From positions 1-56,146 of the forward strand of contig DHRA01000025.1 of the NCBI GenBank assembly GCA_002411145.1: a stretch of DNA of 56,146 bases, read 5' to 3'. The DNA comes from Firmicutes bacterium UBA5324. Its GTDB lineage: Bacteria > Bacillota > Negativicutes > UBA11029. This document shows positions 1 to 56,146 of the stretch, piece after piece. The notes below the pieces were generated by a model. It was given only the letters and a program-made list of their open reading frames with translations, was not told where the DNA came from and searched no databases. Position numbers and translations under genes: made by a program. Positions within the stretch are counted from its first letter, which is position 1, and every line of letters starts with the position of its first letter.

Positions 1-94
1 CCTGAAGAGAATAACAAGGTAACACCCACTTATAGAAGTAGGTGTCTTTGAAATTGGATAAAGGAGTCCGAATTCTCCGGAGGAGGCCGGCGGT

Positions 95-586
95 GTGTCA
101 TATCCTGCGTACACCTATATTCACATGCAACAGAGGGAAGCCAATCCATTACTAAAGGACATATTCCGTATTGTGGCCCGGAATGGGCCTGTAATGCGCG
201 AAATTCGCAACACACCTTATCGCAAAAGCATTGAAGTGGAAAAGGTGCTGGCGGAAGAGCTGGGGGTTCTGGGTTTTTTACATTCCGTTACCAACAAGAA
301 GGTGGAGAATCTGTTTCGCGCGGGTGTTAATTTTGAAGTGGATTTTTTTCACCCCGATTTGCAGATAGCCATTGAAATCGAAAAAGGGGAGGTAAATAAT
401 GTCTGGAAAAATGTCATCAAATTTGCCGAGTCTGCGAAAATTCGGCATGGCCTGTTGATGGTGCCGCTTATTCGCCACGAGGGCACCGGCAAGGAAAGCG
501 ACTTTTACCAAAATACCCTGAAAAAGCTGGGCAATATGGAACGGATTTATTCGCTGATAAATAGCCTGGCCATCATTGGCTATTGA
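95..586 (+). CDS. hypothetical protein with PD-(D/E)xK-like nuclease motif
   Basis: 163-aa ORF with a GTG start 8 nt after GGAGGAGG (79-86). The motif VDFFHPDLQIAIEIEKG resembles the D...ExE/K core of restriction-endonuclease-fold proteins. I could not recognise a family by eye. Confidence 0.45.
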   Translation: MSYPAYTYIHMQQREANPLLKDIFRIVARNGPVMREIRNTPYRKSIEVEKVLAEELGVLGFLHSVTNKKVENLFRAGVNFEVDFFHPDLQIAIEIEKGEVNNVWKNVIKFAESAKIRHGLLMVPLIRHEGTGKESDFYQNTLKKLGNMERIYSLINSLAIIGY

Positions 587-845
587 ATTGATTGACGATA
601 AGCGATTGCTGTTTTATAATAAAAGAAGCACCGCCACCTTAAAGATACGATTTGGAAGGCGGATTTCTTGATGCCGGCAGAAAAGTAAAAAGGGGGAGTC
701 CTTGCTTTTTTCGGGAAGAATCTTTATTGGGTGACATAAGTGTAACGGATTTTACTGCTGCCACGGGTCCGGCCCAGCCGGGTTTGCTTACAACTCACAT
801 TGCAGAAATGATCGGGGCACTTCCGCGGGTAGGAAGGATGATAGC

Positions 846-1295
846 ATGAACTTTAAACGACGGATGCGCTATATGTATATAAAAATGAAACGAATGAAGG
901 ATAATCCAAGGAGACTGGCCCGGGGACTTGCTTTGGGGGTATTTCTGAATTTTCTGCCCACTTTCGGCACAGGCTTCTTTATTGCTTTAATTGTCGCCCG
1001 GTTTGTCCGGGCCAACGTAGTCCTCGCCTGCACTGCGTCGCTGGCGACTAAATGGTGTATTCCGATCTTGTACGCGATTAATTTGAAGGTTGGTCAGACT
1101 GTACTGGGGATGCCTTCGGAAACACTGACTACCCTATGGACCAAGGTGGCGGAACTTGACCTATCCGGCCTTTTATCTTTGGGGAAACCATTTATCCTGG
1201 GCAGTGTGCTGAACAGTCTGGTGGTCTCCTATCTATCATATTTCGTATTCATTTCCATCTTTATGGTTCTCAAACGCATGCCTCTAAAAAATTAA
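846..1295 (+). CDS. DUF2062-family membrane protein
   Basis: 149 aa. The segment NPRRLARGLALGVFLNFLPTFGTGFFIAL plus hydrophobic helices is typical of DUF2062. A paralogue lies at 16893-17339. Confidence 0.7.
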   Translation: MNFKRRMRYMYIKMKRMKDNPRRLARGLALGVFLNFLPTFGTGFFIALIVARFVRANVVLACTASLATKWCIPILYAINLKVGQTVLGMPSETLTTLWTKVAELDLSGLLSLGKPFILGSVLNSLVVSYLSYFVFISIFMVLKRMPLKN

Positions 1296-1308
1296 GAAAC
1301 TTAAAAGG

Positions 1309-1342
1309 AACGGTTTCGCATCAGGCGGAACCGTTTTTTTTT
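1309..1342 (+). terminator. rho-independent terminator
   Basis: Stem aacggtttcgc / gcggaaccgtt (one G-U pair), loop atcag, followed by a T9 run directly after the stop at 1295. Confidence 0.7.
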
Positions 1343-1347
1343 GCGTA

Positions 1348-1365
1348 GAATTCAGGAGTCAGAAG
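1348..1365. repeat. family C repeat arm (gaattcaggagtcagaag)
   Basis: Reverse complement of cttctgactcctgaat found at 9688-9705. Confidence 0.5.
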
Positions 1366-1366
1366 T

Positions 1367-1402
1367 AAGGTAGGGTGGGCAATGAATTGCTCACCCTACC
1401 TT
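1367..1402. repeat. family B palindromic repeat (GTAGGGTGGGCA hairpin)
   Basis: The sequence aaggtagggtgggcaatgaattgctcaccctacctt has the same core as the copies at 18468 and 20041. Confidence 0.55.
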
Positions 1403-1505
1403 GCTTGTATCCGTTCTTCCATCCCTCCCCCCTTTGCGTCTTTGCGCCTTGTCGGTTAATCTCTTAAACTTCTGGGTATGCTAAACCGCGAACAGGAGGG
1501 GGAAG

Positions 1506-2291
1506 ATGCTTACGGTAGGGATAGATATCGGCTCCATGACCACGAAAGCCGTGGCGTTTGCCGATGGTAAGATCCGGGGTGCGGCGGTGCTGCCCACGGG
1601 CTGGCAGCCGAAAACCGCCGGCGAGGCGGTTTTCCGGGAAGTACAAAAACAGGCCGGCTGCCCACCCGCCGCGGTACAGTATGTGGTGGGAACGGGATAT
1701 GGCAGGGCGTGTCTGCCTTGTGCCCATGAGGTGGTAACGGAGATAACCTGCCATGCCCGCGGCGCCTATCATATGATTCCGGACACGGAACTGGTCATTG
1801 ATATCGGCGGGCAGGATAGCAAGGTAATTCGCGTGGGCCGGCGGGGCAGAGTTGAGGATTTCGTTATGAATGATAAATGTGCCGCGGGTACGGGCCGCTT
1901 TTTAGATGTAATGGCTACCGCTCTGGGCATGGATGTTGATGAAATGGGCCGCCGGGCAACCGGCGGCGCGGAACCTGCGGGTATTAGCAGCATGTGTACG
2001 GTGTTTGCCGAGTCGGAGGTCATCAGCTTGGTGGCGGCCGGCGCGGAAAAAGCGAGTATCGTCGCCGGCCTGCATCATGCCGTGGCAGAACGCATCGCCG
2101 CTTTGGCCGCAGGATTTCTGCCCGTGGCATGTATTGCCTTTACGGGCGGGGTAGCAAAAAATTTCGGAATCAAAAGAGCGCTGGAACAAATTCTGGGCTG
2201 TCCGCTGCTGCTGCCGGAAGATCCGCAGATAATCGGCGCCCTGGGCGCGGCTATCATCGGCCAGGAACGATTGGACAGACGAAGGATTTAA
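1506..2291 (+). CDS. 2-hydroxyacyl-CoA dehydratase activator (BadF/BadG/BcrA/BcrD-type ATPase, HgdC-like)
   Basis: 261 aa. Contains GIDIGSMTTK, DIGGQDSK, the NDKCAAGTGRFLD cluster-bridging Cys motif and FTGGVAKN. RBS GGAGGGGG lies upstream. Confidence 0.9.
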   Translation: MLTVGIDIGSMTTKAVAFADGKIRGAAVLPTGWQPKTAGEAVFREVQKQAGCPPAAVQYVVGTGYGRACLPCAHEVVTEITCHARGAYHMIPDTELVIDIGGQDSKVIRVGRRGRVEDFVMNDKCAAGTGRFLDVMATALGMDVDEMGRRATGGAEPAGISSMCTVFAESEVISLVAAGAEKASIVAGLHHAVAERIAALAAGFLPVACIAFTGGVAKNFGIKRALEQILGCPLLLPEDPQIIGALGAAIIGQERLDRRRI

Positions 2292-2323
2292 CACAAAGAA
2301 GTCAAGAAGTAAAGGGGCCAATT

Positions 2324-3487
2324 ATGAGCATTATCCAACCATTTCTGGATGCGCAGGAACAGAGAACGCGCGAGCTGGCGGAATTGCGGCGGGCAGGCCG
2401 CAAGGTGATCGGCTTTTTTTGTTTGCACACGCCGGCTGTATTGATCGAAGCGGCGGGCGGGATTCCGGTCAGGCTTTGCCTGCAGGGGGACTCCTTTGTG
2501 CAGCGCCGGGGAGAGGTACTGGGCCGTAGTTGCATCTGCCCTTTTATCAAAGCGTGTCTGGGGCACTTGGAACAGCGCCATCCTCTCTTTGCGCAGGTTG
2601 ACGCCATTGCCGCCGGTAGTATGTGTGACCAGATACGGCACTTGGCGGATATCTGGCGCAGCAGGTTTCACAAACCGGCCTATGTGTTTTTTCAGCCCCG
2701 GGGGCTGGAACAGAGAGCGTCCGGCTGGATTTACCGGCGTGAACTACGCTGGTTGTTCGCAGAATTAGCCGCATTTTGCGGCGGGGATACAAAGGAGCAG
2801 GAATTAAAAGAAATTATTGCGCGGTACAATCTCATCAACTGGTATCTCTCGGTGTTGCATGAACTGAGAGCGGAAGACGTACCCCCGATTACCGGCAAAG
2901 AGTGGCTGGCCGTTGTACGGGCGGGCTTTATGCTGGCAAGCGGGGATTACCTTTGCCTGCTGCGGTCCTTAATTGAGGACATAGCCCGGGGAAAAGGCCG
3001 TTGCCGGGGGACTGCCGTGCGGATTATGCTGGCGGGGGGCATGCTGGCCCAGGGAGATGACCGGCTTGTGCAGACCGTGGAAGAAGGCGGCGCCATGGTC
3101 GTGACTGATGCCCTTTGTACCGGTACCCGGGTTATGGGGAGCAAAATTGCGGTGCAGGGGAACCTTTTAGATAATATTATTGACGCCCACCGGGGCAAGA
3201 CGCCGTGTATTCATGCCCGGCCCAATGACGGGTTATATGCATATATCGACCGGCAACTGAAACAATTCCGGGTGGACGGCGTGATCTATCACGGATTGAA
3301 GTTTTGCGAGGGCTGGGGCAGTGAGTGGGTGCGCATGCAGCAATTTCTAAAAGGGCGGGGGGTACCAAATATCGTGCTTGATACGGACTATGGGGCGATA
3401 GATGCGGGGCAGTTGGCGACGAGAATCGGTGCTTTTCTGGAAATGCTGCGGGCGCAAAAAGAAGGGATGTATGATGGGGTTTTATGA
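2324..3487 (+). CDS. 2-hydroxyacyl-CoA dehydratase family subunit (HgdB/BcrC/BadD-like)
   Basis: I chose the internal ATG at 2324 (MSIIQPFLD...) after AAAGGGG. The upstream part of ORF 1994-3487 overlaps the activator gene and is Arg/Gly-rich junk. Conserved Cys residues are present (CICPFIKAC, MCDQ). Confidence 0.75.
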   Translation: MSIIQPFLDAQEQRTRELAELRRAGRKVIGFFCLHTPAVLIEAAGGIPVRLCLQGDSFVQRRGEVLGRSCICPFIKACLGHLEQRHPLFAQVDAIAAGSMCDQIRHLADIWRSRFHKPAYVFFQPRGLEQRASGWIYRRELRWLFAELAAFCGGDTKEQELKEIIARYNLINWYLSVLHELRAEDVPPITGKEWLAVVRAGFMLASGDYLCLLRSLIEDIARGKGRCRGTAVRIMLAGGMLAQGDDRLVQTVEEGGAMVVTDALCTGTRVMGSKIAVQGNLLDNIIDAHRGKTPCIHARPNDGLYAYIDRQLKQFRVDGVIYHGLKFCEGWGSEWVRMQQFLKGRGVPNIVLDTDYGAIDAGQLATRIGAFLEMLRAQKEGMYDGVL

Positions 3488-4892
3488 GCTGATGACGTAT
3501 CTGGAACCGCGGGCCCGGCGCATCAATGCGCAACAGGCGGAAAGTCTCTATGCTTCTTTGCCACGGGTTGTCCGCTGGGGGTTGAAAAATTTGTATCCCT
3601 ATATTGCGCCGCCGAGTGTGATTGCTGAGCGGGGGTTTCGCGCGCCGCCGGGCATGTATTTTGATAATTCATTGGCGGCGGCCCGCCTGCGCAGCCTGGC
3701 GCTGTGGCAGATTGAGCGGCTTTGGGAAGCGAAGAGGCAGGGCTGTAAGATCATTGGGCTGGCGCAGGATGCGGGCCAGTTATTACCCTTTTTCCTGGCG
3801 GGAAAAAAGCTGGCCTGGTTTTCTTTTGATACGCTGGGCGCTCTTTATGCCGCTACTTCCCGCGAGCGAACCGCCTTTCAGGCGGCGGAACAGGCCGGCG
3901 TACGCCGGGAGAGCTGTCCGGTGATCAAAGCCTGTGTCGGCTTGCTGCATACGGGGCGGATTCCCACCCCGGATTTGATCGTTGCCCAGACGGGCAGTTC
4001 CTGTGATGATCATGCAGTGCAGATGCAATTAAAGGCTTGGCTGGGCTACCCGGTTTACTGGCTGGAGCTGCCTTACCGGCGCAGTTGGCAGCCGTATTTC
4101 TCGGATGAAAAAGCCTATGCAAAAGATAACCGGGATTGCCAGCGGCATGCGCGGGTTTTCTATCAGGCCCAGCTGCGAAACCTGCAAAGCCGGTTGGAGG
4201 AGATCTGCGGAGCAAAATATACGGCGGAAGACCTGCAAGGCGCGCTGCGGAAAATTAACCGGTTTCGTCAGACGCTGCGCCGCCTGTTTCATCGTATTTC
4301 CGTGGCGAAGTTTTGCCCGTGGCCGGCTGTCGATCAGTTGCTGCTTCACGTAGCGGCCATGGATGGTTACGGTGATTTCGAGGAAACGCAGGCTATTGCC
4401 GATTACCTGGAGCGGGTCATTGCCCACCGGGAGCGCAGGGGTATGGGCGTGCTGCCGGGGGAGTTACCAAGTACGCCGCATATCCTCTGGATGCTGCCCG
4501 TTTTGGATATGAACCTCCCCGGCGTTCTGGAAAATGCCGGAGCGCGGGTTACAGGCTGGGAAATGCCCCATTTGGCTGCGTATGATTATGACACGGAAAT
4601 TGCCCCGCTTGCGGCAATGAGTACGGATTACCTGCGTTTTACCTTGTTGGGGGATTGCCGGCTGCGGCTGAAATGGCTCGCGGATTTTCTTGCCCGTTAC
4701 CGGGTGGACGGCATTATTTACAGTGCGTTATGGTCGTGTACGCAAATGCCTTTACAGGCAGGTATTGTAAAAGATTTTCTCAGGAATTATAATATTCCCA
4801 TGTTGATATTGGATTGCGGCAGTCCGGGTGGGCTCGGATCCGGGCAAATGCGTACCCGGATTGAAGCCTTTGCGGAGAATTTGCGTGGTTAA
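3471..4892 (+). CDS. 2-hydroxyacyl-CoA dehydratase family subunit (large, HgdA-like)
   Basis: Start MMGFYELM at 3471 after AAGAAGGG, overlapping the previous gene end. Shows CPVIKAC and SSCDD motifs and the same fold-family signature as the neighbouring gene. Confidence 0.75.
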   Translation: MMGFYELMTYLEPRARRINAQQAESLYASLPRVVRWGLKNLYPYIAPPSVIAERGFRAPPGMYFDNSLAAARLRSLALWQIERLWEAKRQGCKIIGLAQDAGQLLPFFLAGKKLAWFSFDTLGALYAATSRERTAFQAAEQAGVRRESCPVIKACVGLLHTGRIPTPDLIVAQTGSSCDDHAVQMQLKAWLGYPVYWLELPYRRSWQPYFSDEKAYAKDNRDCQRHARVFYQAQLRNLQSRLEEICGAKYTAEDLQGALRKINRFRQTLRRLFHRISVAKFCPWPAVDQLLLHVAAMDGYGDFEETQAIADYLERVIAHRERRGMGVLPGELPSTPHILWMLPVLDMNLPGVLENAGARVTGWEMPHLAAYDYDTEIAPLAAMSTDYLRFTLLGDCRLRLKWLADFLARYRVDGIIYSALWSCTQMPLQAGIVKDFLRNYNIPMLILDCGSPGGLGSGQMRTRIEAFAENLRG

Positions 4893-5076
4893 AAAGGCGT
4901 GTCCGCATATGCGGAGGTTGACCGGCATTTGCCGTTCCTTTGTTCCCGTTTGAGAAAGCATGTCCTTGGGGAAGGGAATTCCTCCGCTCTGGACGGACTC
5001 CAACGCCGTTACCGCAAGCAGGGCTTGCGGTAGGATAAAGGGGCCCGTGATGTTGACTTCCGGAAAGAAGGGTGAT

Positions 5077-5502
5077 ATGTTGAGTGATGTACTTATTACG
5101 CTGACAAGCCGGCAGGTTGACGCGACAGGCGATGTTGGTGAAATGTCCTTCGACACGCTGGGCAAGAGTAGTGAAAAAGCGGGCCGTCATTATATTACAT
5201 ATAAAGAAAGCGCCCTGACAGGCATGGAGGGTACGACAACCCTCTTAAAAATAGAACCCGGGCGGGTTTCCGTTGTTCGCACCGGCAGCATTGAGGCAAA
5301 ACAGGTTTTTGTCGCGGGGGAAAAATATGCTTTTCCTTATATCACTGCCTTCGGCACCTTTGAAATGGTTGTTATCCCGTGGGTGGTGGAAGCCTGCCTG
5401 CAGGAAGGAGAAGGGCGGATAAACCTGGAATATGATTTGGAGATAGACGGCAGGCCAGTCAGCCGGAACAGTTTGGCCATCACAGTGAAAAGAAGGGACT
5501 AA
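5077..5502 (+). CDS. DUF1934 (YwiB-like) beta-barrel protein
   Basis: 141 aa from the ATG at 5077 (RBS GAAAGAAGGGTG). Its position immediately upstream of argS matches B. subtilis ywiB. Confidence 0.65.
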   Translation: MLSDVLITLTSRQVDATGDVGEMSFDTLGKSSEKAGRHYITYKESALTGMEGTTTLLKIEPGRVSVVRTGSIEAKQVFVAGEKYAFPYITAFGTFEMVVIPWVVEACLQEGEGRINLEYDLEIDGRPVSRNSLAITVKRRD

Positions 5503-5535
5503 TCCCTAGCCCCTATATATAAGGAGGATTTTTCC

Positions 5536-7251
5536 ATGGACATGAAAGAGATATTGAGCAAAACCATCGAACAGGCGGTGGCCCAAGCGGTGAAGGTCGG
5601 GGCGTTCTCTGTTGAGGCCGTGCCGGATTTTACGCTGGAGGTGCCTCCGCAGAAGGAATTCGGCGATTACGCGGCAAATGTGGCCATGGTTTTAAGCAGA
5701 CAGGCGAAAAAACCGCCCAGGGTGGTTGCGGACGCAATATTGCAAAACATGGGGAAACCGGAGTGGCTGGAACGGGCCGAAATTGCCGGCCCGGGCTTTC
5801 TCAACTTTTATCTGAAAGCGACCTGGTTATATGATGCTTTGGCCCAGGTGCTCGAGGCCGGCAGCAATTACGGACGGTCGGATATCGGTAACGGGGCAAG
5901 AGTGCAGGTGGAGTTTGTCAGTGCCAATCCTACCGGTCCCCTGCATGTCGGCCATGGCCGGGGAGCGGCCGTGGGCAGCGTGCTTTCTAATATTATGGCG
6001 GCAGCGGGTTTTGCGGTGACCAAGGAATTTTATATCAACGATGCGGGTAATCAAATGGATTGCCTCACCGACTCCGTCATTGCCCGTTATTTGCAGGCTC
6101 TGGCCGCCGGGGGAGAAAAAGCGGGCACGATTGAGTTTCCGGAAAACGGCTATCATGGCCGTGATATTATCGAACTGGCGGAGGATATTCTGGCAAATCA
6201 TATCTCCGGCGAGGAATTTTTGACCCGCGGCGGCAGTTTTGACCCGGCGGCCATACCGGCGGAACTCTATGACGCGTTTAAGGAGTTGGCCCAGCAGGAA
6301 AAGCTGGCCCGCATTAAAAAGGATCTTGCTGATTTCGGCGTTACTTTCGATGTATGGTTCAGTGAGAAGACGTTGCATGAGGGCGGCGCGGTGCTTGGGG
6401 CGGCCCGGGAATTGCAGAGCAAGGGATACATATACGAAAAGGACGGGGCGCTGTGGCTGAAGTCCACTGATTTTGGCGATGATAAAGACCGGGTGGTAAT
6501 CCGTGAAAACGGTGTACCCACCTATTTGGCGGCGGATATTGCCTATCACCGGGATAAGTTTCACCGGGGCTTTAAGCAGGTCATCAACCTGTGGGGGGCG
6601 GATCACCATGGGTATATCGCCAGAATGAAAGCGGCTGTGGGCGCACTGGGTTTCGACCCCGACCGGTTGGAAGTGATTATTTTGCAAATGGTCAGCCTTT
6701 ACCAAAACGGCGAGCAGGTGAAAATGTCGAAACGTACGGGACAAGGAGTCACGCTTAGTGAATTAATCGAGGAAGTCGGGCGTGATGCCGCGCGGTTTTT
6801 CTTTATCATGCGGAGCACGGACAGCCAACTGGATTTTGACCTCGATCTGGCTAAGTCGCAGACCAGTGATAATCCTGTGTATTATATTCAGTACGCGCAT
6901 GCGCGCATTTGCAGCATTTTCCGGCAGGCCAAAGAGGCGGGCGTGGTAATGCCGGCGGTGCGGGACACTGATTTAACGGTACTGGCCCTGCCGGTAGAAA
7001 CGGAGCTTATTAAAAAAATCCTTTCGTTTAAAGAAGAGACGGAGTTAGCTGCGCTGCGCCGTGAGCCGCATCGTATGGCCCGCTACGCCCATGAACTTGC
7101 GGCGCTTTTTCATTCCTTCTATAATCATTGCCGGGTGATGACCGATGATCCGGCGGTGCAAAAAGCCCGGATTATACTGGTGCTTGCCACCCAAATCGTA
7201 CTCCGGAATGTGTTGGGTATTTTGGGTGTCGATGCACCGGAGAAAATGTAG
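5536..7251 (+). CDS. argS: arginine--tRNA ligase
   Basis: 571 aa. Class I HIGH motif (PTGPLHVGHGR), an MSKR-type KMSKS motif (VKMSKRTG) and the anticodon-binding C-terminus. RBS AAGGAGG. Confidence 0.97.
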   Translation: MDMKEILSKTIEQAVAQAVKVGAFSVEAVPDFTLEVPPQKEFGDYAANVAMVLSRQAKKPPRVVADAILQNMGKPEWLERAEIAGPGFLNFYLKATWLYDALAQVLEAGSNYGRSDIGNGARVQVEFVSANPTGPLHVGHGRGAAVGSVLSNIMAAAGFAVTKEFYINDAGNQMDCLTDSVIARYLQALAAGGEKAGTIEFPENGYHGRDIIELAEDILANHISGEEFLTRGGSFDPAAIPAELYDAFKELAQQEKLARIKKDLADFGVTFDVWFSEKTLHEGGAVLGAARELQSKGYIYEKDGALWLKSTDFGDDKDRVVIRENGVPTYLAADIAYHRDKFHRGFKQVINLWGADHHGYIARMKAAVGALGFDPDRLEVIILQMVSLYQNGEQVKMSKRTGQGVTLSELIEEVGRDAARFFFIMRSTDSQLDFDLDLAKSQTSDNPVYYIQYAHARICSIFRQAKEAGVVMPAVRDTDLTVLALPVETELIKKILSFKEETELAALRREPHRMARYAHELAALFHSFYNHCRVMTDDPAVQKARIILVLATQIVLRNVLGILGVDAPEKM

Positions 7252-7257
7252 AAGTGC

Positions 7258-7367
7258 AGGGAATAGGGAATAGAAAATGGGCTTTGCCCATTTTTTTATT
7301 TTATGGGGCCGGCGAAGCCGGCCATTTATCCTACTCCCCACTCCCCTGCTTTTTACGCCTATTCCCG
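7258..7367. repeat. family A hairpin repeat (GGGAATAGGGAAT / CCCACTCCC arms)
   Basis: Left arm agggaatagggaatag (7258-7273). Right arms ctactccccactcccc (7331-7346) and cctattccc (7358-7366). It encloses two small GC hairpins. Confidence 0.6.
7274..7298 (+). terminator. rho-independent terminator of argS
   Basis: aaaatgggc-ttt-gcccatttt followed by a T-run, embedded in the family A element. Confidence 0.7.
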
Positions 7368-7468
7368 AATTTTTGCCCTTTTTTCCTCCTAAATGGAGGA
7401 ATTTGCTATATTGTGGTGAATAGACGAAAAATAAACATTTGGCAAATGTTAGATAGGAGGCATCAACT

Positions 7469-7867
7469 ATGCAGCAAGGCGGAGATGAACTGGCGAGAAT
7501 GAGCGAAGCGGATCTGGCATATCAGGTGCTGAAGCAAAACGGACAGCCAAAATACTACAAGGACTTAATTGTTGATGTACTGACTACAAAGGGGAGAGGT
7601 GTGACGGACCCCCAGGGCACATTAATTTCCGGTGTCTACACGCAAATTACCATGGACAGCAGGTTTGTGCATTTGGGAAAGGGTATCTGGGGATTGGCCG
7701 AGTGGTATCCGCAGCGGGGAATACCCCGTCTGGTGGAAGTCTCTTCTGATGTAAAAGGGAAATCCTCCCTGGAGCGGGACAGGGCGTTACTGGCGGAGAT
7801 TCAGGATACTTACGGGCGTGAGCAGGACGGCTACAGTTTTCCGGAAAAGTTTGAAGAGACGGATTGA
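7469..7867 (+). CDS. rpoE: DNA-directed RNA polymerase delta subunit (HARE-HTH domain)
   Basis: 132 aa with AGGAGG 8 nt upstream. The N-terminal pattern (YKDLIVDVL...GVYTQITMDSRFVHLGKGIWGLAEWYP) matches RpoE delta, and the acidic C-terminus fits. It lies directly upstream of pyrG, as in Bacillus. Confidence 0.8.
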   Translation: MQQGGDELARMSEADLAYQVLKQNGQPKYYKDLIVDVLTTKGRGVTDPQGTLISGVYTQITMDSRFVHLGKGIWGLAEWYPQRGIPRLVEVSSDVKGKSSLERDRALLAEIQDTYGREQDGYSFPEKFEETD

Positions 7868-7892
7868 CCTACGGCGCATAAAAGTATAAAAT
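7864..7892 (+). promoter_or_regulatory. candidate sigma-A promoter for pyrG
   Basis: TTGACC (7864-7869), 17-nt spacer, TAAAAT (7887-7892). A GGG run at 7895-7897 follows the -10 box. Confidence 0.35.
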
Positions 7893-7903
7893 TAGGGACG
7901 TGA

Positions 7904-9553
<1,650 letters not shown>

Positions 9554-9562
9554 CAAGAAAAC

Positions 9563-9596
9563 AGAGACTGTTGGTGCGAACCGGCAGTCTCTTTTA
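9563..9596 (+). terminator. rho-independent terminator of pyrG
   Basis: agagactgttgg ... ccggcagtctct followed by a short TTTT run. Confidence 0.55.
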
Positions 9597-9606
9597 GCAT
9601 AATCAA

Positions 9607-9707
9607 TCAGGCATTCAGAATTCATAGTCAAGGATAATATACTAATCCCAGACTTATTGTTTTTGGGGGTTTTTCATTTTGACTCCTGACTTCTGACTCC
9701 TGAATAC
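9607..9707. repeat. family C hairpin repeat (CTGACTCCTGA units)
   Basis: Left arm caggcattcagaattcatagtcaagg, right arm ttgactcctgacttctgactcctgaatac. The right arm is the reverse complement of 1348-1365. Confidence 0.5.
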
Positions 9708-9733
9708 TAAAAAATAAAGGCAGGTGGCATGTT

Positions 9734-10648
9734 TTGCGAAAGGTTATTGTGGGGGTACTGCTGGCTGTATGTTTGGCCGCGTTCATCTATGGTATTACAA
9801 GGAATACGAAAAACGAAGCCCATCAATATTCTTCCGGGGGGAAAGTCGGGGTTATTTATCTGGAAGGCCCCATCGTCGGCGGAAGGGGCTCAGGCGGGCT
9901 GTGGGGAGACCCGGTGGGGACCGATGCCCTCATCCGGCATATTCGGAAAGCCCGGGAGGATAGCGACGTCAAGGCCGTCGTATTACGCATGAATACGCCG
10001 GGCGGCAGCGCCGCGGCTTCCCAGGAAGTCGCGGCGGAAATCGAACGGTTGCAAAAGGCGGGAAAAGTGGTTGTGACCTCCATGGGAGATGTGGCGGCGT
10101 CCGGCGGATACTGGATTGCGGCCGGTACGGACCGTATCGTCGCTAATCCTGCTACGACAACGGGCAGTATCGGGGTAATTTGGTCTGTAACCAATATGCA
10201 GGAACTATTCCGTAAAGTTGGTGTGGCACAGGATACGATCAAGAGCGGTCCCTATAAAGATATCGGCTCACCGGCCCGACCCATGACGCCTGAGGAAAAG
10301 GCGCTGCTGCAGGGCATGATTGATGATATTTACGGGCAATTTGTCGCCGTAGTGGCTAAGGGCCGGAAGATGGATGAACAAAAAGTGCGCAGCCTGGCCG
10401 ACGGGCGGATTTATACGGGGCGTCAGGCTAAGGAACTGGGCCTGGTGGATGAATTGGGCGATATGTATGATGCCATAAGTATGGCGGCGGAAATGGCGGG
10501 CCTGAATAAGGAGCACCCGGTGATTAAGGAATACGGGCGTACAAGTCCTCTGGAGAGACTCCTCGGTGATCAACGGACAGGGACGCAACTGGGAAAGCTG
10601 AACTGGTCCGCTGTGCTGCCGGAAATTTTACCTGACATCATATATTAG
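9734..10648 (+). CDS. sppA: signal peptide peptidase SppA (36K type)
   Basis: 304 aa with a TTG start and an N-terminal TM helix. ClpP/crotonase-like motifs are present: LRMNTPGGSAAAS, MGDVAASGGYWIA, GSIGV. Confidence 0.9.
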   Translation: MRKVIVGVLLAVCLAAFIYGITRNTKNEAHQYSSGGKVGVIYLEGPIVGGRGSGGLWGDPVGTDALIRHIRKAREDSDVKAVVLRMNTPGGSAAASQEVAAEIERLQKAGKVVVTSMGDVAASGGYWIAAGTDRIVANPATTTGSIGVIWSVTNMQELFRKVGVAQDTIKSGPYKDIGSPARPMTPEEKALLQGMIDDIYGQFVAVVAKGRKMDEQKVRSLADGRIYTGRQAKELGLVDELGDMYDAISMAAEMAGLNKEHPVIKEYGRTSPLERLLGDQRTGTQLGKLNWSAVLPEILPDIIY

Positions 10649-10686
10649 GGGAAATGCTGGGGCTAAATTGCAAAGGAGGCTTTGTA

Positions 10687-11271
10687 ATGGGAGAGATGCT
10701 TGAACGGATATATGGTATTTTATTTCAACCGGTCGGGACGCTGCGGGATATTTGCCAGACCCGGCCGCTGAAACAGGCGGTTTTGGTTATCGTCGTGGCG
10801 GCGGTGTTTACGACGTGGACGGGGTATTTTGCGGCGTTGCCCAATAGCATTTTTGTAATTGCGGCGATGGCGGTCACTCTGGCGGTATGGTTCGTGGGCA
10901 GTGCCATAACGCATCTTGTGGCGGAGTTAATGGCGGGAAAGGGCCAGGCTGCGGGATTGTTGGCGGCAAACGGATATGTACAGGTGCTGCGCATTTTTTC
11001 GGTGCCGGTAGTTGTGTTGTCATCCCTGGCGCCTGCACCCCTTAAGGTGGGCATATTATTGTTAGGCAGTACCGGCCTTTTTGTCTGGGAAGTGGTGCTG
11101 ACGGTGATTGCGATCCGTGAGAACTATGGCTTTTCCAACAAGAAGGCCTGCTTAACGCTGGTGGTGCCTTATCTCGCTGTTTTCCTGGTTTCGTGCGCCT
11201 TTGCGGCGGTGATCGCCAAAGTATTTTTGCAAAGCATGGCCCAAAGGGGGCTGGGCGGGATCATGCCCTAG
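10687..11271 (+). CDS. Yip1-domain integral membrane protein
   Basis: 194 aa from the ATG at 10687 (AAAGGAGG at 10671-10678). N-terminal ILFQPVGTLRDI followed by about 5 TM helices. Confidence 0.6.
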   Translation: MGEMLERIYGILFQPVGTLRDICQTRPLKQAVLVIVVAAVFTTWTGYFAALPNSIFVIAAMAVTLAVWFVGSAITHLVAELMAGKGQAAGLLAANGYVQVLRIFSVPVVVLSSLAPAPLKVGILLLGSTGLFVWEVVLTVIAIRENYGFSNKKACLTLVVPYLAVFLVSCAFAAVIAKVFLQSMAQRGLGGIMP

Positions 11272-11310
11272 CCGCGCGACTTGGCCGTATTAGCTTCGGA
11301 GGTGCTCTAG

Positions 11311-13683
11311 ATGCGAAAAGGTTTGCTCTTTTTTTTGATTTTACTGGCCGGTGCGGGCATTGCCTGTTTCGCCGCGGCCGACAAAGGGCCGGAGACTGCT
11401 CCCGAAGGTAGATCTCCGGCGGAACAGGAACTTATTGTCAACGGGACATTCACGGACGGTATCCGGGGCTGGCAGCTGGACAGCAGCGGCGCCAAGCCAA
11501 ATTTTCAAATCATAAATATTAACGGCGTGCCCGGACAGGTGCTGGCTCTCACGGCGGAAAACCGGGGGGTTGCCCGTTTATCCCAGCAGGTAAAGACACC
11601 GACGCCTTTTGTCCGCGTACGCTTTAAGGCGAATTTCCTGTCCACCCAGGGCAACGGATATGTCAGCGTGGCGGCCCTGGGCGACGACAATCAGCCCTTG
11701 GCCCGCTTCGGCTGGGTGGTAACCGGTGAACTGCCGCCGGCGGCCGGCAACGAGAAGTGGGAAGACCGGCGTGAACCGTTGAATACACTGGGAAAATGGC
11801 TGGAAGAGGACTTTCTGTTGGGGGAGCGGCTGCAAGCGGAGTTTCCCCAGCTTGATTACCGGCAAATCCGGGGTTATCAAGTGGACTTGGTAGTGTCCGG
11901 CGGCCAGCACGGGGTATTGGCTGATGTGCATTTGCTTGCCCGGCAACGGGCCGGGCTGGGGCTGGAGGTCATGCAGGATCAGGCAGGCCGGACTTTAAAT
12001 GAAGATTTTACGATTACCACCAAGATTGGTAACACAGGCGAAAACGTCCAGCAAGCGGTCACGGTGCGGGCGGTTGAGCCCGTCGGCTGGGGTTTGGTCG
12101 TGCGGGAACCGGTGCAAACCATCGAGACAATCGCCCCGGGGGAAACGAAAGTATTAAATTGGACCGTGCGGGCGCAGCGTCCCTCCACGGTAAATTTCGG
12201 AAGACCCTGGGAAATGCTGTTCCAGATAGAGGGTGGGACCCAGCAGGCGAAGGCGGTCGTGGCGGTGGAGGACCCCGCGCCGGGGAAAATCTATTACGTG
12301 CTGACGGATGACCTGGAGCCCATGGACGGGGCCGGCTATGCCGAAGCATACGGCAATCAGAATGCCTGGCTGGATCCCGAGGAATTTAAAGTTCAACTGG
12401 TAGAGAAAGCGGAGCGGTTGAACGCCATTGCGCAGTCCCATGGCGCGAAGTGGTCCCATTATATTGCCTGGCCGGCCATAACCGGTGCCGAGTGGGCCGC
12501 CGCGCAATCAAAAACAGGGGCCTGGCCCGCGGTAATCGACGCAATTAAAGATTCGGTGCGGACCCAAGCGGCCCAGGGACATGAATACGCCATTCATATG
12601 CATAGCGATTATGATCCGCGTTTTCCGGACACCATCCTGCGGTATGATACCGGTACCGACGGTTTTTGGGCAAACCATCGCCGGCATGGCTGGGCACATA
12701 ACCTTCCCGCGCTGGGCACACCGGAAGAAGTGGCTACCCGTACCGGTTCTTTATATTATTATCAGGCCCGGCTGACAGAACTGCTGCGGGGTTCCGGACA
12801 GGGCCAAACGGTTGCCGCCCGCCTGGGCTCCTTTGACTTCGGGGATGTACCGCCGGAAGAGGCCAAATCAATGGAAGCCTACCGGCGCGCAGGTTTAATG
12901 GCCGGCAGTGACGCCGATGGCAACAAGGGCGGCATGACCGCGGCGGACTTTACTAAAAGCCTGTACTTCACCAGGGACGACGATATCAATACGCCCGCCG
13001 ATGATTTGCAAAAAATCGGTATATTGCAGTTCAAACCCAATCCGCAAAAACATCTCGCTTTTGACAGCGATGACGCGGATCAATTAAATGGGAAAGTAGC
13101 GGCGGGCATTGCCGCCTTTACCCGGCAGGGCAAAACCGCGCCGGGCGTTCACGCCATCGTGGGGTTTACCCACGCCATGTTTGTGATGGGCGAGGGAGAC
13201 TGGCGAAGCCTGCAGGGCGGACAATTTTCCCAAATCGAACGGCATCTGGCTTTTGTCCAGGAGAATTTTGTGCAAACGGGCCTGCTGCAATTTGCCACCT
13301 CATCGGAATTGGCGAAAGCTTACTGGGATTATTATACGCCCGTGCTGACGGCGGTTTACGGGCCGGAACGGCAGGAGGGGAGAGGAACCTTTGTTTATCC
13401 CCTGCAATTGCTGGGCGCGCAAATACCGGTTGATGCGGCGCATACACACCGGGTCACCATGAAATATCCCTTGTATTTGCGGGCTGGAGCCTATAAAATT
13501 GAGGTGCGTAAAAACGGGCGGACGATTATGAAAACCTGGGGGGTACCCACACCCTTTAACGATATTGTGTTTGATGTGGACGACCGGGCAGCCGCCTATA
13601 CACTGCATATCTACGCGGACGAAACCACCGGCAAAGTGGTCAGGGCGCTCCGCTGGCTGCGTCAGAAAATAAAGTTTTTTTAA
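11311..13683 (+). CDS. large secreted protein (signal peptide, CBM-like jelly-roll, NEW3/CARDB-like domain, possible metal-dependent barrel)
   Basis: 790 aa with RBS GGAGGTG. Signal peptide MRKGLLFFLILLAGAGIACFAA. ELIVNGTFTDGIRGW is typical of CBM4_9-like modules. TKIGNTGE...PVGWGL...APGETKVLNWTV is CARDB/NEW3-like. Function is unknown. Confidence 0.65.
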   Translation: MRKGLLFFLILLAGAGIACFAAADKGPETAPEGRSPAEQELIVNGTFTDGIRGWQLDSSGAKPNFQIININGVPGQVLALTAENRGVARLSQQVKTPTPFVRVRFKANFLSTQGNGYVSVAALGDDNQPLARFGWVVTGELPPAAGNEKWEDRREPLNTLGKWLEEDFLLGERLQAEFPQLDYRQIRGYQVDLVVSGGQHGVLADVHLLARQRAGLGLEVMQDQAGRTLNEDFTITTKIGNTGENVQQAVTVRAVEPVGWGLVVREPVQTIETIAPGETKVLNWTVRAQRPSTVNFGRPWEMLFQIEGGTQQAKAVVAVEDPAPGKIYYVLTDDLEPMDGAGYAEAYGNQNAWLDPEEFKVQLVEKAERLNAIAQSHGAKWSHYIAWPAITGAEWAAAQSKTGAWPAVIDAIKDSVRTQAAQGHEYAIHMHSDYDPRFPDTILRYDTGTDGFWANHRRHGWAHNLPALGTPEEVATRTGSLYYYQARLTELLRGSGQGQTVAARLGSFDFGDVPPEEAKSMEAYRRAGLMAGSDADGNKGGMTAADFTKSLYFTRDDDINTPADDLQKIGILQFKPNPQKHLAFDSDDADQLNGKVAAGIAAFTRQGKTAPGVHAIVGFTHAMFVMGEGDWRSLQGGQFSQIERHLAFVQENFVQTGLLQFATSSELAKAYWDYYTPVLTAVYGPERQEGRGTFVYPLQLLGAQIPVDAAHTHRVTMKYPLYLRAGAYKIEVRKNGRTIMKTWGVPTPFNDIVFDVDDRAAAYTLHIYADETTGKVVRALRWLRQKIKFF

Positions 13684-13710
13684 AGAAATAACTTTTCTGC
13701 CATTCTCTGG

Positions 13711-13740
13711 AAAGGAATTTGTTGCCCGGGTGACGAATTA
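13711..13740 (+). promoter_or_regulatory. sigma-H-type promoter with overlapping Spo0A-box-like TGACGAA, upstream of spo0F
   Basis: aaAGGAatt (13711-13719), 12-nt spacer, gacGAATta (13732-13740). This is a full match to the RNAGGAWWW-N11-12-RNNGAATWW consensus as I recall it. TGACGAA (13731-13737) fits the TGNCGAA 0A box. Confidence 0.5.
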
Positions 13741-13791
13741 CCAATAAAACTTTTCAACTTTTCAGACAGTGAGGCATGGGAGGAATTTCTT

Positions 13792-14187
13792 ATGAACGGG
13801 AATATTACGATCATGGTGATTGACGATCAGCCGGGTATTCGACGCCTGCTTGCGGAAGTTCTGCAAGAGGACGGCTATAACGTTGCCATCGCAGCAAACG
13901 GATATGACGCCCTACATAAAGTAAAGGAAATCACCCCGCAACTTATACTCATGGATATGAAAATGCCCGGGATGGATGGTTTGGAAACATTCCGGGAACT
14001 GAAAAAAGCAGGTAAAGCGGAACGGGTAATTATGATGACGGCCTATGGTGAATTGGAGCTTGTCAAGGAGGCTCTGAACCTGGGGGCGTACAAATATATT
14101 ACCAAACCCTTTGATATCAACGTGATCAAAAAAATTGTGGCAGAGGCGGTAAATGCCGAGCAATGTGACTCATTAAAGATTGGCTAG
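13792..14187 (+). CDS. spo0F: sporulation initiation phosphotransferase F (single-domain response regulator)
   Basis: 131 aa. DDQPGIRRLL...LMDMKMPGMDGLE...MTAYGELELV...KPFDI closely tracks B. subtilis Spo0F. The synteny with pyrG and tal also fits. Confidence 0.85.
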   Translation: MNGNITIMVIDDQPGIRRLLAEVLQEDGYNVAIAANGYDALHKVKEITPQLILMDMKMPGMDGLETFRELKKAGKAERVIMMTAYGELELVKEALNLGAYKYITKPFDINVIKKIVAEAVNAEQCDSLKIG

Positions 14188-14451
14188 CGCGGACAAAACG
14201 GAGCTAAGTTACGGGGAGGGCGGAAGAACCTGCTTTTCCTCCTTTTCCGTATGCTATTAGGGATGTCCCCGGAATTTGAATCAGGGCTGCAAACCCTTCA
14301 GCTATTTTCAAGGACAATGTATATTAGAGTACCGGTTAGGCAAAAAATAAAGGGGCTTACAGCAGATCCGTTCAGTAATATTTGGCTTTAGGGGAAGGAT
14401 TTTGCTCTGGAGTGAAGAATTCTAGGGTAAAGGATAAGGGGGGACTCCATA

Positions 14452-15081
14452 ATGCTCGTCACTGCCAATACGACACTGGCTTTGTTTTGTTCACATTGCG
14501 GGAAATTGACCTATCATGATATTTCCATCTTTCAATTTTCCGGCAACAACAGTGTCAGCATTTATTGTGAATGCGGTGAAATAAAAGCGACAGTGATTTC
14601 TAAGAGGCATAGGCAGTATCTGCTTCATATAGATTGTGTCGTTTGTGAGATTAAACATATCATTCCCTTTTCCGCAGACCAGTTTTGGGCTGATGAAGTG
14701 ACGCGCATTAATTGTTCCGACGTTACTTTGGAGCTTGGGTTCCTTGGTCCGCGGGAGTTGGTGGAAGAGGCGGTAAATAAATGCCATCACGAATTACAGG
14801 ATATCATTCGTGAATTAGGCTTTGACGACTACTTTGTCAACCCCGAGATTATGTATGAGGTATTAAATGCAATCCATGACATCGCCGAAAAAGGCGGGCT
14901 GTATTGCCAGTGCGGCGCTACCCAGATTGGTGTGGACATCCTGCCCGAAGAACTTGAATTAACATGCAATGCCTGCCACGGTGTGCTGCACATTCCCGCA
15001 AGGACAGAGGGGGATTTGCTCGCCCTCCGCAACGCGGGCAGTATTGAAGTGCCGGAAAAACGTCGGCGCCGGAAGAAATAA
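14452..15081 (+). CDS. Cys-rich (multiple CxxC) hypothetical protein
   Basis: 209 aa. Five CxxC/CxC pairs (CSHC, CEC, CVVC, CQC, CNAC) and a basic tail RRRRKK. It occupies the position of ywjG next to spo0F. Confidence 0.55.
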   Translation: MLVTANTTLALFCSHCGKLTYHDISIFQFSGNNSVSIYCECGEIKATVISKRHRQYLLHIDCVVCEIKHIIPFSADQFWADEVTRINCSDVTLELGFLGPRELVEEAVNKCHHELQDIIRELGFDDYFVNPEIMYEVLNAIHDIAEKGGLYCQCGATQIGVDILPEELELTCNACHGVLHIPARTEGDLLALRNAGSIEVPEKRRRRKK

Positions 15082-15124
15082 TCTGCATTGAAGAACCTGT
15101 TTTCTAGCAGAGAGGAGGGTCATT

Positions 15125-15772
15125 ATGCGGTTTTTTCTTGACACTGCGAATATAGCCGAACTCATGGCGGCGGAAAAACTCGGGATCATGGCCGGAGTCA
15201 CGACTAACCCGTCATTAATAGCCGCCGAGGGAAGGAACATAAAAGAGGTAATCCAGGAAATATGCCAGATAACCGCAGGACCGGTTAGTGCTGAAGTTAT
15301 CGCAGCCGATGCGGAAGGCATGATTGAGGAAGCCCGTGAACTCGCGGCGATTGCGGCCAATGTGGTCGTGAAAATTCCCATGACTGCCGAAGGGTTACAG
15401 GCTGTGCACGTATTGGCGGAGGAAAGTATCCAGTCCAACGTTACGCTCGTTTTTTCGGCCAACCAGGCGCTGTTGGCCGCTCAGGCCGGAGCGGCTTATG
15501 TGAGTCCTTTTGCCGGCCGGTTGGATGACATCGGCTACGATGGTATCGCCTTGGTGCGTCAGATTGTGGATATATTTGAATTGCATGGTATTCTGACGGA
15601 AGTAATCGCGGCCAGTATTCGTCATCCCCTGCATGTGACACAGGCTGCGGAGGCGGGAGCGCATATTGCTACGGTACCGTATAAGGTGCTCCGGCAAATG
15701 ATAAATCATCCGCTGACGACCAGCGGAATCGAAAAATTCATGGCCGACTGGGCGAAAGCAAATAAAACTTAA
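15125..15772 (+). CDS. tal: short-type transaldolase / fructose-6-phosphate aldolase
   Basis: 215 aa. [15 protein letters not shown], the catalytic KIP lysine context (VVKIPMT) and SPFAGRLDD. Confidence 0.92.
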
Positions 15773-15777
15773 ACATT

Positions 15778-15852
15778 GAGGAATAGGGAATAGGGGGTAG
15801 GGGCACAGGGAAAGGCGAAGGCCTGCCCTTTGCCCCCCACTCCCTACTCCCT
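15778..15852. repeat. family A hairpin repeat
   Basis: gaggaatagggaatagggggtaggggcacagggaaaggc - gaa - gcctgccctttgccccccactccctactccc. It fills the tal-glpX spacer. Confidence 0.65.
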
Positions 15853-15874
15853 TTATTAAAGGGAGTGGAAATTA

Positions 15875-16843
15875 GTGGAACGGGAATTGGCTTTAGAGTT
15901 TGTGCGTGTGACGGAGGCTGCGGCCATTCAAGCCGCACGCTGGATGGGGAAGGGCGATAAGAATGCTGCCGATGGCGCCGCCGTTGAAGCCATGCGCGCG
16001 GCCTTCAATACAGTAAACATTGACGGTATCGTGGTCATCGGCGAGGGAGAAATGGACGAAGCGCCCATGCTATATATTGGTGAACGTGTGGGTGCCGGCG
16101 GCGGCGATTTGGTGGATATAGCCGTCGATCCCCTGGAGGGTACCAATCTGGTGGCTAAAGGGCTGCCGAATTCCATTGCCGTCATGGCCATCGCGGAGCG
16201 CGGCACTTTATTGCACGCCCCCGATATGTATATGGATAAAATTGCTGTAGGACCCATGGCCAAAGGCAAGATTGATATTACGAAACCCCCGCGGGAAAAT
16301 GTGTATAATGTGGCCGAAGCGCTGGGGCGTATCCCGGAAGAGATTACAGTCGTAATCTTAGACCGGCCCCGTCATGAAAAAATAATCCAGGACGTACGCA
16401 CTACCGGCGCCAGGGTAAAGCTGATCAGTGACGGTGATGTCTCGCCGGCTATCTCCGCGGCCATCGAGGGGACCGGCGTCCATATGTTATTGGGTATCGG
16501 CGGCGCGCCGGAGGGGGTTATCGCCGCGGCGGCGCTTAAATGTCTGGGTGGTGACATGCAAGGACGTTTATATCCTGAGAGCGATGCGGAAATTAACCGG
16601 GCGAGATCAATGGGTATTGCTGATATTAACCGGGTTATGACCCTTGACGATATGGTAAGAACAGAAGACGTAATGTTCGCGGCGACAGCCATAACCGATG
16701 GAGATATGCTGCAGGGTGTGAGCTTTTTCCCCGGGGGAGCCCGTACACGCTCCATTGTCATGCGTTCCCGGACAGGGACGGTGCGTTTTGTGGACGCAGT
16801 GCACAAGCTGGATCGAAAACCCCTCTTTATCAGACGTTGTTAG
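15875..16843 (+). CDS. glpX: class II fructose-1,6-bisphosphatase
   Basis: 322 aa with a GTG start. LALEFVRVTEAAA, GKGDKNAADGAAV, GEGEMDEAPML and DPLEGT motifs. Confidence 0.95.
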   Translation: MERELALEFVRVTEAAAIQAARWMGKGDKNAADGAAVEAMRAAFNTVNIDGIVVIGEGEMDEAPMLYIGERVGAGGGDLVDIAVDPLEGTNLVAKGLPNSIAVMAIAERGTLLHAPDMYMDKIAVGPMAKGKIDITKPPRENVYNVAEALGRIPEEITVVILDRPRHEKIIQDVRTTGARVKLISDGDVSPAISAAIEGTGVHMLLGIGGAPEGVIAAAALKCLGGDMQGRLYPESDAEINRARSMGIADINRVMTLDDMVRTEDVMFAATAITDGDMLQGVSFFPGGARTRSIVMRSRTGTVRFVDAVHKLDRKPLFIRRC

Positions 16844-16892
16844 CCGTGTATAATGGAGAAAGAAATTCTGGCATCCATTAGGCGGAGGGAAA

Positions 16893-17339
16893 ATGCTGCG
16901 ACGGATTAAACGATATTTGCGGTACGAATACTTACTGTTTATGCGCCTGCGGGGAAACCCGCTCCAAATTGCCAGGGGATTCGCAGTGGGGGCTTCCATT
17001 AATTTTCTCCCCACCCTTGGCGCAGGCATATTTCTCGCTTATTTTCTGGCGGGCTTGTTGCGGACAAACCGGACGGCAACCATCATGAGTACATTGGCTG
17101 TAAAGCCGGCTTTTCCCCTGCTTTACGCATTAAATATTGTGGTAGGTGATTTTTTGCTGGGATATGAGGATGAGGGACTGTGGGCATTGGCGAGACGTTC
17201 CTTTGATTGGCAGATGATTGTCCACACGGGAGTAAGCTTTTTGCTGGGGAGCATGGTCAATACATTGCTTTTTGGCTTGGTAAATTACTATCTGGTTCTT
17301 TACGGGGTGAAAAAATACCGCGGCCGGCAACATGTTTAG
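16893..17339 (+). CDS. DUF2062-family membrane protein (paralogue of 846-1295)
   Basis: 148 aa. GNPLQIARGFAVGASINFLPTLGAGIFLAYFLA. Confidence 0.7.
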   Translation: MLRRIKRYLRYEYLLFMRLRGNPLQIARGFAVGASINFLPTLGAGIFLAYFLAGLLRTNRTATIMSTLAVKPAFPLLYALNIVVGDFLLGYEDEGLWALARRSFDWQMIVHTGVSFLLGSMVNTLLFGLVNYYLVLYGVKKYRGRQHV

Positions 17340-17367
17340 AGTGCGCTTAGGCGCACTCTATTTTTTG
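17337..17367 (+). terminator. rho-independent terminator
   Basis: tagagtgcgc-ttag-gcgcactcta followed by TTTTTT. The stem includes the stop codon. Confidence 0.75.
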
Positions 17368-17448
17368 CATATTTTGCCTCTTTTCTGGACATAGTAAGTA
17401 ACGTATGGCCGATTATTCCAGAAAAAAATGGCAAATGAGGTGAAATAT

Positions 17449-18342
17449 GTGATTCATAGATGGAGGAAATATCTGGGGTTTTTGTTGTGCTGCGTCATTG
17501 GTTCGGTATTGGGCGCCTTTTTGTGCGCGCAAGGCTTATGGCCGCTGCAGCCAAGGGTAGATCCCCAGGCTTTTGTATCCTCACCCGGGCCCGCTGTGCA
17601 GCAGGAAATGAGCCGGCCCGCGCCGGCCCGCCCTCTGGTCACCACGTATACAGTAAAAGAGGGGGATAATCTTTTTGATATTGCCAGGAAATACGGTATT
17701 GACACAGATACCCTCCGGGGCGGCAATCCCGAACTGGTTAACGAGGTCATTCACCCGGGCCAACAATTAAATATTTTGGCGGAAAAAGGGATTTTGCATA
17801 CCGTTAAGCCTGAACAAACTATCTGGAGTATTGCCAGACAGTATGGAGCCGATTGGCAGAAAATAGTGGCTGACAATCCGGACTTGGATGCCGACGCTTT
17901 GCATCCGGGGGAGAAAGTGTTCGTGCGGGGCGCAACGCTCCATAACGAAAGGGAAGTATCACGGGGCACCGTGGAGCTGATTTTTGGCTGGCCGACGCCC
18001 GGTACGATTTCTTCAGCCTTTGGCTACCGGTGGGGGGCAATGCATACCGGTATTGACATTGCCGCCGATACGGGGCAAACGATCCGGGCCGCGCGGAGCG
18101 GCCGTGTTACCCATGCGGGCTGGCTGGGCGGCTATGGTCTGACGGTCATCGTGGATCACGGGCGGGGCTGGGAGACATTATACGGTCACGCCAGCAGTCT
18201 TTATGTCGGCGCAGGTGAGGTCGTACAAAGCGGGCAGCCTTTGGCCGCGACGGGAAGTACAGGCAACTCCACCGGACCGCACCTCCATTTTGAGGTGCGG
18301 AAGCAGGGTGTGCCCGTGAATCCCCTGCCGTTTTTACCGTAG
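17449..18342 (+). CDS. LysM-domain M23 metallopeptidase
   Basis: GTG at 17449 is 6 nt after GAGGTG; the alternative ATG at 17428 has no RBS. One TM helix, two LysM repeats (YTVKEGDNLFDIARKYG; HTVKPEQTIWSIARQYG) and an intact M23 site (HTGIDI ... GPHLHFEV). Confidence 0.85.
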   Translation: MIHRWRKYLGFLLCCVIGSVLGAFLCAQGLWPLQPRVDPQAFVSSPGPAVQQEMSRPAPARPLVTTYTVKEGDNLFDIARKYGIDTDTLRGGNPELVNEVIHPGQQLNILAEKGILHTVKPEQTIWSIARQYGADWQKIVADNPDLDADALHPGEKVFVRGATLHNEREVSRGTVELIFGWPTPGTISSAFGYRWGAMHTGIDIAADTGQTIRAARSGRVTHAGWLGGYGLTVIVDHGRGWETLYGHASSLYVGAGEVVQSGQPLAATGSTGNSTGPHLHFEVRKQGVPVNPLPFLP

Positions 18343-18361
18343 AAAAACCAGAAGAATTGAT

Positions 18362-18430
18362 AACCGCAGAGATGCAGAGGACGCAGAGGGGGTTAATAAT
18401 AATTCCTCGCGTTTTTCTGCCTCTGCGGTT
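18362..18430. repeat. family D hairpin repeat (CGCAGAG units)
   Basis: aaccgcagagatgcagaggacgcagaggggg - AT loop - cctcgcgtttttctgcctctgcggtt. Confidence 0.6.
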
Positions 18431-18467
18431 AGTTTTTGTGAAAGGTTTATTGTCTAGGGCATGAAGC

Positions 18468-18593
18468 AAGGTAGGGTGGGCAGTTTGCCCACGCGGGCGT
18501 AGGCGGTAATGCAGGAAGACGATTTGCACGGAATGTGCAAGGGATCGGTACGCGGATGCTTCTGCAGGGCCGGGGTGGCCCACCCTACGCTTG
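18468..18593. repeat. family B repeat, long form
   Basis: caaggtagggtgggcagtttgcccacgcgggcgtaggcgg ... ggggtggcccaccctacgcttg. The first 70 nt parallel 20041-20110. Confidence 0.55.
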
Positions 18594-18744
18594 TTGGCGC
18601 ATTTATTCTGTACGAATCCTCGGATCAGTGCTAAAATAAGCTGGACGAATTGAGTTTAACGTATATTAATGCGGGAAAGTTGCGGGGTTCGGGCCGGAAC
18701 GAAAGGGAGAGAGTCCTACCCCCTCGCTGCGGGAGGGTTTATAC

Positions 18745-19986
18745 TTGTATACGCTTTTGTATGCCGACAAGAAAGGTAACATCTTTGATGCGCCGGGCTT
18801 GCCCGCCTGGGGAAGAAGCGGTCGGGAGACCGTTATGCTGCAGGAGGCGGATCTGCAGGAGGCGGATCTGATTCCCCTGCCGGAAGGGTCGGATCTGATG
18901 TTTTTGCCCGGACGCAAGGCGTGGACGCAGCAAGGACGCTCGCCGGGCCTGGCAGTGGCGGCGGTTTTGCCTGCCGGTTATACCCGCACCTGGTTACCCG
19001 CTTTTACGCGGGGGAAGGATGCGCCTGTTTTACCCTTGTATGGGTATACGGCGGCGGCCTTGAAGGAGGACGGGATTTATGTTGCGGCGGTAAAGACCGA
19101 TGAGGACGGCCGCTGGAATCCGCTGCGTTACAATACCAAACAATTGAAAAAGCTGGTACAGGATACGCTGCGGCGCCGGCCGGAGAACCGTGTATACCGG
19201 CAATTGGCCCATTGTTCATTGGCGTACCATTGCTGTACCGCGCAAAATATTTTCTACGGGCGCTGGGAAGCGGGCCTGCCCGTATCGCCGGTCTGTAATG
19301 CGCGTTGTTTCGGCTGTATATCCCTGCAGCCGGCGGAATGCTGTCCCGCGCCGCAGAGCCGGTTAGACTTTGTACCCTCGGTCAGCGAAATGACCGAGGT
19401 TATGCTTAATCACCTGGGTAATGCGCCGGAGTCCATTATTAGCTTCGGGCAGGGTTGTGAGGGTGAGCCCAGTCTCCAGGCCGGGCGGATTTCCCAAGCC
19501 ATAAGAGAGGTACGGCGGCAAACGGCGCAGGGGGTTATTAATCTCAACACGAATGGGGGCTTTACCGCCGGCATCAGGGAAATTTGCGCGGCCGGGCTGG
19601 ATAGTATCCGGGTGAGCCTGATCAGTGCCCGGGAAGAGGTATATAACGCGTATTACCGTCCGGTGGATTACACCCTGGGTGATGTGGTGCATTCCTTGCA
19701 CACTGCGAAAGAACATGGCGTGTATGTTTCTTTAAATTTGCTTGTTTTTCCGGGCTTGACGGACCGGGAGGAGGAAGTTGCGGCTTTAGAGGATTTACTG
19801 GCGGCCACAGGGTTGGATATGATTCAAATGCGCAACTTAAATGCGGATCCCGATGAAATCCTGCGGCTTATGCCGCCGGCCCGGGGCAAGGCCATAGGGA
19901 TCCGCGCATTTATGCAAAGACTGCAAGAGCGATTTCCGGAGCTGCAGCTTGGCAGCTACAGCAAGTTTTTGGGGAATAGGGGGTAG
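18745..19986 (+). CDS. radical SAM domain protein
   Basis: 413 aa with a TTG start 7 nt after GGGAGGG. CNARCFGC gives the CX3CX2C cluster motif. The GQGCEGEP and NTNGG patterns are typical of radical SAM cores. Confidence 0.75.
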   Translation: MYTLLYADKKGNIFDAPGLPAWGRSGRETVMLQEADLQEADLIPLPEGSDLMFLPGRKAWTQQGRSPGLAVAAVLPAGYTRTWLPAFTRGKDAPVLPLYGYTAAALKEDGIYVAAVKTDEDGRWNPLRYNTKQLKKLVQDTLRRRPENRVYRQLAHCSLAYHCCTAQNIFYGRWEAGLPVSPVCNARCFGCISLQPAECCPAPQSRLDFVPSVSEMTEVMLNHLGNAPESIISFGQGCEGEPSLQAGRISQAIREVRRQTAQGVINLNTNGGFTAGIREICAAGLDSIRVSLISAREEVYNAYYRPVDYTLGDVVHSLHTAKEHGVYVSLNLLVFPGLTDREEEVAALEDLLAATGLDMIQMRNLNADPDEILRLMPPARGKAIGIRAFMQRLQERFPELQLGSYSKFLGNRG

Positions 19987-20164
19987 GGAGTGGGGAGTAG
20001 GGAATGGGGAGTAGGGAATGACGGCACCCTGCGGGTGCCATACGTAGGGTGGGCAATTCCTTGCCCACGCGGGCGTAGGACGTGTCGTAGAATCACGATT
20101 TACCTGAACGCGGCAAGTCTTGCGCAAAGCGTCCCCCACTCCCCATTCCCCATTCCCCACTCCC
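19971..20164. repeat. family A hairpin repeat, long composite copy
   Basis: 50-nt purine arm (19971-20020: ggggaatagggggtagggagtggggagtagggaatggggagtagggaatg) and pyrimidine arm (20131-20164: gtcccccactccccattccccattccccactccc). The loop contains a 7-bp GC hairpin (20023-20039) and a family B copy. Confidence 0.65.
20041..20082. repeat. family B repeat nested in the family A loop
   Basis: tacgtagggtgggcaattccttgcccacgcgggcgtaggacg. Confidence 0.55.
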
Positions 20165-20206
20165 GGCCTTTTCCCCCACTTCCGCACAAAAAATTTGTGC
20201 CTGTTG

Positions 20207-20236
20207 TTGCATATAGGAGAGGGACTGTGCTATAAT
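20207..20236 (+). promoter_or_regulatory. candidate sigma-A promoter for rpmE
   Basis: TTGCAT (20207-20212), 18-nt spacer ending in TGc, TATAAT (20231-20236). This is an extended -10 promoter. Confidence 0.45.
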
Positions 20237-20286
20237 CAACTAGTATACATTTCGCAGTCAGTCTAATGTAAGTGAGGTGCAAGGGC

Positions 20287-20487
20287 GTGAAAGAGAAAAT
20301 TCATCCGAAGTATAACGTGGTAAAAGTAACGTGCGGTTGCGGTAATTCCTTTGAAACCGGGTCCACGAAAACACAATTAAAGGTCGACATTTGCTCCAAG
20401 TGTCACCCTTTCTATACTGGTCAGCAACGTTTAGTTGATACCGGTGGTCGGATTGACAAATTCAACAAGAAATACGGCCGGAGTTAA
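20287..20487 (+). CDS. rpmE: 50S ribosomal protein L31
   Basis: 66 aa from the GTG at 20287 after [16 protein letters not shown]..., the Zn motif CGCG...[10 protein letters not shown] and the C-terminus [11 protein letters not shown]. Confidence 0.93.
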
Positions 20488-20528
20488 TGGGCAGCAGGGC
20501 AGCGATGCTCTGCTGTTTCTTTAGATAT

Positions 20529-20635
20529 GGACAGGTGGGGCGTAGGGAAAGAAATGAGAAGGGAAGATAGAAGCGGGAATGGCGCAGCCAATTCCTACAA
20601 GAATCCCACCTCCAACCTCTCACCTCCCACTTCCC
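20529..20635. repeat. family F purine/pyrimidine hairpin repeat
   Basis: Purine arm ggacaggtggggcgtagggaaagaaatgagaagggaagatagaagcggg. Pyrimidine arm cccacctccaacctctcacctcccacttccc (20605-20635). Confidence 0.45.
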
Positions 20636-20653
20636 AAATGAAAGGAGTATGCC

Positions 20654-21523
20654 ATGGAACCCAAAAAACCTATTGGGGGGCAGGCGGTTATAGAAGGGGT
20701 AATGATGCGCGGACCGGGCGGGATTGCCACGGCGGTGCGCCAGCCTAACCAGGAGATTACGGTCAAAAAGGACCAGATCCATTCGTTACAAGAACGGTGG
20801 CCGTTTTTGAAGCTGCCCATCCTGCGCGGAGTCGTTACCTTATTTGAATCATTGGTCTATGGCGTGAAAGCGCTGAATTTTTCCGCCCAGGCGGCGGGAG
20901 AAGAGGATGAACAGCTGACAAACAAGGAATTGGCCGTGACCATGGTTGTTGCCCTGGCGGCCGGCATTATCCTGTTCATTATCATTCCCACCGCGGCAGC
21001 CAAATTAGTGAAGGGCCTTACCACGGACCCTTTCTGGTTTAATTTAGCTGAGGGTTTTATCCGGATGGCGGTGTTTCTCCTGTATATATTCGCTATTTCG
21101 CGGATGTCCGATATTCAAAGGGTATTTCAGTATCACGGGGCGGAGCATAAAGTGATTCATGCCTACGAAGCCGATGAGCCGCTGACGGCGGACAATATTC
21201 GCAAATTCAGCCGGTTGCATCCGCGCTGCGGGACGAATTTCCTGCTCATCGTGATGTTGGTAAGTATTTTTGTATTTTCTTTTCTGGGGTGGCCTGTTTT
21301 ATGGCTGCGGATTCTCTCGCGCATTGTGTTGATGCCGCTGATCGCGGGAGTCTCCTACGAGATAATCAGGGTGGCGGGGAAGCATAAGGGCGGGCTGGTG
21401 CATGCCTGTATTTTGCCCGGCCTGTGGCTGCAATACCTGACTACCCGGGAGCCCGACGACGATCAGATTGAAGTGGCGGTGCGGGCCTTACAGGAAGTTA
21501 AAGAAGAGAAGCGTGAGGTGTGA
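20654..21523 (+). CDS. DUF1385-family membrane protein
   Basis: 289 aa. N-terminal GGQAVIEGVMMRG and YHGAEHKVIHAYE are hallmarks of DUF1385, which commonly sits next to prfA/prmC in Firmicutes. Confidence 0.85.
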   Translation: MEPKKPIGGQAVIEGVMMRGPGGIATAVRQPNQEITVKKDQIHSLQERWPFLKLPILRGVVTLFESLVYGVKALNFSAQAAGEEDEQLTNKELAVTMVVALAAGIILFIIIPTAAAKLVKGLTTDPFWFNLAEGFIRMAVFLLYIFAISRMSDIQRVFQYHGAEHKVIHAYEADEPLTADNIRKFSRLHPRCGTNFLLIVMLVSIFVFSFLGWPVLWLRILSRIVLMPLIAGVSYEIIRVAGKHKGGLVHACILPGLWLQYLTTREPDDDQIEVAVRALQEVKEEKREV

Positions 21524-21585
21524 GGTTGGAAGTGAGAAGTAAAGAATCCATGCTCCCGCGGGGCGTCCTATTTTCCACATCTCAA
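21513..21585. repeat. family F repeat
   Basis: gtgaggtgtgaggttggaagtgagaagtaaag ... cctattttccacatctca. The purine arm contains the stop codon of the DUF1385 gene. Confidence 0.45.
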
Positions 21586-21604
21586 ACAGGGTTGGTGAAA
21601 ACGC

Positions 21605-22672
21605 ATGTTGGATAAATTACAGGCCATTGAAGATAAATATGAACAATTGGGTGAACTGCTAAGCGACCCTTCGATCATTGCTAATCAGTCCGAGTGGCAG
21701 AAACATGCGAAGGCGCATGCGAAGATAACTGATTTGGTAGCCAAGTTTCGGGAGTATAAAGAGGTCATGAAAGGCCTGGAGGATTCCCGGGAAATGCTGC
21801 GCGAAAAGCTGGATGCCGAGATGAAAGAACTCGTGCAGATGGAACTGGAAGAGTTGAAATCCAGGGAAGAGGAATTGCAGGAGGAATTGCGTATCCTGCT
21901 GCTGCCCAAAGACCCAAATGACGATAAAAACGTTATTGTGGAGATTCGGGGCGGGGCCGGCGGTGAAGAAGCGGCTTTATTTGCCGCAGATTTATTGCGC
22001 ATGTATACCCGTTACGCGGAACGCCAAGGCTGGCGTACGGAAATTTTGGATGCGAGTCCCACGGATATCGGCGGCTTTAAGGAAGTCATTTTTCTGATTG
22101 AAGGAGACGGCGCCTTTAGTCGTTTGAAATATGAATCCGGTGTGCACCGCGTGCAGCGTGTTCCCGATACGGAAGCCAGCGGCAGAATTCACACCTCGAC
22201 GGTTACGGTCGCCGTGCTGCCGGAAGCGGAAGAGGTGGATATCGAAATCAATCCCAATGATCTGAGAATTGATACCTACTGCGCCGGCGGCGCTGGCGGA
22301 CAGCATGTGAACAAAACGGAGTCCGCGGTGCGGATCACGCATCTGCCTACCGGGATCGTGGTCCAGTGTCAGGATGAAAAGTCCCAGATCAAAAACCGCG
22401 ATAAGGCCATGCGCGTATTGCGGGCCAGGGTGCTTGAACAGGCCCAGGCGGCGGCGCACGCCGAGATGGCCGATGCCCGGAAAAGCCAGGTTGGCACCGG
22501 AGACCGTAGTGAACGGATTCGGACGTATAATTTCCCGCAGGGCCGGGTTACCGACCATCGGGTGGGTATAACCTTACACAAATTGGACATGGTTTTAGAG
22601 GGAGATCTGGACGATATTATCAATGTGCTGATCAATACCGCCCAGGCCGAGAAACTGAAAGAGGCTGAATAG
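21605..22672 (+). CDS. prfA: peptide chain release factor 1
   Basis: 355 aa. GGQ motif ([18 protein letters not shown]) and an RF1-type tripeptide region ([12 protein letters not shown]). Confidence 0.97.
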
Positions 22673-22674
22673 TT

Positions 22675-23538
22675 GTGCGTGAAGCGAAAGTATGGACGGT
22701 GGGCGGAGTGCTGCAATGGACGCAACGGTACCTGGCGGATAAAGGAATTGATAATCCCCGGCTCGATGCGGAAGTGCTGCTGGCCCATGTGATCAAAACC
22801 GACCGGCTTCACTTATATGTCGATTTTCATAAGCCTTTGCAGGCGGCGGAGTTGGAGCTTTATCGCGAGCTGATTAAACAGAGGGCCCGGCGGATTCCTG
22901 TTGCCTACATTACCGGTAACAAGGAATTCATGGGTCTTTCTTTTTTAGTTACTCCGGCCGTGCTGATTCCCAGACCGGACACGGAGATTCTTGTGGAAAC
23001 CGTGATGCGCTACGCTAAAACGCAAAATGAGCCGCTAATTATTGATGTGGGCACCGGCAGCGGGGCCATAATTGTCAGTCTGCTGAAATTGTTGCCGGCC
23101 GCCCGGGGGATCGCCCTGGACATCTCCGCCCAGGCCCTGGCCGTAGCCGCGGAAAATGCCTGCCGGCAAGAGGTGCTGGTCCGGCTGGAATTTATGGAAG
23201 GCGATTTACTGCAGCCGGTACAAGGGCGGCAGGTAGATTTTATTGCCGCAAACCCGCCGTATATTCCCGCCGGCGATCTGGCCGGGCTGGAGCCGGAGGT
23301 GCGTAAAGAACCGCTCCTTGCGCTAAGCCCGGGGGCGGACGGACTACACTGTTACCGCCGGCTGGTCCGGGAGAGTTTACCCGTACTGCGGCCCCAGGGC
23401 CGGCTGATCTGTGAGGTGGGCATTGGACAGGCGGGTCCGGTGGCGCAGCTCATGCGGGAAACGCAAGGTTACGGGGATATCGAAATAATCAGGGACTATG
23501 GCGGCATCGAACGGGTCGTCGCCGGCAGAAGAAAGTAG
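22675..23538 (+). CDS. prmC: release factor glutamine N5-methyltransferase
   Basis: 287 aa with a GTG start 2 nt after the prfA stop. SAM motif DVGTGSGAI and catalytic NPPY (ANPPYIP). Confidence 0.93.
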   Translation: MREAKVWTVGGVLQWTQRYLADKGIDNPRLDAEVLLAHVIKTDRLHLYVDFHKPLQAAELELYRELIKQRARRIPVAYITGNKEFMGLSFLVTPAVLIPRPDTEILVETVMRYAKTQNEPLIIDVGTGSGAIIVSLLKLLPAARGIALDISAQALAVAAENACRQEVLVRLEFMEGDLLQPVQGRQVDFIAANPPYIPAGDLAGLEPEVRKEPLLALSPGADGLHCYRRLVRESLPVLRPQGRLICEVGIGQAGPVAQLMRETQGYGDIEIIRDYGGIERVVAGRRK

Positions 23539-23547
23539 AAGAAGATG

Positions 23548-23620
23548 GATTAACACAAAGAAACGAAGAAGCCAAGGGGGCAAACTATTCCTGTGCTTCT
23601 TGGCTTCTTTGTGTTAATTC
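23548..23620. repeat. family E hairpin repeat (ACACAAAGAAG units)
   Basis: gattaacacaaagaaacgaagaagccaagg ... gcttcttggcttctttgtgttaattc. A single-arm copy lies at 2288-2309. Confidence 0.6.
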
Positions 23621-23640
23621 CCGGTAAAGGAGGACTTCTC

Positions 23641-24690
23641 TTGGATACGCGAATGCTGAAAATCAACCCGGAAAAACCGGATATGGCCCTTATTGGAGCA
23701 GCGGCCGGCGTCCTGCGCGCCGGGGGTATCGTGGCTTTCCCCACCGAGACGGTCTACGGGCTGGGCGGTAACGGACTGGATGAGGCAGCCGTCGCCAGGA
23801 TCTTCAAAGCGAAGGGACGACCGGCGGACAATCCGCTGATTCTGCATATTGCCACGCTGGAAGAATTGGGGCTGTTGGTGCGCGAGATTCCACCGGCGGC
23901 GCAGAAATTGAGCCGCGCTTTCTGGCCCGGGCCGCTGACCCTGGTGTTGCCGCGCAGTGAAAAGGTACCTGACATTGTTACCGGCGGGCTTGATACGGTA
24001 GCCGTGCGCATGCCCGATCATGTCATCGCCCAACTGCTGATTGCCAAAGCGGGAGTTCCCATTGCCGCACCCAGCGCCAACCTTTCCGGGCGGCCCAGTC
24101 CGACCGATGCGGCCGCTGTGTGGGCGGACATGCAAGGTAGGATAGACATGGTGGTGGACGGTGGACCAAGCGGCATCGGGGTGGAATCCACGGTTATCGA
24201 CCTGACCGCCGCAAAACCTGTATTGCTGCGGCCCGGGGGTGTAACCCTTGAGGAATTGCGCGCCGCCTTGGGGGAAGTGTCTTTGTGCGGGAGCCTGACG
24301 GCGGAAACCGGGCAGCCAAAGTCGCCGGGCATGAAATATACCCATTACGCACCGCGGGCGCCGGTTATTGTGGTTGAAGGAAAACAACCGGCGGTAGCCC
24401 GCGTTTTAGAAGGGGAGATTAAGACATACCGGGCAAAGGGAAATTGTGTTGGACTCCTGGCTACCCGGCAGACGGCCCGCCGGATCCGGGCCGATGTGGT
24501 AAGGGAAATGGGAGACGCGGCGGATCTGTTTTCTGTGGCCTCCGGGCTGTTTTCCGCCTTACGCTCCTTTGACGATACGCCGGTGGACGTTATCCTGGCG
24601 GAAGGTGTTTCAGAGGAAGGCATTGGCTTGGCGATCATGAACCGTCTCCGCAAGGCCGCAGGCTATCGTCTGATCCATGCTGACAAGTGA
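23641..24690 (+). CDS. tsaC: L-threonylcarbamoyladenylate synthase (Sua5/YwlC type, with C-terminal Sua5 domain)
   Basis: TTG at 23641 is 8 nt after AAAGGAGG; the alternative is ATG at 23653. The ORF-track start at 23593 lies inside the repeat arm. Motifs VAFPTETVYGLG, KGRPADNPLILH and SANLSGRPSPT. Confidence 0.9.
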   Translation: MDTRMLKINPEKPDMALIGAAAGVLRAGGIVAFPTETVYGLGGNGLDEAAVARIFKAKGRPADNPLILHIATLEELGLLVREIPPAAQKLSRAFWPGPLTLVLPRSEKVPDIVTGGLDTVAVRMPDHVIAQLLIAKAGVPIAAPSANLSGRPSPTDAAAVWADMQGRIDMVVDGGPSGIGVESTVIDLTAAKPVLLRPGGVTLEELRAALGEVSLCGSLTAETGQPKSPGMKYTHYAPRAPVIVVEGKQPAVARVLEGEIKTYRAKGNCVGLLATRQTARRIRADVVREMGDAADLFSVASGLFSALRSFDDTPVDVILAEGVSEEGIGLAIMNRLRKAAGYRLIHADK

Positions 24691-24789
24691 ACTTGTCTGG
24701 CTATGCCAGACTTCGGGGCTTCAGGTGGAGGCTCAGACGTTCAAACGAGACCTGATGATAATTCAGTGTATGTAATGGATTCTTATTTT

Positions 24790-24798
24790 TGCTATAAT
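24790..24798 (+). promoter_or_regulatory. extended -10 element (TGcTATAAT) upstream of the MNT/HEPN pair
   Basis: tgctataat at 24790-24798. No convincing -35 box. Confidence 0.3.
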
Positions 24799-24853
24799 AT
24801 ATGTATAGAATAAGTGTTGTAAGCATATTTTGCTCGAGCGGGAGGTGTATGGA

Positions 24854-25195
24854 GTGGCAATGGATATACTGAAAGCGAAGGACAATGAGCATGTTGCACT
24901 GGCTGAACTAAAGAAACGTGTACAAGAGAAAACGGCAGTCGAGAAAGTTGTTGTTTTTGGTTCGGTAGCTCGCGGCGAGGCAACAGAAGACTCCGATCTG
25001 GATGTATTGATTCTTACGGAAGAGCCAATTTCCTATACGGAGGAAACTTTTATATTTGATATAACGTTCTTTGTTAACCTGGAGTATGATACCAACATTA
25101 GCGTAGTGGTTATTCCAAAGGAAAAATGGGAATCTCCTGTCTGGTCGCTGCTACCACTTCATCAGGCAATTGCCAGAGAGGGAATTGCCGTATGA
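24854..25195 (+). CDS. nucleotidyltransferase-domain protein (MNT-type antitoxin)
   Basis: GTG at 24854 is 8 nt after GGGAGG; alternatives are ATG 24860 and TTG 24830. Minimal NTase motif VVVFGSVARGEATEDSDLDVLIL. Confidence 0.8.
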   Translation: MAMDILKAKDNEHVALAELKKRVQEKTAVEKVVVFGSVARGEATEDSDLDVLILTEEPISYTEETFIFDITFFVNLEYDTNISVVVIPKEKWESPVWSLLPLHQAIAREGIAV

Positions 25196-25596
25196 CCGCG
25201 GAAGGCAATGTGAAAGAGTTAGCGCGTTACTGGCTGAGCAAGTCGCTGGAGGCGGAAGAAGGTGCGATGTTGCTGTTTGAGCATCGGCAATGGCCGGCCT
25301 GCGTCAGTAGGCTGTATTATGCCTCATTTTATGCTATGAGTGCGCTTCTTGCGTTGCGGCAGTTAAGCTACGGAAAGCATTCCGCTGTTAGGGCCAGCTT
25401 GCATAGAGATTTTGTAAAAATGGATGTATTGCCTGTAGAGGCAGGCATGGTGTACAATCGGCTATTTGAATGGAGACAAAAGGCCGATTACGAAGCTTTT
25501 CTAGAAATGAATGAGCAAATGGCTGAAGATCTTTTAACACAAGCCAGGGATTTGCTTGAAGTGTTGCGCAAACACGCAGAGGCTGAGATTGGCTGA
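25192..25596 (+). CDS. HEPN-domain protein (toxin partner of MNT)
   Basis: 134 aa. The ATG at 25192 overlaps the upstream stop (ATGA). All-helical, with SRLYYASFYA and a WRQKADY HEPN-type motif. Confidence 0.8.
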   Translation: MTAEGNVKELARYWLSKSLEAEEGAMLLFEHRQWPACVSRLYYASFYAMSALLALRQLSYGKHSAVRASLHRDFVKMDVLPVEAGMVYNRLFEWRQKADYEAFLEMNEQMAEDLLTQARDLLEVLRKHAEAEIG

Positions 25597-25723
25597 TTTA
25601 GATTAAAGTTAAGACGTTTTATTGTGGCTAATATTTTCGTGATATTTCATGATGAAATATGTTGGTCATAATTTTGCAAAAAATTACAAACATGGAAGGG
25701 AAGTTACGATAGCTTACAGAATT

Positions 25724-25759
25724 TGAGACATAATTCACCTTATGTGGTGGATTATGTCT
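25724..25759 (+). terminator. 10-bp perfect hairpin, possible weak terminator after the TA pair
   Basis: gagacataat - 16 nt - attatgtctc. Only a short T tract follows. Confidence 0.3.
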
Positions 25760-25896
25760 CTTGACTTAAATGGGATAATATTGCTAGCGAGCCGTGAAAA
25801 GCTTAAGAAGAGTGCATTCATTTCAGCATCGATAGCCTTAGTTGGTTATAGCGGATATGGAGTAAAATAAGAATGGGAAACAATGATTGTCATCGG

Positions 25897-25927
25897 TTGC
25901 ATATCTATTTTTATTGAATTATATAAT
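25897..25927 (+). promoter_or_regulatory. candidate sigma-A promoter of the four-gene operon
   Basis: TTGCAT (25897-25902), 17-nt spacer, TATATA (25920-25925), or TATAAT (25922-25927) with a 19-nt spacer. AGGAGG at 25942-25947 and the TTG start at 25956 follow. Confidence 0.4.
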
Positions 25928-25955
25928 AATGGTGATTGCCCAGGAGGTGCTGTTT

Positions 25956-26951
25956 TTGAGAGAAACGATTGCCCACTATATAGCCAACTCCACCCGCAAG
26001 ACGCTCAATATTAAAGATTTTATTCCTTATTATCGCTATAGCGATTTGGTGGACGAAATCAAATCGCTGGTTACTAAAGGAGTACTAATGCCACGCGGAA
26101 GGCTCAACGGATTGAAACAGTCACTATACCATTCATACACTATTCACCGTGCGCCGAACGAGCAGTTACTTATTGAGATCCGCAATCTACCGCCTTACCT
26201 GCAGAATCAGTATTATGTCCAGCACCCCAAAGCTTATCAAGAGGACAAGCCTTATATAGATAGGCTATGCGACTTTTATGAAAATAATAAAGACCTACTT
26301 TCGTTTCCAGCGACGCTTAACGAACGGGCCTATCAGTTGGTTGGTAATGAAAAGTGGTTGTTGCCTAAATTTGGCGGGTTGGCAGTACTTACTCGGCTTG
26401 GTATCGCGATTGAAAGTCTGAATGTGTTTGCTACGCCTGAACCCTTTCATTATGTGCAGTATAACCAGTCGATTCGGACTGTGCTGATTTCCGAAAATAA
26501 AGATGCATTTTATGACATAAAAAAACTGGCGAAGGGGCTACCGTTTCGCTTGTGGAATGTCACGATTGACCTGTTAGTCTGGGGAGAGGGAAGTCACATC
26601 GAAAATAGCTTTGAATTTATGATTGAGCTAAATGCGATGCCAGACTTAGAAGTATTTTACTGGGGGGACCTCGACTATACCGGCATAGGAATTTTTACCC
26701 GGCTCATTGAGAAATTCCCCCAGAGCCGGATCGTGCCCCATTGTCAATTATATAAGGAAATGCTTGACCGGACGCCTAACCCGCCCGAACAGACTACAGC
26801 AGTTCGAGAAAAGGATAAGGAGATTCAGATATTTTTATCCTTTTTTGATGAACTTCAGCGACACAATATACAATCGCTCTTACTGCGAAATCGTCGCGTG
26901 CCGCAAGAGTCGGTCCCTTTCCATATCATGAGTAGGTTGGTGATGGCGTGA
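25956..26951 (+). CDS. Toprim-domain protein, JetD/MksG-like (putative nuclease subunit)
   Basis: 331 aa from the TTG at 25956, 8 nt after AGGAGG; the ORF extends up to 25887. C-terminal half: VLISENKDAF (Toprim Glu, codon 26493-26495), then FYWGDLDYTGIGIF (DxD, 26667-26675) and a terminal RVPQES. This ENK ... GD-D--G pattern is as in Topo VI-A/Spo11-like Toprim and DUF2220. Confidence 0.7.
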   Translation: MRETIAHYIANSTRKTLNIKDFIPYYRYSDLVDEIKSLVTKGVLMPRGRLNGLKQSLYHSYTIHRAPNEQLLIEIRNLPPYLQNQYYVQHPKAYQEDKPYIDRLCDFYENNKDLLSFPATLNERAYQLVGNEKWLLPKFGGLAVLTRLGIAIESLNVFATPEPFHYVQYNQSIRTVLISENKDAFYDIKKLAKGLPFRLWNVTIDLLVWGEGSHIENSFEFMIELNAMPDLEVFYWGDLDYTGIGIFTRLIEKFPQSRIVPHCQLYKEMLDRTPNPPEQTTAVREKDKEIQIFLSFFDELQRHNIQSLLLRNRRVPQESVPFHIMSRLVMA

Positions 26952-28501
26952 ACGATTATTTCAGTGATTTTGAAACACGAATACGAAACTTAGCGCCCCT
27001 ACAATACCTAGCGACCCGGACGCAAGACTTTCAACGTTCCTATACATATCCTCTTTACCCGATGGCACTTGGCATGCTTATTCTGATCTATGAAGGTATG
27101 CTCATTAATGAACATCACTCGGCTCAATCGCTCGCGAACGAAATGCGCAAGCGCTGGACAGGCATTTTGGTTGCCAATAAGCAGGGCGATATCGATACAG
27201 TAGTGCAGGTATTATTGTTTTCAATCCTGCAAAACGATGGCATACCCTACGTCTATAGTGATATTATACCGACAACAGGAGCTACAGTCGAAGTCCCTGT
27301 TAAATTAATAGAAACCGCTGACTTTGATATTTCACAGTCGTACGCGACTTTTCGCTTAACCAGTCAGGGACTCGAACTACTTTATGCATCAAAAGAAATA
27401 CCCGGTGAACTCCAGCTCACAATCGAACAGTTATACCTACGGCAGCAATATGAGGGGGGCCACTTTAATCAAGCCCTGCAGCACATCCAAAACATTTATC
27501 AAATCATCCGTTTACTTTCGCAGGATATCGACCAAACCAGTCGCGCTTTAATGGCCGATGCCTTTAGTGTACAGTTTGAAGATTTTGAACAGGTTATCCA
27601 CCGCAAGACCGAGATCAACCAGCGCGAAAAAAAGGAGTTTATGCTACTTCATACCAAAGTCCGCCAAGATCGGAAAAGTGTGGAGGACCAGGAGATTCGC
27701 AACCAAAAAGATGACGATGCACTCCTAATGCTGCGACGCATCGAATCCAATCTACAGGGCTTAGTGAAAGAACATGTCCGACTGCTCAATAAGACGCAAG
27801 ACCTCAACTCTCGGTTTTTAGAATCGCGGCGGCAACGCATCGCTCTGGCTTTACGGCGGCAGATTCACTACCGGAATGATATTCTGACGCCATGCATCGA
27901 AGAAAATCCACCCATTGAAATGGCCTATCACGGCATCTACTTTTTATTTCGGCAACGCCCCTCACACTTTAGCCCGCTCTGGTGTTTTCATAATCAACTG
28001 CCCAAAATCATACGAAGCGATGAAATCGAAACAGCAGATGATTATAGCCCTGACGAAGAAGCCGCTGAACGGCTAGCCGAACAGCGCAGATACGAAGCCA
28101 GCTTTTACCGGCACGCCCTTAGCCGATTTATCCGCAGGATGACGCCAGGCGAACCTCTATCCATCAGTCAATTTTTTACGCTCAGCGATAGTGAGCGGCG
28201 CAAATATGAAAACAGTTTCCATTTTTTCTTTATTTTCATTCAGCTTTACCGGATCGGGGTACTTGATCTAAGCAAGTTGACGAAAGAGGATTTGATTTAT
28301 AGTGAAAATGAGCCGATTGATATTACCCAAATTATTGCCCGCCACCGGGTTGATCACCCGGAATCTTATCCAGGACGCTATATTGTGGTGAGCGGCAACG
28401 GCAAGACTTATGTGACAAGCGGCGGTGCAAGCATAACTGACTTTGCTCTCCATATCGTTGATTCGATTGAGGAGGTGGCGCTTGATGTATACACAGGATG
28501 A
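26948..28501 (+). CDS. unknown 517-aa protein, candidate kleisin-like (JetA/MukF-position) subunit
   Basis: The GTG start overlaps the upstream stop (GTGA). Its size, predicted helical character and its position before a small protein and an SMC-like ATPase parallel jetA/mukF. I recognise no diagnostic motif. Confidence 0.45.
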   Translation: MNDYFSDFETRIRNLAPLQYLATRTQDFQRSYTYPLYPMALGMLILIYEGMLINEHHSAQSLANEMRKRWTGILVANKQGDIDTVVQVLLFSILQNDGIPYVYSDIIPTTGATVEVPVKLIETADFDISQSYATFRLTSQGLELLYASKEIPGELQLTIEQLYLRQQYEGGHFNQALQHIQNIYQIIRLLSQDIDQTSRALMADAFSVQFEDFEQVIHRKTEINQREKKEFMLLHTKVRQDRKSVEDQEIRNQKDDDALLMLRRIESNLQGLVKEHVRLLNKTQDLNSRFLESRRQRIALALRRQIHYRNDILTPCIEENPPIEMAYHGIYFLFRQRPSHFSPLWCFHNQLPKIIRSDEIETADDYSPDEEAAERLAEQRRYEASFYRHALSRFIRRMTPGEPLSISQFFTLSDSERRKYENSFHFFFIFIQLYRIGVLDLSKLTKEDLIYSENEPIDITQIIARHRVDHPESYPGRYIVVSGNGKTYVTSGGASITDFALHIVDSIEEVALDVYTG

Positions 28502-29243
28502 TATTAAGGCGGCGGTGCAAGCTTTTTATCGCCTATTAGATATAGGCGAACTAACTGCCAAAGATCCGCTATTGCCCGCTTTGCGTTGCCCGGAAATTCA
28601 AGAAGTATTGAGTATCCTGGCGGACGAGGCCGCCATGACGGTACTATATAATCTGCCTACGGCGGCATATCTGTTGCCCCGGGAACCATTCAGCATATTC
28701 AGCTATCGCAATGAAGAGCTTGTGAAGATTTTTGGCGGCACGCCAAACAACGATAAACTCTATACTTGCTACGTTATCATCATGATCTTCCTGGCTGAGT
28801 TTTACTCGTCCAACAACTATACTGCCCAGAGCCGTGACTTTATTTCCTTCCGCGACTTTTTCAGTTTAGTCAATGATACCATGGATGCCATGCTGGCCCG
28901 GCCGGAAATTGACGAAGTTTCGCAGTCGGTTAACATCCGCTTTAGCGACGGTGCTAAGTACTGGACAAGCCTGAATTCCTTTGATCCGCGAGCCAACCGA
29001 CAGGTCGGCGGACAGCGGAGCGACCAGGTCTCGTATATGGAAAAGGTCTTAGGCATTCTGCAGAATCATAAATTTATTACGGTCGACAACCTGCAACGAA
29101 AAGAACTCTCCGATAACTCGATTATTTACGTGACACCGAAACTAACCGCCTTTATGATCGGTTACTACGGTAATGAGGAGCGTAAAAAGCAGCTTCTCAA
29201 GTATATTCGTGAAGGAGTTATGCCTGATGCCATGCCTCAATAG
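28485..29243 (+). CDS. unknown 252-aa protein, candidate KITE-like (JetB/MukE-position) subunit
   Basis: ATG at 28485 is 9 nt after GAGGAGG and overlaps the upstream gene by 17 nt. Size and position parallel jetB/mukE. The C-terminal KVLGILQNHKFITVDN...IIYVTPKL looks like a winged-helix module. Confidence 0.45.
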   Translation: MYTQDDIKAAVQAFYRLLDIGELTAKDPLLPALRCPEIQEVLSILADEAAMTVLYNLPTAAYLLPREPFSIFSYRNEELVKIFGGTPNNDKLYTCYVIIMIFLAEFYSSNNYTAQSRDFISFRDFFSLVNDTMDAMLARPEIDEVSQSVNIRFSDGAKYWTSLNSFDPRANRQVGGQRSDQVSYMEKVLGILQNHKFITVDNLQRKELSDNSIIYVTPKLTAFMIGYYGNEERKKQLLKYIREGVMPDAMPQ

Positions 29244-32200
29244 GGTGCGCTACGTCAACTTCCGGTATGGACAAAACGGGTCTATGGTGATGCGGGACAA
29301 AAGCTTTGATCTGGCAGGGGAAAGTACCCTGTTTAACTTAGTGAACTCCGGCGGAAAAACATCCCTTATCCATATGATGGCGCAAGCAGTTATCCCGAAC
29401 GCCAGCTTTGATAAACGGAAACTGGATCTTTATTTTCAGGGCGAACCACACACTACCCACGTTCTTATCGAATGGGTGCTGGATGGCGACAGCGGCTATT
29501 TATTAACCGGTTTTTGTGCCAAGGGCGGACATGGGCAAGTGCAGCGATGGCTTGCCTATCAGCACCATTACTATTATGACAATCCGTTTTCGCTGGATCG
29601 CATACCGGTTATCGTTGACGATCAAGTAACTCTCTATGATAAATTCAGTAGTATTTTACGCCAGGCCAAGCAAAGCGGGACATCCTTATCTGTCTACTTC
29701 GATGATGAGAAAACCAAGTATATGAACGACCTTATCAACTACGGCATCATCGCGAAAGAATGGGAAATGCATCTGCGCATTAACATGAAAGAGACGGACG
29801 GACTCAGAGCTTATTATGGCAAGTGGAAAACCTCAAAGGAGCTAATGGAACACGAAATTATTCCCAAGATTGACGATAAAGTACAAGCTAAGCAGCCGCT
29901 AAGCGACTATCATGCCTGTCTGCAAAAGCATTACAGTCAGTTGTGCCAGGAGCCCCGTATTCGGGCCGAAATCGCCGATCTGCGTGCGTTGGAACCGATG
30001 ATTGCAAAATGGAGCAGCGCAGCTGAGCAACTGGAAATTGCAGAACAGGCACAAGCGGCGGCGGATACGGAACTGTCACGATTCCGGCTTGGAGTGACAG
30101 AACAGGCCGATGATGTGGAGGCTGGACTAACAGAAGCGCAGGAAAAAGAAACATCCCTAATCGCACGGCAGCGGCAAACTGAATTTGAGATAAAGTCGCT
30201 GGAGCTTTATAATGTTAGAGCGACAATTGCCGAAATCAATCATTTAATTAGTGTTAAAGAGACGGGGATACAGGCGGATGAGGCCGAACGAGCAGGTATT
30301 CAGACACGTCTGACAGAAGCTCTGGCCGTTGATTTGTTCCGTATCCTTGAAGACCGCGAATACGATGTCGAGAAGCTTAGAACTGAACAACATAATGCTG
30401 CTGCCGGTCAAGAGGAATTGAAGGAAAAACTCATCACTACCGGCAGTATTCTTGCTGCTTATGCCCGAGCCGCTATTGAACGGCTGGATCAGGAGATTGC
30501 CACTTACAAGCAAAAGATGCTCGCTCTTGAACAAGGCAGGCAGGATACCGAACAGGCGGTGGCTGGCGATCAGCAGCAACTACAGCAGGTATCAGCCCGT
30601 GTCGAAGTATTGAAGTATCAAATTCAGCAGTTTACGGATGGAGTCTATAAAGAGGCCGAAGACGCACTCTCGCCGCTTGAGTTTATTGACCTTGAAACTG
30701 CTCCAGACGCATTCGTTGTCAAAGCGGATAGGAATCTCAAACAGCTTGAGAAAATTAGCAAAGAGGTTAATGCCTGCTTAAGCGAGGCGCAAAGCCGCAA
30801 AGAATCCCTTTTAACACAGGTAACGGAGCTGGAAAAAACGCTGCAGCAATGGCAATTTGCCCGCGAGCGGCAGGTGGATTTCTGCAAACGCCACGAAAAA
30901 GCGGAAACTGATATCATGGCTCGTCTGATAGGGTTCGTCACAGATGCGCAGGATGTTTATAATGCGCGAGCGAAAACCAAAATGGCGGAACGCCGGCAGC
31001 ATTATGAAGCTAGGTATAAAGACTGTGAGGAGCGTTTGCGCGAGTTATGGCCCGAGCAAAAGAAACTGAGCGGTGATTTCTATGTGGCGACTGGCCATAT
31101 TACGACCCTAGTCAGCGAATTACACCGGATTGGTATTCAAGAAGCCATTGCCGGCAGCGCGTATCTACTCAACCAACCGAACGCCGACAGTTTATTGGCT
31201 TTGCACCCGGAACTGCCATATGCCGTTGTTGTCAACCGACAGTCGATCAGCAGGTTGCAGCAGCGCTCTAACGCGTTGGCGATCTCGGCGCCTACGATAC
31301 TATTAGCCCGGGAAAGTCTCGGCGATAACGTCTCTGCCGAGGCGGAAAGCTTTGTTATTACACTAGCCAAGGATATCCATGCCGTGCGCCCGGATGATTT
31401 TCGCTACTACCTTTCCCGCGAAGAATATACTACTCTCAAAACCAAGGTTCAGAATGAAGTGGATCAGATGGAGCAAGAGAAAACAGTTTGCCGCAACCAG
31501 CAAAGTCATATTTCCGGTTTGCTTGACGCTGCTAACCAGTATCTTGAAAACTTCCCGCTGGATGCCTATCTGGCAGTACAGGCTGAAGTCCGCCGGATTG
31601 AGGGTGAAATTAGTGATCTCACCGAGCAGAGCGGTATACTGAAAGGAGATATTAAACAATTAACCACGACCATTGACGAGTTGATAACCCGTGCTGCCGC
31701 TGCCGTAACCAATGTCAACGCGACGGCGGCGCTTAAGGCACTGGTTGAACGGTTTACCAGGGATCACCGTGCAAATGCTGAAACTAAACAGCAGCTCGCG
31801 ACTTGCGAAAAACAACTGGCTGAACTGCAAGGAAAATTTGATGAAGGCAAACGATGTATAGACCGTATTCATAATGAGCAGCGGCAAACTGAACGGCTCA
31901 TTTATAATACCGAACGGCTAAAAGAAGAGCCGGACGACATTTTAGAAGCCGTAATGGGATACTCCCAACCCATTAGCTGCGATACAGCAGCGGTGGACTC
32001 GAACCGCCTTAGTGCTGAGTTTCAAGGCCTCAAAACGTTGTACGAAGGAACGGTTCAGGAGGCTGATTTACTGGCTCGTAAGATTATGGAGGCGGAGCGG
32101 GCTCGCAATAAAGCCGAGCGGGAATTTACCGAGCTCGGCGTGAACCGTGAACGCTGCAAACAGCTTTATCCACAAACTGACTATGTGAAAGATCAATGGA

Positions 32201-33582
32201 GAAAGCAAATCAGCGAATTAACCGAATTAATTCGTTGTCACGAAATGGAAAAAATGCGTCTGACCGGAAAGCTCGATTCACCGCAAGAGGCGGAAACTAA
32301 ACTGCTGAAGGACATACACCGCCACTTTGGATACGAACCGCAAACCGAGTTTGATGATGGTGTGACGCTCGATTCTCTTGCCGAATTAAGCAAGCGAATT
32401 AAAGCTGCAATTGCTGAAGTGGGCAAGGTTATCGAAGAACATAAAAAGCGGCTTGATATATTGACCAACATAAAAAACAGCTTGAAAGAAGAGCAGCTGT
32501 CGCCCGTTAACGATCCCTTACCCTTTGCTTTCAGCGACGCTTTGATGCTTTCGGCTAAACTGGGGAAAGCCCGGAGCCAAGCGGCCGTGAACGTCGCCAC
32601 AGCGAGAAGTGTCGTAACGCAGGCGGTCCATGCTCTTAGCCGCTACGAACGCATTAGTGATTCGAAACCGGTTGAAGATTTGGTTCGCAAATTCGGTAGC
32701 GGTGATACCGCGTTATTTAGCGGCGAAGTCGCCCGCAAGAAAGCACAAGAGATCAGCATGATCATTGAAGATCAAGTACGGGCGCTGGAACTACAAAAGG
32801 CCAGGATCGACGAAGACCGTAATGAGATTATTGACAGTCTTCTCAAATGGACTGAATTCGCCAATGACGAGATCCACGAACTTGTGTCCTGCTCGCGCAT
32901 TAAACTACAGGATAGCCGACGCGCCCTGGTCGAGATCCGAAAGCTTGAAAAGCCGAGTGAGGAGCAAATGCGTGAACGCCTGGCACTATTCATTACCGAG
33001 ATTATCGGCAAACTTAACGATAACTACCAGGCCGACGCTGATGAAGCCAAGCTCACCGTGGCTATTGCGGGTTATCTTTCAGCATATAACATTCTAGATA
33101 AGACTGTTAATGTCAGCGCGGCAGAAGTTATGGTATGGCTCGCTGAAATCAACCCTGGTGCAAGCCGGATGATTCCATGGGAAGAGGGGCAGTCGGGTGG
33201 ACAAGGCCTGTTAACCGCCTTTGTAATGTACATAACGTTGATGACATATACCAGTAAGGAACATGGTAAGATTAATCAGACAAAGACGTTGTTTGCAGAT
33301 AATCCCTTTGGGATAGCGAATGCCGAACATCTTTTGACAGTATTGTTTGGTATTTTGCATGAAAACCGTATTCAACTGATGGCTTATACCGGTATCGAAG
33401 ACAAGAATATCTATCGCCGGTTTCCCCGCGTTTTCTTACTGCGACCGGTTGATTCGGCCAATAAGCGATACACCGTTCTTCATACCGAACAAATCAAATC
33501 CGGCAGCGGAACTATTGCCCTACAGGAGGCGGTCGCACGGCGGGTTGATCTCATGAACTATTCGCTGTTTGATGAAGAATAG
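29227..33582 (+). CDS. SMC/MukB-like ATPase with very long coiled coils (JetC/MksB-like)
   Basis: 1451 aa from the ATG at 29227, 9 nt after GAAGGAG, with a 17-nt overlap. N-terminal P-loop LVNSGGKTS (29344-29364). Two Glu/Gln/Arg/Lys/Leu-rich helical arms of roughly 500 aa each. Central non-coiled hinge-like segment (about 31100-31450: GIQEAIAGSAYLLNQPNADSLLALHPELPYAVVVN). C-terminal ABC signature QSGGQ (33190-33204) and Walker B-like TLFADNPFG (33286-33312). Confidence 0.75.
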   Translation: MPCLNRVRYVNFRYGQNGSMVMRDKSFDLAGESTLFNLVNSGGKTSLIHMMAQAVIPNASFDKRKLDLYFQGEPHTTHVLIEWVLDGDSGYLLTGFCAKGGHGQVQRWLAYQHHYYYDNPFSLDRIPVIVDDQVTLYDKFSSILRQAKQSGTSLSVYFDDEKTKYMNDLINYGIIAKEWEMHLRINMKETDGLRAYYGKWKTSKELMEHEIIPKIDDKVQAKQPLSDYHACLQKHYSQLCQEPRIRAEIADLRALEPMIAKWSSAAEQLEIAEQAQAAADTELSRFRLGVTEQADDVEAGLTEAQEKETSLIARQRQTEFEIKSLELYNVRATIAEINHLISVKETGIQADEAERAGIQTRLTEALAVDLFRILEDREYDVEKLRTEQHNAAAGQEELKEKLITTGSILAAYARAAIERLDQEIATYKQKMLALEQGRQDTEQAVAGDQQQLQQVSARVEVLKYQIQQFTDGVYKEAEDALSPLEFIDLETAPDAFVVKADRNLKQLEKISKEVNACLSEAQSRKESLLTQVTELEKTLQQWQFARERQVDFCKRHEKAETDIMARLIGFVTDAQDVYNARAKTKMAERRQHYEARYKDCEERLRELWPEQKKLSGDFYVATGHITTLVSELHRIGIQEAIAGSAYLLNQPNADSLLALHPELPYAVVVNRQSISRLQQRSNALAISAPTILLARESLGDNVSAEAESFVITLAKDIHAVRPDDFRYYLSREEYTTLKTKVQNEVDQMEQEKTVCRNQQSHISGLLDAANQYLENFPLDAYLAVQAEVRRIEGEISDLTEQSGILKGDIKQLTTTIDELITRAAAAVTNVNATAALKALVERFTRDHRANAETKQQLATCEKQLAELQGKFDEGKRCIDRIHNEQRQTERLIYNTERLKEEPDDILEAVMGYSQPISCDTAAVDSNRLSAEFQGLKTLYEGTVQEADLLARKIMEAERARNKAEREFTELGVNRERCKQLYPQTDYVKDQWRKQISELTELIRCHEMEKMRLTGKLDSPQEAETKLLKDIHRHFGYEPQTEFDDGVTLDSLAELSKRIKAAIAEVGKVIEEHKKRLDILTNIKNSLKEEQLSPVNDPLPFAFSDALMLSAKLGKARSQAAVNVATARSVVTQAVHALSRYERISDSKPVEDLVRKFGSGDTALFSGEVARKKAQEISMIIEDQVRALELQKARIDEDRNEIIDSLLKWTEFANDEIHELVSCSRIKLQDSRRALVEIRKLEKPSEEQMRERLALFITEIIGKLNDNYQADADEAKLTVAIAGYLSAYNILDKTVNVSAAEVMVWLAEINPGASRMIPWEEGQSGGQGLLTAFVMYITLMTYTSKEHGKINQTKTLFADNPFGIANAEHLLTVLFGILHENRIQLMAYTGIEDKNIYRRFPRVFLLRPVDSANKRYTVLHTEQIKSGSGTIALQEAVARRVDLMNYSLFDEE

Positions 33583-33720
33583 CAACATGGATTGCTGGTT
33601 GTCCATGTTGCGTAAAGTAAACTATAATTAGGGTGTTCTCTTCTGTTCTGTTATCAGCTGTTATTATTCCATTACCACAGTGTTCAAATCCACCCTTTTT
33701 ACAAAAAAAGGAATAATTAA

Positions 33721-33766
33721 AACCGCGAATTGTTTGGATGTATGACAGACAATTCGCGGTTTTTTG
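33721..33766 (+). terminator. rho-independent terminator of the island operon
   Basis: aaccgcgaattgt - loop - acaattcgcggtt (13-bp perfect stem) followed by TTTTT. Confidence 0.75.
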
Positions 33767-33880
33767 CTGTATATTTGGTATATTGGTATAGGCATAGATG
33801 AAAGAAGCGTTTTATTATTAATTGGCTAAGAGCGGATTTTCCCGCGGGGTATATCTTTTTTGCTAAAGCATATAATTTAA

Positions 33881-33908
33881 CCACCGGAAAAAGCCGGTGG
33901 ATTTTTTT
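33881..33908 (+). terminator. second rho-independent terminator upstream of mntP
   Basis: ccaccgg-aaaaag-ccggtgg followed by ATTTTTTT. Confidence 0.65.
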
Positions 33909-34000
33909 GGGCTATCGGCCATAATCCATACCGTACATGAATGCGGAGGCAAACTCCGCCGCTGCGGCTCGGCGCAAGTCTAATGACTAAGGAGGTTGCA

Positions 34001-34594
34001 ATGAGCATCGTAAGGTTGATCTTGCTAAGCACCGCTTTGGGGACAGATTTGTTTTCCGTTACTCTGGGTTTGGGGATGAACCGGTTTCGCCTGCGGCAGA
34101 TTCTGAAAGCCAGTGCCTGTTTTGCCCTGGCACACGTATTTTTGTTACTTACCGGCTATAACTTAGGCCACTACCTTGGTTACTTTGTGGAACATATCGG
34201 TACCCATCATAACCCCTTTACTTCGGATTCCATGCAAAACTGGGCCGGTATGCTCGGGGCTTTCGTACTGGTATTGCTGGGGATAAACATGATTTGGGGT
34301 AATATTAACGAAGATGATGAAAAAGTCTGCGTGCGGGCTGTCAACCCGCTGCGGGGATTAAGCCTTATGTTGATGGCGGTAAGTGTCAGTCTTGATGCCC
34401 TGGCCGTTGGTTTCGGGCTGGGCATGCTTGATGTGGATCTAATCCTGTTATGTGTTATTCTGGGCATAGTTATTTTTCTCATCGCCCTGACCGGCTTAAT
34501 GCTGGGTTGTAAATTAGGGGTAATGATCGGCCAACGGGCGGAACTGGTGGGTGGTCTGGTGTTGATTGTTGTGGGCCTGAATGTGTTGCTTTGA
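34001..34594 (+). CDS. mntP: manganese efflux pump MntP (YwlD)
   Basis: 197 aa from the ATG at 34001 after AAGGAGG. Two repeated halves with GTDLFSV and SLDALAVGFGLG motifs, and AELVGGLVLIVVG as in E. coli MntP. Confidence 0.85.
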   Translation: MSIVRLILLSTALGTDLFSVTLGLGMNRFRLRQILKASACFALAHVFLLLTGYNLGHYLGYFVEHIGTHHNPFTSDSMQNWAGMLGAFVLVLLGINMIWGNINEDDEKVCVRAVNPLRGLSLMLMAVSVSLDALAVGFGLGMLDVDLILLCVILGIVIFLIALTGLMLGCKLGVMIGQRAELVGGLVLIVVGLNVLL

Positions 34595-34753
34595 CTTGCT
34601 GCCGGAGGATGGAACCTCTTTGCGAGGAAAACCTTGCTCCGGGCCGTTGCCGGTCATGATTTTTCTAGGGACAAGCCTTGGCGAAAAAAAGGATTTCCAA
34701 TTTTGTGGCGAGAAATGTTATACACTGGATATACTAATAATGAGGTGAGAAAT

Positions 34754-35245
34754 GTGCTGCGTGTGCTGTTTGTATGTACCGGAAATACCTGCCGCAGTCC
34801 CATGGCGGAGGCGTTGTTCCGGCAAATGATTCAGGCAGAAATGAGAGAACAGGATATGTTGACTATCTCGGCCGGGTTATCAGTCTGGGGAGACGCTCCG
34901 GCATCCGGTCAAGCGATAGCAGTTATGCGTAAACAGGGAGTTGATTTATCGTCGCACCGCAGCCGGTCCCTGACGCCTGAACTGGTAGAGGCGGCAGATA
35001 TAATACTGACAATGACAGGTGACCATAAACGGACTTTGTTGGCTTCGGTGCCGGAAGCGAAGGGAAAAGTGTTCACGCTTGCCGAGTTTTCCGGCGAAGG
35101 GTTTGCCGATGTGGCCGACCCCTATGGTGCTACGGAAGCCGTTTACCAGCACTGTGCCGACGAGATACGCCGGTGTTTGACAAAATCATGGGAAAAAATC
35201 CTGAAATTTCACAAAGACAATGCAGGGGAAAATACGTCTGCGTAG
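34754..35245 (+). CDS. ywlE: low-molecular-weight protein phosphatase (YwlE-type arginine/tyrosine phosphatase)
   Basis: GTG at 34754 is 6 nt after GAGGTG. CX5R(S/T) loop VLFVCTGNTCRSPMAE and the DPYG Asp loop. Confidence 0.88.
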   Translation: MLRVLFVCTGNTCRSPMAEALFRQMIQAEMREQDMLTISAGLSVWGDAPASGQAIAVMRKQGVDLSSHRSRSLTPELVEAADIILTMTGDHKRTLLASVPEAKGKVFTLAEFSGEGFADVADPYGATEAVYQHCADEIRRCLTKSWEKILKFHKDNAGENTSA

Positions 35246-35288
35246 AATTGTGTAAGAATGAATTTTTGCCCCTGGGAGGTAGATATCC

Positions 35289-35729
35289 GTGCGCGTGGCA
35301 ATCGGATCTGATCATGGCGGATTTCTTTTGAAAGAAGAGATTAAATCGCTATTGACGGAAATGCAGATTGAATTCAAAGATTTTGGCGCCTATTCCGCAG
35401 ACTCCGTTGATTATCCGGATATTGCGCGGGCGTTGTCCCTGGTCGTTGCCAGTGGTGAATATGACCGGGGTATTCTTCTGTGCGGCACCGGTATTGGTAT
35501 GTCCATCGCAGCCAATAAAATAAAGAATATCCGGGCTGCTTTAGTTCATGATGTATTTTCCGCCGTGGCCACCCGTGAACATAATGACAGCAATATATTA
35601 TGTATGGGTGAACGGGTAATTGGTTTTGGCCTCGCCCGTTTAATTACAAAGACCTGGTTAACGACTGAGTTTTCGGGAGGACGTCATGCCCGCCGCATTG
35701 CCAAACTCGAGCAGTCGGAGGGTTGTTGA
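35289..35729 (+). CDS. rpiB: ribose-5-phosphate isomerase B
   Basis: 146 aa with a GTG start after GGGAGG. IAIGSDHGG, LLCGTGIGMSIAANK and GERV motifs. Confidence 0.93.
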   Translation: MRVAIGSDHGGFLLKEEIKSLLTEMQIEFKDFGAYSADSVDYPDIARALSLVVASGEYDRGILLCGTGIGMSIAANKIKNIRAALVHDVFSAVATREHNDSNILCMGERVIGFGLARLITKTWLTTEFSGGRHARRIAKLEQSEGC

Positions 35730-36278
35730 ATGAAAAATTGGCAGTCCATCTCCGATGAAACGGCATGTGCTTTAGCGGAATTGCAGGCGGCAGCCGGGCT
35801 GTGCCGCGGGCAGATATTGGTCGTTGGCTGCAGCACCAGTGAAGTTGGCGGACAGCACATCGGTACCGCCGGTTCAGCGGAGGCAGCGCGGGCTATCATG
35901 CGTTCGCTCCTGCAGTTCGCGGAGGATACAGGTGTCAGACTGGCCATTCAGTGCTGTGAACATTTGAATCGCGCCTTGGTGGTGGAGGAAGAAACGGCGG
36001 CCCTCTATGGGCTGGAGATTGTAAGTGTCATACCTGTTAGTGGTGCCGGCGGGGCCTTGGCGGCCCAGGCCATGCAAGACATGCAAAAGGCGGTCGTTGT
36101 TGAGAGGATTCGCGCCCATGCCGGGCTCGATATCGGAGAGACATTGATCGGCATGCATTTAAGAACTGTGGCCGTACCGTTGCGCCTGTCGCGACGCAGT
36201 ATCGGTCAGGCCAGAATTTCGGCGGCAAAAACCCGCCCCAAATTAATCGGCGGCCCTCGTGCCGTATACGAAAAATAA
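35730..36278 (+). CDS. YwlG/UPF0340 (TIGR01440-type) protein
   Basis: 182 aa. GQILVVGCSTSEVGGQHIGTAGS is the family hallmark. The synteny rpiB-ywlG-glyA also fits. Confidence 0.78.
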   Translation: MKNWQSISDETACALAELQAAAGLCRGQILVVGCSTSEVGGQHIGTAGSAEAARAIMRSLLQFAEDTGVRLAIQCCEHLNRALVVEEETAALYGLEIVSVIPVSGAGGALAAQAMQDMQKAVVVERIRAHAGLDIGETLIGMHLRTVAVPLRLSRRSIGQARISAAKTRPKLIGGPRAVYEK

Positions 36279-36286
36279 TAAATGAC

Positions 36287-36441
36287 GGGAATAGGGAATA
36301 GGGAAACAGGGAATAGCCAAAAGGAATAGGGAATGGGGAATAGGGAGTGGGGTATACCGGGAAAGGTATGAAATCCCATACGCTACACCTTATTTCCCGT
36401 TCTTTGCGTACTACTCCCGTGCACCTGTTCGCTGCTCCCTA
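36287..36441. repeat. family A repeat, multi-unit copy
   Basis: gggaatagggaatagggaaacagggaatagccaaaaggaatagggaatggggaatagggagtgggg, followed by a degenerate pyrimidine-rich arm (ccttatttcccgttc...ctactcccgt...gctccctat). Confidence 0.55.
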
Positions 36442-36461
36442 TGATCAAGGAGAGATGCAGT

Positions 36462-38810
<2,349 letters not shown>

Positions 38811-38814
<4 letters not shown>

Positions 38815-39125
38815 AATATCGTGAAATACGTTTGCCAAAATTGAATGGGTTGACGCCAAACCTTGAAGGCACACTGCTGAAACTGACGGAAGAGCTGGGT
38901 GAATTGTGCCGGGAAGCCGGTAAACACCGCGGAATGAGCGGTGAAGCCACCGCGCTGCCCCGGGATGAAGTGCTTGCCAATATTGCCGCGGAATTATTGG
39001 ATGTGGCCCAGACTGCCGTTTCCATGATGTATGTGCTGGAAGAATCCTATGACGTAAATATCGAGGCCGCCTTGCAAAAGCATGTGGAAAAACTCATCCG
39101 CAAAGGCTATTTGAAATGCGAGTAA
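38811..39125 (+). CDS. small MazG-like nucleotide pyrophosphohydrolase-domain protein
   Basis: 104 aa with a GTGA overlap. The LTEELGEL ... AAELLDVAQ pattern (EExxE ... ExxD) is typical of the all-alpha NTP-PPase fold. Confidence 0.55.
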
Positions 39126-39141
39126 GGGGGAAAATCCCGGT

Positions 39142-39177
39142 CAGCTGTTTCCTTCGCGGGGAACGGCTGTTTTTTTG
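39142..39177 (+). terminator. rho-independent terminator
   Basis: cagctgtttcc - loop - ggggaacggctg followed by TTTTTTT. Confidence 0.7.
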
Positions 39178-39366
39178 CGTTCCGGGGAATAGGATTTTTA
39201 TGATGCTGATAAAAATATAGAAGGAAAACCGGAGTTAATGAAGCAATACCGACGGATTACCCGGATAAAGGCAATTCTTACGGTAGGGAGGTTGTCTAAG
39301 TTGCGTTGACAAGGCAAACCCAATGGAGTAAAATTATGTTTGGCATAGAAATGAGGTGTTAATCGC

Positions 39367-40395
39367 ATGCAAATATACATCGTCGCATTCATTATAGCTG
39401 TTGCAGTAGCGTATTTTGCTACACCCCATGTAAAAGAATTGGCGATAAAAGCGGGGGCGATGGATACGCCCGATGAGCGTAAGGTACATCGGGAACCGGT
39501 ACCCAGGATGGGTGGGTTAGCCATTTATTTCGGTGTGGTGGCCGCTGTTTTTATCAGCATGAAAATTAACCATCAGATTCTGGGTATTTTTTTAGGCGGC
39601 TCGATTATGCTCGCCGTAGGAATTATTGACGATATTAAGCAGTTATCGGCCAAAGCCAAGCTGGCGGGCCAAATTTTGGCGGCCATGGCGCTTATTGTTT
39701 TTGATGTGCGGATTGAATGGCTGACGAATCCCTTCGGACCAATGATTTATTTGGATTACCTGAGTATTCCGGTGACAATCCTCTGGATTGTGGCGGTGAC
39801 AAATACGGTAAATCTGATTGACGGTTTAGACGGTCTCGCAGCCGGCGTGTCGTCCATCGCGTCCATTACTATTTTATTTGTTGCTTTACAGCAAAATCTT
39901 TGGATGGTGGCTTTACTTACCGCCGCCATCGCGGGTAGTGCGCTGGGCTTCTTATTTCATAACTTCAATCCGGCAAAAATTTTCATGGGTGACACGGGCA
40001 GTCTGTTTCTCGGCTATATGCTGGCCGCGGTGTCTATCATGGGTGCGGTGAAAGGGGCGGCAACAATTGCGTTGTTCGTACCGATTGTCGCCCTGGGGCT
40101 GCCGATCATGGACACGGCCTTTGCAATTATCCGCCGTTACCATCATGGGGTGCCGATTTTCCGCCCGGACAAAGGGCATTTACACCACCGGCTGCTGGCC
40201 ATGGGATTATCCCAGAAGCAGGTGGTGCTTAGCATGTACGTTGTCAGCGGACTGCTGGGCCTTAGTGCAATTATTCTTTCGGAAGTAAGCCAGTTATATG
40301 CCTTTTTAATATTCATCGCTATTGCAGCTGTCTCTGTTGTCGCCGCGAAGAAAATCGGTGTACTGGACATTCATGAAAAAAACGTAGACGCGTAA
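39367..40395 (+). CDS. MraY/WecA-family (GT4) undecaprenyl-phosphate GlcNAc-1-phosphate transferase (TagO/WecA-like)
   Basis: 342 aa, polytopic. DERKVH, IDDIKQL, NTVNLIDGLDGLA, FMGDTGSLFLG and HLHHRL motifs. Confidence 0.9.
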   Translation: MQIYIVAFIIAVAVAYFATPHVKELAIKAGAMDTPDERKVHREPVPRMGGLAIYFGVVAAVFISMKINHQILGIFLGGSIMLAVGIIDDIKQLSAKAKLAGQILAAMALIVFDVRIEWLTNPFGPMIYLDYLSIPVTILWIVAVTNTVNLIDGLDGLAAGVSSIASITILFVALQQNLWMVALLTAAIAGSALGFLFHNFNPAKIFMGDTGSLFLGYMLAAVSIMGAVKGAATIALFVPIVALGLPIMDTAFAIIRRYHHGVPIFRPDKGHLHHRLLAMGLSQKQVVLSMYVVSGLLGLSAIILSEVSQLYAFLIFIAIAAVSVVAAKKIGVLDIHEKNVDA

Positions 40396-40645
40396 ATTTC
40401 GGAAGTGGAAGGCAGGAAAAAGAGGGCGAGGTCACGCAAGCTGTTTCCCGCTTTCTGCCAATCTGCCTGGGAGTCTGTTGTAAAACTCACTTTTGCCACA
40501 AAATCTGAGGCCGTTCAAAAGGTCCAGATACTAGGCAGACCCGCGAACCCAGCAGCGCCGCGTACTTTGGGCATACGTAAGCAATGGGTGAGCGGGGCTA
40601 ACAACGTAGATGGGCCTTTTTCAACGGCCTCCTGGGAGTGGTGTA

Positions 40646-41803
40646 ATGAAACCGATTAAAGTTGTGACGATATTTGGGACAAGGCCGGAAGCTATCAAGA
40701 TGGCGCCTGTTGTACTGCAGCTGCGCCAATATCCCCAATATTTCGAAACCTACGTTGCCGTGACGGCGCAGCATCGGGAAATGCTTGATCAGGTATTGGA
40801 GCTATTTGGGATAGAACCGGATTTTGACCTGGATATCATGCAGTCGGGACAAACGCTGTTTGATATTACAACTCGCTCTCTCAGCGGGCTGACCAAGGTA
40901 ATAACCCGGGTAAAACCGGATCTTATACTGGTGCATGGCGATACGACCACGACTTTTGTGGGGGCTTTGGCGGCCTTTTATCATCAGGTGGCGGTGGGAC
41001 ACGTGGAAGCAGGGCTACGTACCCATCAGAAATATTCCCCGTATCCGGAAGAAATGAATCGGCGTTTGGCCGGCGTATTGGCGGACCTGCATTTCGCACC
41101 CACCAAGACTTCCTATGATAATTTAGTAAGGGAAGCTATCCCCGCAGACCATATTCTCATAACCGGGAATACGGTTATTGATGCTTTATTGCAAACGGTG
41201 CGGCCGGATTATCAATTTACCGATCCGCTGCTTAAGGACATTGATTTTGCCAAAAAGCGGATCATCCTGGTTACTACCCACCGGCGGGAAAACCTCGGCG
41301 AGCCCATGCGGCAGTGCTATGCCGCCTTACGGCGCATTACGGCGGAATACGCGGATGTGGAAGTGGTCTTCCCTGTCCACAAGAACCCCAAGGTACGGGA
41401 GGTTGTGGCTGGTGAGCTGGGACATTGCCCACAGGTACGGCTGGCGGAACCGCTCGACTATCAACCCTTTGCCAACCTTATGGCCCGCGCCCATTTGATC
41501 CTGACCGACTCCGGGGGGATTCAGGAGGAGGCTCCGTCTTTGGGCAAGCCCGTGCTTGTCCTGCGGGACACCACCGAACGTCCCGAGGCGATCGAGGCGG
41601 GTACGGTCAAGTTGATTGGCACCGCGGAAGCCGATGTATACCGGGAAACCAAGCTGCTTTTGGCTGACCAGGCAGAATATAGCCGGATGTCCAACGCGGT
41701 GAATCCCTATGGCGACGGCAAAGCTTCCGCACGCATCATCCAGGGGATATTGTATCACTTCGGACGGATTAAGGAACCCCCGGGGGCTTTTTACTATAAA
41801 TAA
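40646..41803 (+). CDS. wecB: UDP-N-acetylglucosamine 2-epimerase (non-hydrolysing)
   Basis: 385 aa from the ATG at 40646. IFGTRPEAIKMAPV, VHGDTTTT, HVEAGLRT and TDSGGIQEEAPSLGKPVLVLR. Confidence 0.93.
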   Translation: MKPIKVVTIFGTRPEAIKMAPVVLQLRQYPQYFETYVAVTAQHREMLDQVLELFGIEPDFDLDIMQSGQTLFDITTRSLSGLTKVITRVKPDLILVHGDTTTTFVGALAAFYHQVAVGHVEAGLRTHQKYSPYPEEMNRRLAGVLADLHFAPTKTSYDNLVREAIPADHILITGNTVIDALLQTVRPDYQFTDPLLKDIDFAKKRIILVTTHRRENLGEPMRQCYAALRRITAEYADVEVVFPVHKNPKVREVVAGELGHCPQVRLAEPLDYQPFANLMARAHLILTDSGGIQEEAPSLGKPVLVLRDTTERPEAIEAGTVKLIGTAEADVYRETKLLLADQAEYSRMSNAVNPYGDGKASARIIQGILYHFGRIKEPPGAFYYK

Positions 41804-42126
41804 AAGTAAACTTCTTGGGCAAAATCAAAAGGGTTTCCGGGAAAAGTGGCGAATCATTCCTTATTAACGCAGAAGAATGTGTTAAAAAAATCACAAAATT
41901 TTAATAATGGACAACAGCGAAGTTGGCAGGATTATTTTAATTGATGACGAATCACTATATTTGCTGTTTTTTTTTGGCCGTAGGGGGCCGGGGTAAGCGA
42001 AAAAGGTAAAACGGGATGGAAAGCGCAAAGAGACCAAGGCGTAATCACGTTATCACGTTGCGATCGGGTATGCCGTTATCCGGTATGGGATATAATAGAA
42101 CTGACTATCGCAATGGGGGGATGGCC

Positions 42127-42342
42127 GTGAAACAGGAAGATAAACGCGATCTTTGGCGGGCGTTGGGCGCATTTAGCAATATTGGTTTTACCTTGGCGTC
42201 CTCGGTACTTGTCGGGCTGTTTCTGGGGAGATGGATCGATAATCATTTCCAGACTTCACCCTGGGCCAGTCTGACCGGCATTGTGATAGGCCTGGTCGCT
42301 GGTTTCTGGAGCATATACAAACAGGTTACCAGTATGAAATGA
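42127..42342 (+). CDS. AtpZ/ATP-synthase-gene-1-type small membrane protein
   Basis: GTG at 42127 is 6 nt after the G6 run; the alternative is ATG 42121. Two TM helices with FSNIGFTLASSVLVGLFLGRWID, and it sits at the head of the atp operon. Confidence 0.55.
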   Translation: MKQEDKRDLWRALGAFSNIGFTLASSVLVGLFLGRWIDNHFQTSPWASLTGIVIGLVAGFWSIYKQVTSMK

Positions 42343-42376
42343 AGTTCCCCTAATCTGGAGAAAGAGTGGTTGTTGA

Positions 42377-42775
42377 GTGCATACATACATGACCAGCATA
42401 AAACAGACCTCGCTAAAAATGGCGCTGTTGCTTGCGGCCTTTTCAATAACCGCCTTATTGACCAAACATTTTGATGCTGTCACCAGTATATTACTGGGCG
42501 GGGCGGGCAGTTACGGATATTTCTTCCTGCTGGCCTCCCGGACATATAAGGCCGCAAAGATGCCCGCGGAAGCAGCGGCGGGCTATATGCGGTCAGGCTC
42601 CCAGTGGCGGCTGTTGTTTATGTGCGCGATGGCTGTCGTAGCATTTAAAATTCCCGGTATCAAAGCCATGCCATTTTTTGCAGGCTTATTTACCTATCAG
42701 TTACTAGTGCGTATTAATGCTCTATATGCGGCTGTAAAATGGTATGTAAATTCTATTACGAAAAGAAAGGGGTGA
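42377..42775 (+). CDS. atpI: ATP synthase subunit I
   Basis: 132 aa with four hydrophobic helices, immediately upstream of atpB. The start is uncertain (GTG 42377 or ATG 42389). Confidence 0.6.
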   Translation: MHTYMTSIKQTSLKMALLLAAFSITALLTKHFDAVTSILLGGAGSYGYFFLLASRTYKAAKMPAEAAAGYMRSGSQWRLLFMCAMAVVAFKIPGIKAMPFFAGLFTYQLLVRINALYAAVKWYVNSITKRKG

Positions 42776-42781
42776 TATGTC

Positions 42782-43555
42782 ATGGCACATGAAGGTGGTG
42801 GCGAACACACTGGCGGAGCGCAGGACTTCCATCTTGGACCGATAGTTATTACTTCGGGACATGGCGGGCATGAGATAGGCGGAGCCCATCCGCATTGGCA
42901 GGTGGGTCCTTTTGTGGTCAATTCGGACACAATGATTTTTACCTGGATCACAATGGTTGCCGTTATACTGCTTGGTTTTATCGCCGGACGGGCGGCCCGC
43001 AAAAAAGAGCGGATTCCCAGGGGATTTCGAAACTTACTGGAACTTATTTTTGAAAACCTGGGTGTTCAGTTTGAACAGGCGCTCGGGGCAAAAGCAAGTC
43101 GTTTTGCGCCCTTGCTGATAACATTGTTTTTGTATTTGATGATTGCCAACTGGGTGGGTCTGATACCAGGGATGAAGTCTCCAACCAGCGATTTGAATGT
43201 GACTTTCGGTTTGGCAGTGATGGTCATGGGCATTGTTCATTTGTCCGGTATGGTCGACAAAGGTGTTTTCAAATATCTCAATCACTTTTTGCAACCGCAC
43301 TGGGCGATGCTGCCTCTGAACCTGGTTGAGGAGGTTGCAAAACCGACAACGCTGGCCTTCCGTCTCTTCGGCAATATTCTGGCCGGTGAAATCCTCATCG
43401 TAATATTGCTTATCCTGGTTCCTGCCTGGCTGCCGTTTATTAACTCGGCGTGGTTGGGGGTAAGTATCTTTGTCGGGGTAATCCAGGCGTTCATTTTTAC
43501 TATGTTGTCAATGTCTTACATTTCCAACGCAGTTAAAGATGAGCACCATGATTAA
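42782..43555 (+). CDS. atpB: F0F1 ATP synthase subunit a
   Basis: 257 aa. Conserved FRLFGNILAGE (essential Arg) and a polytopic profile. Confidence 0.93.
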   Translation: MAHEGGGEHTGGAQDFHLGPIVITSGHGGHEIGGAHPHWQVGPFVVNSDTMIFTWITMVAVILLGFIAGRAARKKERIPRGFRNLLELIFENLGVQFEQALGAKASRFAPLLITLFLYLMIANWVGLIPGMKSPTSDLNVTFGLAVMVMGIVHLSGMVDKGVFKYLNHFLQPHWAMLPLNLVEEVAKPTTLAFRLFGNILAGEILIVILLILVPAWLPFINSAWLGVSIFVGVIQAFIFTMLSMSYISNAVKDEHHD

Positions 43556-43602
43556 TTAAGAAATATACTCGAATTCCTGGGTAGGAAAGGAGGGAATGTA
43601 TA

Positions 43603-43854
43603 ATGGAACAGGCTTACATTATTGTGGCATCCGTTTTTGCTGCCGCCATTGCTATTGGTTTGGCTGCCATCGGCGCCGCTCTTGGTGACGCTTCAGTAAC
43701 TTCTAAAGCAATTGAGGGTATGGCAAGACAACCGGAAGCTAAAGGTACTCTTCTCGTAAATATGCTCATTTCCGTAGGTTTGATCGAGTCTATCCCCATT
43801 ATGGCTGCTGTTATTGCATTTGCGCTTGTATTTGCTAATCCCTTTGTAAAATAG
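43603..43854 (+). CDS. atpE: F0F1 ATP synthase subunit c
   Basis: 83 aa hairpin. The GxGxGxG-like helix 1, the ARQPE loop and the carboxylate in GLIESIPI. Confidence 0.95.
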
Positions 43855-43936
43855 TGGCAGCGTCGAGGCGATAAAGCAAGGGTTTAACCCTTGCTATCGC
43901 CTACTTTTTAGCGCTTAATTGAGAGGAGGGAGCTCC

Positions 43937-44440
43937 ATGATCGAAATCAACGCGACGTTATTCGCGCAAATCATACATTTTTTGCTGTTGGTGGTGGTAT
44001 TGACTTGGGTGGCATATAAGCCAATCACCCAGGCGTTGGCTGATCGTCAGACATATATCAGCAGTACCATTGACGCCGCTGAAAAACAACAGGCTGAAGC
44101 AGCGAAAATGCAAGAGGAATACAAGGCATTATTGGTCCAAGCCCGTGCCGAGGCCCAGTCAATTGTTGACAAGGCTACCAAACTCGGGGAACAAACCCGG
44201 GAAGATATTATTCGTGAAACTAAAGAGGAAACGGCGAAGATGCTGAAACTTGCCAAAAGCGAAATTGCGCGCGAGCAGGAAAAAGCTTTGGCCGACCTTC
44301 GCAATGAAGTAGCCGCGTTGTCCGTATTGGCGGCCGGTAAAATCATTGGTGAAAAGCTTGATGCCCAGGCCCATGAGAAACTGGTACAGAATTTTATTGG
44401 CCAATTGGACAATAAAGGAGCGGGTGGACTGCCATGCTAG
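43937..44440 (+). CDS. atpF: F0F1 ATP synthase subunit b
   Basis: 167 aa from the ATG at 43937 after AGGAGGG. One TM helix followed by a long charged helix. Confidence 0.9.
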   Translation: MIEINATLFAQIIHFLLLVVVLTWVAYKPITQALADRQTYISSTIDAAEKQQAEAAKMQEEYKALLVQARAEAQSIVDKATKLGEQTREDIIRETKEETAKMLKLAKSEIAREQEKALADLRNEVAALSVLAAGKIIGEKLDAQAHEKLVQNFIGQLDNKGAGGLPC

Positions 44441-44991
44441 CGAATGAAGCAGCTCCGAAATATGCGCGGGCTTTATTTGAACTTGGTCAGCGTGACGACA
44501 AGCTGGAGATATTCAATGAGCAGTTGAAACTGGTTGTCTCCTTATTTGGCAGTCATGCGGAACTTCGTCAGTTTATGTTTCACCCGCAGGTTAAAGCGGA
44601 AGTGAAAAAGGACACCCTGAAAAAGGTGTTTGGTCAGGATATTGATAAGTTGATCCTTAACTTTCTGATGCTTTTGGTGGATCGCCGCCGGATTTCCGGT
44701 ATTAATATAATTTGGGATGAGTTTCGTCGGCTTTATAATGCGTCGCGCAACCTGGAGGAAGCGGAAGTTACAACCGCGGTAAATCTCGGTGATGCCGCTG
44801 TAAAGGCCCTGCAGCAGAAACTGTCAGAGGTAACAGGGAAAAATATCGTATTGCACACCAAAGTGAACCCTGCGATTGTCGGCGGCGTGGTGGTACGCCT
44901 CGGCGACAAGTTGATCGACGGCAGTGTAGTGCGCCAATTGGGCGATCTGCGTCGTGTTTTAACAAGTTCTAAACTCACAAGATTGGGGTGA
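44434..44991 (+). CDS. atpH: F0F1 ATP synthase subunit delta
   Basis: 185 aa. N-terminal KYARALFEL and C-terminal GGVVVRLGDKLIDGSV. Confidence 0.9.
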   Translation: MLANEAAPKYARALFELGQRDDKLEIFNEQLKLVVSLFGSHAELRQFMFHPQVKAEVKKDTLKKVFGQDIDKLILNFLMLLVDRRRISGINIIWDEFRRLYNASRNLEEAEVTTAVNLGDAAVKALQQKLSEVTGKNIVLHTKVNPAIVGGVVVRLGDKLIDGSVVRQLGDLRRVLTSSKLTRLG

Positions 44992-44994
44992 TAA

Positions 44995-46527
<1,533 letters not shown>

Positions 46528-46545
46528 AGAGAGAGGTGATACGGC

Positions 46546-48826
<2,281 letters not shown>

Positions 48827-48829
48827 GTA

Positions 48830-49243
48830 ATGGCTTCAACCATTCGCCTGGAGATTGTAACCCCTGACCGCTCCGTCTATGACCAGCAGGTTAATATGGT
48901 CATTGCGCGGGCAACCGATGGCGACATTGGTATTCTGCCCGGTCATGCTCCGTTAATCGCGGGATTGGCCATTGCTCCGCTGCGTGTCAAATTAGAGGAA
49001 GGCGAGGAGCAATTTGCCGTCAGCGGCGGCTTTATCGAAGTGCAGCCCGACAAAATTACCATTTTGGCGGCCACGGCGGAAAGTGCCGCAGAGATTGATG
49101 TTAAGCGTGCGACGGAAGCGAAGGAACGGGCCGAAAACCGCCTAAAGTCCGCCGCGGTTGAAATTGACTTTGCCCGGGCGGAAGCCGCTTTGCAGCGTGC
49201 TCTGGTACGGTTAAAAGTCGTAGAGTTTTTAAAATCAAGATAA
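48830..49243 (+). CDS. atpC: F0F1 ATP synthase subunit epsilon
   Basis: 137 aa. An N-terminal beta-sandwich pattern (ILPGHAPL) and a C-terminal helical hairpin. Confidence 0.95.
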   Translation: MASTIRLEIVTPDRSVYDQQVNMVIARATDGDIGILPGHAPLIAGLAIAPLRVKLEEGEEQFAVSGGFIEVQPDKITILAATAESAAEIDVKRATEAKERAENRLKSAAVEIDFARAEAALQRALVRLKVVEFLKSR

Positions 49244-49250
49244 AGCACGA

Positions 49251-49283
49251 AAAGCCTGGATTGCAAAATCCAGGCTTTTTTTT
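49251..49283 (+). terminator. rho-independent terminator of the atp operon
   Basis: aaagcctggatt-gcaa-aatccaggcttt followed by T8. Confidence 0.85.
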
Positions 49284-49379
49284 GCGTCTTCTTTCTCCCG
49301 TTTTACGATGCTGCCAAGTATTACAAAGGATAAAATGTGTATATTTTGGCAATAGTAGAAAGGGAGGGAGAAAGACAAA

Positions 49380-50165
49380 ATGATGAAAAAGAATGGGAAA
49401 AACCTAATATTCATGTTGTTATGTAGTTTTGTTCTCTGGGCGTCGGTGCATGGGCACAACACAGAAATGTCTGCGGGTACCCTTGCGCCGGTGAAAGAAT
49501 CAACGGTCCTGGAAAAAGCGTTTTACGCGACCGGGGCCAATTTGGAAACAGTATCGGTGAATGGCTGGGTGCAACTGTCCCGGGGAGAGTTAAGCGCTGA
49601 GGAATTAAAGAGGGTTGTGGAGGATGCGGCCCGGGCAATGGGCTCTCCGGCAACGGAACCGGCATATAAGACCTATACGGGGCCCAGCCACACAACGGTA
49701 CAGGCAGCGAGCAAGTCGGCTCACCAAAACATGGTTATAACGGCCCAGGTTTTAAGGCCCACAGGCGGGCGATCTTCCGCAGAATCGTATTTATCAATAA
49801 ATATTGAAGAAAATGATCCTGACATGGACATAGGCGCCTTGGAAGAGAAATTAGGGCGGGTTGTCAAAGAAAAGGGTAATTCATATACAATAACTACTTG
49901 CCTGTCTGGATGGGTGAGTGGTAAACTAGAGGAGGAAAAAATGCGCCGGTTAATTCGACAAGGATTTCAACAAGTCGAGGCGCACGTGGAAGATGGCATC
50001 ACCAGCCCGCATTTTGTTAGTTATGCCGGTGCGACGGATAATATTGACCGGTCGGTATTGATAGGAAAGAAAAATATTAATTTGAACATTGCAATGAGGC
50101 ATCATAGTACGGAGGATCGCACTTATGTAACAGCAGCGTCACCGATCATCACTTGCGAGTACTGA
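49380..50165 (+). CDS. ywmB: YwmB-family (DUF1779) secreted protein
   Basis: 261 aa with a signal peptide. Its position between atpC and murA matches B. subtilis ywmB. Confidence 0.65.
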
Positions 50166-50196
50166 TTCCCTTCATTGCATGCGGGAGGATTATTTA

Positions 50197-51459
50197 GTGG
50201 AAAAAATAATTGTTACCGGCGGTACCACACTCGCCGGCAGTGTGAAAATAAGCGGTGCGAAAAACGCTGTTTTGCCCGTTATTGCCGCCTCCCTTCTTGC
50301 CAATGCGGAAAGTACCCTCATGGAAATACCCGATTTGGGTGATGTAAATACGATTTGTGAAGTAGTGGAACATCTCGGTGGAAAAATTGTTAAACAAGAA
50401 GGGGAAACTTTCAAAGTTGACAGCAGAAATATCAACTCCTGTGAGGTACCCTATGAGTTAACACGAAAAATGCGTGCTTCCTTTTACGTGTTGGGCCCCT
50501 TACTGGCACGGATGGGAAACGCAAAAATTTCTCTGCCGGGCGGATGTGCTATCGGCTCGCGCCCGATCGACCTGCATTTGAAAGGCTTTGAAGCTCTGGG
50601 CGCGGAAATCGTTTTGGGGCATGGGTTTATCGAAGCAAGGGCGCCGCGCGGCCTTACCGGCACACGGATTTATCTTGATTTTCCCAGTGTGGGAGCCACA
50701 GAAAACATTATGATGGCCGCCAGTCTGGCAAAGGGCCAAACCATTATCGAAAATGTCGCTGAGGAGCCGGAGATTGTCGACCTGGCCAATTATATTAACG
50801 CCATGGGCGGCAAGGTAAAGGGCGCGGGTACGAATATTATTAAAATCGACGGTGTAAAAGAACTTCACGGCGCAGTACACGCCGTGATCCCCGACCGGGT
50901 GGAAGCCGGGACATATATGGCCGCGGCTGCCATTACGGGTGGAAACATACTTATAGAAAACATAATTATTGATCATTTAAAACCGGTGGTTGCCAAGCTG
51001 AAGGAAGCCGGCGTAATTATCGAAGAAGAGGGTACCGGCGTGCGCGTTATGGGGGGCCATAAGCCTTTAAAGGCAGTGGATATCAAAACTCTTCCTTATC
51101 CGGGTTTTCCCACGGACATGCAGTCTCAACTGATGGCGCTAATGACCGTCGCCCATGGTACAAGCGTTATTACAGAAACAGTGTTTGAAAATCGTTTTAT
51201 GCATGTGGATGAATTAAAGCGGATGGGCGCGCATATTAAAATCGAGGGTCGGAGCGCCATCGTCGAAGGAGTGAAAAAACTAACCGGGGCACCGGTTAAA
51301 GCTACCGATTTACGGGCCGGTGCGGCCCTGATCATTGCCGGTATGGTTGCGGACGGGGAAACGGAAATCGGCTGCATCCATCACATTGACCGGGGATACG
51401 TGCGTATCGAAGACAAAATGAATGCCCTGGGCGCCAACATCCGGCGCGTGAAGGAATAA
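50197..51459 (+). CDS. murA: UDP-N-acetylglucosamine 1-carboxyvinyltransferase
   Basis: 420 aa from the GTG at 50197, 7 nt after GGGAGGA. (V)EKIIVTGG...[12 protein letters not shown], and the catalytic Cys context [15 protein letters not shown]. Confidence 0.96.
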
Positions 51460-51493
51460 AGACAGGGAATAGGAAACGTGGTTTAGGTATTAT

Positions 51494-51552
51494 ATATTTC
51501 ATAAAAAATAAGGGGGCCCTGAAAAAGGCCCTCTTATTTTTTATGAAATATT
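51494..51552. terminator. long AT-flanked palindrome / bidirectional terminator after murA
   Basis: atatttcataaaaaataagggggcc - ctgaaaaa - ggccctcttattttttatgaaatat. A GC core stem with A-run and T-run flanks. Confidence 0.7.
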
Positions 51553-51553
51553 G

Positions 51554-51773
51554 AACCACAGAGCCGCAGGGGACGCAGAGAAAATATTATACAGTATCAA
51601 GGAAGGCCTTTGATCTAAAGAACTCCTGTGCCTGTAAAGGGAAAGTCAATTACTCACTGAGCGAGGTATAATAACGTTTATAGAGGTGTAAAGGGTATGA
51701 ACGATTCTAAATATGAACAAAGGATGATGAAGATATAATTCCCCCCCTCTGCGTTCTCTGCGTCTCTGCGGTT
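51554..51773. repeat. family D repeat, MITE-like copy with about 160-nt unique interior
   Basis: Left arm aaccacagagccgcaggggacgcagag (51554-51580). Right arm ccccccctctgcgttctctgcgtctctgcggtt (51741-51773). The same arms occur at 18362-18430, where the loop is only 12 nt. Confidence 0.5.
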
Positions 51774-51873
51774 GCCTATTCTTTTTTTGCCCCAGGTTCG
51801 TTCCTGCCGATTTTTGTACATACTTTCCTCCTTTCTCTAATATATTTTTGTGTAAAGAGAGGAGGGGCGGGGT

Positions 51874-52860
51874 GTGCGTTGGATAATAAGCGGGATAGTG
51901 CTGCTGGGGCTGCTGCTAATCGTTATTCCGGCCATTATGGTTCGCGGTTGGGATTTTCGTTCGTCACCCAGCCGCCCGGCCAAAACAGGGGATGGGGTCA
52001 TGATCACCGTTTATCTGCATGATCAGGGGAAATCGATGGACATGAATCTCGAAGAGTATGTAAAAGGGGTGGTGGCGGCGGAAATGCCGGCGGAATTTGA
52101 TCTGGAGGCATTAAAAGCCCAGGCGGTGGCGGGCCGCACTTATGCCGCACGTCATATGCGCATGTATGGCGGCGCAGGTTCCCCGCAGCATCCGGAAGCG
52201 GACATCTCGACGGACCCGCGGGAAGGGCAGGCCTGGTTGGGGGAACAGGCGTTAAAAAAGAAATGGGGGACTTTAAACTATCACCGCTACTGGTCAAAAA
52301 TATCACGGGCCGTGGAAGAGACCGGCGGGATGGTGCTGACTTACAAAGGAGAAATGATTAACGCTTTATTCCATTCCACCAGCGGGGGACAGACGGAAGA
52401 TCCCGGAGAAATATGGGGACAGCAGATTCCCTATTTAAAAAGCATCTCCTGCCCGTGGGATCAAAAATCTCCCCGTTATAAAGGACAAAGGGAATTTAGC
52501 ATCGGTGAACTGGCGGACTTATTGGGCCCGGAAGCCGGGGTGGTAACAGCGGCACAAAACGGCAGCAACGAATTGGTAAACGTGGTGGAGAAGACGGCGT
52601 CGGGCCGGGTGAAGAAAGTCCGTATCGGCAGTAAAATTTTTGAAGGGACTGCGGTACGGGAGAAACTGGGACTTTATTCCACCAATTTTACCTGGAGGCT
52701 AGACGGGGATAAAATCATTTTTGCTACCACCGGCTACGGGCACGGTGTGGGCATGTCGCAATACGGGGCCAACGGCATGGCCAAGGAAGGAAAAGGATAT
52801 AAAGAAATACTCCTGTATTTTTATCAAGGTACGGAACTGGCAAATGTATACGGAAGCTAA
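51874..52860 (+). CDS. spoIID: stage II sporulation protein D (lytic transglycosylase)
   Basis: 328 aa with a GTG start after GAGGAGGGG. N-terminal TM helix, ALKAQAVAGRTYA, FHSTSGGQTED and GHGVGMSQYGANGMA. Confidence 0.92.
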   Translation: MRWIISGIVLLGLLLIVIPAIMVRGWDFRSSPSRPAKTGDGVMITVYLHDQGKSMDMNLEEYVKGVVAAEMPAEFDLEALKAQAVAGRTYAARHMRMYGGAGSPQHPEADISTDPREGQAWLGEQALKKKWGTLNYHRYWSKISRAVEETGGMVLTYKGEMINALFHSTSGGQTEDPGEIWGQQIPYLKSISCPWDQKSPRYKGQREFSIGELADLLGPEAGVVTAAQNGSNELVNVVEKTASGRVKKVRIGSKIFEGTAVREKLGLYSTNFTWRLDGDKIIFATTGYGHGVGMSQYGANGMAKEGKGYKEILLYFYQGTELANVYGS

Positions 52861-52966
52861 AGAAGCTCCGGGAATGGAGACGGTATACTACCGGCTCCCG
52901 CCCCGGAGCTTTATATGGTTTAAAAAAGAGGAAAGTGGTGAGAATGAATAACGAGGTGAGATGATC

Positions 52967-53701
52967 ATGCTTCGTTATTTCACGCCCTTTGTGAATAAAC
53001 TAAAAGTCCGGTGGCCGGCGGTATGGGCCCGGCTGCCGGGTATAGGCGACACGGTACGGACTTCTCTGGTATACGCGGCGGTAACCGCCCTCTTCGTGGT
53101 GTTATCATCCAGTCTGTTGTTATATCAAAGCTGGCGGCAATATGGCAGCCTCCGCGGCGGGCCGCCCCAAGGGGCGGCGGTACAGGAAAAGTTGAGTACG
53201 GCCGTGGGGGGCGACGGGGCAATACAAGTTGCCGGCGGACAGACGGAAAATCCGGCACAGCCCGGGCAAAGGGCTGCGGAAGAACAGACAGCGGCCTTAA
53301 ATAATTTATGGGCCGCTGCGCGGTCGGAGGAAATGCAAAGGCCATTGCCGGGCAAAATCATCACGGCCTATGGCTGGCAGGAAAACACAATCCACAAAGA
53401 CTGGCGCTTTAATGCCGGCGTGGATGTTGAGCCGGAAAAAGGCGATGCGGTGAAGGCGGTAAAAAGCGGTAAAGTCAAGGAGGTGTCGGCCAATAGCCGG
53501 GGTACGCAGCTTAAAATAGATCATGGTGGCGGGACGGTGACAAGCTACGGGAATTTGGCCGATTGCCGCGTGCAGGACGGGCAGCTTGTAAAACAAGGAG
53601 CAATTATCGGCTCGCTGGGCAGGGATAACCGGGTATTGCATTTTGAAATTTGGCAAGACGGCCGGAGCCGGGATCCCGGTGAACTGTGGAACGGGGAATA
53701 G
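52967..53701 (+). CDS. spoIIQ: degenerate LytM/M23-domain membrane protein, SpoIIQ-like
   Basis: ATG at 52967 is 8 nt after GAGGTG. One TM helix. The M23 fold is present but the metal/catalytic His residues are replaced (FNAGVDV instead of HxGxD; VLHFEI instead of HLHFE). It sits between spoIID and spoIIID as in Bacillus. Confidence 0.6.
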   Translation: MLRYFTPFVNKLKVRWPAVWARLPGIGDTVRTSLVYAAVTALFVVLSSSLLLYQSWRQYGSLRGGPPQGAAVQEKLSTAVGGDGAIQVAGGQTENPAQPGQRAAEEQTAALNNLWAAARSEEMQRPLPGKIITAYGWQENTIHKDWRFNAGVDVEPEKGDAVKAVKSGKVKEVSANSRGTQLKIDHGGGTVTSYGNLADCRVQDGQLVKQGAIIGSLGRDNRVLHFEIWQDGRSRDPGELWNGE

Positions 53702-53711
53702 CGATAGGGAA

Positions 53712-53746
53712 AGGCAACCGGGTCCTGGGACCCGGTTGCCTATTTA
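53712..53746 (+). terminator. hairpin terminator
   Basis: ggcaaccgggt - loop - acccggttgcc with a weak T tract (tattt). Confidence 0.5.
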
Positions 53747-53837
53747 CTTCTGAAAGACGCGTGAATTGTCACGCATTTTTTTATTTTGTCCGCATATACA
53801 TTGTACCAGTCAAACAATGGGGAGGTAGGAGAAGTAA

Positions 53838-54107
53838 ATGAAAGACTACATACGGAAACGGGTGCTGGATATTGGTCAATATATATTGGAGAGCAAACAG
53901 ACGGTGCGGCAGACAGCGCAGATTTTCGGCGTAAGCAAAAGTACAGTTCATAAAGATGTTACGGAAAGACTGCCCACCATTAATAAACGACTGGCCGGTA
54001 AAGTAAAAGGCATCCTGGATTTGAACAAGTCTGAGCGGCACATTCGCGGGGGGGAAGCAACCAGAAGAAAATATAAGGAAAGTTGTGAAATGACCTCGGA
54101 TTTCTAG
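53838..54107 (+). CDS. spoIIID: sporulation transcriptional regulator SpoIIID
   Basis: 89 aa. Near-collinear with B. subtilis SpoIIID (KDYI..R...IG.YI.E.K.TVR..A..FGVSKSTVHKD.TERLP.IN..LA..VK.ILD..KS.RH.RGGEAT). Confidence 0.95.
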   Translation: MKDYIRKRVLDIGQYILESKQTVRQTAQIFGVSKSTVHKDVTERLPTINKRLAGKVKGILDLNKSERHIRGGEATRRKYKESCEMTSDF

Positions 54108-54315
54108 GACTAAAACAGGACCTAAAATAATCAAATTATGGAAAAAAAATAAAGGAATTTAGCGAAATAAATAGAAAATCTTATTTATTCTCTAAGGAAA
54201 AATTCTTTATTAAGGTGAATATTTTCCTTTTTTGATCATAATTAAGCAAAGATGACAACCTCTATATTACATAATTCTCTGAAAGAGATGCAGGAGAAAG
54301 GAGATCCGAGAGCGA

Positions 54316-55350
54316 ATGTTTGGCTTATCAATGGATATAGGAATTGATTTGGGAACAGCCAATGTCCTGGTCTACATAAAAGGGAAAGGCATTGTATTAA
54401 GAGAGCCTTCAGTGGTGGCAATCGACCGGGAAACAAACCAGGTGCTGGCAATTGGTGAGGAGGCGCGCCGGATGATTGGACGCACTCCGGGAAATATTGT
54501 CGCAATCCGGCCGCTGCGTGAAGGAGTTATCGCCGATTATAATGTTACGGAAAGTATGTTAAGGCATTTCGTACACAAAGTATGCGGAAAACGAACGTTC
54601 TTTAGACCCCGGATCATGATTTGCATACCTTCCGGGGTTACGACGGTGGAAAAGCGGGCAGTTATGGACGCGGCCACGCAGGCGGGCGCAAAGAGGACCT
54701 ATTTGATTGAAGAACCGCTTGCCGCCGCTTTGGGCGCCGGTTTAGTAATTTCCGAGGCCTGCGGGTCAATGATTGTGGACATAGGCGGCGGTACCAGCGA
54801 TATCGCGGTATTGTCCCTTGGGGGCATAGTTTTAAGTGAATCCCTGCGTGTTGGCGGAGACAAATTTGACGACGCGCTGGTCCGGTATATCAAAAAAGAG
54901 TACAATATCTTAATCGGCGAACGTACGGCGGAAGAGCTGAAGATAAATATCGCCACCGCCTATCCGCAAAGCCGTACCGATTCCATGGAAATCCGGGGCA
55001 GGGATCTGATCAGCGGGCTGCCGAAAACGGTGCGGGTTACTTCTGAAGAGGCTCGTGAAGCGCTCAGTGAAGTAATTACGGTGATTGTGGAAGGAGTCAA
55101 AACGGTGTTGGAAAGAACACCGCCTGAATTGGCTGCCGATATCATCGACCGGGGCATTGTAATGACCGGCGGGGGATCGCTTATTCACGGGCTGGACAAG
55201 CTGATCAGCCAGGAAACCGGCGTTCCGACCTACCTGGCGGATGATCCCCTGTCCTGCGTGGCGCTGGGCACAGGGAAAGCGCTTAACTCTTTGGAAGCTT
55301 TACAGGAAAGCATCCTTACGTTAAAAAAGACGGAAACAAGGGGAGGATAA
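54316..55350 (+). CDS. mbl: MreB-family rod-shape protein (Mbl by synteny)
   Basis: 344 aa. DIGIDLGTANVLVY, the actin-fold phosphate loops DIGGGTSD and VMTGGGSLI. It follows spoIIID as mbl does in Bacillus. Confidence 0.92.
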   Translation: MFGLSMDIGIDLGTANVLVYIKGKGIVLREPSVVAIDRETNQVLAIGEEARRMIGRTPGNIVAIRPLREGVIADYNVTESMLRHFVHKVCGKRTFFRPRIMICIPSGVTTVEKRAVMDAATQAGAKRTYLIEEPLAAALGAGLVISEACGSMIVDIGGGTSDIAVLSLGGIVLSESLRVGGDKFDDALVRYIKKEYNILIGERTAEELKINIATAYPQSRTDSMEIRGRDLISGLPKTVRVTSEEAREALSEVITVIVEGVKTVLERTPPELAADIIDRGIVMTGGGSLIHGLDKLISQETGVPTYLADDPLSCVALGTGKALNSLEALQESILTLKKTETRGG

Positions 55351-55353
55351 AGG

Positions 55354-56127
55354 ATGATCCGAGGGTTATATACTTCCGCTTCGGGTATGTTGGCCGGGAT
55401 AATGCATACGGATACGCTGACGAATAACCTTGCCAATGTAAACACGGCGGGCTATAAAAAAGATACGGCTGTTTCCCAGGAGTTTCGCGAGATGCTGATC
55501 TACCGCATCAACGATGGAGCATTGAGCGGCGCCCAATTTTCCTTGCCCGCGGGGGTGACGCCGATCGGGTACCTGGGAACGGGGGCGGCGGTGGACCAAA
55601 TCTACACCTCACACCTTCAGGGCAGCATGCGTAATACGGGAAACCCGCTGGATGTGGCAATCAGCGGTGAGGGCTTTTTTGCCGTCAACACGGCAAACGG
55701 GGTCCGCTATACCCGGAACGGGGCCTTTACCTTGAACGCCGACCAGGAACTGGTTACCTCTACCGGTGATAGAGTACTGGGTACCCGGGGACCGATTCGT
55801 CTGAACGGCACTAAAACCATGGTGGATGAAGCGGGCAATGTCTATAGTGACGGCGCATTGGTGGACAAACTGCGGATCGTCACCTTGGCCGATCAGGGCG
55901 TACTGGAAAAACAGGGCGACAGTTATTTTAGACCCGCGGGGCCGGTGCAGGAACTGCCGGCCAGAGGAATTGTCCAGCAAGGCTTCCTGGAGGGGGCCAA
56001 CGTAAACACGGTCAGTGAGATGGTGGATTTAATCAATGTATTCCGCTCTTATGAAGCCAACCAAAAGATGATCCAAACCCAGGACGAGACGCTGGGCAAG
56101 GCCGTTAATGAAGTGGGACGAGTATAA
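55354..56127 (+). CDS. flagellar basal-body rod protein (FlgF/FlgG family, FlhO-like)
   Basis: 257 aa. N-terminal MIRGLYTSASGM...LANVNTAGYKK and the C-terminal rod motif QGFLEGANVN...VDLINVFRSYEANQK. Confidence 0.9.
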   Translation: MIRGLYTSASGMLAGIMHTDTLTNNLANVNTAGYKKDTAVSQEFREMLIYRINDGALSGAQFSLPAGVTPIGYLGTGAAVDQIYTSHLQGSMRNTGNPLDVAISGEGFFAVNTANGVRYTRNGAFTLNADQELVTSTGDRVLGTRGPIRLNGTKTMVDEAGNVYSDGALVDKLRIVTLADQGVLEKQGDSYFRPAGPVQELPARGIVQQGFLEGANVNTVSEMVDLINVFRSYEANQKMIQTQDETLGKAVNEVGRV

Positions 56128-56146
56128 TAAATGATAGGGAATAGGG

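Follow-up and report, generated by a model that had tools for sequence, protein, structure and literature searches.

The question raised by this locus is how a block of defence-type genes came to lie between two conserved core genes, tsaC and mntP, in the window (the whole stretch of 56,146 bp that was analysed), and by which route it may have been acquired. The gene order prfA-prmC-tsaC on the left and mntP-ywlE-rpiB-ywlG(DUF436)-glyA-upp-...-atp on the right, as given in the first-pass annotation, was borne out by Pfam searches on the called genes. The placement of an insertion between tsaC and mntP was likewise correct; its ends, given there as 24691–34000, were not. In blastn comparisons with same-species contigs carrying an empty site, the flank homology stopped at 24680 and restarted at 33827, and the island was therefore delimited as 24681–33826. 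The 170 bp upstream of mntP (33831–34000) are host intergenic DNA, still containing the original tsaC terminator, which now lies 9.1 kb away from tsaC and is kept in the empty-site strains and in the sister species represented by L106. Coordinates of all features are collected in the table.

Features of the island and its flanks (positions in the window; PADLOC and Pfam values are E-values)
Feature	Position	Strand	Basis and remarks
tsaC (ywlC, threonylcarbamoyl-AMP synthase), left flanking core gene	23653–24690	+	Pfam Sua5_yciO_yrdC and Sua5_C
Inserted island	24681–33826	+	9146 bp; blastn of L082, L083, L086, L087 and L090 vs window; composition
Left-end stem-loop	24695–24711	+	7 bp, gtctggc-tat-gccagac, just inside the island
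MNT-type minimal nucleotidyltransferase (putative antitoxin)	24860–25195	+	Pfam NTP_transf_2 2e-14 and Polbeta; PADLOC PDC-S09, PDC-M05A
HEPN-domain protein (UPF0332 type; putative RNase toxin)	25192–25596	+	Pfam HEPN 9e-14; PADLOC PDC-M05B
Type III Wadjet cassette (promoter region, jetDABC, downstream hairpin)	25660–33682	+	8.0 kb; blastn vs Sporomusa L187
Palindrome upstream of jetD	25725–25760	.	15-bp arms gagacataattcacc-ttatgt-ggtggattatgtctc; read from sequence
Promoter-like TTGCAT ... TATATAAT ahead of jetD	25897–25927	+	By eye; absent from the list of the scan tool
jetD (type III; Toprim nuclease)	25956–26951	+	PADLOC JetD3 3.9e-71; Pfam JetD_C 7e-12
jetA (type III kleisin-like subunit)	26948–28501	+	517 aa; PADLOC JetA3 8.2e-55 over residues 1–505
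jetB (type III KITE-like subunit, DUF6063)	28485–29243	+	252 aa; PADLOC JetB3 1.4e-42; Pfam DUF6063 7e-36
jetC (type III SMC-like ATPase)	29227–33582	+	1451 aa; PADLOC JetC3 4.3e-83 over full length
Hairpin, 9-bp stem	33583–33610	+	Immediately 3' of the jetC stop, within the shared cassette
Island terminator	33719–33766	+	18-bp arms (94% complementary), then T run
Host tsaC terminator	33881–33907	+	ccaccgg-aaaaag-ccggtgg + T7; arms 33881–33900
mntP (ywlD), right flanking core gene	34001–34594	+	Pfam Mntp 2e-32

All sequences used for comparison were metagenome or MAG contigs. In five contigs of the same species (L082, L083, L086, L087, L090), 171 bp separate tsaC from mntP, and the flanks are 98.5–100% identical to the window (>99.9% in the two longest contigs). 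In this empty allele, 7 nt (cgatcag) replace positions 24681–33826, giving the junction catgc-cgatcag-taaaagcgg, which is neither a simple precursor nor a simple deletion product of the occupied junctions; no legible trace of the first insertion event is left. The tsaC-mntP junction is also empty in three fully syntenic sister species, whose TsaC is 68–74% identical to that of the window. The empty sites in the same species and in these relatives confirm the island as a true insertion, and from the sequences compared the empty site appears to be the ancestral state. Across 14 samples of the species only two alleles were found, empty or island, both of them present in study PRJNA260163. In the other loci sampled, tsaC and mntP are adjacent in 39 of 160, with a largest gap of 1262 bp. 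The suggestion that the junction is a recurrent defence-island hotspot is thus not supported in the genomes sampled, which include few close relatives: two alleles in 14 samples, three empty sister species and 39 junctions with gaps of at most 1262 bp speak against it.

The claim that the island is lower-GC, compositionally foreign DNA was upheld by four measures. GC content is 0.462 in the island vs 0.520 in the rest of the window, the lowest value of any host window of 9.1 kb being 0.494. GC3 of the island genes is 0.39–0.55 vs a host mean of 0.575 (sd 0.048; Mann–Whitney p = 3e-4), GC skew of the four jet genes is −0.06 to 0.06 vs a host mean of 0.14 (p = 0.002), and the dinucleotide signature distance is 118 for the island vs 26.6 ± 7.5 for host windows (maximum 40). 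The GC step is abrupt at the left (tsaC, 60.8% GC) and diffuse at the right (mntP, 48.8%). Hand-counted G+C per 60 nt (20–31 inside, 33–44 in the flanks) had overstated the difference; the true ranges overlap, with 15–38 (mean 27.7) in the island vs 18–41 (mean 32.1) outside. That the empty sites arose through deletion of an ancestral island is close to refuted. Loss by recombination certainly occurs in the population, and some copies are degraded, jetA being frameshifted in L191 and jetC split in L187. Against this stand the three syntenic sister species with empty sites, the 39 tsaC-mntP junctions among 160 loci without a large insert, the foreign composition, and an empty junction that is not a chimera of the two occupied ones.

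Six genes were called in the island, all on the + strand and of defence type according to Pfam and PADLOC. This agrees with the earlier description of co-oriented, exclusively defence-type cargo, here resolved as an MNT/HEPN pair and a type III Wadjet system. The first two genes overlap by 4 nt (MNT stop and HEPN start) and are neighbours in one operon; both match candidate defence families in PADLOC (PDC-S09, PDC-M05). The MNT protein contains the motif GSVARGE...DSDLDV, with the GSx(n)DxD catalytic motif present as GSVARGEATEDSDLDV. In the HEPN protein RASLH (Rx3H) and RQKADY were located by eye, without a family alignment, and the canonical Rx4-6H was not evident. The pair is a putative nucleotidyltransferase antitoxin with a putative HEPN RNase-type toxin. 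If it works as a type VII system, the antitoxin would neutralise the toxin through AMPylation. HEPN/MNT modules represent the type VII toxin–antitoxin HepT/MntA (PMC7641770, PMC11586414), with which the island pair shares the two-gene layout, the upstream position of MNT, the 4-nt overlap with HEPN and the G-S-x-x-R-G ... D-x-D nucleotidyltransferase motif. It differs in the HEPN component, which falls into Pfam PF05168 (UPF0332), whereas the biochemically studied family is DUF86/HepT.

The remaining genes, jetD, jetA, jetB and jetC, form an uninterrupted run of overlapping genes on one strand, so that all four Wadjet components are encoded together. Wadjet systems were reportedly classified by Doron and co-workers in 2018, the type III representative being an operon of Bacillus thuringiensis. 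The best PADLOC profile for each of the four island proteins is of type III; JetD1 profiles gave only 1e-10 or worse. The likely start of jetD is the TTG at 25956, preceded by AGGAGG, which yields 331 aa and matches the homologue lengths. The palindrome upstream of jetD, retained in the Sporomusa copy described below, is a candidate operator. Four co-oriented overlapping genes with near-full-length, type-III-specific matches agree with known type III systems, as do the JetD_C/Toprim acidic motifs of JetD (ISENKD and YWGDLDYTG, kept in homologues 72–83% identical) and the Walker A (NSGGKTS) and signature (QSGGQG) motifs of JetC. A difference lies in the Walker-B-like motif of JetC, LFADNPFG, in which Asn occupies the place of the expected Walker B Glu (D-N, not D-E) and which is kept in three homologues 72–96% identical. 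A solved structure of any type III Wadjet was not detectable by sequence. The mechanism and the three types of Wadjet have been described (PMC12287153; bioRxiv 10.1101/2025.03.10.642339), and for type III the mechanism is extrapolated from work on types I and II. By analogy with type I, an SMC-like, loop-extruding complex would recognise small circular DNA, which the Toprim nuclease JetD would then cleave; the island system presumably restricts small circular DNA in the same way (PMC12287153).

The jet genes recur outside the species. Window positions 25660–33682 align with positions 9723–17718 of the Sporomusa contig L187 at 95.0% DNA identity over 8031 bp (blastn). In Sporomusa (L187, L188) the cassette lies directly 3' of the tmRNA gene, amid toxin–antitoxin and HTH genes. 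Its ends, 25660 and 33682, differ from the island ends, 24681 and 33826, and the island terminator sits in the 144-bp right-end segment that is absent from the Sporomusa copy. The island is a composite of the MNT/HEPN pair and the 8.0-kb jet cassette. Neither this composite structure nor the recurrence of the cassette in Sporomusa had been part of the first reading. The HEPN protein clusters at at least 90% identity with proteins of Pelosinus, Sporomusa, Methylomusa and Anaerospora. The window TsaC, in contrast, is only 55–59% identical to TsaC of named Negativicutes, Sporomusaceae included. These identities (95% for the cassette, at least 90% for HEPN, 55–59% for TsaC) point to recent horizontal transfer between lineages, and since both modules have near-identical relatives in the Sporomusaceae, we infer a Sporomusaceae-like donor. 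That the contig is a chimera joining Sporomusa-like DNA to another genome can practically be dismissed. The window does stem from a metagenome assembly, and its jet cassette shares 95% identity with DNA of Sporomusa; the two island junctions were, however, recovered identically and independently in 9 samples (ENA, JGI, Logan, NCBI MAG; different assemblers), and these 9 carrier samples show island-linked SNP variation.

The island was also screened for mobility functions, tRNA genes and repeats. No integrase or recombinase was found among its six genes, all of which belong to other families; alternative ORFs gave no Pfam match, Rfam families were absent from the island, and the tRNA scan of the window was negative. 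Flanking direct or inverted repeats at the junctions did not score above shuffled sequence, nor did the candidate similarities there, and terminal inverted repeats were absent. The left-end stem-loop, which is overlapped by a second one (gacaagt-g-aacttgtc, 24682–24697), is not more stable than shuffled sequence and occurs once in the window. Gene families, tRNA scan and repeat search thus confirmed the earlier observation that recombinase, tRNA and att-like repeats are missing.

Site-specific integration in trans is nevertheless conceivable, by which a recombinase encoded elsewhere would have placed an integrase-less mobilisable element at an att site over the tsaC stop, the element supplying a replacement tsaC 3' end; we regard it as improbable. 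The junction is exact, identical in 9 samples and located at the extreme 3' terminus of a conserved gene. According to the junction alignments of the final tsaC codons (24681–24690), carriers end in ..HADK with TGA vs ..HADQ with TAA in empty-site strains, the island supplying the in-frame terminal codons and the stop (..HADK*). The tmRNA gene is a classic integration site, and the other home of the jet cassette adjoins one. Yet the window copy lies beside no tRNA or tmRNA gene, neither jet copy is accompanied by an integrase in the DNA sampled (none within 10 kb of the Sporomusa copy), and the junctions lack direct repeats, terminal inverted repeats or similarity above shuffles. Other cargo was found neither in the 39 other tsaC-mntP junctions nor in the three sister species, and the unit moved differs between the two sites, because the cassette ends do not match the island ends.

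Exchange through the flanking core genes, considered as a route in the first-pass annotation, finds support in the four-gamete pattern of tsaC and in a sharp divergence breakpoint in mntP. At site 24135 (A/G), and likewise at sites 24450/24453 (TA/CG), either variant occurs both with and without the island, which makes up all four gametes, and strains therefore swap the island via homologous recombination within tsaC; on the right-side flank only three of the four gametes were seen. The lineage L092/L094 matches the window at 99.9% identity across the island and its nearest flanks (~550 bp on the left, ~700 bp on the right). From 34531, within mntP, divergence rises abruptly to 8–10%, with a breakpoint between 34323 and 34531, although a divergent downstream tract could have been imported there instead of the island. 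Between lineages the island varies by 8 SNPs in 9146 bp, while the flanks differ by 0.6–10%. This near-invariance bears on the proposal of an old insertion, i.e. a remnant of a larger mobile element with decayed integrase and ends, which is rather implausible. Mobility genes are indeed absent, and the AT-rich spacers 25597–25955 and 33583–33826 could be scars. The 8 SNPs, however, argue for recent arrival or a sweep, the island is tightly packed (only ~0.8 kb of non-coding DNA in total, with no ORF remnants matching Pfam), and the sister species are cleanly empty.

Taken together, with a probability of about 0.75 the locus is a small, strain-variable, foreign defence islet, located behind tsaC in an uncultured Bacillota species with a probable relationship to Negativicutes and moved by homologous recombination at a site that is no recurrent hotspot among the sampled genomes. 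Its DNA would have arrived horizontally from a Sporomusaceae-like donor, with the empty site as the starting state; the islet has no genes that would mobilise it. Homologous recombination, with crossover points in tsaC and mntP, would account for its gain, its loss and its transfer between genetic backgrounds within the species. Two routes are most likely for the first entry: recombination that was illegitimate or facilitated by homology, or arrival from a relative outside the sample in which the islet already lay behind tsaC. The latter route would agree with the four substitutions, all of which fall in the final 10 nt of tsaC.

Integrase-less variable regions are known to diversify via double recombination in flanking core genes (PMC5635113, Oliveira et al. 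2017). Like the spots of that study, the present locus has conserved core-gene flanks, an islet without mobility-associated proteins, breakpoints in the flanking genes and an islet presence uncoupled from the flank haplotype; unlike a hotspot in that sense, it shows one cargo and the empty state only, and the other species sampled carry no large insert there. Islets without an integrase that pass from strain to strain through ordinary homologous recombination are already a well-known pattern. A bolder reading, to which we attach little weight, is that the jetDABC cassette moves as a separate unit, with fixed ends and no recombinase of its own, and hops between unrelated sites in the chromosome as well as between families of bacteria, for example through capture by a recombinase that acts in trans on its ends. 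If so, the sharp cassette boundaries, which are the same in both contexts, and the exact placement at a stop codon would be signatures of the mechanism, not chance products of illegitimate recombination, and the mechanism, which would have carried the cassette from a tmRNA-adjacent island of Sporomusa to the tsaC stop codon of the present species, would be new.

Using an exact-sequence look-up with RpiB, the source contig (ENA assembly ERZ922858, a fermentation metagenome of project PRJNA260163) was retrieved together with five contigs of the same species (L082, L083, L086, L087 and L090), in which tsaC is followed by 171 bp and then by mntP. The flanks of these empty contigs were 98.5–100% identical to the window, and >99.9% identical in the two longest (L082 and L083). 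The first-pass annotation had placed an inserted island at 24691–34000; the insertion is borne out by the empty sites, its borders being instead 24681–33826 (9146 bp), as flank homology ends at 24680 and restarts at 33827. In the empty strains this interval is filled by 7 nt (cgatcag). The 170 bp before mntP are host DNA and include the original tsaC terminator (33881–33900), displaced by 9 kb through the island. The spacer 33831–34000 contained only this terminator and a GC-rich stretch, with no yybP-ykoY (manganese) riboswitch by Rfam; none of the RNA elements searched for, including such a riboswitch before mntP, matched an Rfam family at E ≤ 1.

Pfam searches on the called genes of the source contig gave the gene order already read from the sequence: L31, DUF1385, prfA, prmC and tsaC precede the island, and mntP, a low-molecular-weight phosphatase gene (ywlE), rpiB, DUF436 (ywlG), glyA, upp, a dCMP deaminase gene and, further on, the atp operon follow it. 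Between tsaC and mntP lie six genes, all on the + strand, four of type III Wadjet and two of candidate defence families, so that the earlier description of exclusively defence-type, co-oriented cargo holds. Alternative ORFs of the interval carried no Pfam domains and the spacers no ORF of note. Likewise, the reported lack of a tRNA gene in the interval was confirmed by gene search, which found neither tRNA nor tmRNA genes in the window. Each of the two modules (MNT/HEPN and jet) is preceded by a promoter-like sequence, and the island is closed at its right end by a terminator of its own. A palindrome with 15-bp arms (25725–25760), located upstream of the jetD promoter-like sequence and conserved in the Sporomusa cassette, may be an operator.

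Genes of the island and its two flanking host genes (positions in the window)
Feature	Position	Strand	Assignment
tsaC	23653–24690		Pfam Sua5/YciO/YrdC + Sua5_C
MNT-type nucleotidyltransferase	24860–25195	+	PADLOC candidate defence family
HEPN protein	25192–25596	+	PADLOC candidate defence family
jetD	25956–26951	+	PADLOC type III Wadjet profile, 4e-71, nearly full length
jetA	26948–28501	+	PADLOC type III Wadjet profile, 8e-55, nearly full length
jetB	28485–29243	+	PADLOC type III Wadjet profile, 1e-42, nearly full length
jetC	29227–33582	+	PADLOC type III Wadjet profile, 4e-83, nearly full length
mntP	34001–34594		Pfam Mntp

An empty site was found not only in the same species but also in the sister species (L102, L104/L105 and L106; TsaC 68–74% identical, complete synteny over 20 kb), where tsaC stands directly before mntP with gaps of 98–170 bp. 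This makes the empty state ancestral and the island a gain; the opposite polarity, an ancestral island with empty sites created by deletion, is contradicted by the sister species and very improbable. The 3′ end of tsaC reads GCT GAC AAG TGA (..ADK*) in carriers and GCC GAT CAG TAA (..ADQ*) in empty strains, and neither the occupied nor the empty allele is derivable from the other by simple insertion or deletion. Since both termini resemble genuine tsaC ends on comparison with the sister species, the true break may lie right after the stop codon, the final 10 nt then carrying four linked substitutions. Which terminus (HADK or HADQ) is ancestral was not readable from the sister-species TsaC C-termini, which are too variable.

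Composition was compared between the island and the remaining window. The compositional contrast described from hand-counted lines is real, its size being smaller than that count implied: GC was 0.462 in the island vs 0.520 in the remaining window (lowest host 9.1-kb window, 0.494), while G+C per 60 nt overlapped (15–38 inside the island vs 18–41 in the flanks). GC3 of the island genes was 0.39–0.55 vs a host mean of 0.575 ± 0.048 (Mann–Whitney p = 3e-4), GC skew was near zero in the four jet genes vs +0.14 in host genes (p = 0.002), and the dinucleotide-signature distance to the host was 118 for the island vs 26.6 ± 7.5 (maximum 40.2) for equally long host windows. Unlike these three measures, RSCU codon-usage distance did not separate island from host genes.

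Occurrence of the island was determined by exact look-ups of JetD, TsaC and HEPN. It was present in 9 samples, SRR1561950 and SRR5801692 among the carriers, always at the tsaC–mntP junction and always with identical borders, and absent from 5, with no third state found; both states occurred within PRJNA260163. That the island is an assembly artefact has a negligible probability. For the junction survey, 160 TsaC loci of other species, mostly Bacillota, were taken from a genome-collection scan with TsaC (relatives ≤56% identical) and a metagenome scan with a TsaC clade alignment (relatives ≤54% identical among the matches listed), both used for this survey only. The GTDB representatives reached by the patterns of the genome scan did not include the source species. 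A recognisable downstream anchor was found in 126 of the 160 loci (median gap 82 bp), and the largest tsaC–mntP gap among the 39 with detectable mntP was 1262 bp. With no third allele in the samples of the species and no larger gap at these 39 junctions, the proposed recurrent defence-island hotspot is not supported in this sample, in which close relatives are few. At a different position, the ywlE–rpiB interval, many Bacillaceae hold an extra 1.4–1.9 kb (loci L001–L080, e.g. L013, L014, L017 and L026).

JetD variants with 96% protein identity, all from its 90%-identity cluster, were located at a different genomic site. Two contigs (L187 and L188) show the order secG, H+-PPase, RNase R, smpB, tmRNA, a few small genes, jetDABC, PhD/ParE and an HTH-S24 protein, and their DNA is 95.0% identical to the window over 8031 bp, from 25660 (the spacer after HEPN) to 33682 (100 nt after jetC), ending sharply on both sides. 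Their host is Sporomusa, as RNase R, pyrophosphatase and SmpB cluster at 90% with named Sporomusa species. The host of the window is a different lineage, because its TsaC is 55–59% identical to those of named Negativicutes, Sporomusaceae included, and no named relative reaches 90% identity with its ATP synthase beta subunit. The HEPN protein clusters at 90% identity with those of Pelosinus fermentans, Sporomusa rhizae, Methylomusa anaerophila and Anaerospora hongkongensis, and HEPN homologues 84–94% identical were recorded (P0176–P0180); the S. rhizae accession (XER08266.1), ten numbers from that of SmpB (XER08276.1), hints by numbering only at the same tmRNA-adjacent neighbourhood. Near-identical relatives of both gene modules thus occur in Sporomusaceae. 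The island is a composite of 24681–25659 with MNT/HEPN, the 8.0-kb jet cassette (GC 46.7%, below both host backgrounds sampled) and an AT-rich right end of 144 bp that contains the terminator. More distant jet operons (JetD 72–83% identical) stand in other contexts, with the match limited to the coding region.

Relatives of the jet cassette were seen next to further defence or addiction modules. The PhD/ParE and HTH-S24 repressor-like genes lie downstream of the Sporomusa jet cassette (17793–18400 in L187/L188), and that island directly follows the tmRNA gene, yet has no integrase within 10 kb. In L097 (1552–3416), such modules next to a jet relative are AAA_21 plus RloB upstream and Fic downstream. 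A 224-kb contig (L101, 10001–10854) holds a degraded jetD (222- and 65-aa fragments, 59% identical) without jetABC, which appears to be the relic of a lost Wadjet operon.

Concerning first entry, the substitutions clustered within the final 10 nt of tsaC suggest that the island came attached to a diverged tsaC end. It would then have been imported from an unsampled relative that carried it at tsaC, and later recombination would have erased the rest of the donor flank. The main alternative to this import is a first entry by homology-facilitated illegitimate recombination. That a recombinase encoded elsewhere inserted the island in trans is unlikely; a repeat search found no repeats at the junctions, in agreement with the earlier remark that convincing flanking direct repeats are absent, and candidate att sites spotted by eye did not hold, since ATAATTCA..TATGT..TGGATT, which precedes both operons, and TTTTTTGCT, shared by the right end and the host spacer, were no better than shuffles and a TGGCTA hexamer near both ends had a chance expectation of roughly 5%. 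Somewhat less likely still is a decayed remnant of a larger element. Hairpins at the left end were rejected as a transposon or REP-like end, being unique in the window and all loci (z-score −0.97). Carriage by a plasmid or phage was rejected as well, as PLSDB and INPHARED gave no DNA match to 24681–25955 and IMG/VR neither relatives of JetD or HEPN nor exact matches to the island ends. No literature was found under the project and MAG accessions.

Exchange within the species was examined with a SNP table built over all contigs covering the junctions. At site 24135, carriers have A (window, L093) or G (L092, L191, L194, L196), and empty contigs A (L082, L083) or G (L086, L087); at 24450/24453, carriers have TA (window, L092, L093) or CG (L191, L194, L196), and empty contigs CG (L082, L083, L086, L087) or TA (L090). 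The presence of all four gametes 230–550 bp away from a junction that is itself identical implies that crossovers or conversion took place within the 3′ portion of tsaC, which substantiates the initially suggested exchange through flanking core genes, a mechanism proposed by Oliveira et al. (PMC5635113) for variable regions without mobility proteins. To the right of the island, no more than three of the gametes were seen. A carrier lineage (L092/L094) is 99.9% identical to the window between 24136 and 34530, a stretch that includes the whole island with 8 SNPs in it, and jumps abruptly to 8–10% divergence from 34531, inside mntP, a breakpoint that is unpolarised, as the divergent tract itself could be the import. 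For the same lineage pair, diversity was 0.09% in the island vs 0.6–10% in neighbouring core genes, and this low value fits a recent spread across backgrounds. The species as a whole is a recombination mosaic, in which strains otherwise >99.9% identical differ by 5–10% over tracts of several kb, e.g. 37200–40000 against L082 (upp, dCMP deaminase, MazG, glycosyltransferase) and 34531–37117 against L092, L094 and L089 (ywlE, rpiB, glyA); the intergenic stretches 20020–20174 and 36271–36443 did not align at all between lineages.

The jet operon is predicted by homology to encode an SMC-like complex (JetABC) and a Toprim nuclease (JetD). In type I Wadjet, such a complex works by DNA loop extrusion and recognises and cuts circular molecules of small size (PMC12287153); types II and III are told apart by how the operon is organised and by domain composition, with type III barely characterised so far (bioRxiv 10.1101/2025.03.10.642339). 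A PDB sequence search with JetD and JetC returned no relative. Motifs are intact in JetD (ISENKD, GDLDYTG) and JetC (Walker A, QSGGQG). The Walker-B-like LFADNPFG of JetC (33190–33215, residues ~1357–1364) has Asn for the usual catalytic Glu of ABC/SMC ATPases; judged from the three homologues examined (72–96% identical), all of which keep it, this Asn may be typical of the type III subfamily concerned. The MNT/HEPN pair is similar to the abundant HEPN/MNT toxin–antitoxin modules (PMC7641770, PMC11586414); unlike in those, the island HEPN belongs to the PF05168/UPF0332 branch and no clear Rx4-6H motif was seen by eye.

Loss-of-function variants segregate in the population, and both jetA and jetC are affected. 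A 4-bp deletion at 28150–28153 causes a frameshift in jetA of the carrier L191, and jetC of the Sporomusa contig L187 is split into 321 + 1082 aa (L187, 13272–17626), being intact in L188. The tsaC stop is lost in the carriers L191 and L194 (TGA → GGA at 24688), so that TsaC reads 41 codons into the left end of the island, giving 386 or 390 aa; at 24681, L191 also carries C, the base of the empty strains.

Taken together, the island is a small defence islet that was acquired horizontally and has no integrase. It is polymorphic in the species, where homologous recombination in flanking core genes exchanges it between strains, and it is real and well delimited but ordinary in kind. It reveals neither a new integration hotspot nor a new mobility mechanism, and existing models of integrase-less islands are supported, not changed. 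It provides a clean natural case, with known empty site, of the spread of defence systems without mobility genes, in which an anti-plasmid Wadjet operon and a toxin–antitoxin pair moved between families first and then among strains via housekeeping-gene recombination, and it supplies a defined cassette of type III Wadjet, a subtype hardly studied so far, together with naturally occurring loss-of-function variants.

Follow-up and report, generated by a model that had tools for sequence, protein, structure and literature searches.

Genes and features at the locus

In the window (the whole 56,146-nt stretch of DNA that was analysed), four genes on the forward strand form a compact operon, here named jetD, jetA, jetB and jetC (Table 1). 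Stop and start codons overlap by 4 nt between jetD and jetA, by 17 nt between jetA and jetB and by 17 nt between jetB and jetC; the start codon of jetA is a GTG that overlaps the jetD stop codon, and GGAGG-type ribosome-binding sites lie upstream of jetB and jetC. All four reading frames are full length in the window, and every family-invariant residue is present. An earlier note on this DNA had described four coupled forward-strand genes in a low-GC island; the coordinates, sizes and overlaps and the low-GC island were all confirmed on re-check, and the codons it had quoted for the Toprim Glu, the DxD motif and the P-loop Lys proved correct when they were re-read. The same four-gene block was seen again in dozens of unrelated genomes and is therefore not due to chance. 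The likely operon terminator corresponds to an inverted repeat (I3) with arms that are 94% complementary. A second terminator-like hairpin was found at 33881-33900.

Table 1. Features of the jetDABC operon and its surroundings, with positions in the window
Feature	Position	Strand	Remarks
MNT (nucleotidyltransferase)/HEPN toxin-antitoxin pair	24860..25596	+	same low-GC island; not a Wadjet component
jetD (type III)	25956..26951	+	331 aa; alternative ATG start at 25929 gives 340 aa
Toprim catalytic Glu codon, GAA	26493..26495	+	Glu180 (331-aa numbering), in ISENKD
Toprim DxD metal-binding motif, GAC CTC GAC (Asp-Leu-Asp)	26667..26675	+	in YWGDLDY
jetA (type III)	26948..28501	+	517 aa; MukF-like kleisin (predicted)
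jetB (type III)	28485..29243	+	252 aa; DUF6063; presumed KITE subunit
jetC (type III)	29227..33582	+	1451 aa; SMC-like ATPase, predicted head-arm-hinge-arm-head
Walker A P-loop, N40-S-G-G-K44-T	29344..29361	+	Lys codon AAA at 29356-29358
Approximate hinge, residues ~610-725	31054..31401	+	conserved block AGSAYLLNQ...PELPYAVVV; rough boundaries
ABC signature S-G-G-Q, residues 1323-1326	33193..33204	+	S1323 and G1324 invariant
Variant Walker B, hhhh-Asp1358-Asn1359-Pro-Phe	33298..33309	+	Asn at the canonical catalytic Glu position
Likely operon terminator	33719..33770	+	hairpin with 18-nt arms, then T run; ~140 nt past the jetC stop

The start of jetD can be read in two ways. Gene callers picked the ATG at 25929 rather than the TTG at 25956. 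A ribosome-binding site (AGGAGGTG) is located at 25941-25948, 8 nt 5' of the TTG, and homologues of 327-331 aa start at the position equivalent to this TTG. Taken together, the spacing of AGGAGGTG and the homologue starts make TTG 25956 the preferable predicted start.

Assignment of the four subunits

The jetD product carries its Toprim nuclease domain at the C-terminus; the N-terminal region is poorly characterised. The protein matched the PADLOC JetD3 model (E = 3.4e-71, residues 13-336), the PADLOC JetD1 models (down to E = 3e-10) and Pfam JetD_C (PF09983, E = 6.3e-12), which bears out the JetD-like character that had been suggested for the first gene. In the JetD3 alignment, E189 (340-aa numbering; Glu180 in the 331-aa numbering) is invariant, as are D247 and D249 (Asp238 and Asp240 in the 331-aa numbering). 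In the Bacillus systems, the Glu equivalent to the JetD Toprim Glu is needed for plasmid restriction. The Glu of the B. thuringiensis JetD is cited as E298, a number at odds with JetD proteins of 331-373 aa, in which the Glu lies at ~180-225.

For the jetA product, the PADLOC JetA3 model matched residues 1-505 (E = 8.2e-55), and the family comprises 190 clusters at 50% identity (E <= 1e-3). The AlphaFold2 model of JetA3, built from an alignment of 113 sequences, reached a pLDDT of 85.1. In it, helices and a sheet make up the N-terminal domain, a long bundle follows at 153-334, residues 335-369 are disordered, and the C-terminal domain consists of helices plus a hairpin. When this model was compared with the PDB in Foldseek, the best six matches were MukF chains (E = 8e-5 to 1e-2, probability 0.97-1.00); TM-scores were low (~0.2), as is to be expected when a chain is flexible and has several domains. 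On the evidence of the model, the jetA product is predicted to be a kleisin of the MukF type, a class in which a flexible middle joins an N-terminal winged helix with a helical bundle to a winged helix at the C-terminus.

The jetB product matched PADLOC JetB3 (E = 1.5e-42) and Pfam DUF6063 (E = 8.5e-36). Its AlphaFold2 model was poor (pLDDT 49.7) because the alignment held five sequences, and of the tandem winged-helix domains that mark KITE proteins, one confident winged helix was obtained, at residues 1-66. Foldseek with this poor model returned MukE as the top five matches and, next, JetB chains from P. aeruginosa and E. coli (E = 0.017-0.13), and hhalign gave no significant match between JetB3 and MukE. 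The jetB product is thus weakly MukE/JetB-like in its model and is presumed to be the KITE subunit. The earlier proposal that genes 2 and 3 encode a kleisin and a KITE protein is supported by the MukF-like fold of JetA3 and, weakly, by the MukE/JetB-like matches of JetB3.

JetC matched PADLOC JetC3 with E = 4.1e-83 over residues 2-1425 (model of 1471 positions). A crude heptad and proline scan combined with family conservation gave a layout of an N-terminal head (~1-250), an arm (~260-610), a conserved globular block (~610-725), a second arm (~725-1290) and a C-terminal head (~1300-1451). The arms are heptad-rich and proline-poor; in the hinge region conservation rises (I637 is invariant, P661 and P664 almost so), prolines cluster and the heptad periodicity is broken. 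N40, G43 and K44 of the P-loop were invariant in 16 family members, and hhalign aligned the SGGQ signature of JetC3 with the MukB signature STGE. With the Walker A motif, the signature and the Walker B Asp at the expected ends, and with arms and a central block between them, the reading of gene 4 as SMC-like holds, and JetC is predicted from its sequence to have the SMC build, in which an ABC-type head is interrupted by a hinge and two long, antiparallel coiled-coil arms. Wadjet-III has been described as having mostly long coiled coils and a hinge without a channel.

Neither the JetD3, JetA3 and JetB3 profiles nor the JetC3 head profiles significantly matched solved type I/II Wadjet or MukBEF chains; the JetC3 family profile reached the N-terminal head of a type II JetC (9qe0, E = 4e-4) and the arm of MukB (E = 2.4e-5). 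JetD is tied to the solved complexes through its PADLOC and Pfam matches, and JetA through its fold. Pfam and NCBIfam searches recognised nothing in JetA3 or JetC3.

Type III assignment and comparison with known systems

Wadjet systems fall into three types, which are told apart by sequence and operon organisation; the definition of type III dates from 2018, and plasmid restriction was shown for this type. A B. thuringiensis type III operon placed in B. subtilis blocks pHCMC05, pC194 and pLS20, and the JetD Toprim Glu is needed for this. For the window, the four PADLOC matches uphold the view of a Wadjet-class system with a Toprim nuclease, a kleisin, a presumed KITE protein and an SMC subunit; the label "type III" derives from the names of the PADLOC models and from B. 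cereus-group homologues, and not from the YBT-020 reference operon. This operon, of Bacillus thuringiensis serovar finitimus YBT-020, is reportedly the type III reference of Doron et al. 2018. To our knowledge, type III is the sole Wadjet type without structure and biochemistry.

The order of the genes, with the nuclease gene first, had been taken as a permutation. D-A-B-C on one strand was found in every JetD3-anchored genome locus with enough downstream DNA (~29 of 31) as well as in four annotated megaplasmids, those of C. perfringens (pJFP838A), B. cereus, B. mycoides and Pontibacillus, and is therefore the rule of the family. In these plasmid records the four products read "JetD domain-containing protein", hypothetical, "DUF6063 family protein" and hypothetical. 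The size of JetC, which had been likened to that of MukB as an oddity, is likewise typical of type III, since family members have 1431-1705 aa. The concern that a standard defence-system caller might miss the locus did not hold either; the PADLOC models match all four subunits, and such a caller is therefore equipped to find it. Judged by its sequence, the locus is a complete copy of an already classified anti-plasmid system, and a nuclease-first order is normal for type III. The finding thus mostly corrects an over-reading, in that a textbook-class defence system carries an "odd" gene order that is the norm of its family.

Compared with known systems, the window operon resembles type III Wadjet in the full-length match of all four subunit models, in the D-A-B-C order, in a JetB of the DUF6063 family, in a JetC of ~1450 aa with long arms and in a short (~330-370 aa) Toprim protein as JetD. 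With type I Wadjet, also known as MksBEFG or EptABCD (E. coli GF4-3, P. aeruginosa PA14, C. glutamicum, M. smegmatis), it shares the set of kleisin, presumed KITE, SMC ATPase and Toprim nuclease, a recognisably homologous JetD Toprim domain (JetD1 models, Pfam JetD_C) and a presumed extrusion-then-cleavage action against circular DNA. Type I operons, however, have the order A-B-C-D (e.g., Clocel_0831-0834), and their JetC has shorter arms, a channelled hinge and a Walker B Glu where the window JetC has Asn; no window protein was matched by the PADLOC JetA1, JetB1 or JetC1 models. MukBEF shares with the window operon the kleisin-KITE-SMC order (window genes 2-4), and the best structural matches are MukF for JetA3 and, on a weak model, MukE for JetB3; the hinge of MukB, like that of Wadjet-III according to the literature, has no channel. 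In contrast to the window operon, with its coupled jetD and intact catalytic residues, MukBEF is a housekeeping system without a nuclease subunit, and the window proteins showed no significant sequence similarity to MukBEF.

Within the family the window proteins are remote, with identities to other members of 13-36% for JetC and 15-49% for JetA. The P-loop of the window JetC reads GKT, which is canonical, whereas B. cereus-group copies have GKG. The locus is a distant type III branch, so far known only from uncultured Bacillota of fermentation metagenomes. It is of value as a type III Wadjet that is clean, intact and very divergent and stems from a metagenome-only lineage; since NCBI labels all four window proteins "hypothetical protein", naming them is useful.

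Genomic island

Over 25-34 kb the GC content is 0.42-0.49 (0.415 at 25-26 kb), compared with 0.50-0.59 in the flanks, and the GC skew drops from ~+0.15 to between -0.11 and +0.03 at 26-30 kb. The operon and the adjoining MNT/HEPN pair make up an island of ~9 kb that is bounded by sua5 and mntP, and the core genes around the locus are prfA, prmC, sua5, mntP, rpiB, glyA and upp. Pfam NTP_transf_2/Polbeta and HEPN domains are recorded on the identical genes of loci L001-L004. The genes flanking the window island were common to none of the 31 related genome loci; relatives have unrelated genomic contexts, megaplasmids included, and a patchy distribution. Several independent metagenome contigs carry identical or near-identical intact copies. 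One public MAG (DEA44 locus tags) has JetA and JetC in the form of partial fragments.

An SMC-like ATPase with Asn at the Walker B Glu position

The earlier note had reported a Walker B motif near the C-terminus of JetC. The Asp was found at 33298, but the motif is hhhhD-N and not hhhhD-E. DNPF is invariant in 23 of 23 type III JetC sequences examined, none of which has a catalytic Glu right after the Walker B Asp. As it is common to the whole type III family, the motif is no argument against type III membership. In hhalign, Asn1359 of JetC3 aligned with the Glu of the canonical MukB motif LLFLDEA (an alignment of low probability, with three motifs in the same order). In type I JetC the Walker B Glu is present, and its mutation from E to Q abolishes both ATP hydrolysis and DNA cleavage. 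We found no mention of type III JetC without the Walker B Glu in the searchable literature.

A missing Walker B Glu would sit uneasily with a motor that needs repeated ATP hydrolysis, and the family-wide Asn means that the ATPase cycle may depart from the one in types I and II. A precedent may be seen in Lamassu LmuB, an SMC-like defence ATPase in which the Walker B Glu is naturally missing, with Gln in its place (PMC10586767). LmuB differs in being a protein of ~650 aa with short arms, whose partners are LmuA and LmuC and which has no kleisin, KITE or Toprim subunit; it matched the window only via coiled coil (E = 0.002). It is possible, though we regard it as doubtful, that the type III SMC ATPase naturally works without a catalytic Glu and hydrolyses ATP very slowly or in a different arrangement, provided that the alignment is correct and that the role of the Glu is not taken over elsewhere in the protein. 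Candidate substitutes are the invariant Glu82 and Glu189 in the N-terminal half of the JetC head. If true, type III plasmid sensing would depend on an ATPase cycle different from the one in types I and II and nearer to the natural Glu-to-Gln state of LmuB. The family-wide Asn raises a concrete, testable question on ATP turnover by the type III SMC motor.

Alternative readings and proposed mode of action

We conclude that the locus is very probably a complete and apparently intact type III Wadjet (jetD-jetA-jetB-jetC) on a horizontally acquired island of an uncultured Bacillota chromosome. The earlier note had raised the possibility of a Wadjet subtype not yet described, or of a new restriction system built on an SMC protein, with the permuted, nuclease-first order as its mark. 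This would be in line with the failure of Pfam and NCBIfam to recognise JetA3 and JetC3, with four proteins that are hypothetical at NCBI and with solved type I/II subunits that lie out of profile reach, but it is highly improbable given the full-length, high-scoring matches of all four proteins to PADLOC type III models already in existence (E = 1e-42 to 1e-83). Moreover, the D-first order and a JetC of ~1450 aa are family-wide, including the plasmid copies from Clostridium and the B. cereus group, which RefSeq already annotates as JetD/DUF6063 loci. The MukF and MukE matches of JetA3 and JetB3, the MukB-sized JetC3 and the core genes on both sides could instead point to a housekeeping condensin of the MukBEF/MksBEF kind that organises the chromosome, next to a Toprim gene without a role in defence. 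Such a role is hardly credible for a block in which translational coupling links the other genes to a JetD with intact Glu and DxD, which GC content and GC skew mark as foreign, which a toxin-antitoxin pair adjoins and whose relatives are patchily distributed in unrelated contexts, including megaplasmids.

A further reading accepts type III descent and holds that the copy in the window genome is decayed or inactive. The JetA and JetC fragments in the MAG with DEA44 locus tags and a JetC without the Walker B Glu would fit it. Against this, the window retains four full-length frames with all family-invariant residues, intact copies that are identical or nearly so recur on independent metagenome contigs, and the Walker B Asn is a trait of the family and no lesion of the window copy; we consider decay very unlikely.

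Under the preferred reading of an intact type III Wadjet, the steps of a mechanism can be proposed on the model of the homologous type I and II systems, which have been characterised, and an extension of the extrusion-cleavage principle to type III has been proposed in the literature. The MukF-like kleisin JetA would close the dimers of JetC, with their ATPase heads, long coiled-coil arms and hinge, and through its N-terminal part would also link two motor units, while a dimer of the KITE protein JetB would sit on the kleisin. The JetABC complex would load onto DNA and reel it in. On a small circular molecule extrusion would run to completion, the two motors would stall against one another and the bent DNA segment would then be handed to a JetD dimer, whose Toprim site (Glu180 and Asp238/Asp240) would make a metal-dependent cut, so that the plasmid would be linearised and lost. 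Large chromosomes and linear DNA would be spared. We infer that the window operon would restrict small circular plasmids in an ATP- and JetD-dependent manner, and if the host is ever cultured, the operon can be expected to hinder plasmid-based genetics.

Assignment to the type III Wadjet family

Inspection of the window confirmed the earlier note in its observations, i.e., the four genes, their sizes, their motifs and the low-GC island, and all codons that it quoted are correct (Table). GC content is 0.42-0.49 across 25-34 kb versus 0.50-0.59 in both flanks, and the GC skew, strongly positive in the surrounding all-plus-strand region, drops to -0.11 to +0.03 at 26-30 kb. Along jetD, jetA, jetB and jetC, the genes overlap by 4, 17 and 17 nt, and the protein sizes listed use starts backed by ribosome-binding sites and homologues. 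For jetD, the previously chosen TTG at 25956 is preferred over the ATG at 25929 found in automated gene calls; AGGAGGTG is present at 25941-25948 and homologues (327-331 aa) start at the same point.

All four proteins gave nearly full-length matches to PADLOC type III models, specifically JetD3 for gene 1 (E = 3.4e-71), JetA3 for gene 2 (E = 8.2e-55), JetB3 for gene 3 (E = 1.5e-42) and JetC3 for gene 4 (E = 4.1e-83). Besides JetD3, gene 1 was hit by type I JetD models, at E-values down to 3e-10, and by Pfam JetD_C, at 6.3e-12; JetB matches Pfam DUF6063 (E = 8.5e-36), but no match to JetA or JetC was found in Pfam or NCBIfam. In Bacillota MAGs, all four proteins carry the NCBI label "hypothetical protein". 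The annotation blind spot that had been anticipated is therefore real for general annotation, which misses two subunits, but does not extend to defence-system callers, since PADLOC models match all four. Similarly, the reading of the locus as a Wadjet system stands, while the suggestion of a new subtype is not supported, as each protein matches an existing type III model. Judged from its sequence, the locus adds a new and divergent member to the known type III Wadjet family, and its gene order is the normal one there. Lamassu was also considered and was rejected, the sole LmuB matches being at the coiled-coil level (E = 0.002).

Features of the operon and its surroundings in the window
Feature	Position	Strand	Remarks
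MNT nucleotidyltransferase/HEPN pair	24860-25596	+	4-nt mutual overlap; directly upstream of jetD, same low-GC island
jetD ORF	25887/25956-26951	+	331 aa
JetD Glu codon	26493-26495	+	GAA, in ISENKD
JetD Asp-Leu-Asp	26667-26675	+	in WGDLDY
jetA ORF	26948-28501	+	517 aa
jetB ORF	28443/28485-29243	+	252 aa
jetC ORF	29173/29227-33582	+	1451 aa
JetC Lys codon	29356-29358	+	AAA, in NSGGKT
JetC SGGQ	33193	+	
JetC Walker B Asp	33298	+	
JetC3 Walker B	33298-33309	+	hhhh-Asp-Asn-Pro-Phe (residues 1358-1361)
Strong hairpin, then T run	33719-33770		between jetC and mntP
Second terminator-like hairpin	33881-33909		between jetC and mntP

Gene order and JetC size among relatives

Operon organisation is one of the criteria that define Wadjet types (PMC10586767), and type I operons are arranged A-B-C-D, e.g., Clocel_0831-0834 (PMC12287153), in contrast to D-A-B-C in the window. 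The gene order of type III rests here on our own locus survey. A search of a one-genome-per-species collection, anchored on JetD alone and hence unbiased as to the other genes, identified 31 loci (26-49% identity) from Clostridia, Ruminococcus, Erysipelotrichaceae, Allobaculum and others, and the window's four proteins were then searched against every ORF of these loci. JetD, JetA, JetB and JetC were found in this order, tightly packed on a single strand, in all surveyed loci with sufficient downstream sequence. The same order is present in four annotated megaplasmid records (C. perfringens pJFP838A, B. cereus strain A01, B. mycoides p481 and Pontibacillus sp. ALD_SL1), where the RefSeq labels read, from D to C, [quoted passage not shown], hypothetical, "DUF6063 family protein" and hypothetical. 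D-A-B-C, which the earlier note had called permuted, is thus the standard order among type III relatives. Nor is the MukB-like size of JetC an oddity, as the surveyed JetC proteins are 1431-1705 aa long; Wadjet-III has been described as having mostly longer coiled coils and as lacking the hinge channel, as does MukB (PMC12647877).

L021, assigned by binning to the archaeon Methanosphaera sp., has jetDABC scores that are identical or nearly identical to those of L022 and L023 (Clostridiales and Ruminococcus MAGs) from the same study; an archaeal type III Wadjet is a less likely explanation than mis-binning. L035 (Pseudoalteromonas denitrificans DSM 6059) carries at 1941-10699 a cluster encoding proteins of 452, 267, 1840 and 353 aa, with the JetD-like gene last. 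Its JetD-like protein matches JetD1 (E = 1e-16) and JetD3 (E = 7e-13), no PADLOC model matched the first three proteins, and among these the 1840-aa one combines a P-loop with an STGE signature and an Asp-Gly-Leu-Phe Walker B. The cluster may represent an unclassified Wadjet-like system. L041 encodes near a contig end (207-1754) a 515-aa JetA3-like protein, P0018 (profile E = 6e-43), with pyruvate kinase and polyamine genes and no JetB or JetC downstream; this is possibly an orphan kleisin gene or a relocated one.

A missing Walker B glutamate in JetC

The sole lead worth following at this locus is the Walker B Asn of JetC. JetC3 has heptad-rich, proline-poor arms on both sides of a conserved central block, and N40, G43 and K44 (Walker A), S1323 and G1324 (signature), D1358 (Walker B) and Q1383 are invariant in the family alignment. 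Searched against the PDB, the whole JetC3 profile matched the N-head of the type II JetC structure 9qe0 (E = 4e-4), in a search swamped by coiled-coil proteins (myosin, tropomyosin). The Walker B Asn was invariant in 23/23 type III JetC sequences, including the Bacillus and Clostridium plasmid copies. The JetC3 profile aligned to the MukB C-head with a low probability (3%), yet three motifs align in order, namely SGGE/STGE, hhhhDNPF/LLFLDEA and then a Q-L-I strand; the Asn of type III JetC therefore appears to occupy the position of the catalytic Glu that MukB has in LLFLDEA. On this alignment, the canonical Walker B catalytic Glu is missing across the type III JetC family (n = 23).

When the corresponding Glu of type I JetC is mutated to Gln, ATP hydrolysis, in vivo plasmid loss and DNA cleavage are all abolished (bioRxiv 10.1101/2022.10.04.510915). 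Lamassu LmuB has a natural Gln at the Walker B Glu position (PMC10586767), and so shares with type III JetC, which has Asn, the natural lack of this Glu. Neither the type II preprint nor a full-text literature search yielded any mention of the Walker B Asn. Invariant residues in the N-terminal half of the JetC3 head include Glu82, Asn186 and Glu189, and one could speculate that Glu82 or Glu189 substitutes for the missing residue. In JetC3 proteins from the B. cereus group (L037 12416-16978 and L039 11882-16441, on the B. cereus and B. mycoides megaplasmids), Walker A reads ...GGKG instead of GK[ST]; these proteins are without the Ser/Thr that normally binds Mg2+ and also carry the Walker B Asn, whereas the window JetC retains GKT.

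JetA, JetB and JetD and the proposed mechanism

When 1.84 billion representative proteins were searched exhaustively with HMMER, 190 JetA3 clusters were found at E <= 1e-3, nearly all 495-560 aa long, and an AlphaFold2 model built from a 113-sequence alignment was confident (mean pLDDT 85.1). The model has an N-terminal helices-plus-sheet domain, a long helical bundle (153-334), a disordered linker (335-369) and a C-terminal helices-plus-hairpin domain. Compared with 350,542 PDB chains, its top six matches were all MukF (9gm7_C, E = 8.3e-5; 9gm9_D, 9gm7_D, 7nz2_C1 and 3euh_A/B), with P. aeruginosa JetA at rank 34; the low global TM-scores (~0.2) are to be expected of a kleisin, a flexible protein with several domains. 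A word-indexed homologue search found just 4-8 relatives for each subunit, also when a 20-sequence profile was used, and JetB3 was therefore folded with a five-sequence alignment, giving a poor model (pLDDT 49.7) except for a confident N-terminal winged helix (residues 1-66). The top five Foldseek matches of this poor model were MukE, with P. aeruginosa and E. coli JetB at ranks 7, 8, 13 and 19 (E = 0.017-0.34), which is suggestive, rather than proof, of a MukE/JetB-like KITE. Profiles from the family alignments (JetA3, JetB3, JetD3, JetC3 N-head and JetC3 C-head) matched nothing significantly among all PDB chains, and hhalign comparisons of the JetA3 profile with a single E. coli MukF sequence and of JetB3 with MukE were not significant (probabilities 3.4% and 0.7%). 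The homologue alignment of JetD3 shows no variation at the Glu or the DxD.

The mechanism suggested by homology with types I and II is that JetABC would be loaded onto DNA and act as an extruder. The two motor units joined by the kleisin would meet on a small circle, leaving trapped, bent DNA for cleavage by the JetD Toprim dimer; large or linear DNA would be spared. For the window locus, we infer everything beyond family assignment and motif integrity. Type III Wadjet, for which there is no structure or biochemistry, "remains largely uncharacterized", but a B. thuringiensis type III operon in B. subtilis blocks one theta-replicating, one rolling-circle and one 65 kb conjugative plasmid, dependent on the JetD Toprim Glu. 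The residue number given for this Glu in the literature, E298, does not fit the JetD proteins seen here (331-373 aa).

Genomic context

The gene order in the window is prfA, prmC, sua5, MNT-HEPN, jetDABC, mntP, low-molecular-weight phosphatase, rpiB, DUF436, glyA and upp. As sua5 (ywlC) and mntP (ywlD) are presumably neighbours in Bacillus subtilis, the MNT/HEPN pair and the Wadjet operon would, if this adjacency holds, constitute an insertion of ~9 kb. No flanking direct repeats, tRNA genes or Rfam families were found as integration scars around the island. The window's flanking genes were found in 0/31 related loci, indicating transfer of the system from genome to genome. Several fermentation and other metagenome contigs carry identical copies with the same surroundings.

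With regard to possible co-transcription of the MNT/HEPN pair and the Wadjet genes, the 359-nt gap from MNT/HEPN to jetD contains no predicted terminator and no convincing promoter. Its AT-rich sequence upstream of jetD includes a near-perfect 15-nt inverted repeat (GAGACATAATTCACC / GGTGGATTATGTCTC, 6-nt spacer, 25725-25760) with no T run after it, which could be an operator site. Downstream, the first hairpin after jetC is probably the end of the operon, and a search of the region before mntP at Rfam gathering thresholds revealed no yybP-ykoY manganese riboswitch. In a public MAG of the same organism (DEA44_08040-08080), JetA (391 aa) and JetC (454 + 613 aa) are partial and are intact in other assemblies, reflecting either assembly errors or decay of the system in that population.

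Follow-up and report, generated by a model that had tools for sequence, protein, structure and literature searches.

Asparagine at the catalytic glutamate position of the Walker B motif in the SMC-like ATPase JetC of Wadjet type III

[quoted passage not shown] The system and its restriction of plasmids are known; the near family-wide Asn for the catalytic Glu appears to be new and seems unreported. Searches of the accessible literature found no mention of the type III Asp-Asn or of a family-wide Glu-less site in a homodimeric SMC protein, and no ATPase measurement for any type III complex.

The window, a stretch of 56,146 nucleotides from Firmicutes bacterium UBA5324, contains the complete Wadjet type III operon at 25887-33582 in the order jetD-jetA-jetB-jetC, and the locus is an ordinary member of this known system. 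The four genes are all on the + strand, their stop and start codons overlap, and they lie in a small, acquired, low-GC island flanked by sua5 and mntP. The operon has a single jetC gene. The first gene, jetD (type III; 25887..26951, +), encodes a nuclease subunit of the Toprim/DUF2220 family (PADLOC JetD3 E=3.9e-71; Pfam JetD_C E=7e-12, 45.5 bits with a cutoff of 22), and its true start may be the internal ATG at 25929. At the junction with jetA, the TGA stop overlaps the GTG start and reads GTGA. The presumed kleisin subunit jetA (type III; 26948..28501, +) matched PADLOC JetA3 over residues 1-505 of 517 (E=8.2e-55), and a Pfam search with its product returned no family at threshold. The presumed KITE subunit jetB (type III; 28485..29243, +) matched Pfam DUF6063 (E=7.4e-36, 124 bits with a cutoff of 27) and PADLOC JetB3 (E=1.4e-42). 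Its open reading frame opens at 28443, the profile matches begin from residue 15 of that frame, and the likely start is ATG 28485 with GAGGAGG at 28469-28475, which gives an overlap of 17 nt with jetA. Between jetC and mntP, a hairpin followed by a T run (33881..33910, +; CCACCGG-AAAAAG-CCGGTGG, 7 pairs, 6 of them G-C) is the strongest terminator-like site within 24600-34100 and probably marks the operon end. A manganese riboswitch was suspected upstream of mntP, and an Rfam scan of the whole window gave zero family matches. The order D-A-B-C was found again in 68 of 80 related genome loci retrieved with the clade alignment; these loci are a biased sample for Asp-Asn, because MDNPF was among the search patterns.

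The jetC gene (type III; 29227..33582, +) encodes an SMC-like ATPase of 1451 aa, residues 2-1425 of which match positions 2-1450 of 1471 in the PADLOC JetC3 model PDLC00583 (E=4.1e-83). The open reading frame is intact from the start ATG 29227 to the stop TAG at 33580-33582, overlaps jetB by 17 nt and is preceded by the Shine-Dalgarno sequence GAAGGAG at 29211-29217. An identical protein is present on 3 contigs of public assemblies, and the closest relatives come from uncultured Bacillota. An earlier sequence-only reading had located this frame, the motifs LVNSGGKT, QSGGQ, and TLFADNPFG and the Asn codon at coordinates that all match ours, and had taken the protein for an unusual copy of JetC, about 350 aa longer than is typical. 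It is instead a typical JetC of Wadjet type III. The excess is real in comparison with type I (the Ralstonia protein has 1118 aa) and is no oddity, since the size is normal for type III, with PADLOC JetC3 models of 1451-1494 positions and homologues of 1447-1530 aa. From about residue 250 to 1190, all matches are to coiled-coil proteins, namely myosin and the arms of Rad50 and SMC. Between two putative long arms, a conserved segment at about residues 625-715 (31099..31371, +), with G643, L647, and P661 invariant or nearly so in the family alignment, is presumed to be the hinge.

In the C-terminal head, the signature or C-loop QSGGQ (33190..33204, +) lines up with LSGGE in SbcC and with KSGGQ in JetC1; S1323 is present in 124/124 family representatives, G1324 in 111/124, and G1325 in 116/124, followed by E or Q. 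The Walker B motif TLFADNPFG (33286..33312, +; F in 123/124) keeps Asp1358 and has Asn1359 (AAT, 33301-33303) at the catalytic Glu position. Four independent profile-to-sequence alignments with hhalign placed D1358-N1359 onto the Asp-Glu of VVLDEAF in the Ralstonia type I JetC (P=4.9e-5), onto the Asp-Glu of LFLDEGF in E. coli SbcC (P=1.5e-4), onto D1406-E1407 of E. coli MukB (P=1.6e-3), and onto IFDEVD of RecN (P=0.015). The single hhalign probabilities were modest, from 3% to 68%, and hhalign against RecF gave no significant or usable alignment. Pfam SbcC_Walker_B was matched by 8/13 C-terminal heads. Asn1365 (33319..33321, +) occupies the D-loop Asp position, aligned with the last Asp of DEAFDKAD in JetC1 and of DEGFGTLD in SbcC; among the 124 representatives this position is N in 59, S in 44, and T in 7, and none of its six commonest residues is acidic. 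The strand IQLMAYT (33373..33393, +), aligned with TQVMCVTH of RecN, contains Gln1383, found in 124/124, and is followed by Gly1389 at the H-loop His position, where G (75), D (30), and H (11) occur. The H-loop His is also missing in MukB and JetC1.

The N- and C-terminal head halves were modeled separately with AlphaFold2, without nucleotide, with pLDDT of 88 for the C-terminal half and 89 for the other. In the C-terminal model, SGGQ lies at the N-terminus of helix 151-168 (model numbering), and the strand KTLFAD ends at D1358 with N1359 directly after it, so that the separate-half model bears out the Walker B assignment for which a structure prediction had been suggested. The best Foldseek matches in the PDB were JetC heads of type I (8dk3, 9qxx, 8q72, and 8as8) and type II (9qe0); heads of Rad50, SMC, and MukB came next, and the top hits had probabilities of 0.98-1.00. 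From both chain ends, the JetC head is thus predicted to have the SMC/Rad50/JetC fold. Sequence-only PDB searches (N-head, C-head, and full-length profiles, P0015, and P0283) found no JetC, MukB or SMC head and returned just coiled-coil proteins or ABC transporter P-loops; a PDB search for JetC with the MukB C-terminal head gave MukB only, and one with JetD3 gave zero matches. The Neobacillus vireti protein P0283, considered as a candidate for the solved type II JetC, is absent from PDB entries and represents a type III copy of its own.

In the N-terminal head, the Walker A motif or P-loop LVNSGGKT (L38-T45; 29338..29361, +) corresponds to GxNGxGKS in ABC ATPases by the HMMER alignment of the family P-loop. 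The motif had been read as keeping the Asn and GK[ST] and lacking the first Gly, and the family agrees: Lys44 and Thr45 are kept, Leu replaces the first Gly of GxxxxGK[ST], N40, G43, and K44 are found in 124/124 and L38 in 119/124, and S/T45 in 124/124 of the representatives, which belong to the branch of this copy. At position 41, the Ser of this copy is a minority state, Gly being present in 121/124. Relatives from Bacilli, including the B. cereus group, have GKG, with the Walker A Ser/Thr lost. Glu82-Trp83 (29470..29475, +; 124/124) lie in the strand after the Walker A helix, and E82 is probably ancestral rather than a stand-in for the catalytic Glu, because hhalign aligned it to a Glu of the SbcC strand AEVEFEV. 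Asn186 and Glu189 (NMKE; 29782..29793, +; 124/124), at the base of the N-terminal coiled-coil arm, align with LTGTEIYG of SbcC and LPENSGV of MukB. Both pairs were considered as type III-specific substitute catalytic residues and rejected, since SbcC and MukB have aligned residues too. R8 is invariant in the family, like E82, N186, and E189. Residues 150-171, aligned to SQGQ of SbcC at low confidence, contain no conserved Gln that would correspond to the Q-loop.

Conservation was analyzed in 124 full-length family representatives (50% identity clusters), which are unselected on the C-terminal motif because they were collected with the N-terminal head profile alone. N40, G43, K44, S1323, D1358, N1359, P1360, and Q1383 were each present in 124/124, at a mean column identity of about 30-38%, and the head motifs are conserved far beyond chance. 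The complete conservation of K44, S1323, and D1358 suggests that selection maintains ATP binding and head engagement. A second set, of homologues from Bacilli, had DNPF in 119/119 and GSGGQ in 119/119, making D-N-P invariant across 243 full-length homologues (124 + 119). D-N-P was also read in E. coli, Microvirga, and Streptomyces copies of type III and in those on B. cereus plasmids, the sole exception being one unverified Priestia copy with Asp-His, and Asp-Glu at Walker B was absent from every type III homologue checked. Because D-N-P is invariant in both sets and recurs in further type III copies, Asn1359 is, on sequence comparison, a genuine family trait and not decay. A plasmid search for the B. 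thuringiensis type III JetC yielded copies from B. bombysepticus, B. mycoides, and B. cereus alone; Asp-Asn was read in B. cereus-group relatives of the tested B. thuringiensis JetC.

The by-eye alignment that originally put Asn at the catalytic position is correct, as the four hhalign alignments and the AlphaFold2 topology agree, and homologous heads from JetC, MukB, SbcC, and RecN place N1359 after the Walker B Asp, with the Asn conserved in 124/124 and 119/119. It is scarcely credible that the Asn is an artifact, either of a shifted alignment or of a decaying pseudogene. Such a view could draw on the sequence-only PDB searches, in which head profiles yielded no SMC or JetC chain, and on the modest probability of each hhalign alignment. 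Against it stand the single column given by the independent alignments, the concurring model topology and Foldseek matches to JetC heads, the SbcC_Walker_B matches, the intact frame with its identical protein on several contigs, and a motif invariant in all full-length homologues; no Glu is found at position 1359, and all but one of the homologues checked have Asp-Asn. This JetC retains the residues for binding Mg-ATP and sandwiching it between two heads (Lys-Thr in Walker A, Ser-Gly-Gly in the signature, and Asp in Walker B). The reading we prefer, with evenly balanced confidence, is that the heads bind ATP and engage normally and that hydrolysis is slow or awaits a trigger such as DNA, JetA or JetB. 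As with other SMC proteins, JetC is presumably homodimeric, and both composite ATP sites would therefore carry the changes. Slow or gated hydrolysis would lead to a long-lived engaged, DNA-clamping state, and by analogy with the literature on other types, the complex would still sense small circular DNA and license the JetD nuclease. No obvious compensating carboxylate was observed, the invariant E82 and E189 being shared with the canonical SbcC and MukB alignments.

The need of type I for hydrolysis and the loop extrusion extrapolated to type III are, by analogy, hard to reconcile with a strongly crippled ATPase, and the invariant Asn, compared with the relaxed Q/S/T/E of short LmuB, suggests that the residue takes an active chemical part, beyond the mere loss of a base. 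JetC3 could instead extrude loops as an ATPase of normal speed whose catalytic chemistry differs, a reading we consider less likely; Asn might position the attacking water with an Arg or Lys in trans, or another carboxylate might act as the base. In small GTPases, a Gln positions the attacking water. The D-N-P-F invariance argues for such an active role, R8, E82, N186, and E189 are invariant as well, type I needs hydrolysis, and the plasmid-restriction phenotype of type III is the same as in types I and II. The signature also remains near consensus, which is not so in the partners of ABC sites that are truly dead (PMC7756269). A fast ATPase is disfavored by the counterparts of E82 and E189 in SbcC and MukB, both of which have the Walker B Glu, by the failure to find a conserved Q-loop Gln in the low-confidence alignment, and by the GKG of Bacilli, where loss of the Walker A Ser/Thr points to a generally weakened site. 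We regard it as improbable that JetC3 has no useful hydrolysis at all and uses ATP as a binding switch or as an ATP-level sensor, without processive loop extrusion. We know of no mechanism for measuring DNA circularity without translocation, and the retained SMC-kleisin-KITE-Toprim architecture with its long arms would be costly for a mere switch. Lamassu, with a similarly deviant Walker B, does not accept ATPgammaS in place of ATP (PMC12663957). What speaks for a switch is the replacement of the catalytic Glu, of the D-loop Asp and, in Bacilli, of the Walker A Ser/Thr. A homodimer would have both sites affected, and where degenerate ABC sites carry Asn, bound ATP is retained but not turned over (PMC7756269).

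A more far-reaching reading, to which we give somewhat less than even probability, is that type III is a whole SMC family working without the catalytic Glu in either site and, in Bacilli, also without the Walker A Ser/Thr. If this is true, SMC-type translocation and plasmid sizing can use different catalytic chemistry, or a long-lived ATP-engaged clamp for plasmid recognition replaces fast extrusion; the clamp, if true, would be a second sensing mode inside one defense family. Replacement of Glu by Gln at the Walker B position is a standard way of stopping SMC motors. Type III naturally carries the equivalent of the change that kills type I, almost without exception and presumably in both sites, and one of its operons still restricts plasmids. 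The type III ATPase would bear on the ATP turnover needed for plasmid sensing and on SMC cycling without the canonical base. An experimental test would be easy, because a native E. coli version is present in 93 of 5426 complete genomes. For annotation, a missing Asp-Glu is no ground to score JetC3 as degenerate or as a pseudogene.

Wadjet type III, whose definition the literature credits to Doron et al. 2018, has the same four genes as this locus, with DUF6063 in JetB, DUF2220/JetD_C in JetD, and a JetC of about 1450-1530 aa, and shares the order D-A-B-C with most Firmicutes loci; there is no essential difference. Within type III, this copy belongs to the GK[ST] branch, in contrast to the GKG of its B. 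cereus-group relatives. The B. thuringiensis type III operon in B. subtilis blocks plasmid transformation and conjugation, and this restriction needs the JetD Toprim Glu (10.1101/2022.10.04.510915); it is the one type III operon with reported restriction. The best structural match of both head halves is the type I JetC/MksB (E. coli GF4-3 and P. aeruginosa PA14; 8as8, 8q72, and 8dk3), which shares its kinds of partner with JetC3 (kleisin, KITE, and Toprim nuclease) and likewise is without the H-loop His. Type I differs in the canonical VVLDEAFDKAD (Ralstonia copy) compared with Asp-Asn in JetC3, in its length of about 1100 aa with shorter arms, and in the gene order A-B-C-D, and its similarity to JetC3 is seen only via profiles. 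Plasmid sensing by type I needs ATP hydrolysis, and the engineered Glu-to-Gln change in its JetC abolished ATPase, plasmid loss, and DNA cleavage (10.1101/2022.10.04.510915).

The type II JetC (Neobacillus vireti nvJET-II; 9qe0/9qe1) was the top Foldseek match for the N-terminal head and among the top 10 for the C-terminal head. Its coiled coils are long and its hinge reportedly lacks a channel, as in type III (PMC12647877), and it shows no sequence-level match to JetC3; the likeness here is one of fold. The ATPase of nvJET-II was measured at about 100 ATP per complex per minute, within about 100-400 for types I and II (conditions of 10.1101/2025.03.10.642339), and the type II authors extend loop extrusion to type III by extrapolation. 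In Lamassu, LmuB is naturally without the catalytic Glu, with hhhhDD in long forms and hhhhD[Q/S/T/E] in short forms, and is proposed or inferred to be a slow ATPase gating a nuclease (PMC12663957; PMC10586767). LmuB differs from JetC3 in its LmuA/LmuC partners, its length of about 650 aa, its zinc hook, and a variable residue rather than an invariant Asn. Identification of JetC as LmuB was rejected, as the best PADLOC LmuB match (E=0.0023) falls in the coiled coil and the neighbors are JetD, JetA, and JetB.

MukB is similar in size (1486 aa), also without the H-loop His, and its neck aligns with N186-E189 of JetC3. JetC was rejected as the MukB of a MukBEF complex, its partners being JetA and JetB and not MukE and MukF, and its Asp-Asn standing against D1406-E1407, with kinship at the profile level (P ~1e-3). 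RecF of E. coli naturally has Asp-Asp (LIDDFASELD) and no coiled coil. In the degenerate sites of the ABC transporters Pdr5, CFTR, TAP1/2, and ABCC1, another residue takes the place of the catalytic Glu (Asn in the case of Pdr5), and H- or D-loop changes often accompany it. With ATP bound, these sites hold the domains to each other; in a further precedent, changing the D-loop Asp to Asn promotes MgATP-dependent dimerization of the TAP1 nucleotide-binding domain (PMC7756269). In the transporters, a second, consensus site hydrolyzes ATP, whereas in a JetC3 homodimer both sites would deviate in the same way and neither would be of the consensus type.

The jetC gene, the only one in the operon, is an unbroken ORF on the forward strand running from ATG 29227 to TAG 33582 (1451 aa), with the sequence GAAGGAG ten bases 5' of its start codon. 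Its product matched the PADLOC model JetC3 over residues 2-1425 (E=4.1e-83), and the three co-oriented genes 5' of it, joined by overlapping junctions, matched JetD3 (25887-26951, E=3.9e-71; Pfam JetD_C), JetA3 (26948-28501, E=8.2e-55), and JetB3 (28485-29243, E=1.4e-42; Pfam DUF6063). Since all four genes received type III calls, jetC is, judged by these profile matches, the SMC-like subunit of a known defense system, Wadjet type III, of which this locus is an ordinary example. NCBIfam yielded SMC coiled-coil matches only, all sub-threshold, and a protein identical to this JetC is present in public assemblies of uncultured Bacillota. The jetA/jetB (28485-28501) and jetB/jetC (29227-29243) overlaps are both exactly 17 nt, the jetD/jetA junction is the overlap GTGA, and strong Shine-Dalgarno sequences for jetB and jetC lie each within the preceding gene. 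These overlaps and internal Shine-Dalgarno sequences suggest translational coupling along jetDABC. The order D-A-B-C was observed in 68 of 80 related genome loci, and the order A-B-C-D in proteobacterial type III copies.

Together with a nucleotidyltransferase/HEPN gene pair, jetDABC occupies the stretch ~24700-33940, an insertion bounded by sua5 (23593-24690) and mntP (33941-34594) inside the conserved block prfA-prmC-sua5 ... mntP-phosphatase (PTP)-rpiB-DUF436-glyA. GC content (0.45-0.49; flanks 0.50-0.57) and GC skew (~0; flanks +0.1 to +0.2) both drop across 26-34 kb, consistent with an acquired island. Immediately 5' of jetD, the forward-strand nucleotidyltransferase gene (24830-25195; NTP_transf_2, E=2e-14) and HEPN-domain gene (25126-25596; HEPN domain, E=1e-13) overlap one another and look like an MNT/HEPN toxin-antitoxin pair on the same island as Wadjet. 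A strong terminator-like hairpin on the forward strand (CCACCGG/CCGGTGG with a T run, 33881-33910) is located 300 nt 3' of jetC, just 5' of mntP. A manganese riboswitch upstream of mntP was suspected, but the whole window gave zero Rfam matches.

The sequence-only reading had located the ATPase motifs correctly, namely, LVNSGGKT (29338-29361), QSGGQ (33190-33204), and TLFADNPFG (33286-33312), with the Asn1359 codon AAT at 33301-33303. A profile built from 124 family C-terminal heads was aligned by hhalign with canonical ATPases: type I JetC from a Ralstonia megaplasmid (PADLOC JetC1 E=0; Walker B VVLDEAFDKAD, P=4.9e-5), E. coli SbcC (LFLDEGFGTLD, P=1.5e-4), E. coli MukB (D1406-E1407, P=1.6e-3), and E. 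coli RecN (IFDEVD, P=0.015). All four alignments paired D1358 with the Walker B Asp and N1359 with the Glu, and those with JetC1 and SbcC also paired position 1365, which is Asn or Ser in the family, with the D-loop Asp. Pfam SbcC_Walker_B was matched by 8/13 C-terminal heads, and the family P-loop lined up with GxNGxGKS of ABC ATPases in HMMER. In the AlphaFold2 model of residues 1175-1451 (pLDDT 88), SGGQ starts a helix, and D1358 is the last residue of the strand KTLFAD. The best PDB matches of this head in Foldseek were type I and type II JetC heads, followed by Rad50, SMC, and MukB, with a similar outcome for the N-terminal head model (pLDDT 89). The by-eye alignment that had placed Asn on the catalytic Glu is borne out by the four hhalign alignments, the AlphaFold2 topology, and Foldseek, and the Asn at the catalytic position is real. 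The surplus of ~350 aa over a typical JetC, remarked upon earlier, holds against type I (1118 aa) but is no oddity, as JetC3 models and homologs span 1447-1530 aa and earlier papers had noted that type II and type III have long arms (PMC12647877; 10.1101/2025.03.10.642339).

The family was searched with an N-terminal head profile, so that the C-terminal motif had no part in selection; 1719 proteins at E<=1e-3 were obtained from 1.84 billion cluster representatives, and the best 150 were inspected. All 124 full-length proteins among these 150 contained hhhhDNPF[GA], and residues N40, G43, K44, E82, W83, N186, E189, S1323, D1358, N1359, P1360, and Q1383 were each present in 124/124. When a B. 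cereus-group plasmid copy served as the seed of a separate search, 119 full-length proteins from Bacilli were recovered, some of them from B. cereus, Neobacillus, Cytobacillus, and Paenibacillus; DNPF and GSGGQ occur in every one. The P-loop of all 119 (homologs P0170-P0289; loci L085:5893-10452 and L090:12416-16978) is NGGGK-G, with GKG at its end: in place of the Walker A Ser/Thr, which normally binds Mg2+, these proteins have Gly. Asp-Asn was also present in type III copies of Streptomyces, Microvirga, a B. cereus plasmid, and E. coli. The sole non-Asn case was IVTDHLFG, with His after the Walker B Asp, in a divergent, putative 1526-aa JetC-like ORF in D-A-B-C arrangement on Priestia megaterium plasmid pFDU301A (L088:12929-17509). 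No Asp-Glu at Walker B was seen among the JetC3 homologs examined (the best 150 of 1719, the Bacilli set, and the other type III copies). The suggestion that homologs might carry Asp-Glu and this copy be a decaying pseudogene is excluded, because Asp-Asn, found in 124/124 and 119/119 proteins, is near family-wide and not peculiar to the window copy.

In E. coli, the type III Wadjet genes run A-B-C-D (L091:241-7639, NZ_CP134663.1; matches H29-H36) and encode a 1478-aa JetC3 with LLADNPLG (PDLC00587, E=0), annotated "hypothetical protein." It was found in 93 of 5426 complete genomes, SMS-3-5 included, and was always chromosomal; in some strains the locus is broken by IS elements. The ORF between jetA and jetC in E. 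coli did not match any PADLOC JetB model. NZ_CP134663.1, a 4.9-Mb record filed as a plasmid, is chromosome-sized and looks like a mislabelled chromosome. A 1489-aa type III-like JetC with GKG and DNPF, absent from the PDB, was found in Neobacillus vireti (P0283), from which the solved type II Wadjet structure comes, and this species thus appears to have two Wadjet types. An annotated JetD-domain gene of 285 aa on P. aeruginosa plasmid pPUV-6 (L086:7521-8375), without adjacent JetA, JetB, or JetC, adjoins a Tn3 transposase and a mercury-resistance operon and may be an orphan or a remnant.

The family alignments show strict selection on the Mg-ATP-binding and ATP-sandwich residues of JetC3 together with replacement of the catalytic Glu and the D-loop Asp by amides (Asn or Ser at 1365). 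In a presumed JetC3 homodimer, both ATP sites would therefore be altered. The heads would engage on ATP and remain engaged long, and hydrolysis would be slow or dependent on a trigger; we consider such slow or gated hydrolysis about evenly balanced between true and false. Alternative chemistry that keeps catalysis fast is unlikely. The strict invariance of the Asn leaves room for an active, water-positioning role, and no type III-specific replacement base is apparent among the invariant acidic residues, since E82 and E189 align with residues also in SbcC and MukB. That JetC3 acts as a pure ATP switch is quite improbable.

[quoted passage not shown] What gives the observation its value is that an SMC reported to be functional has an ATP site lacking the Glu throughout the family, a feature apparently not described before; the functional report concerns the B. 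thuringiensis operon, and Asp-Asn itself was read in B. cereus-group relatives. In B. subtilis, that type III operon blocked plasmid transformation and conjugation and needed the JetD Toprim Glu, and in type I JetC(E1022Q) abolished ATP hydrolysis, plasmid loss, and cleavage (10.1101/2022.10.04.510915). Type II Wadjet hydrolyzes ~100 ATP per complex per minute (10.1101/2025.03.10.642339). Natural loss of the Glu is known from Lamassu LmuB, where it is linked to slow hydrolysis (PMC10586767; PMC12663957), and from degenerate ABC transporter sites, with Asn in Pdr5; a D-loop Asp-to-Asn change in an ABC transporter favors ATP-dependent dimerization (PMC7756269).
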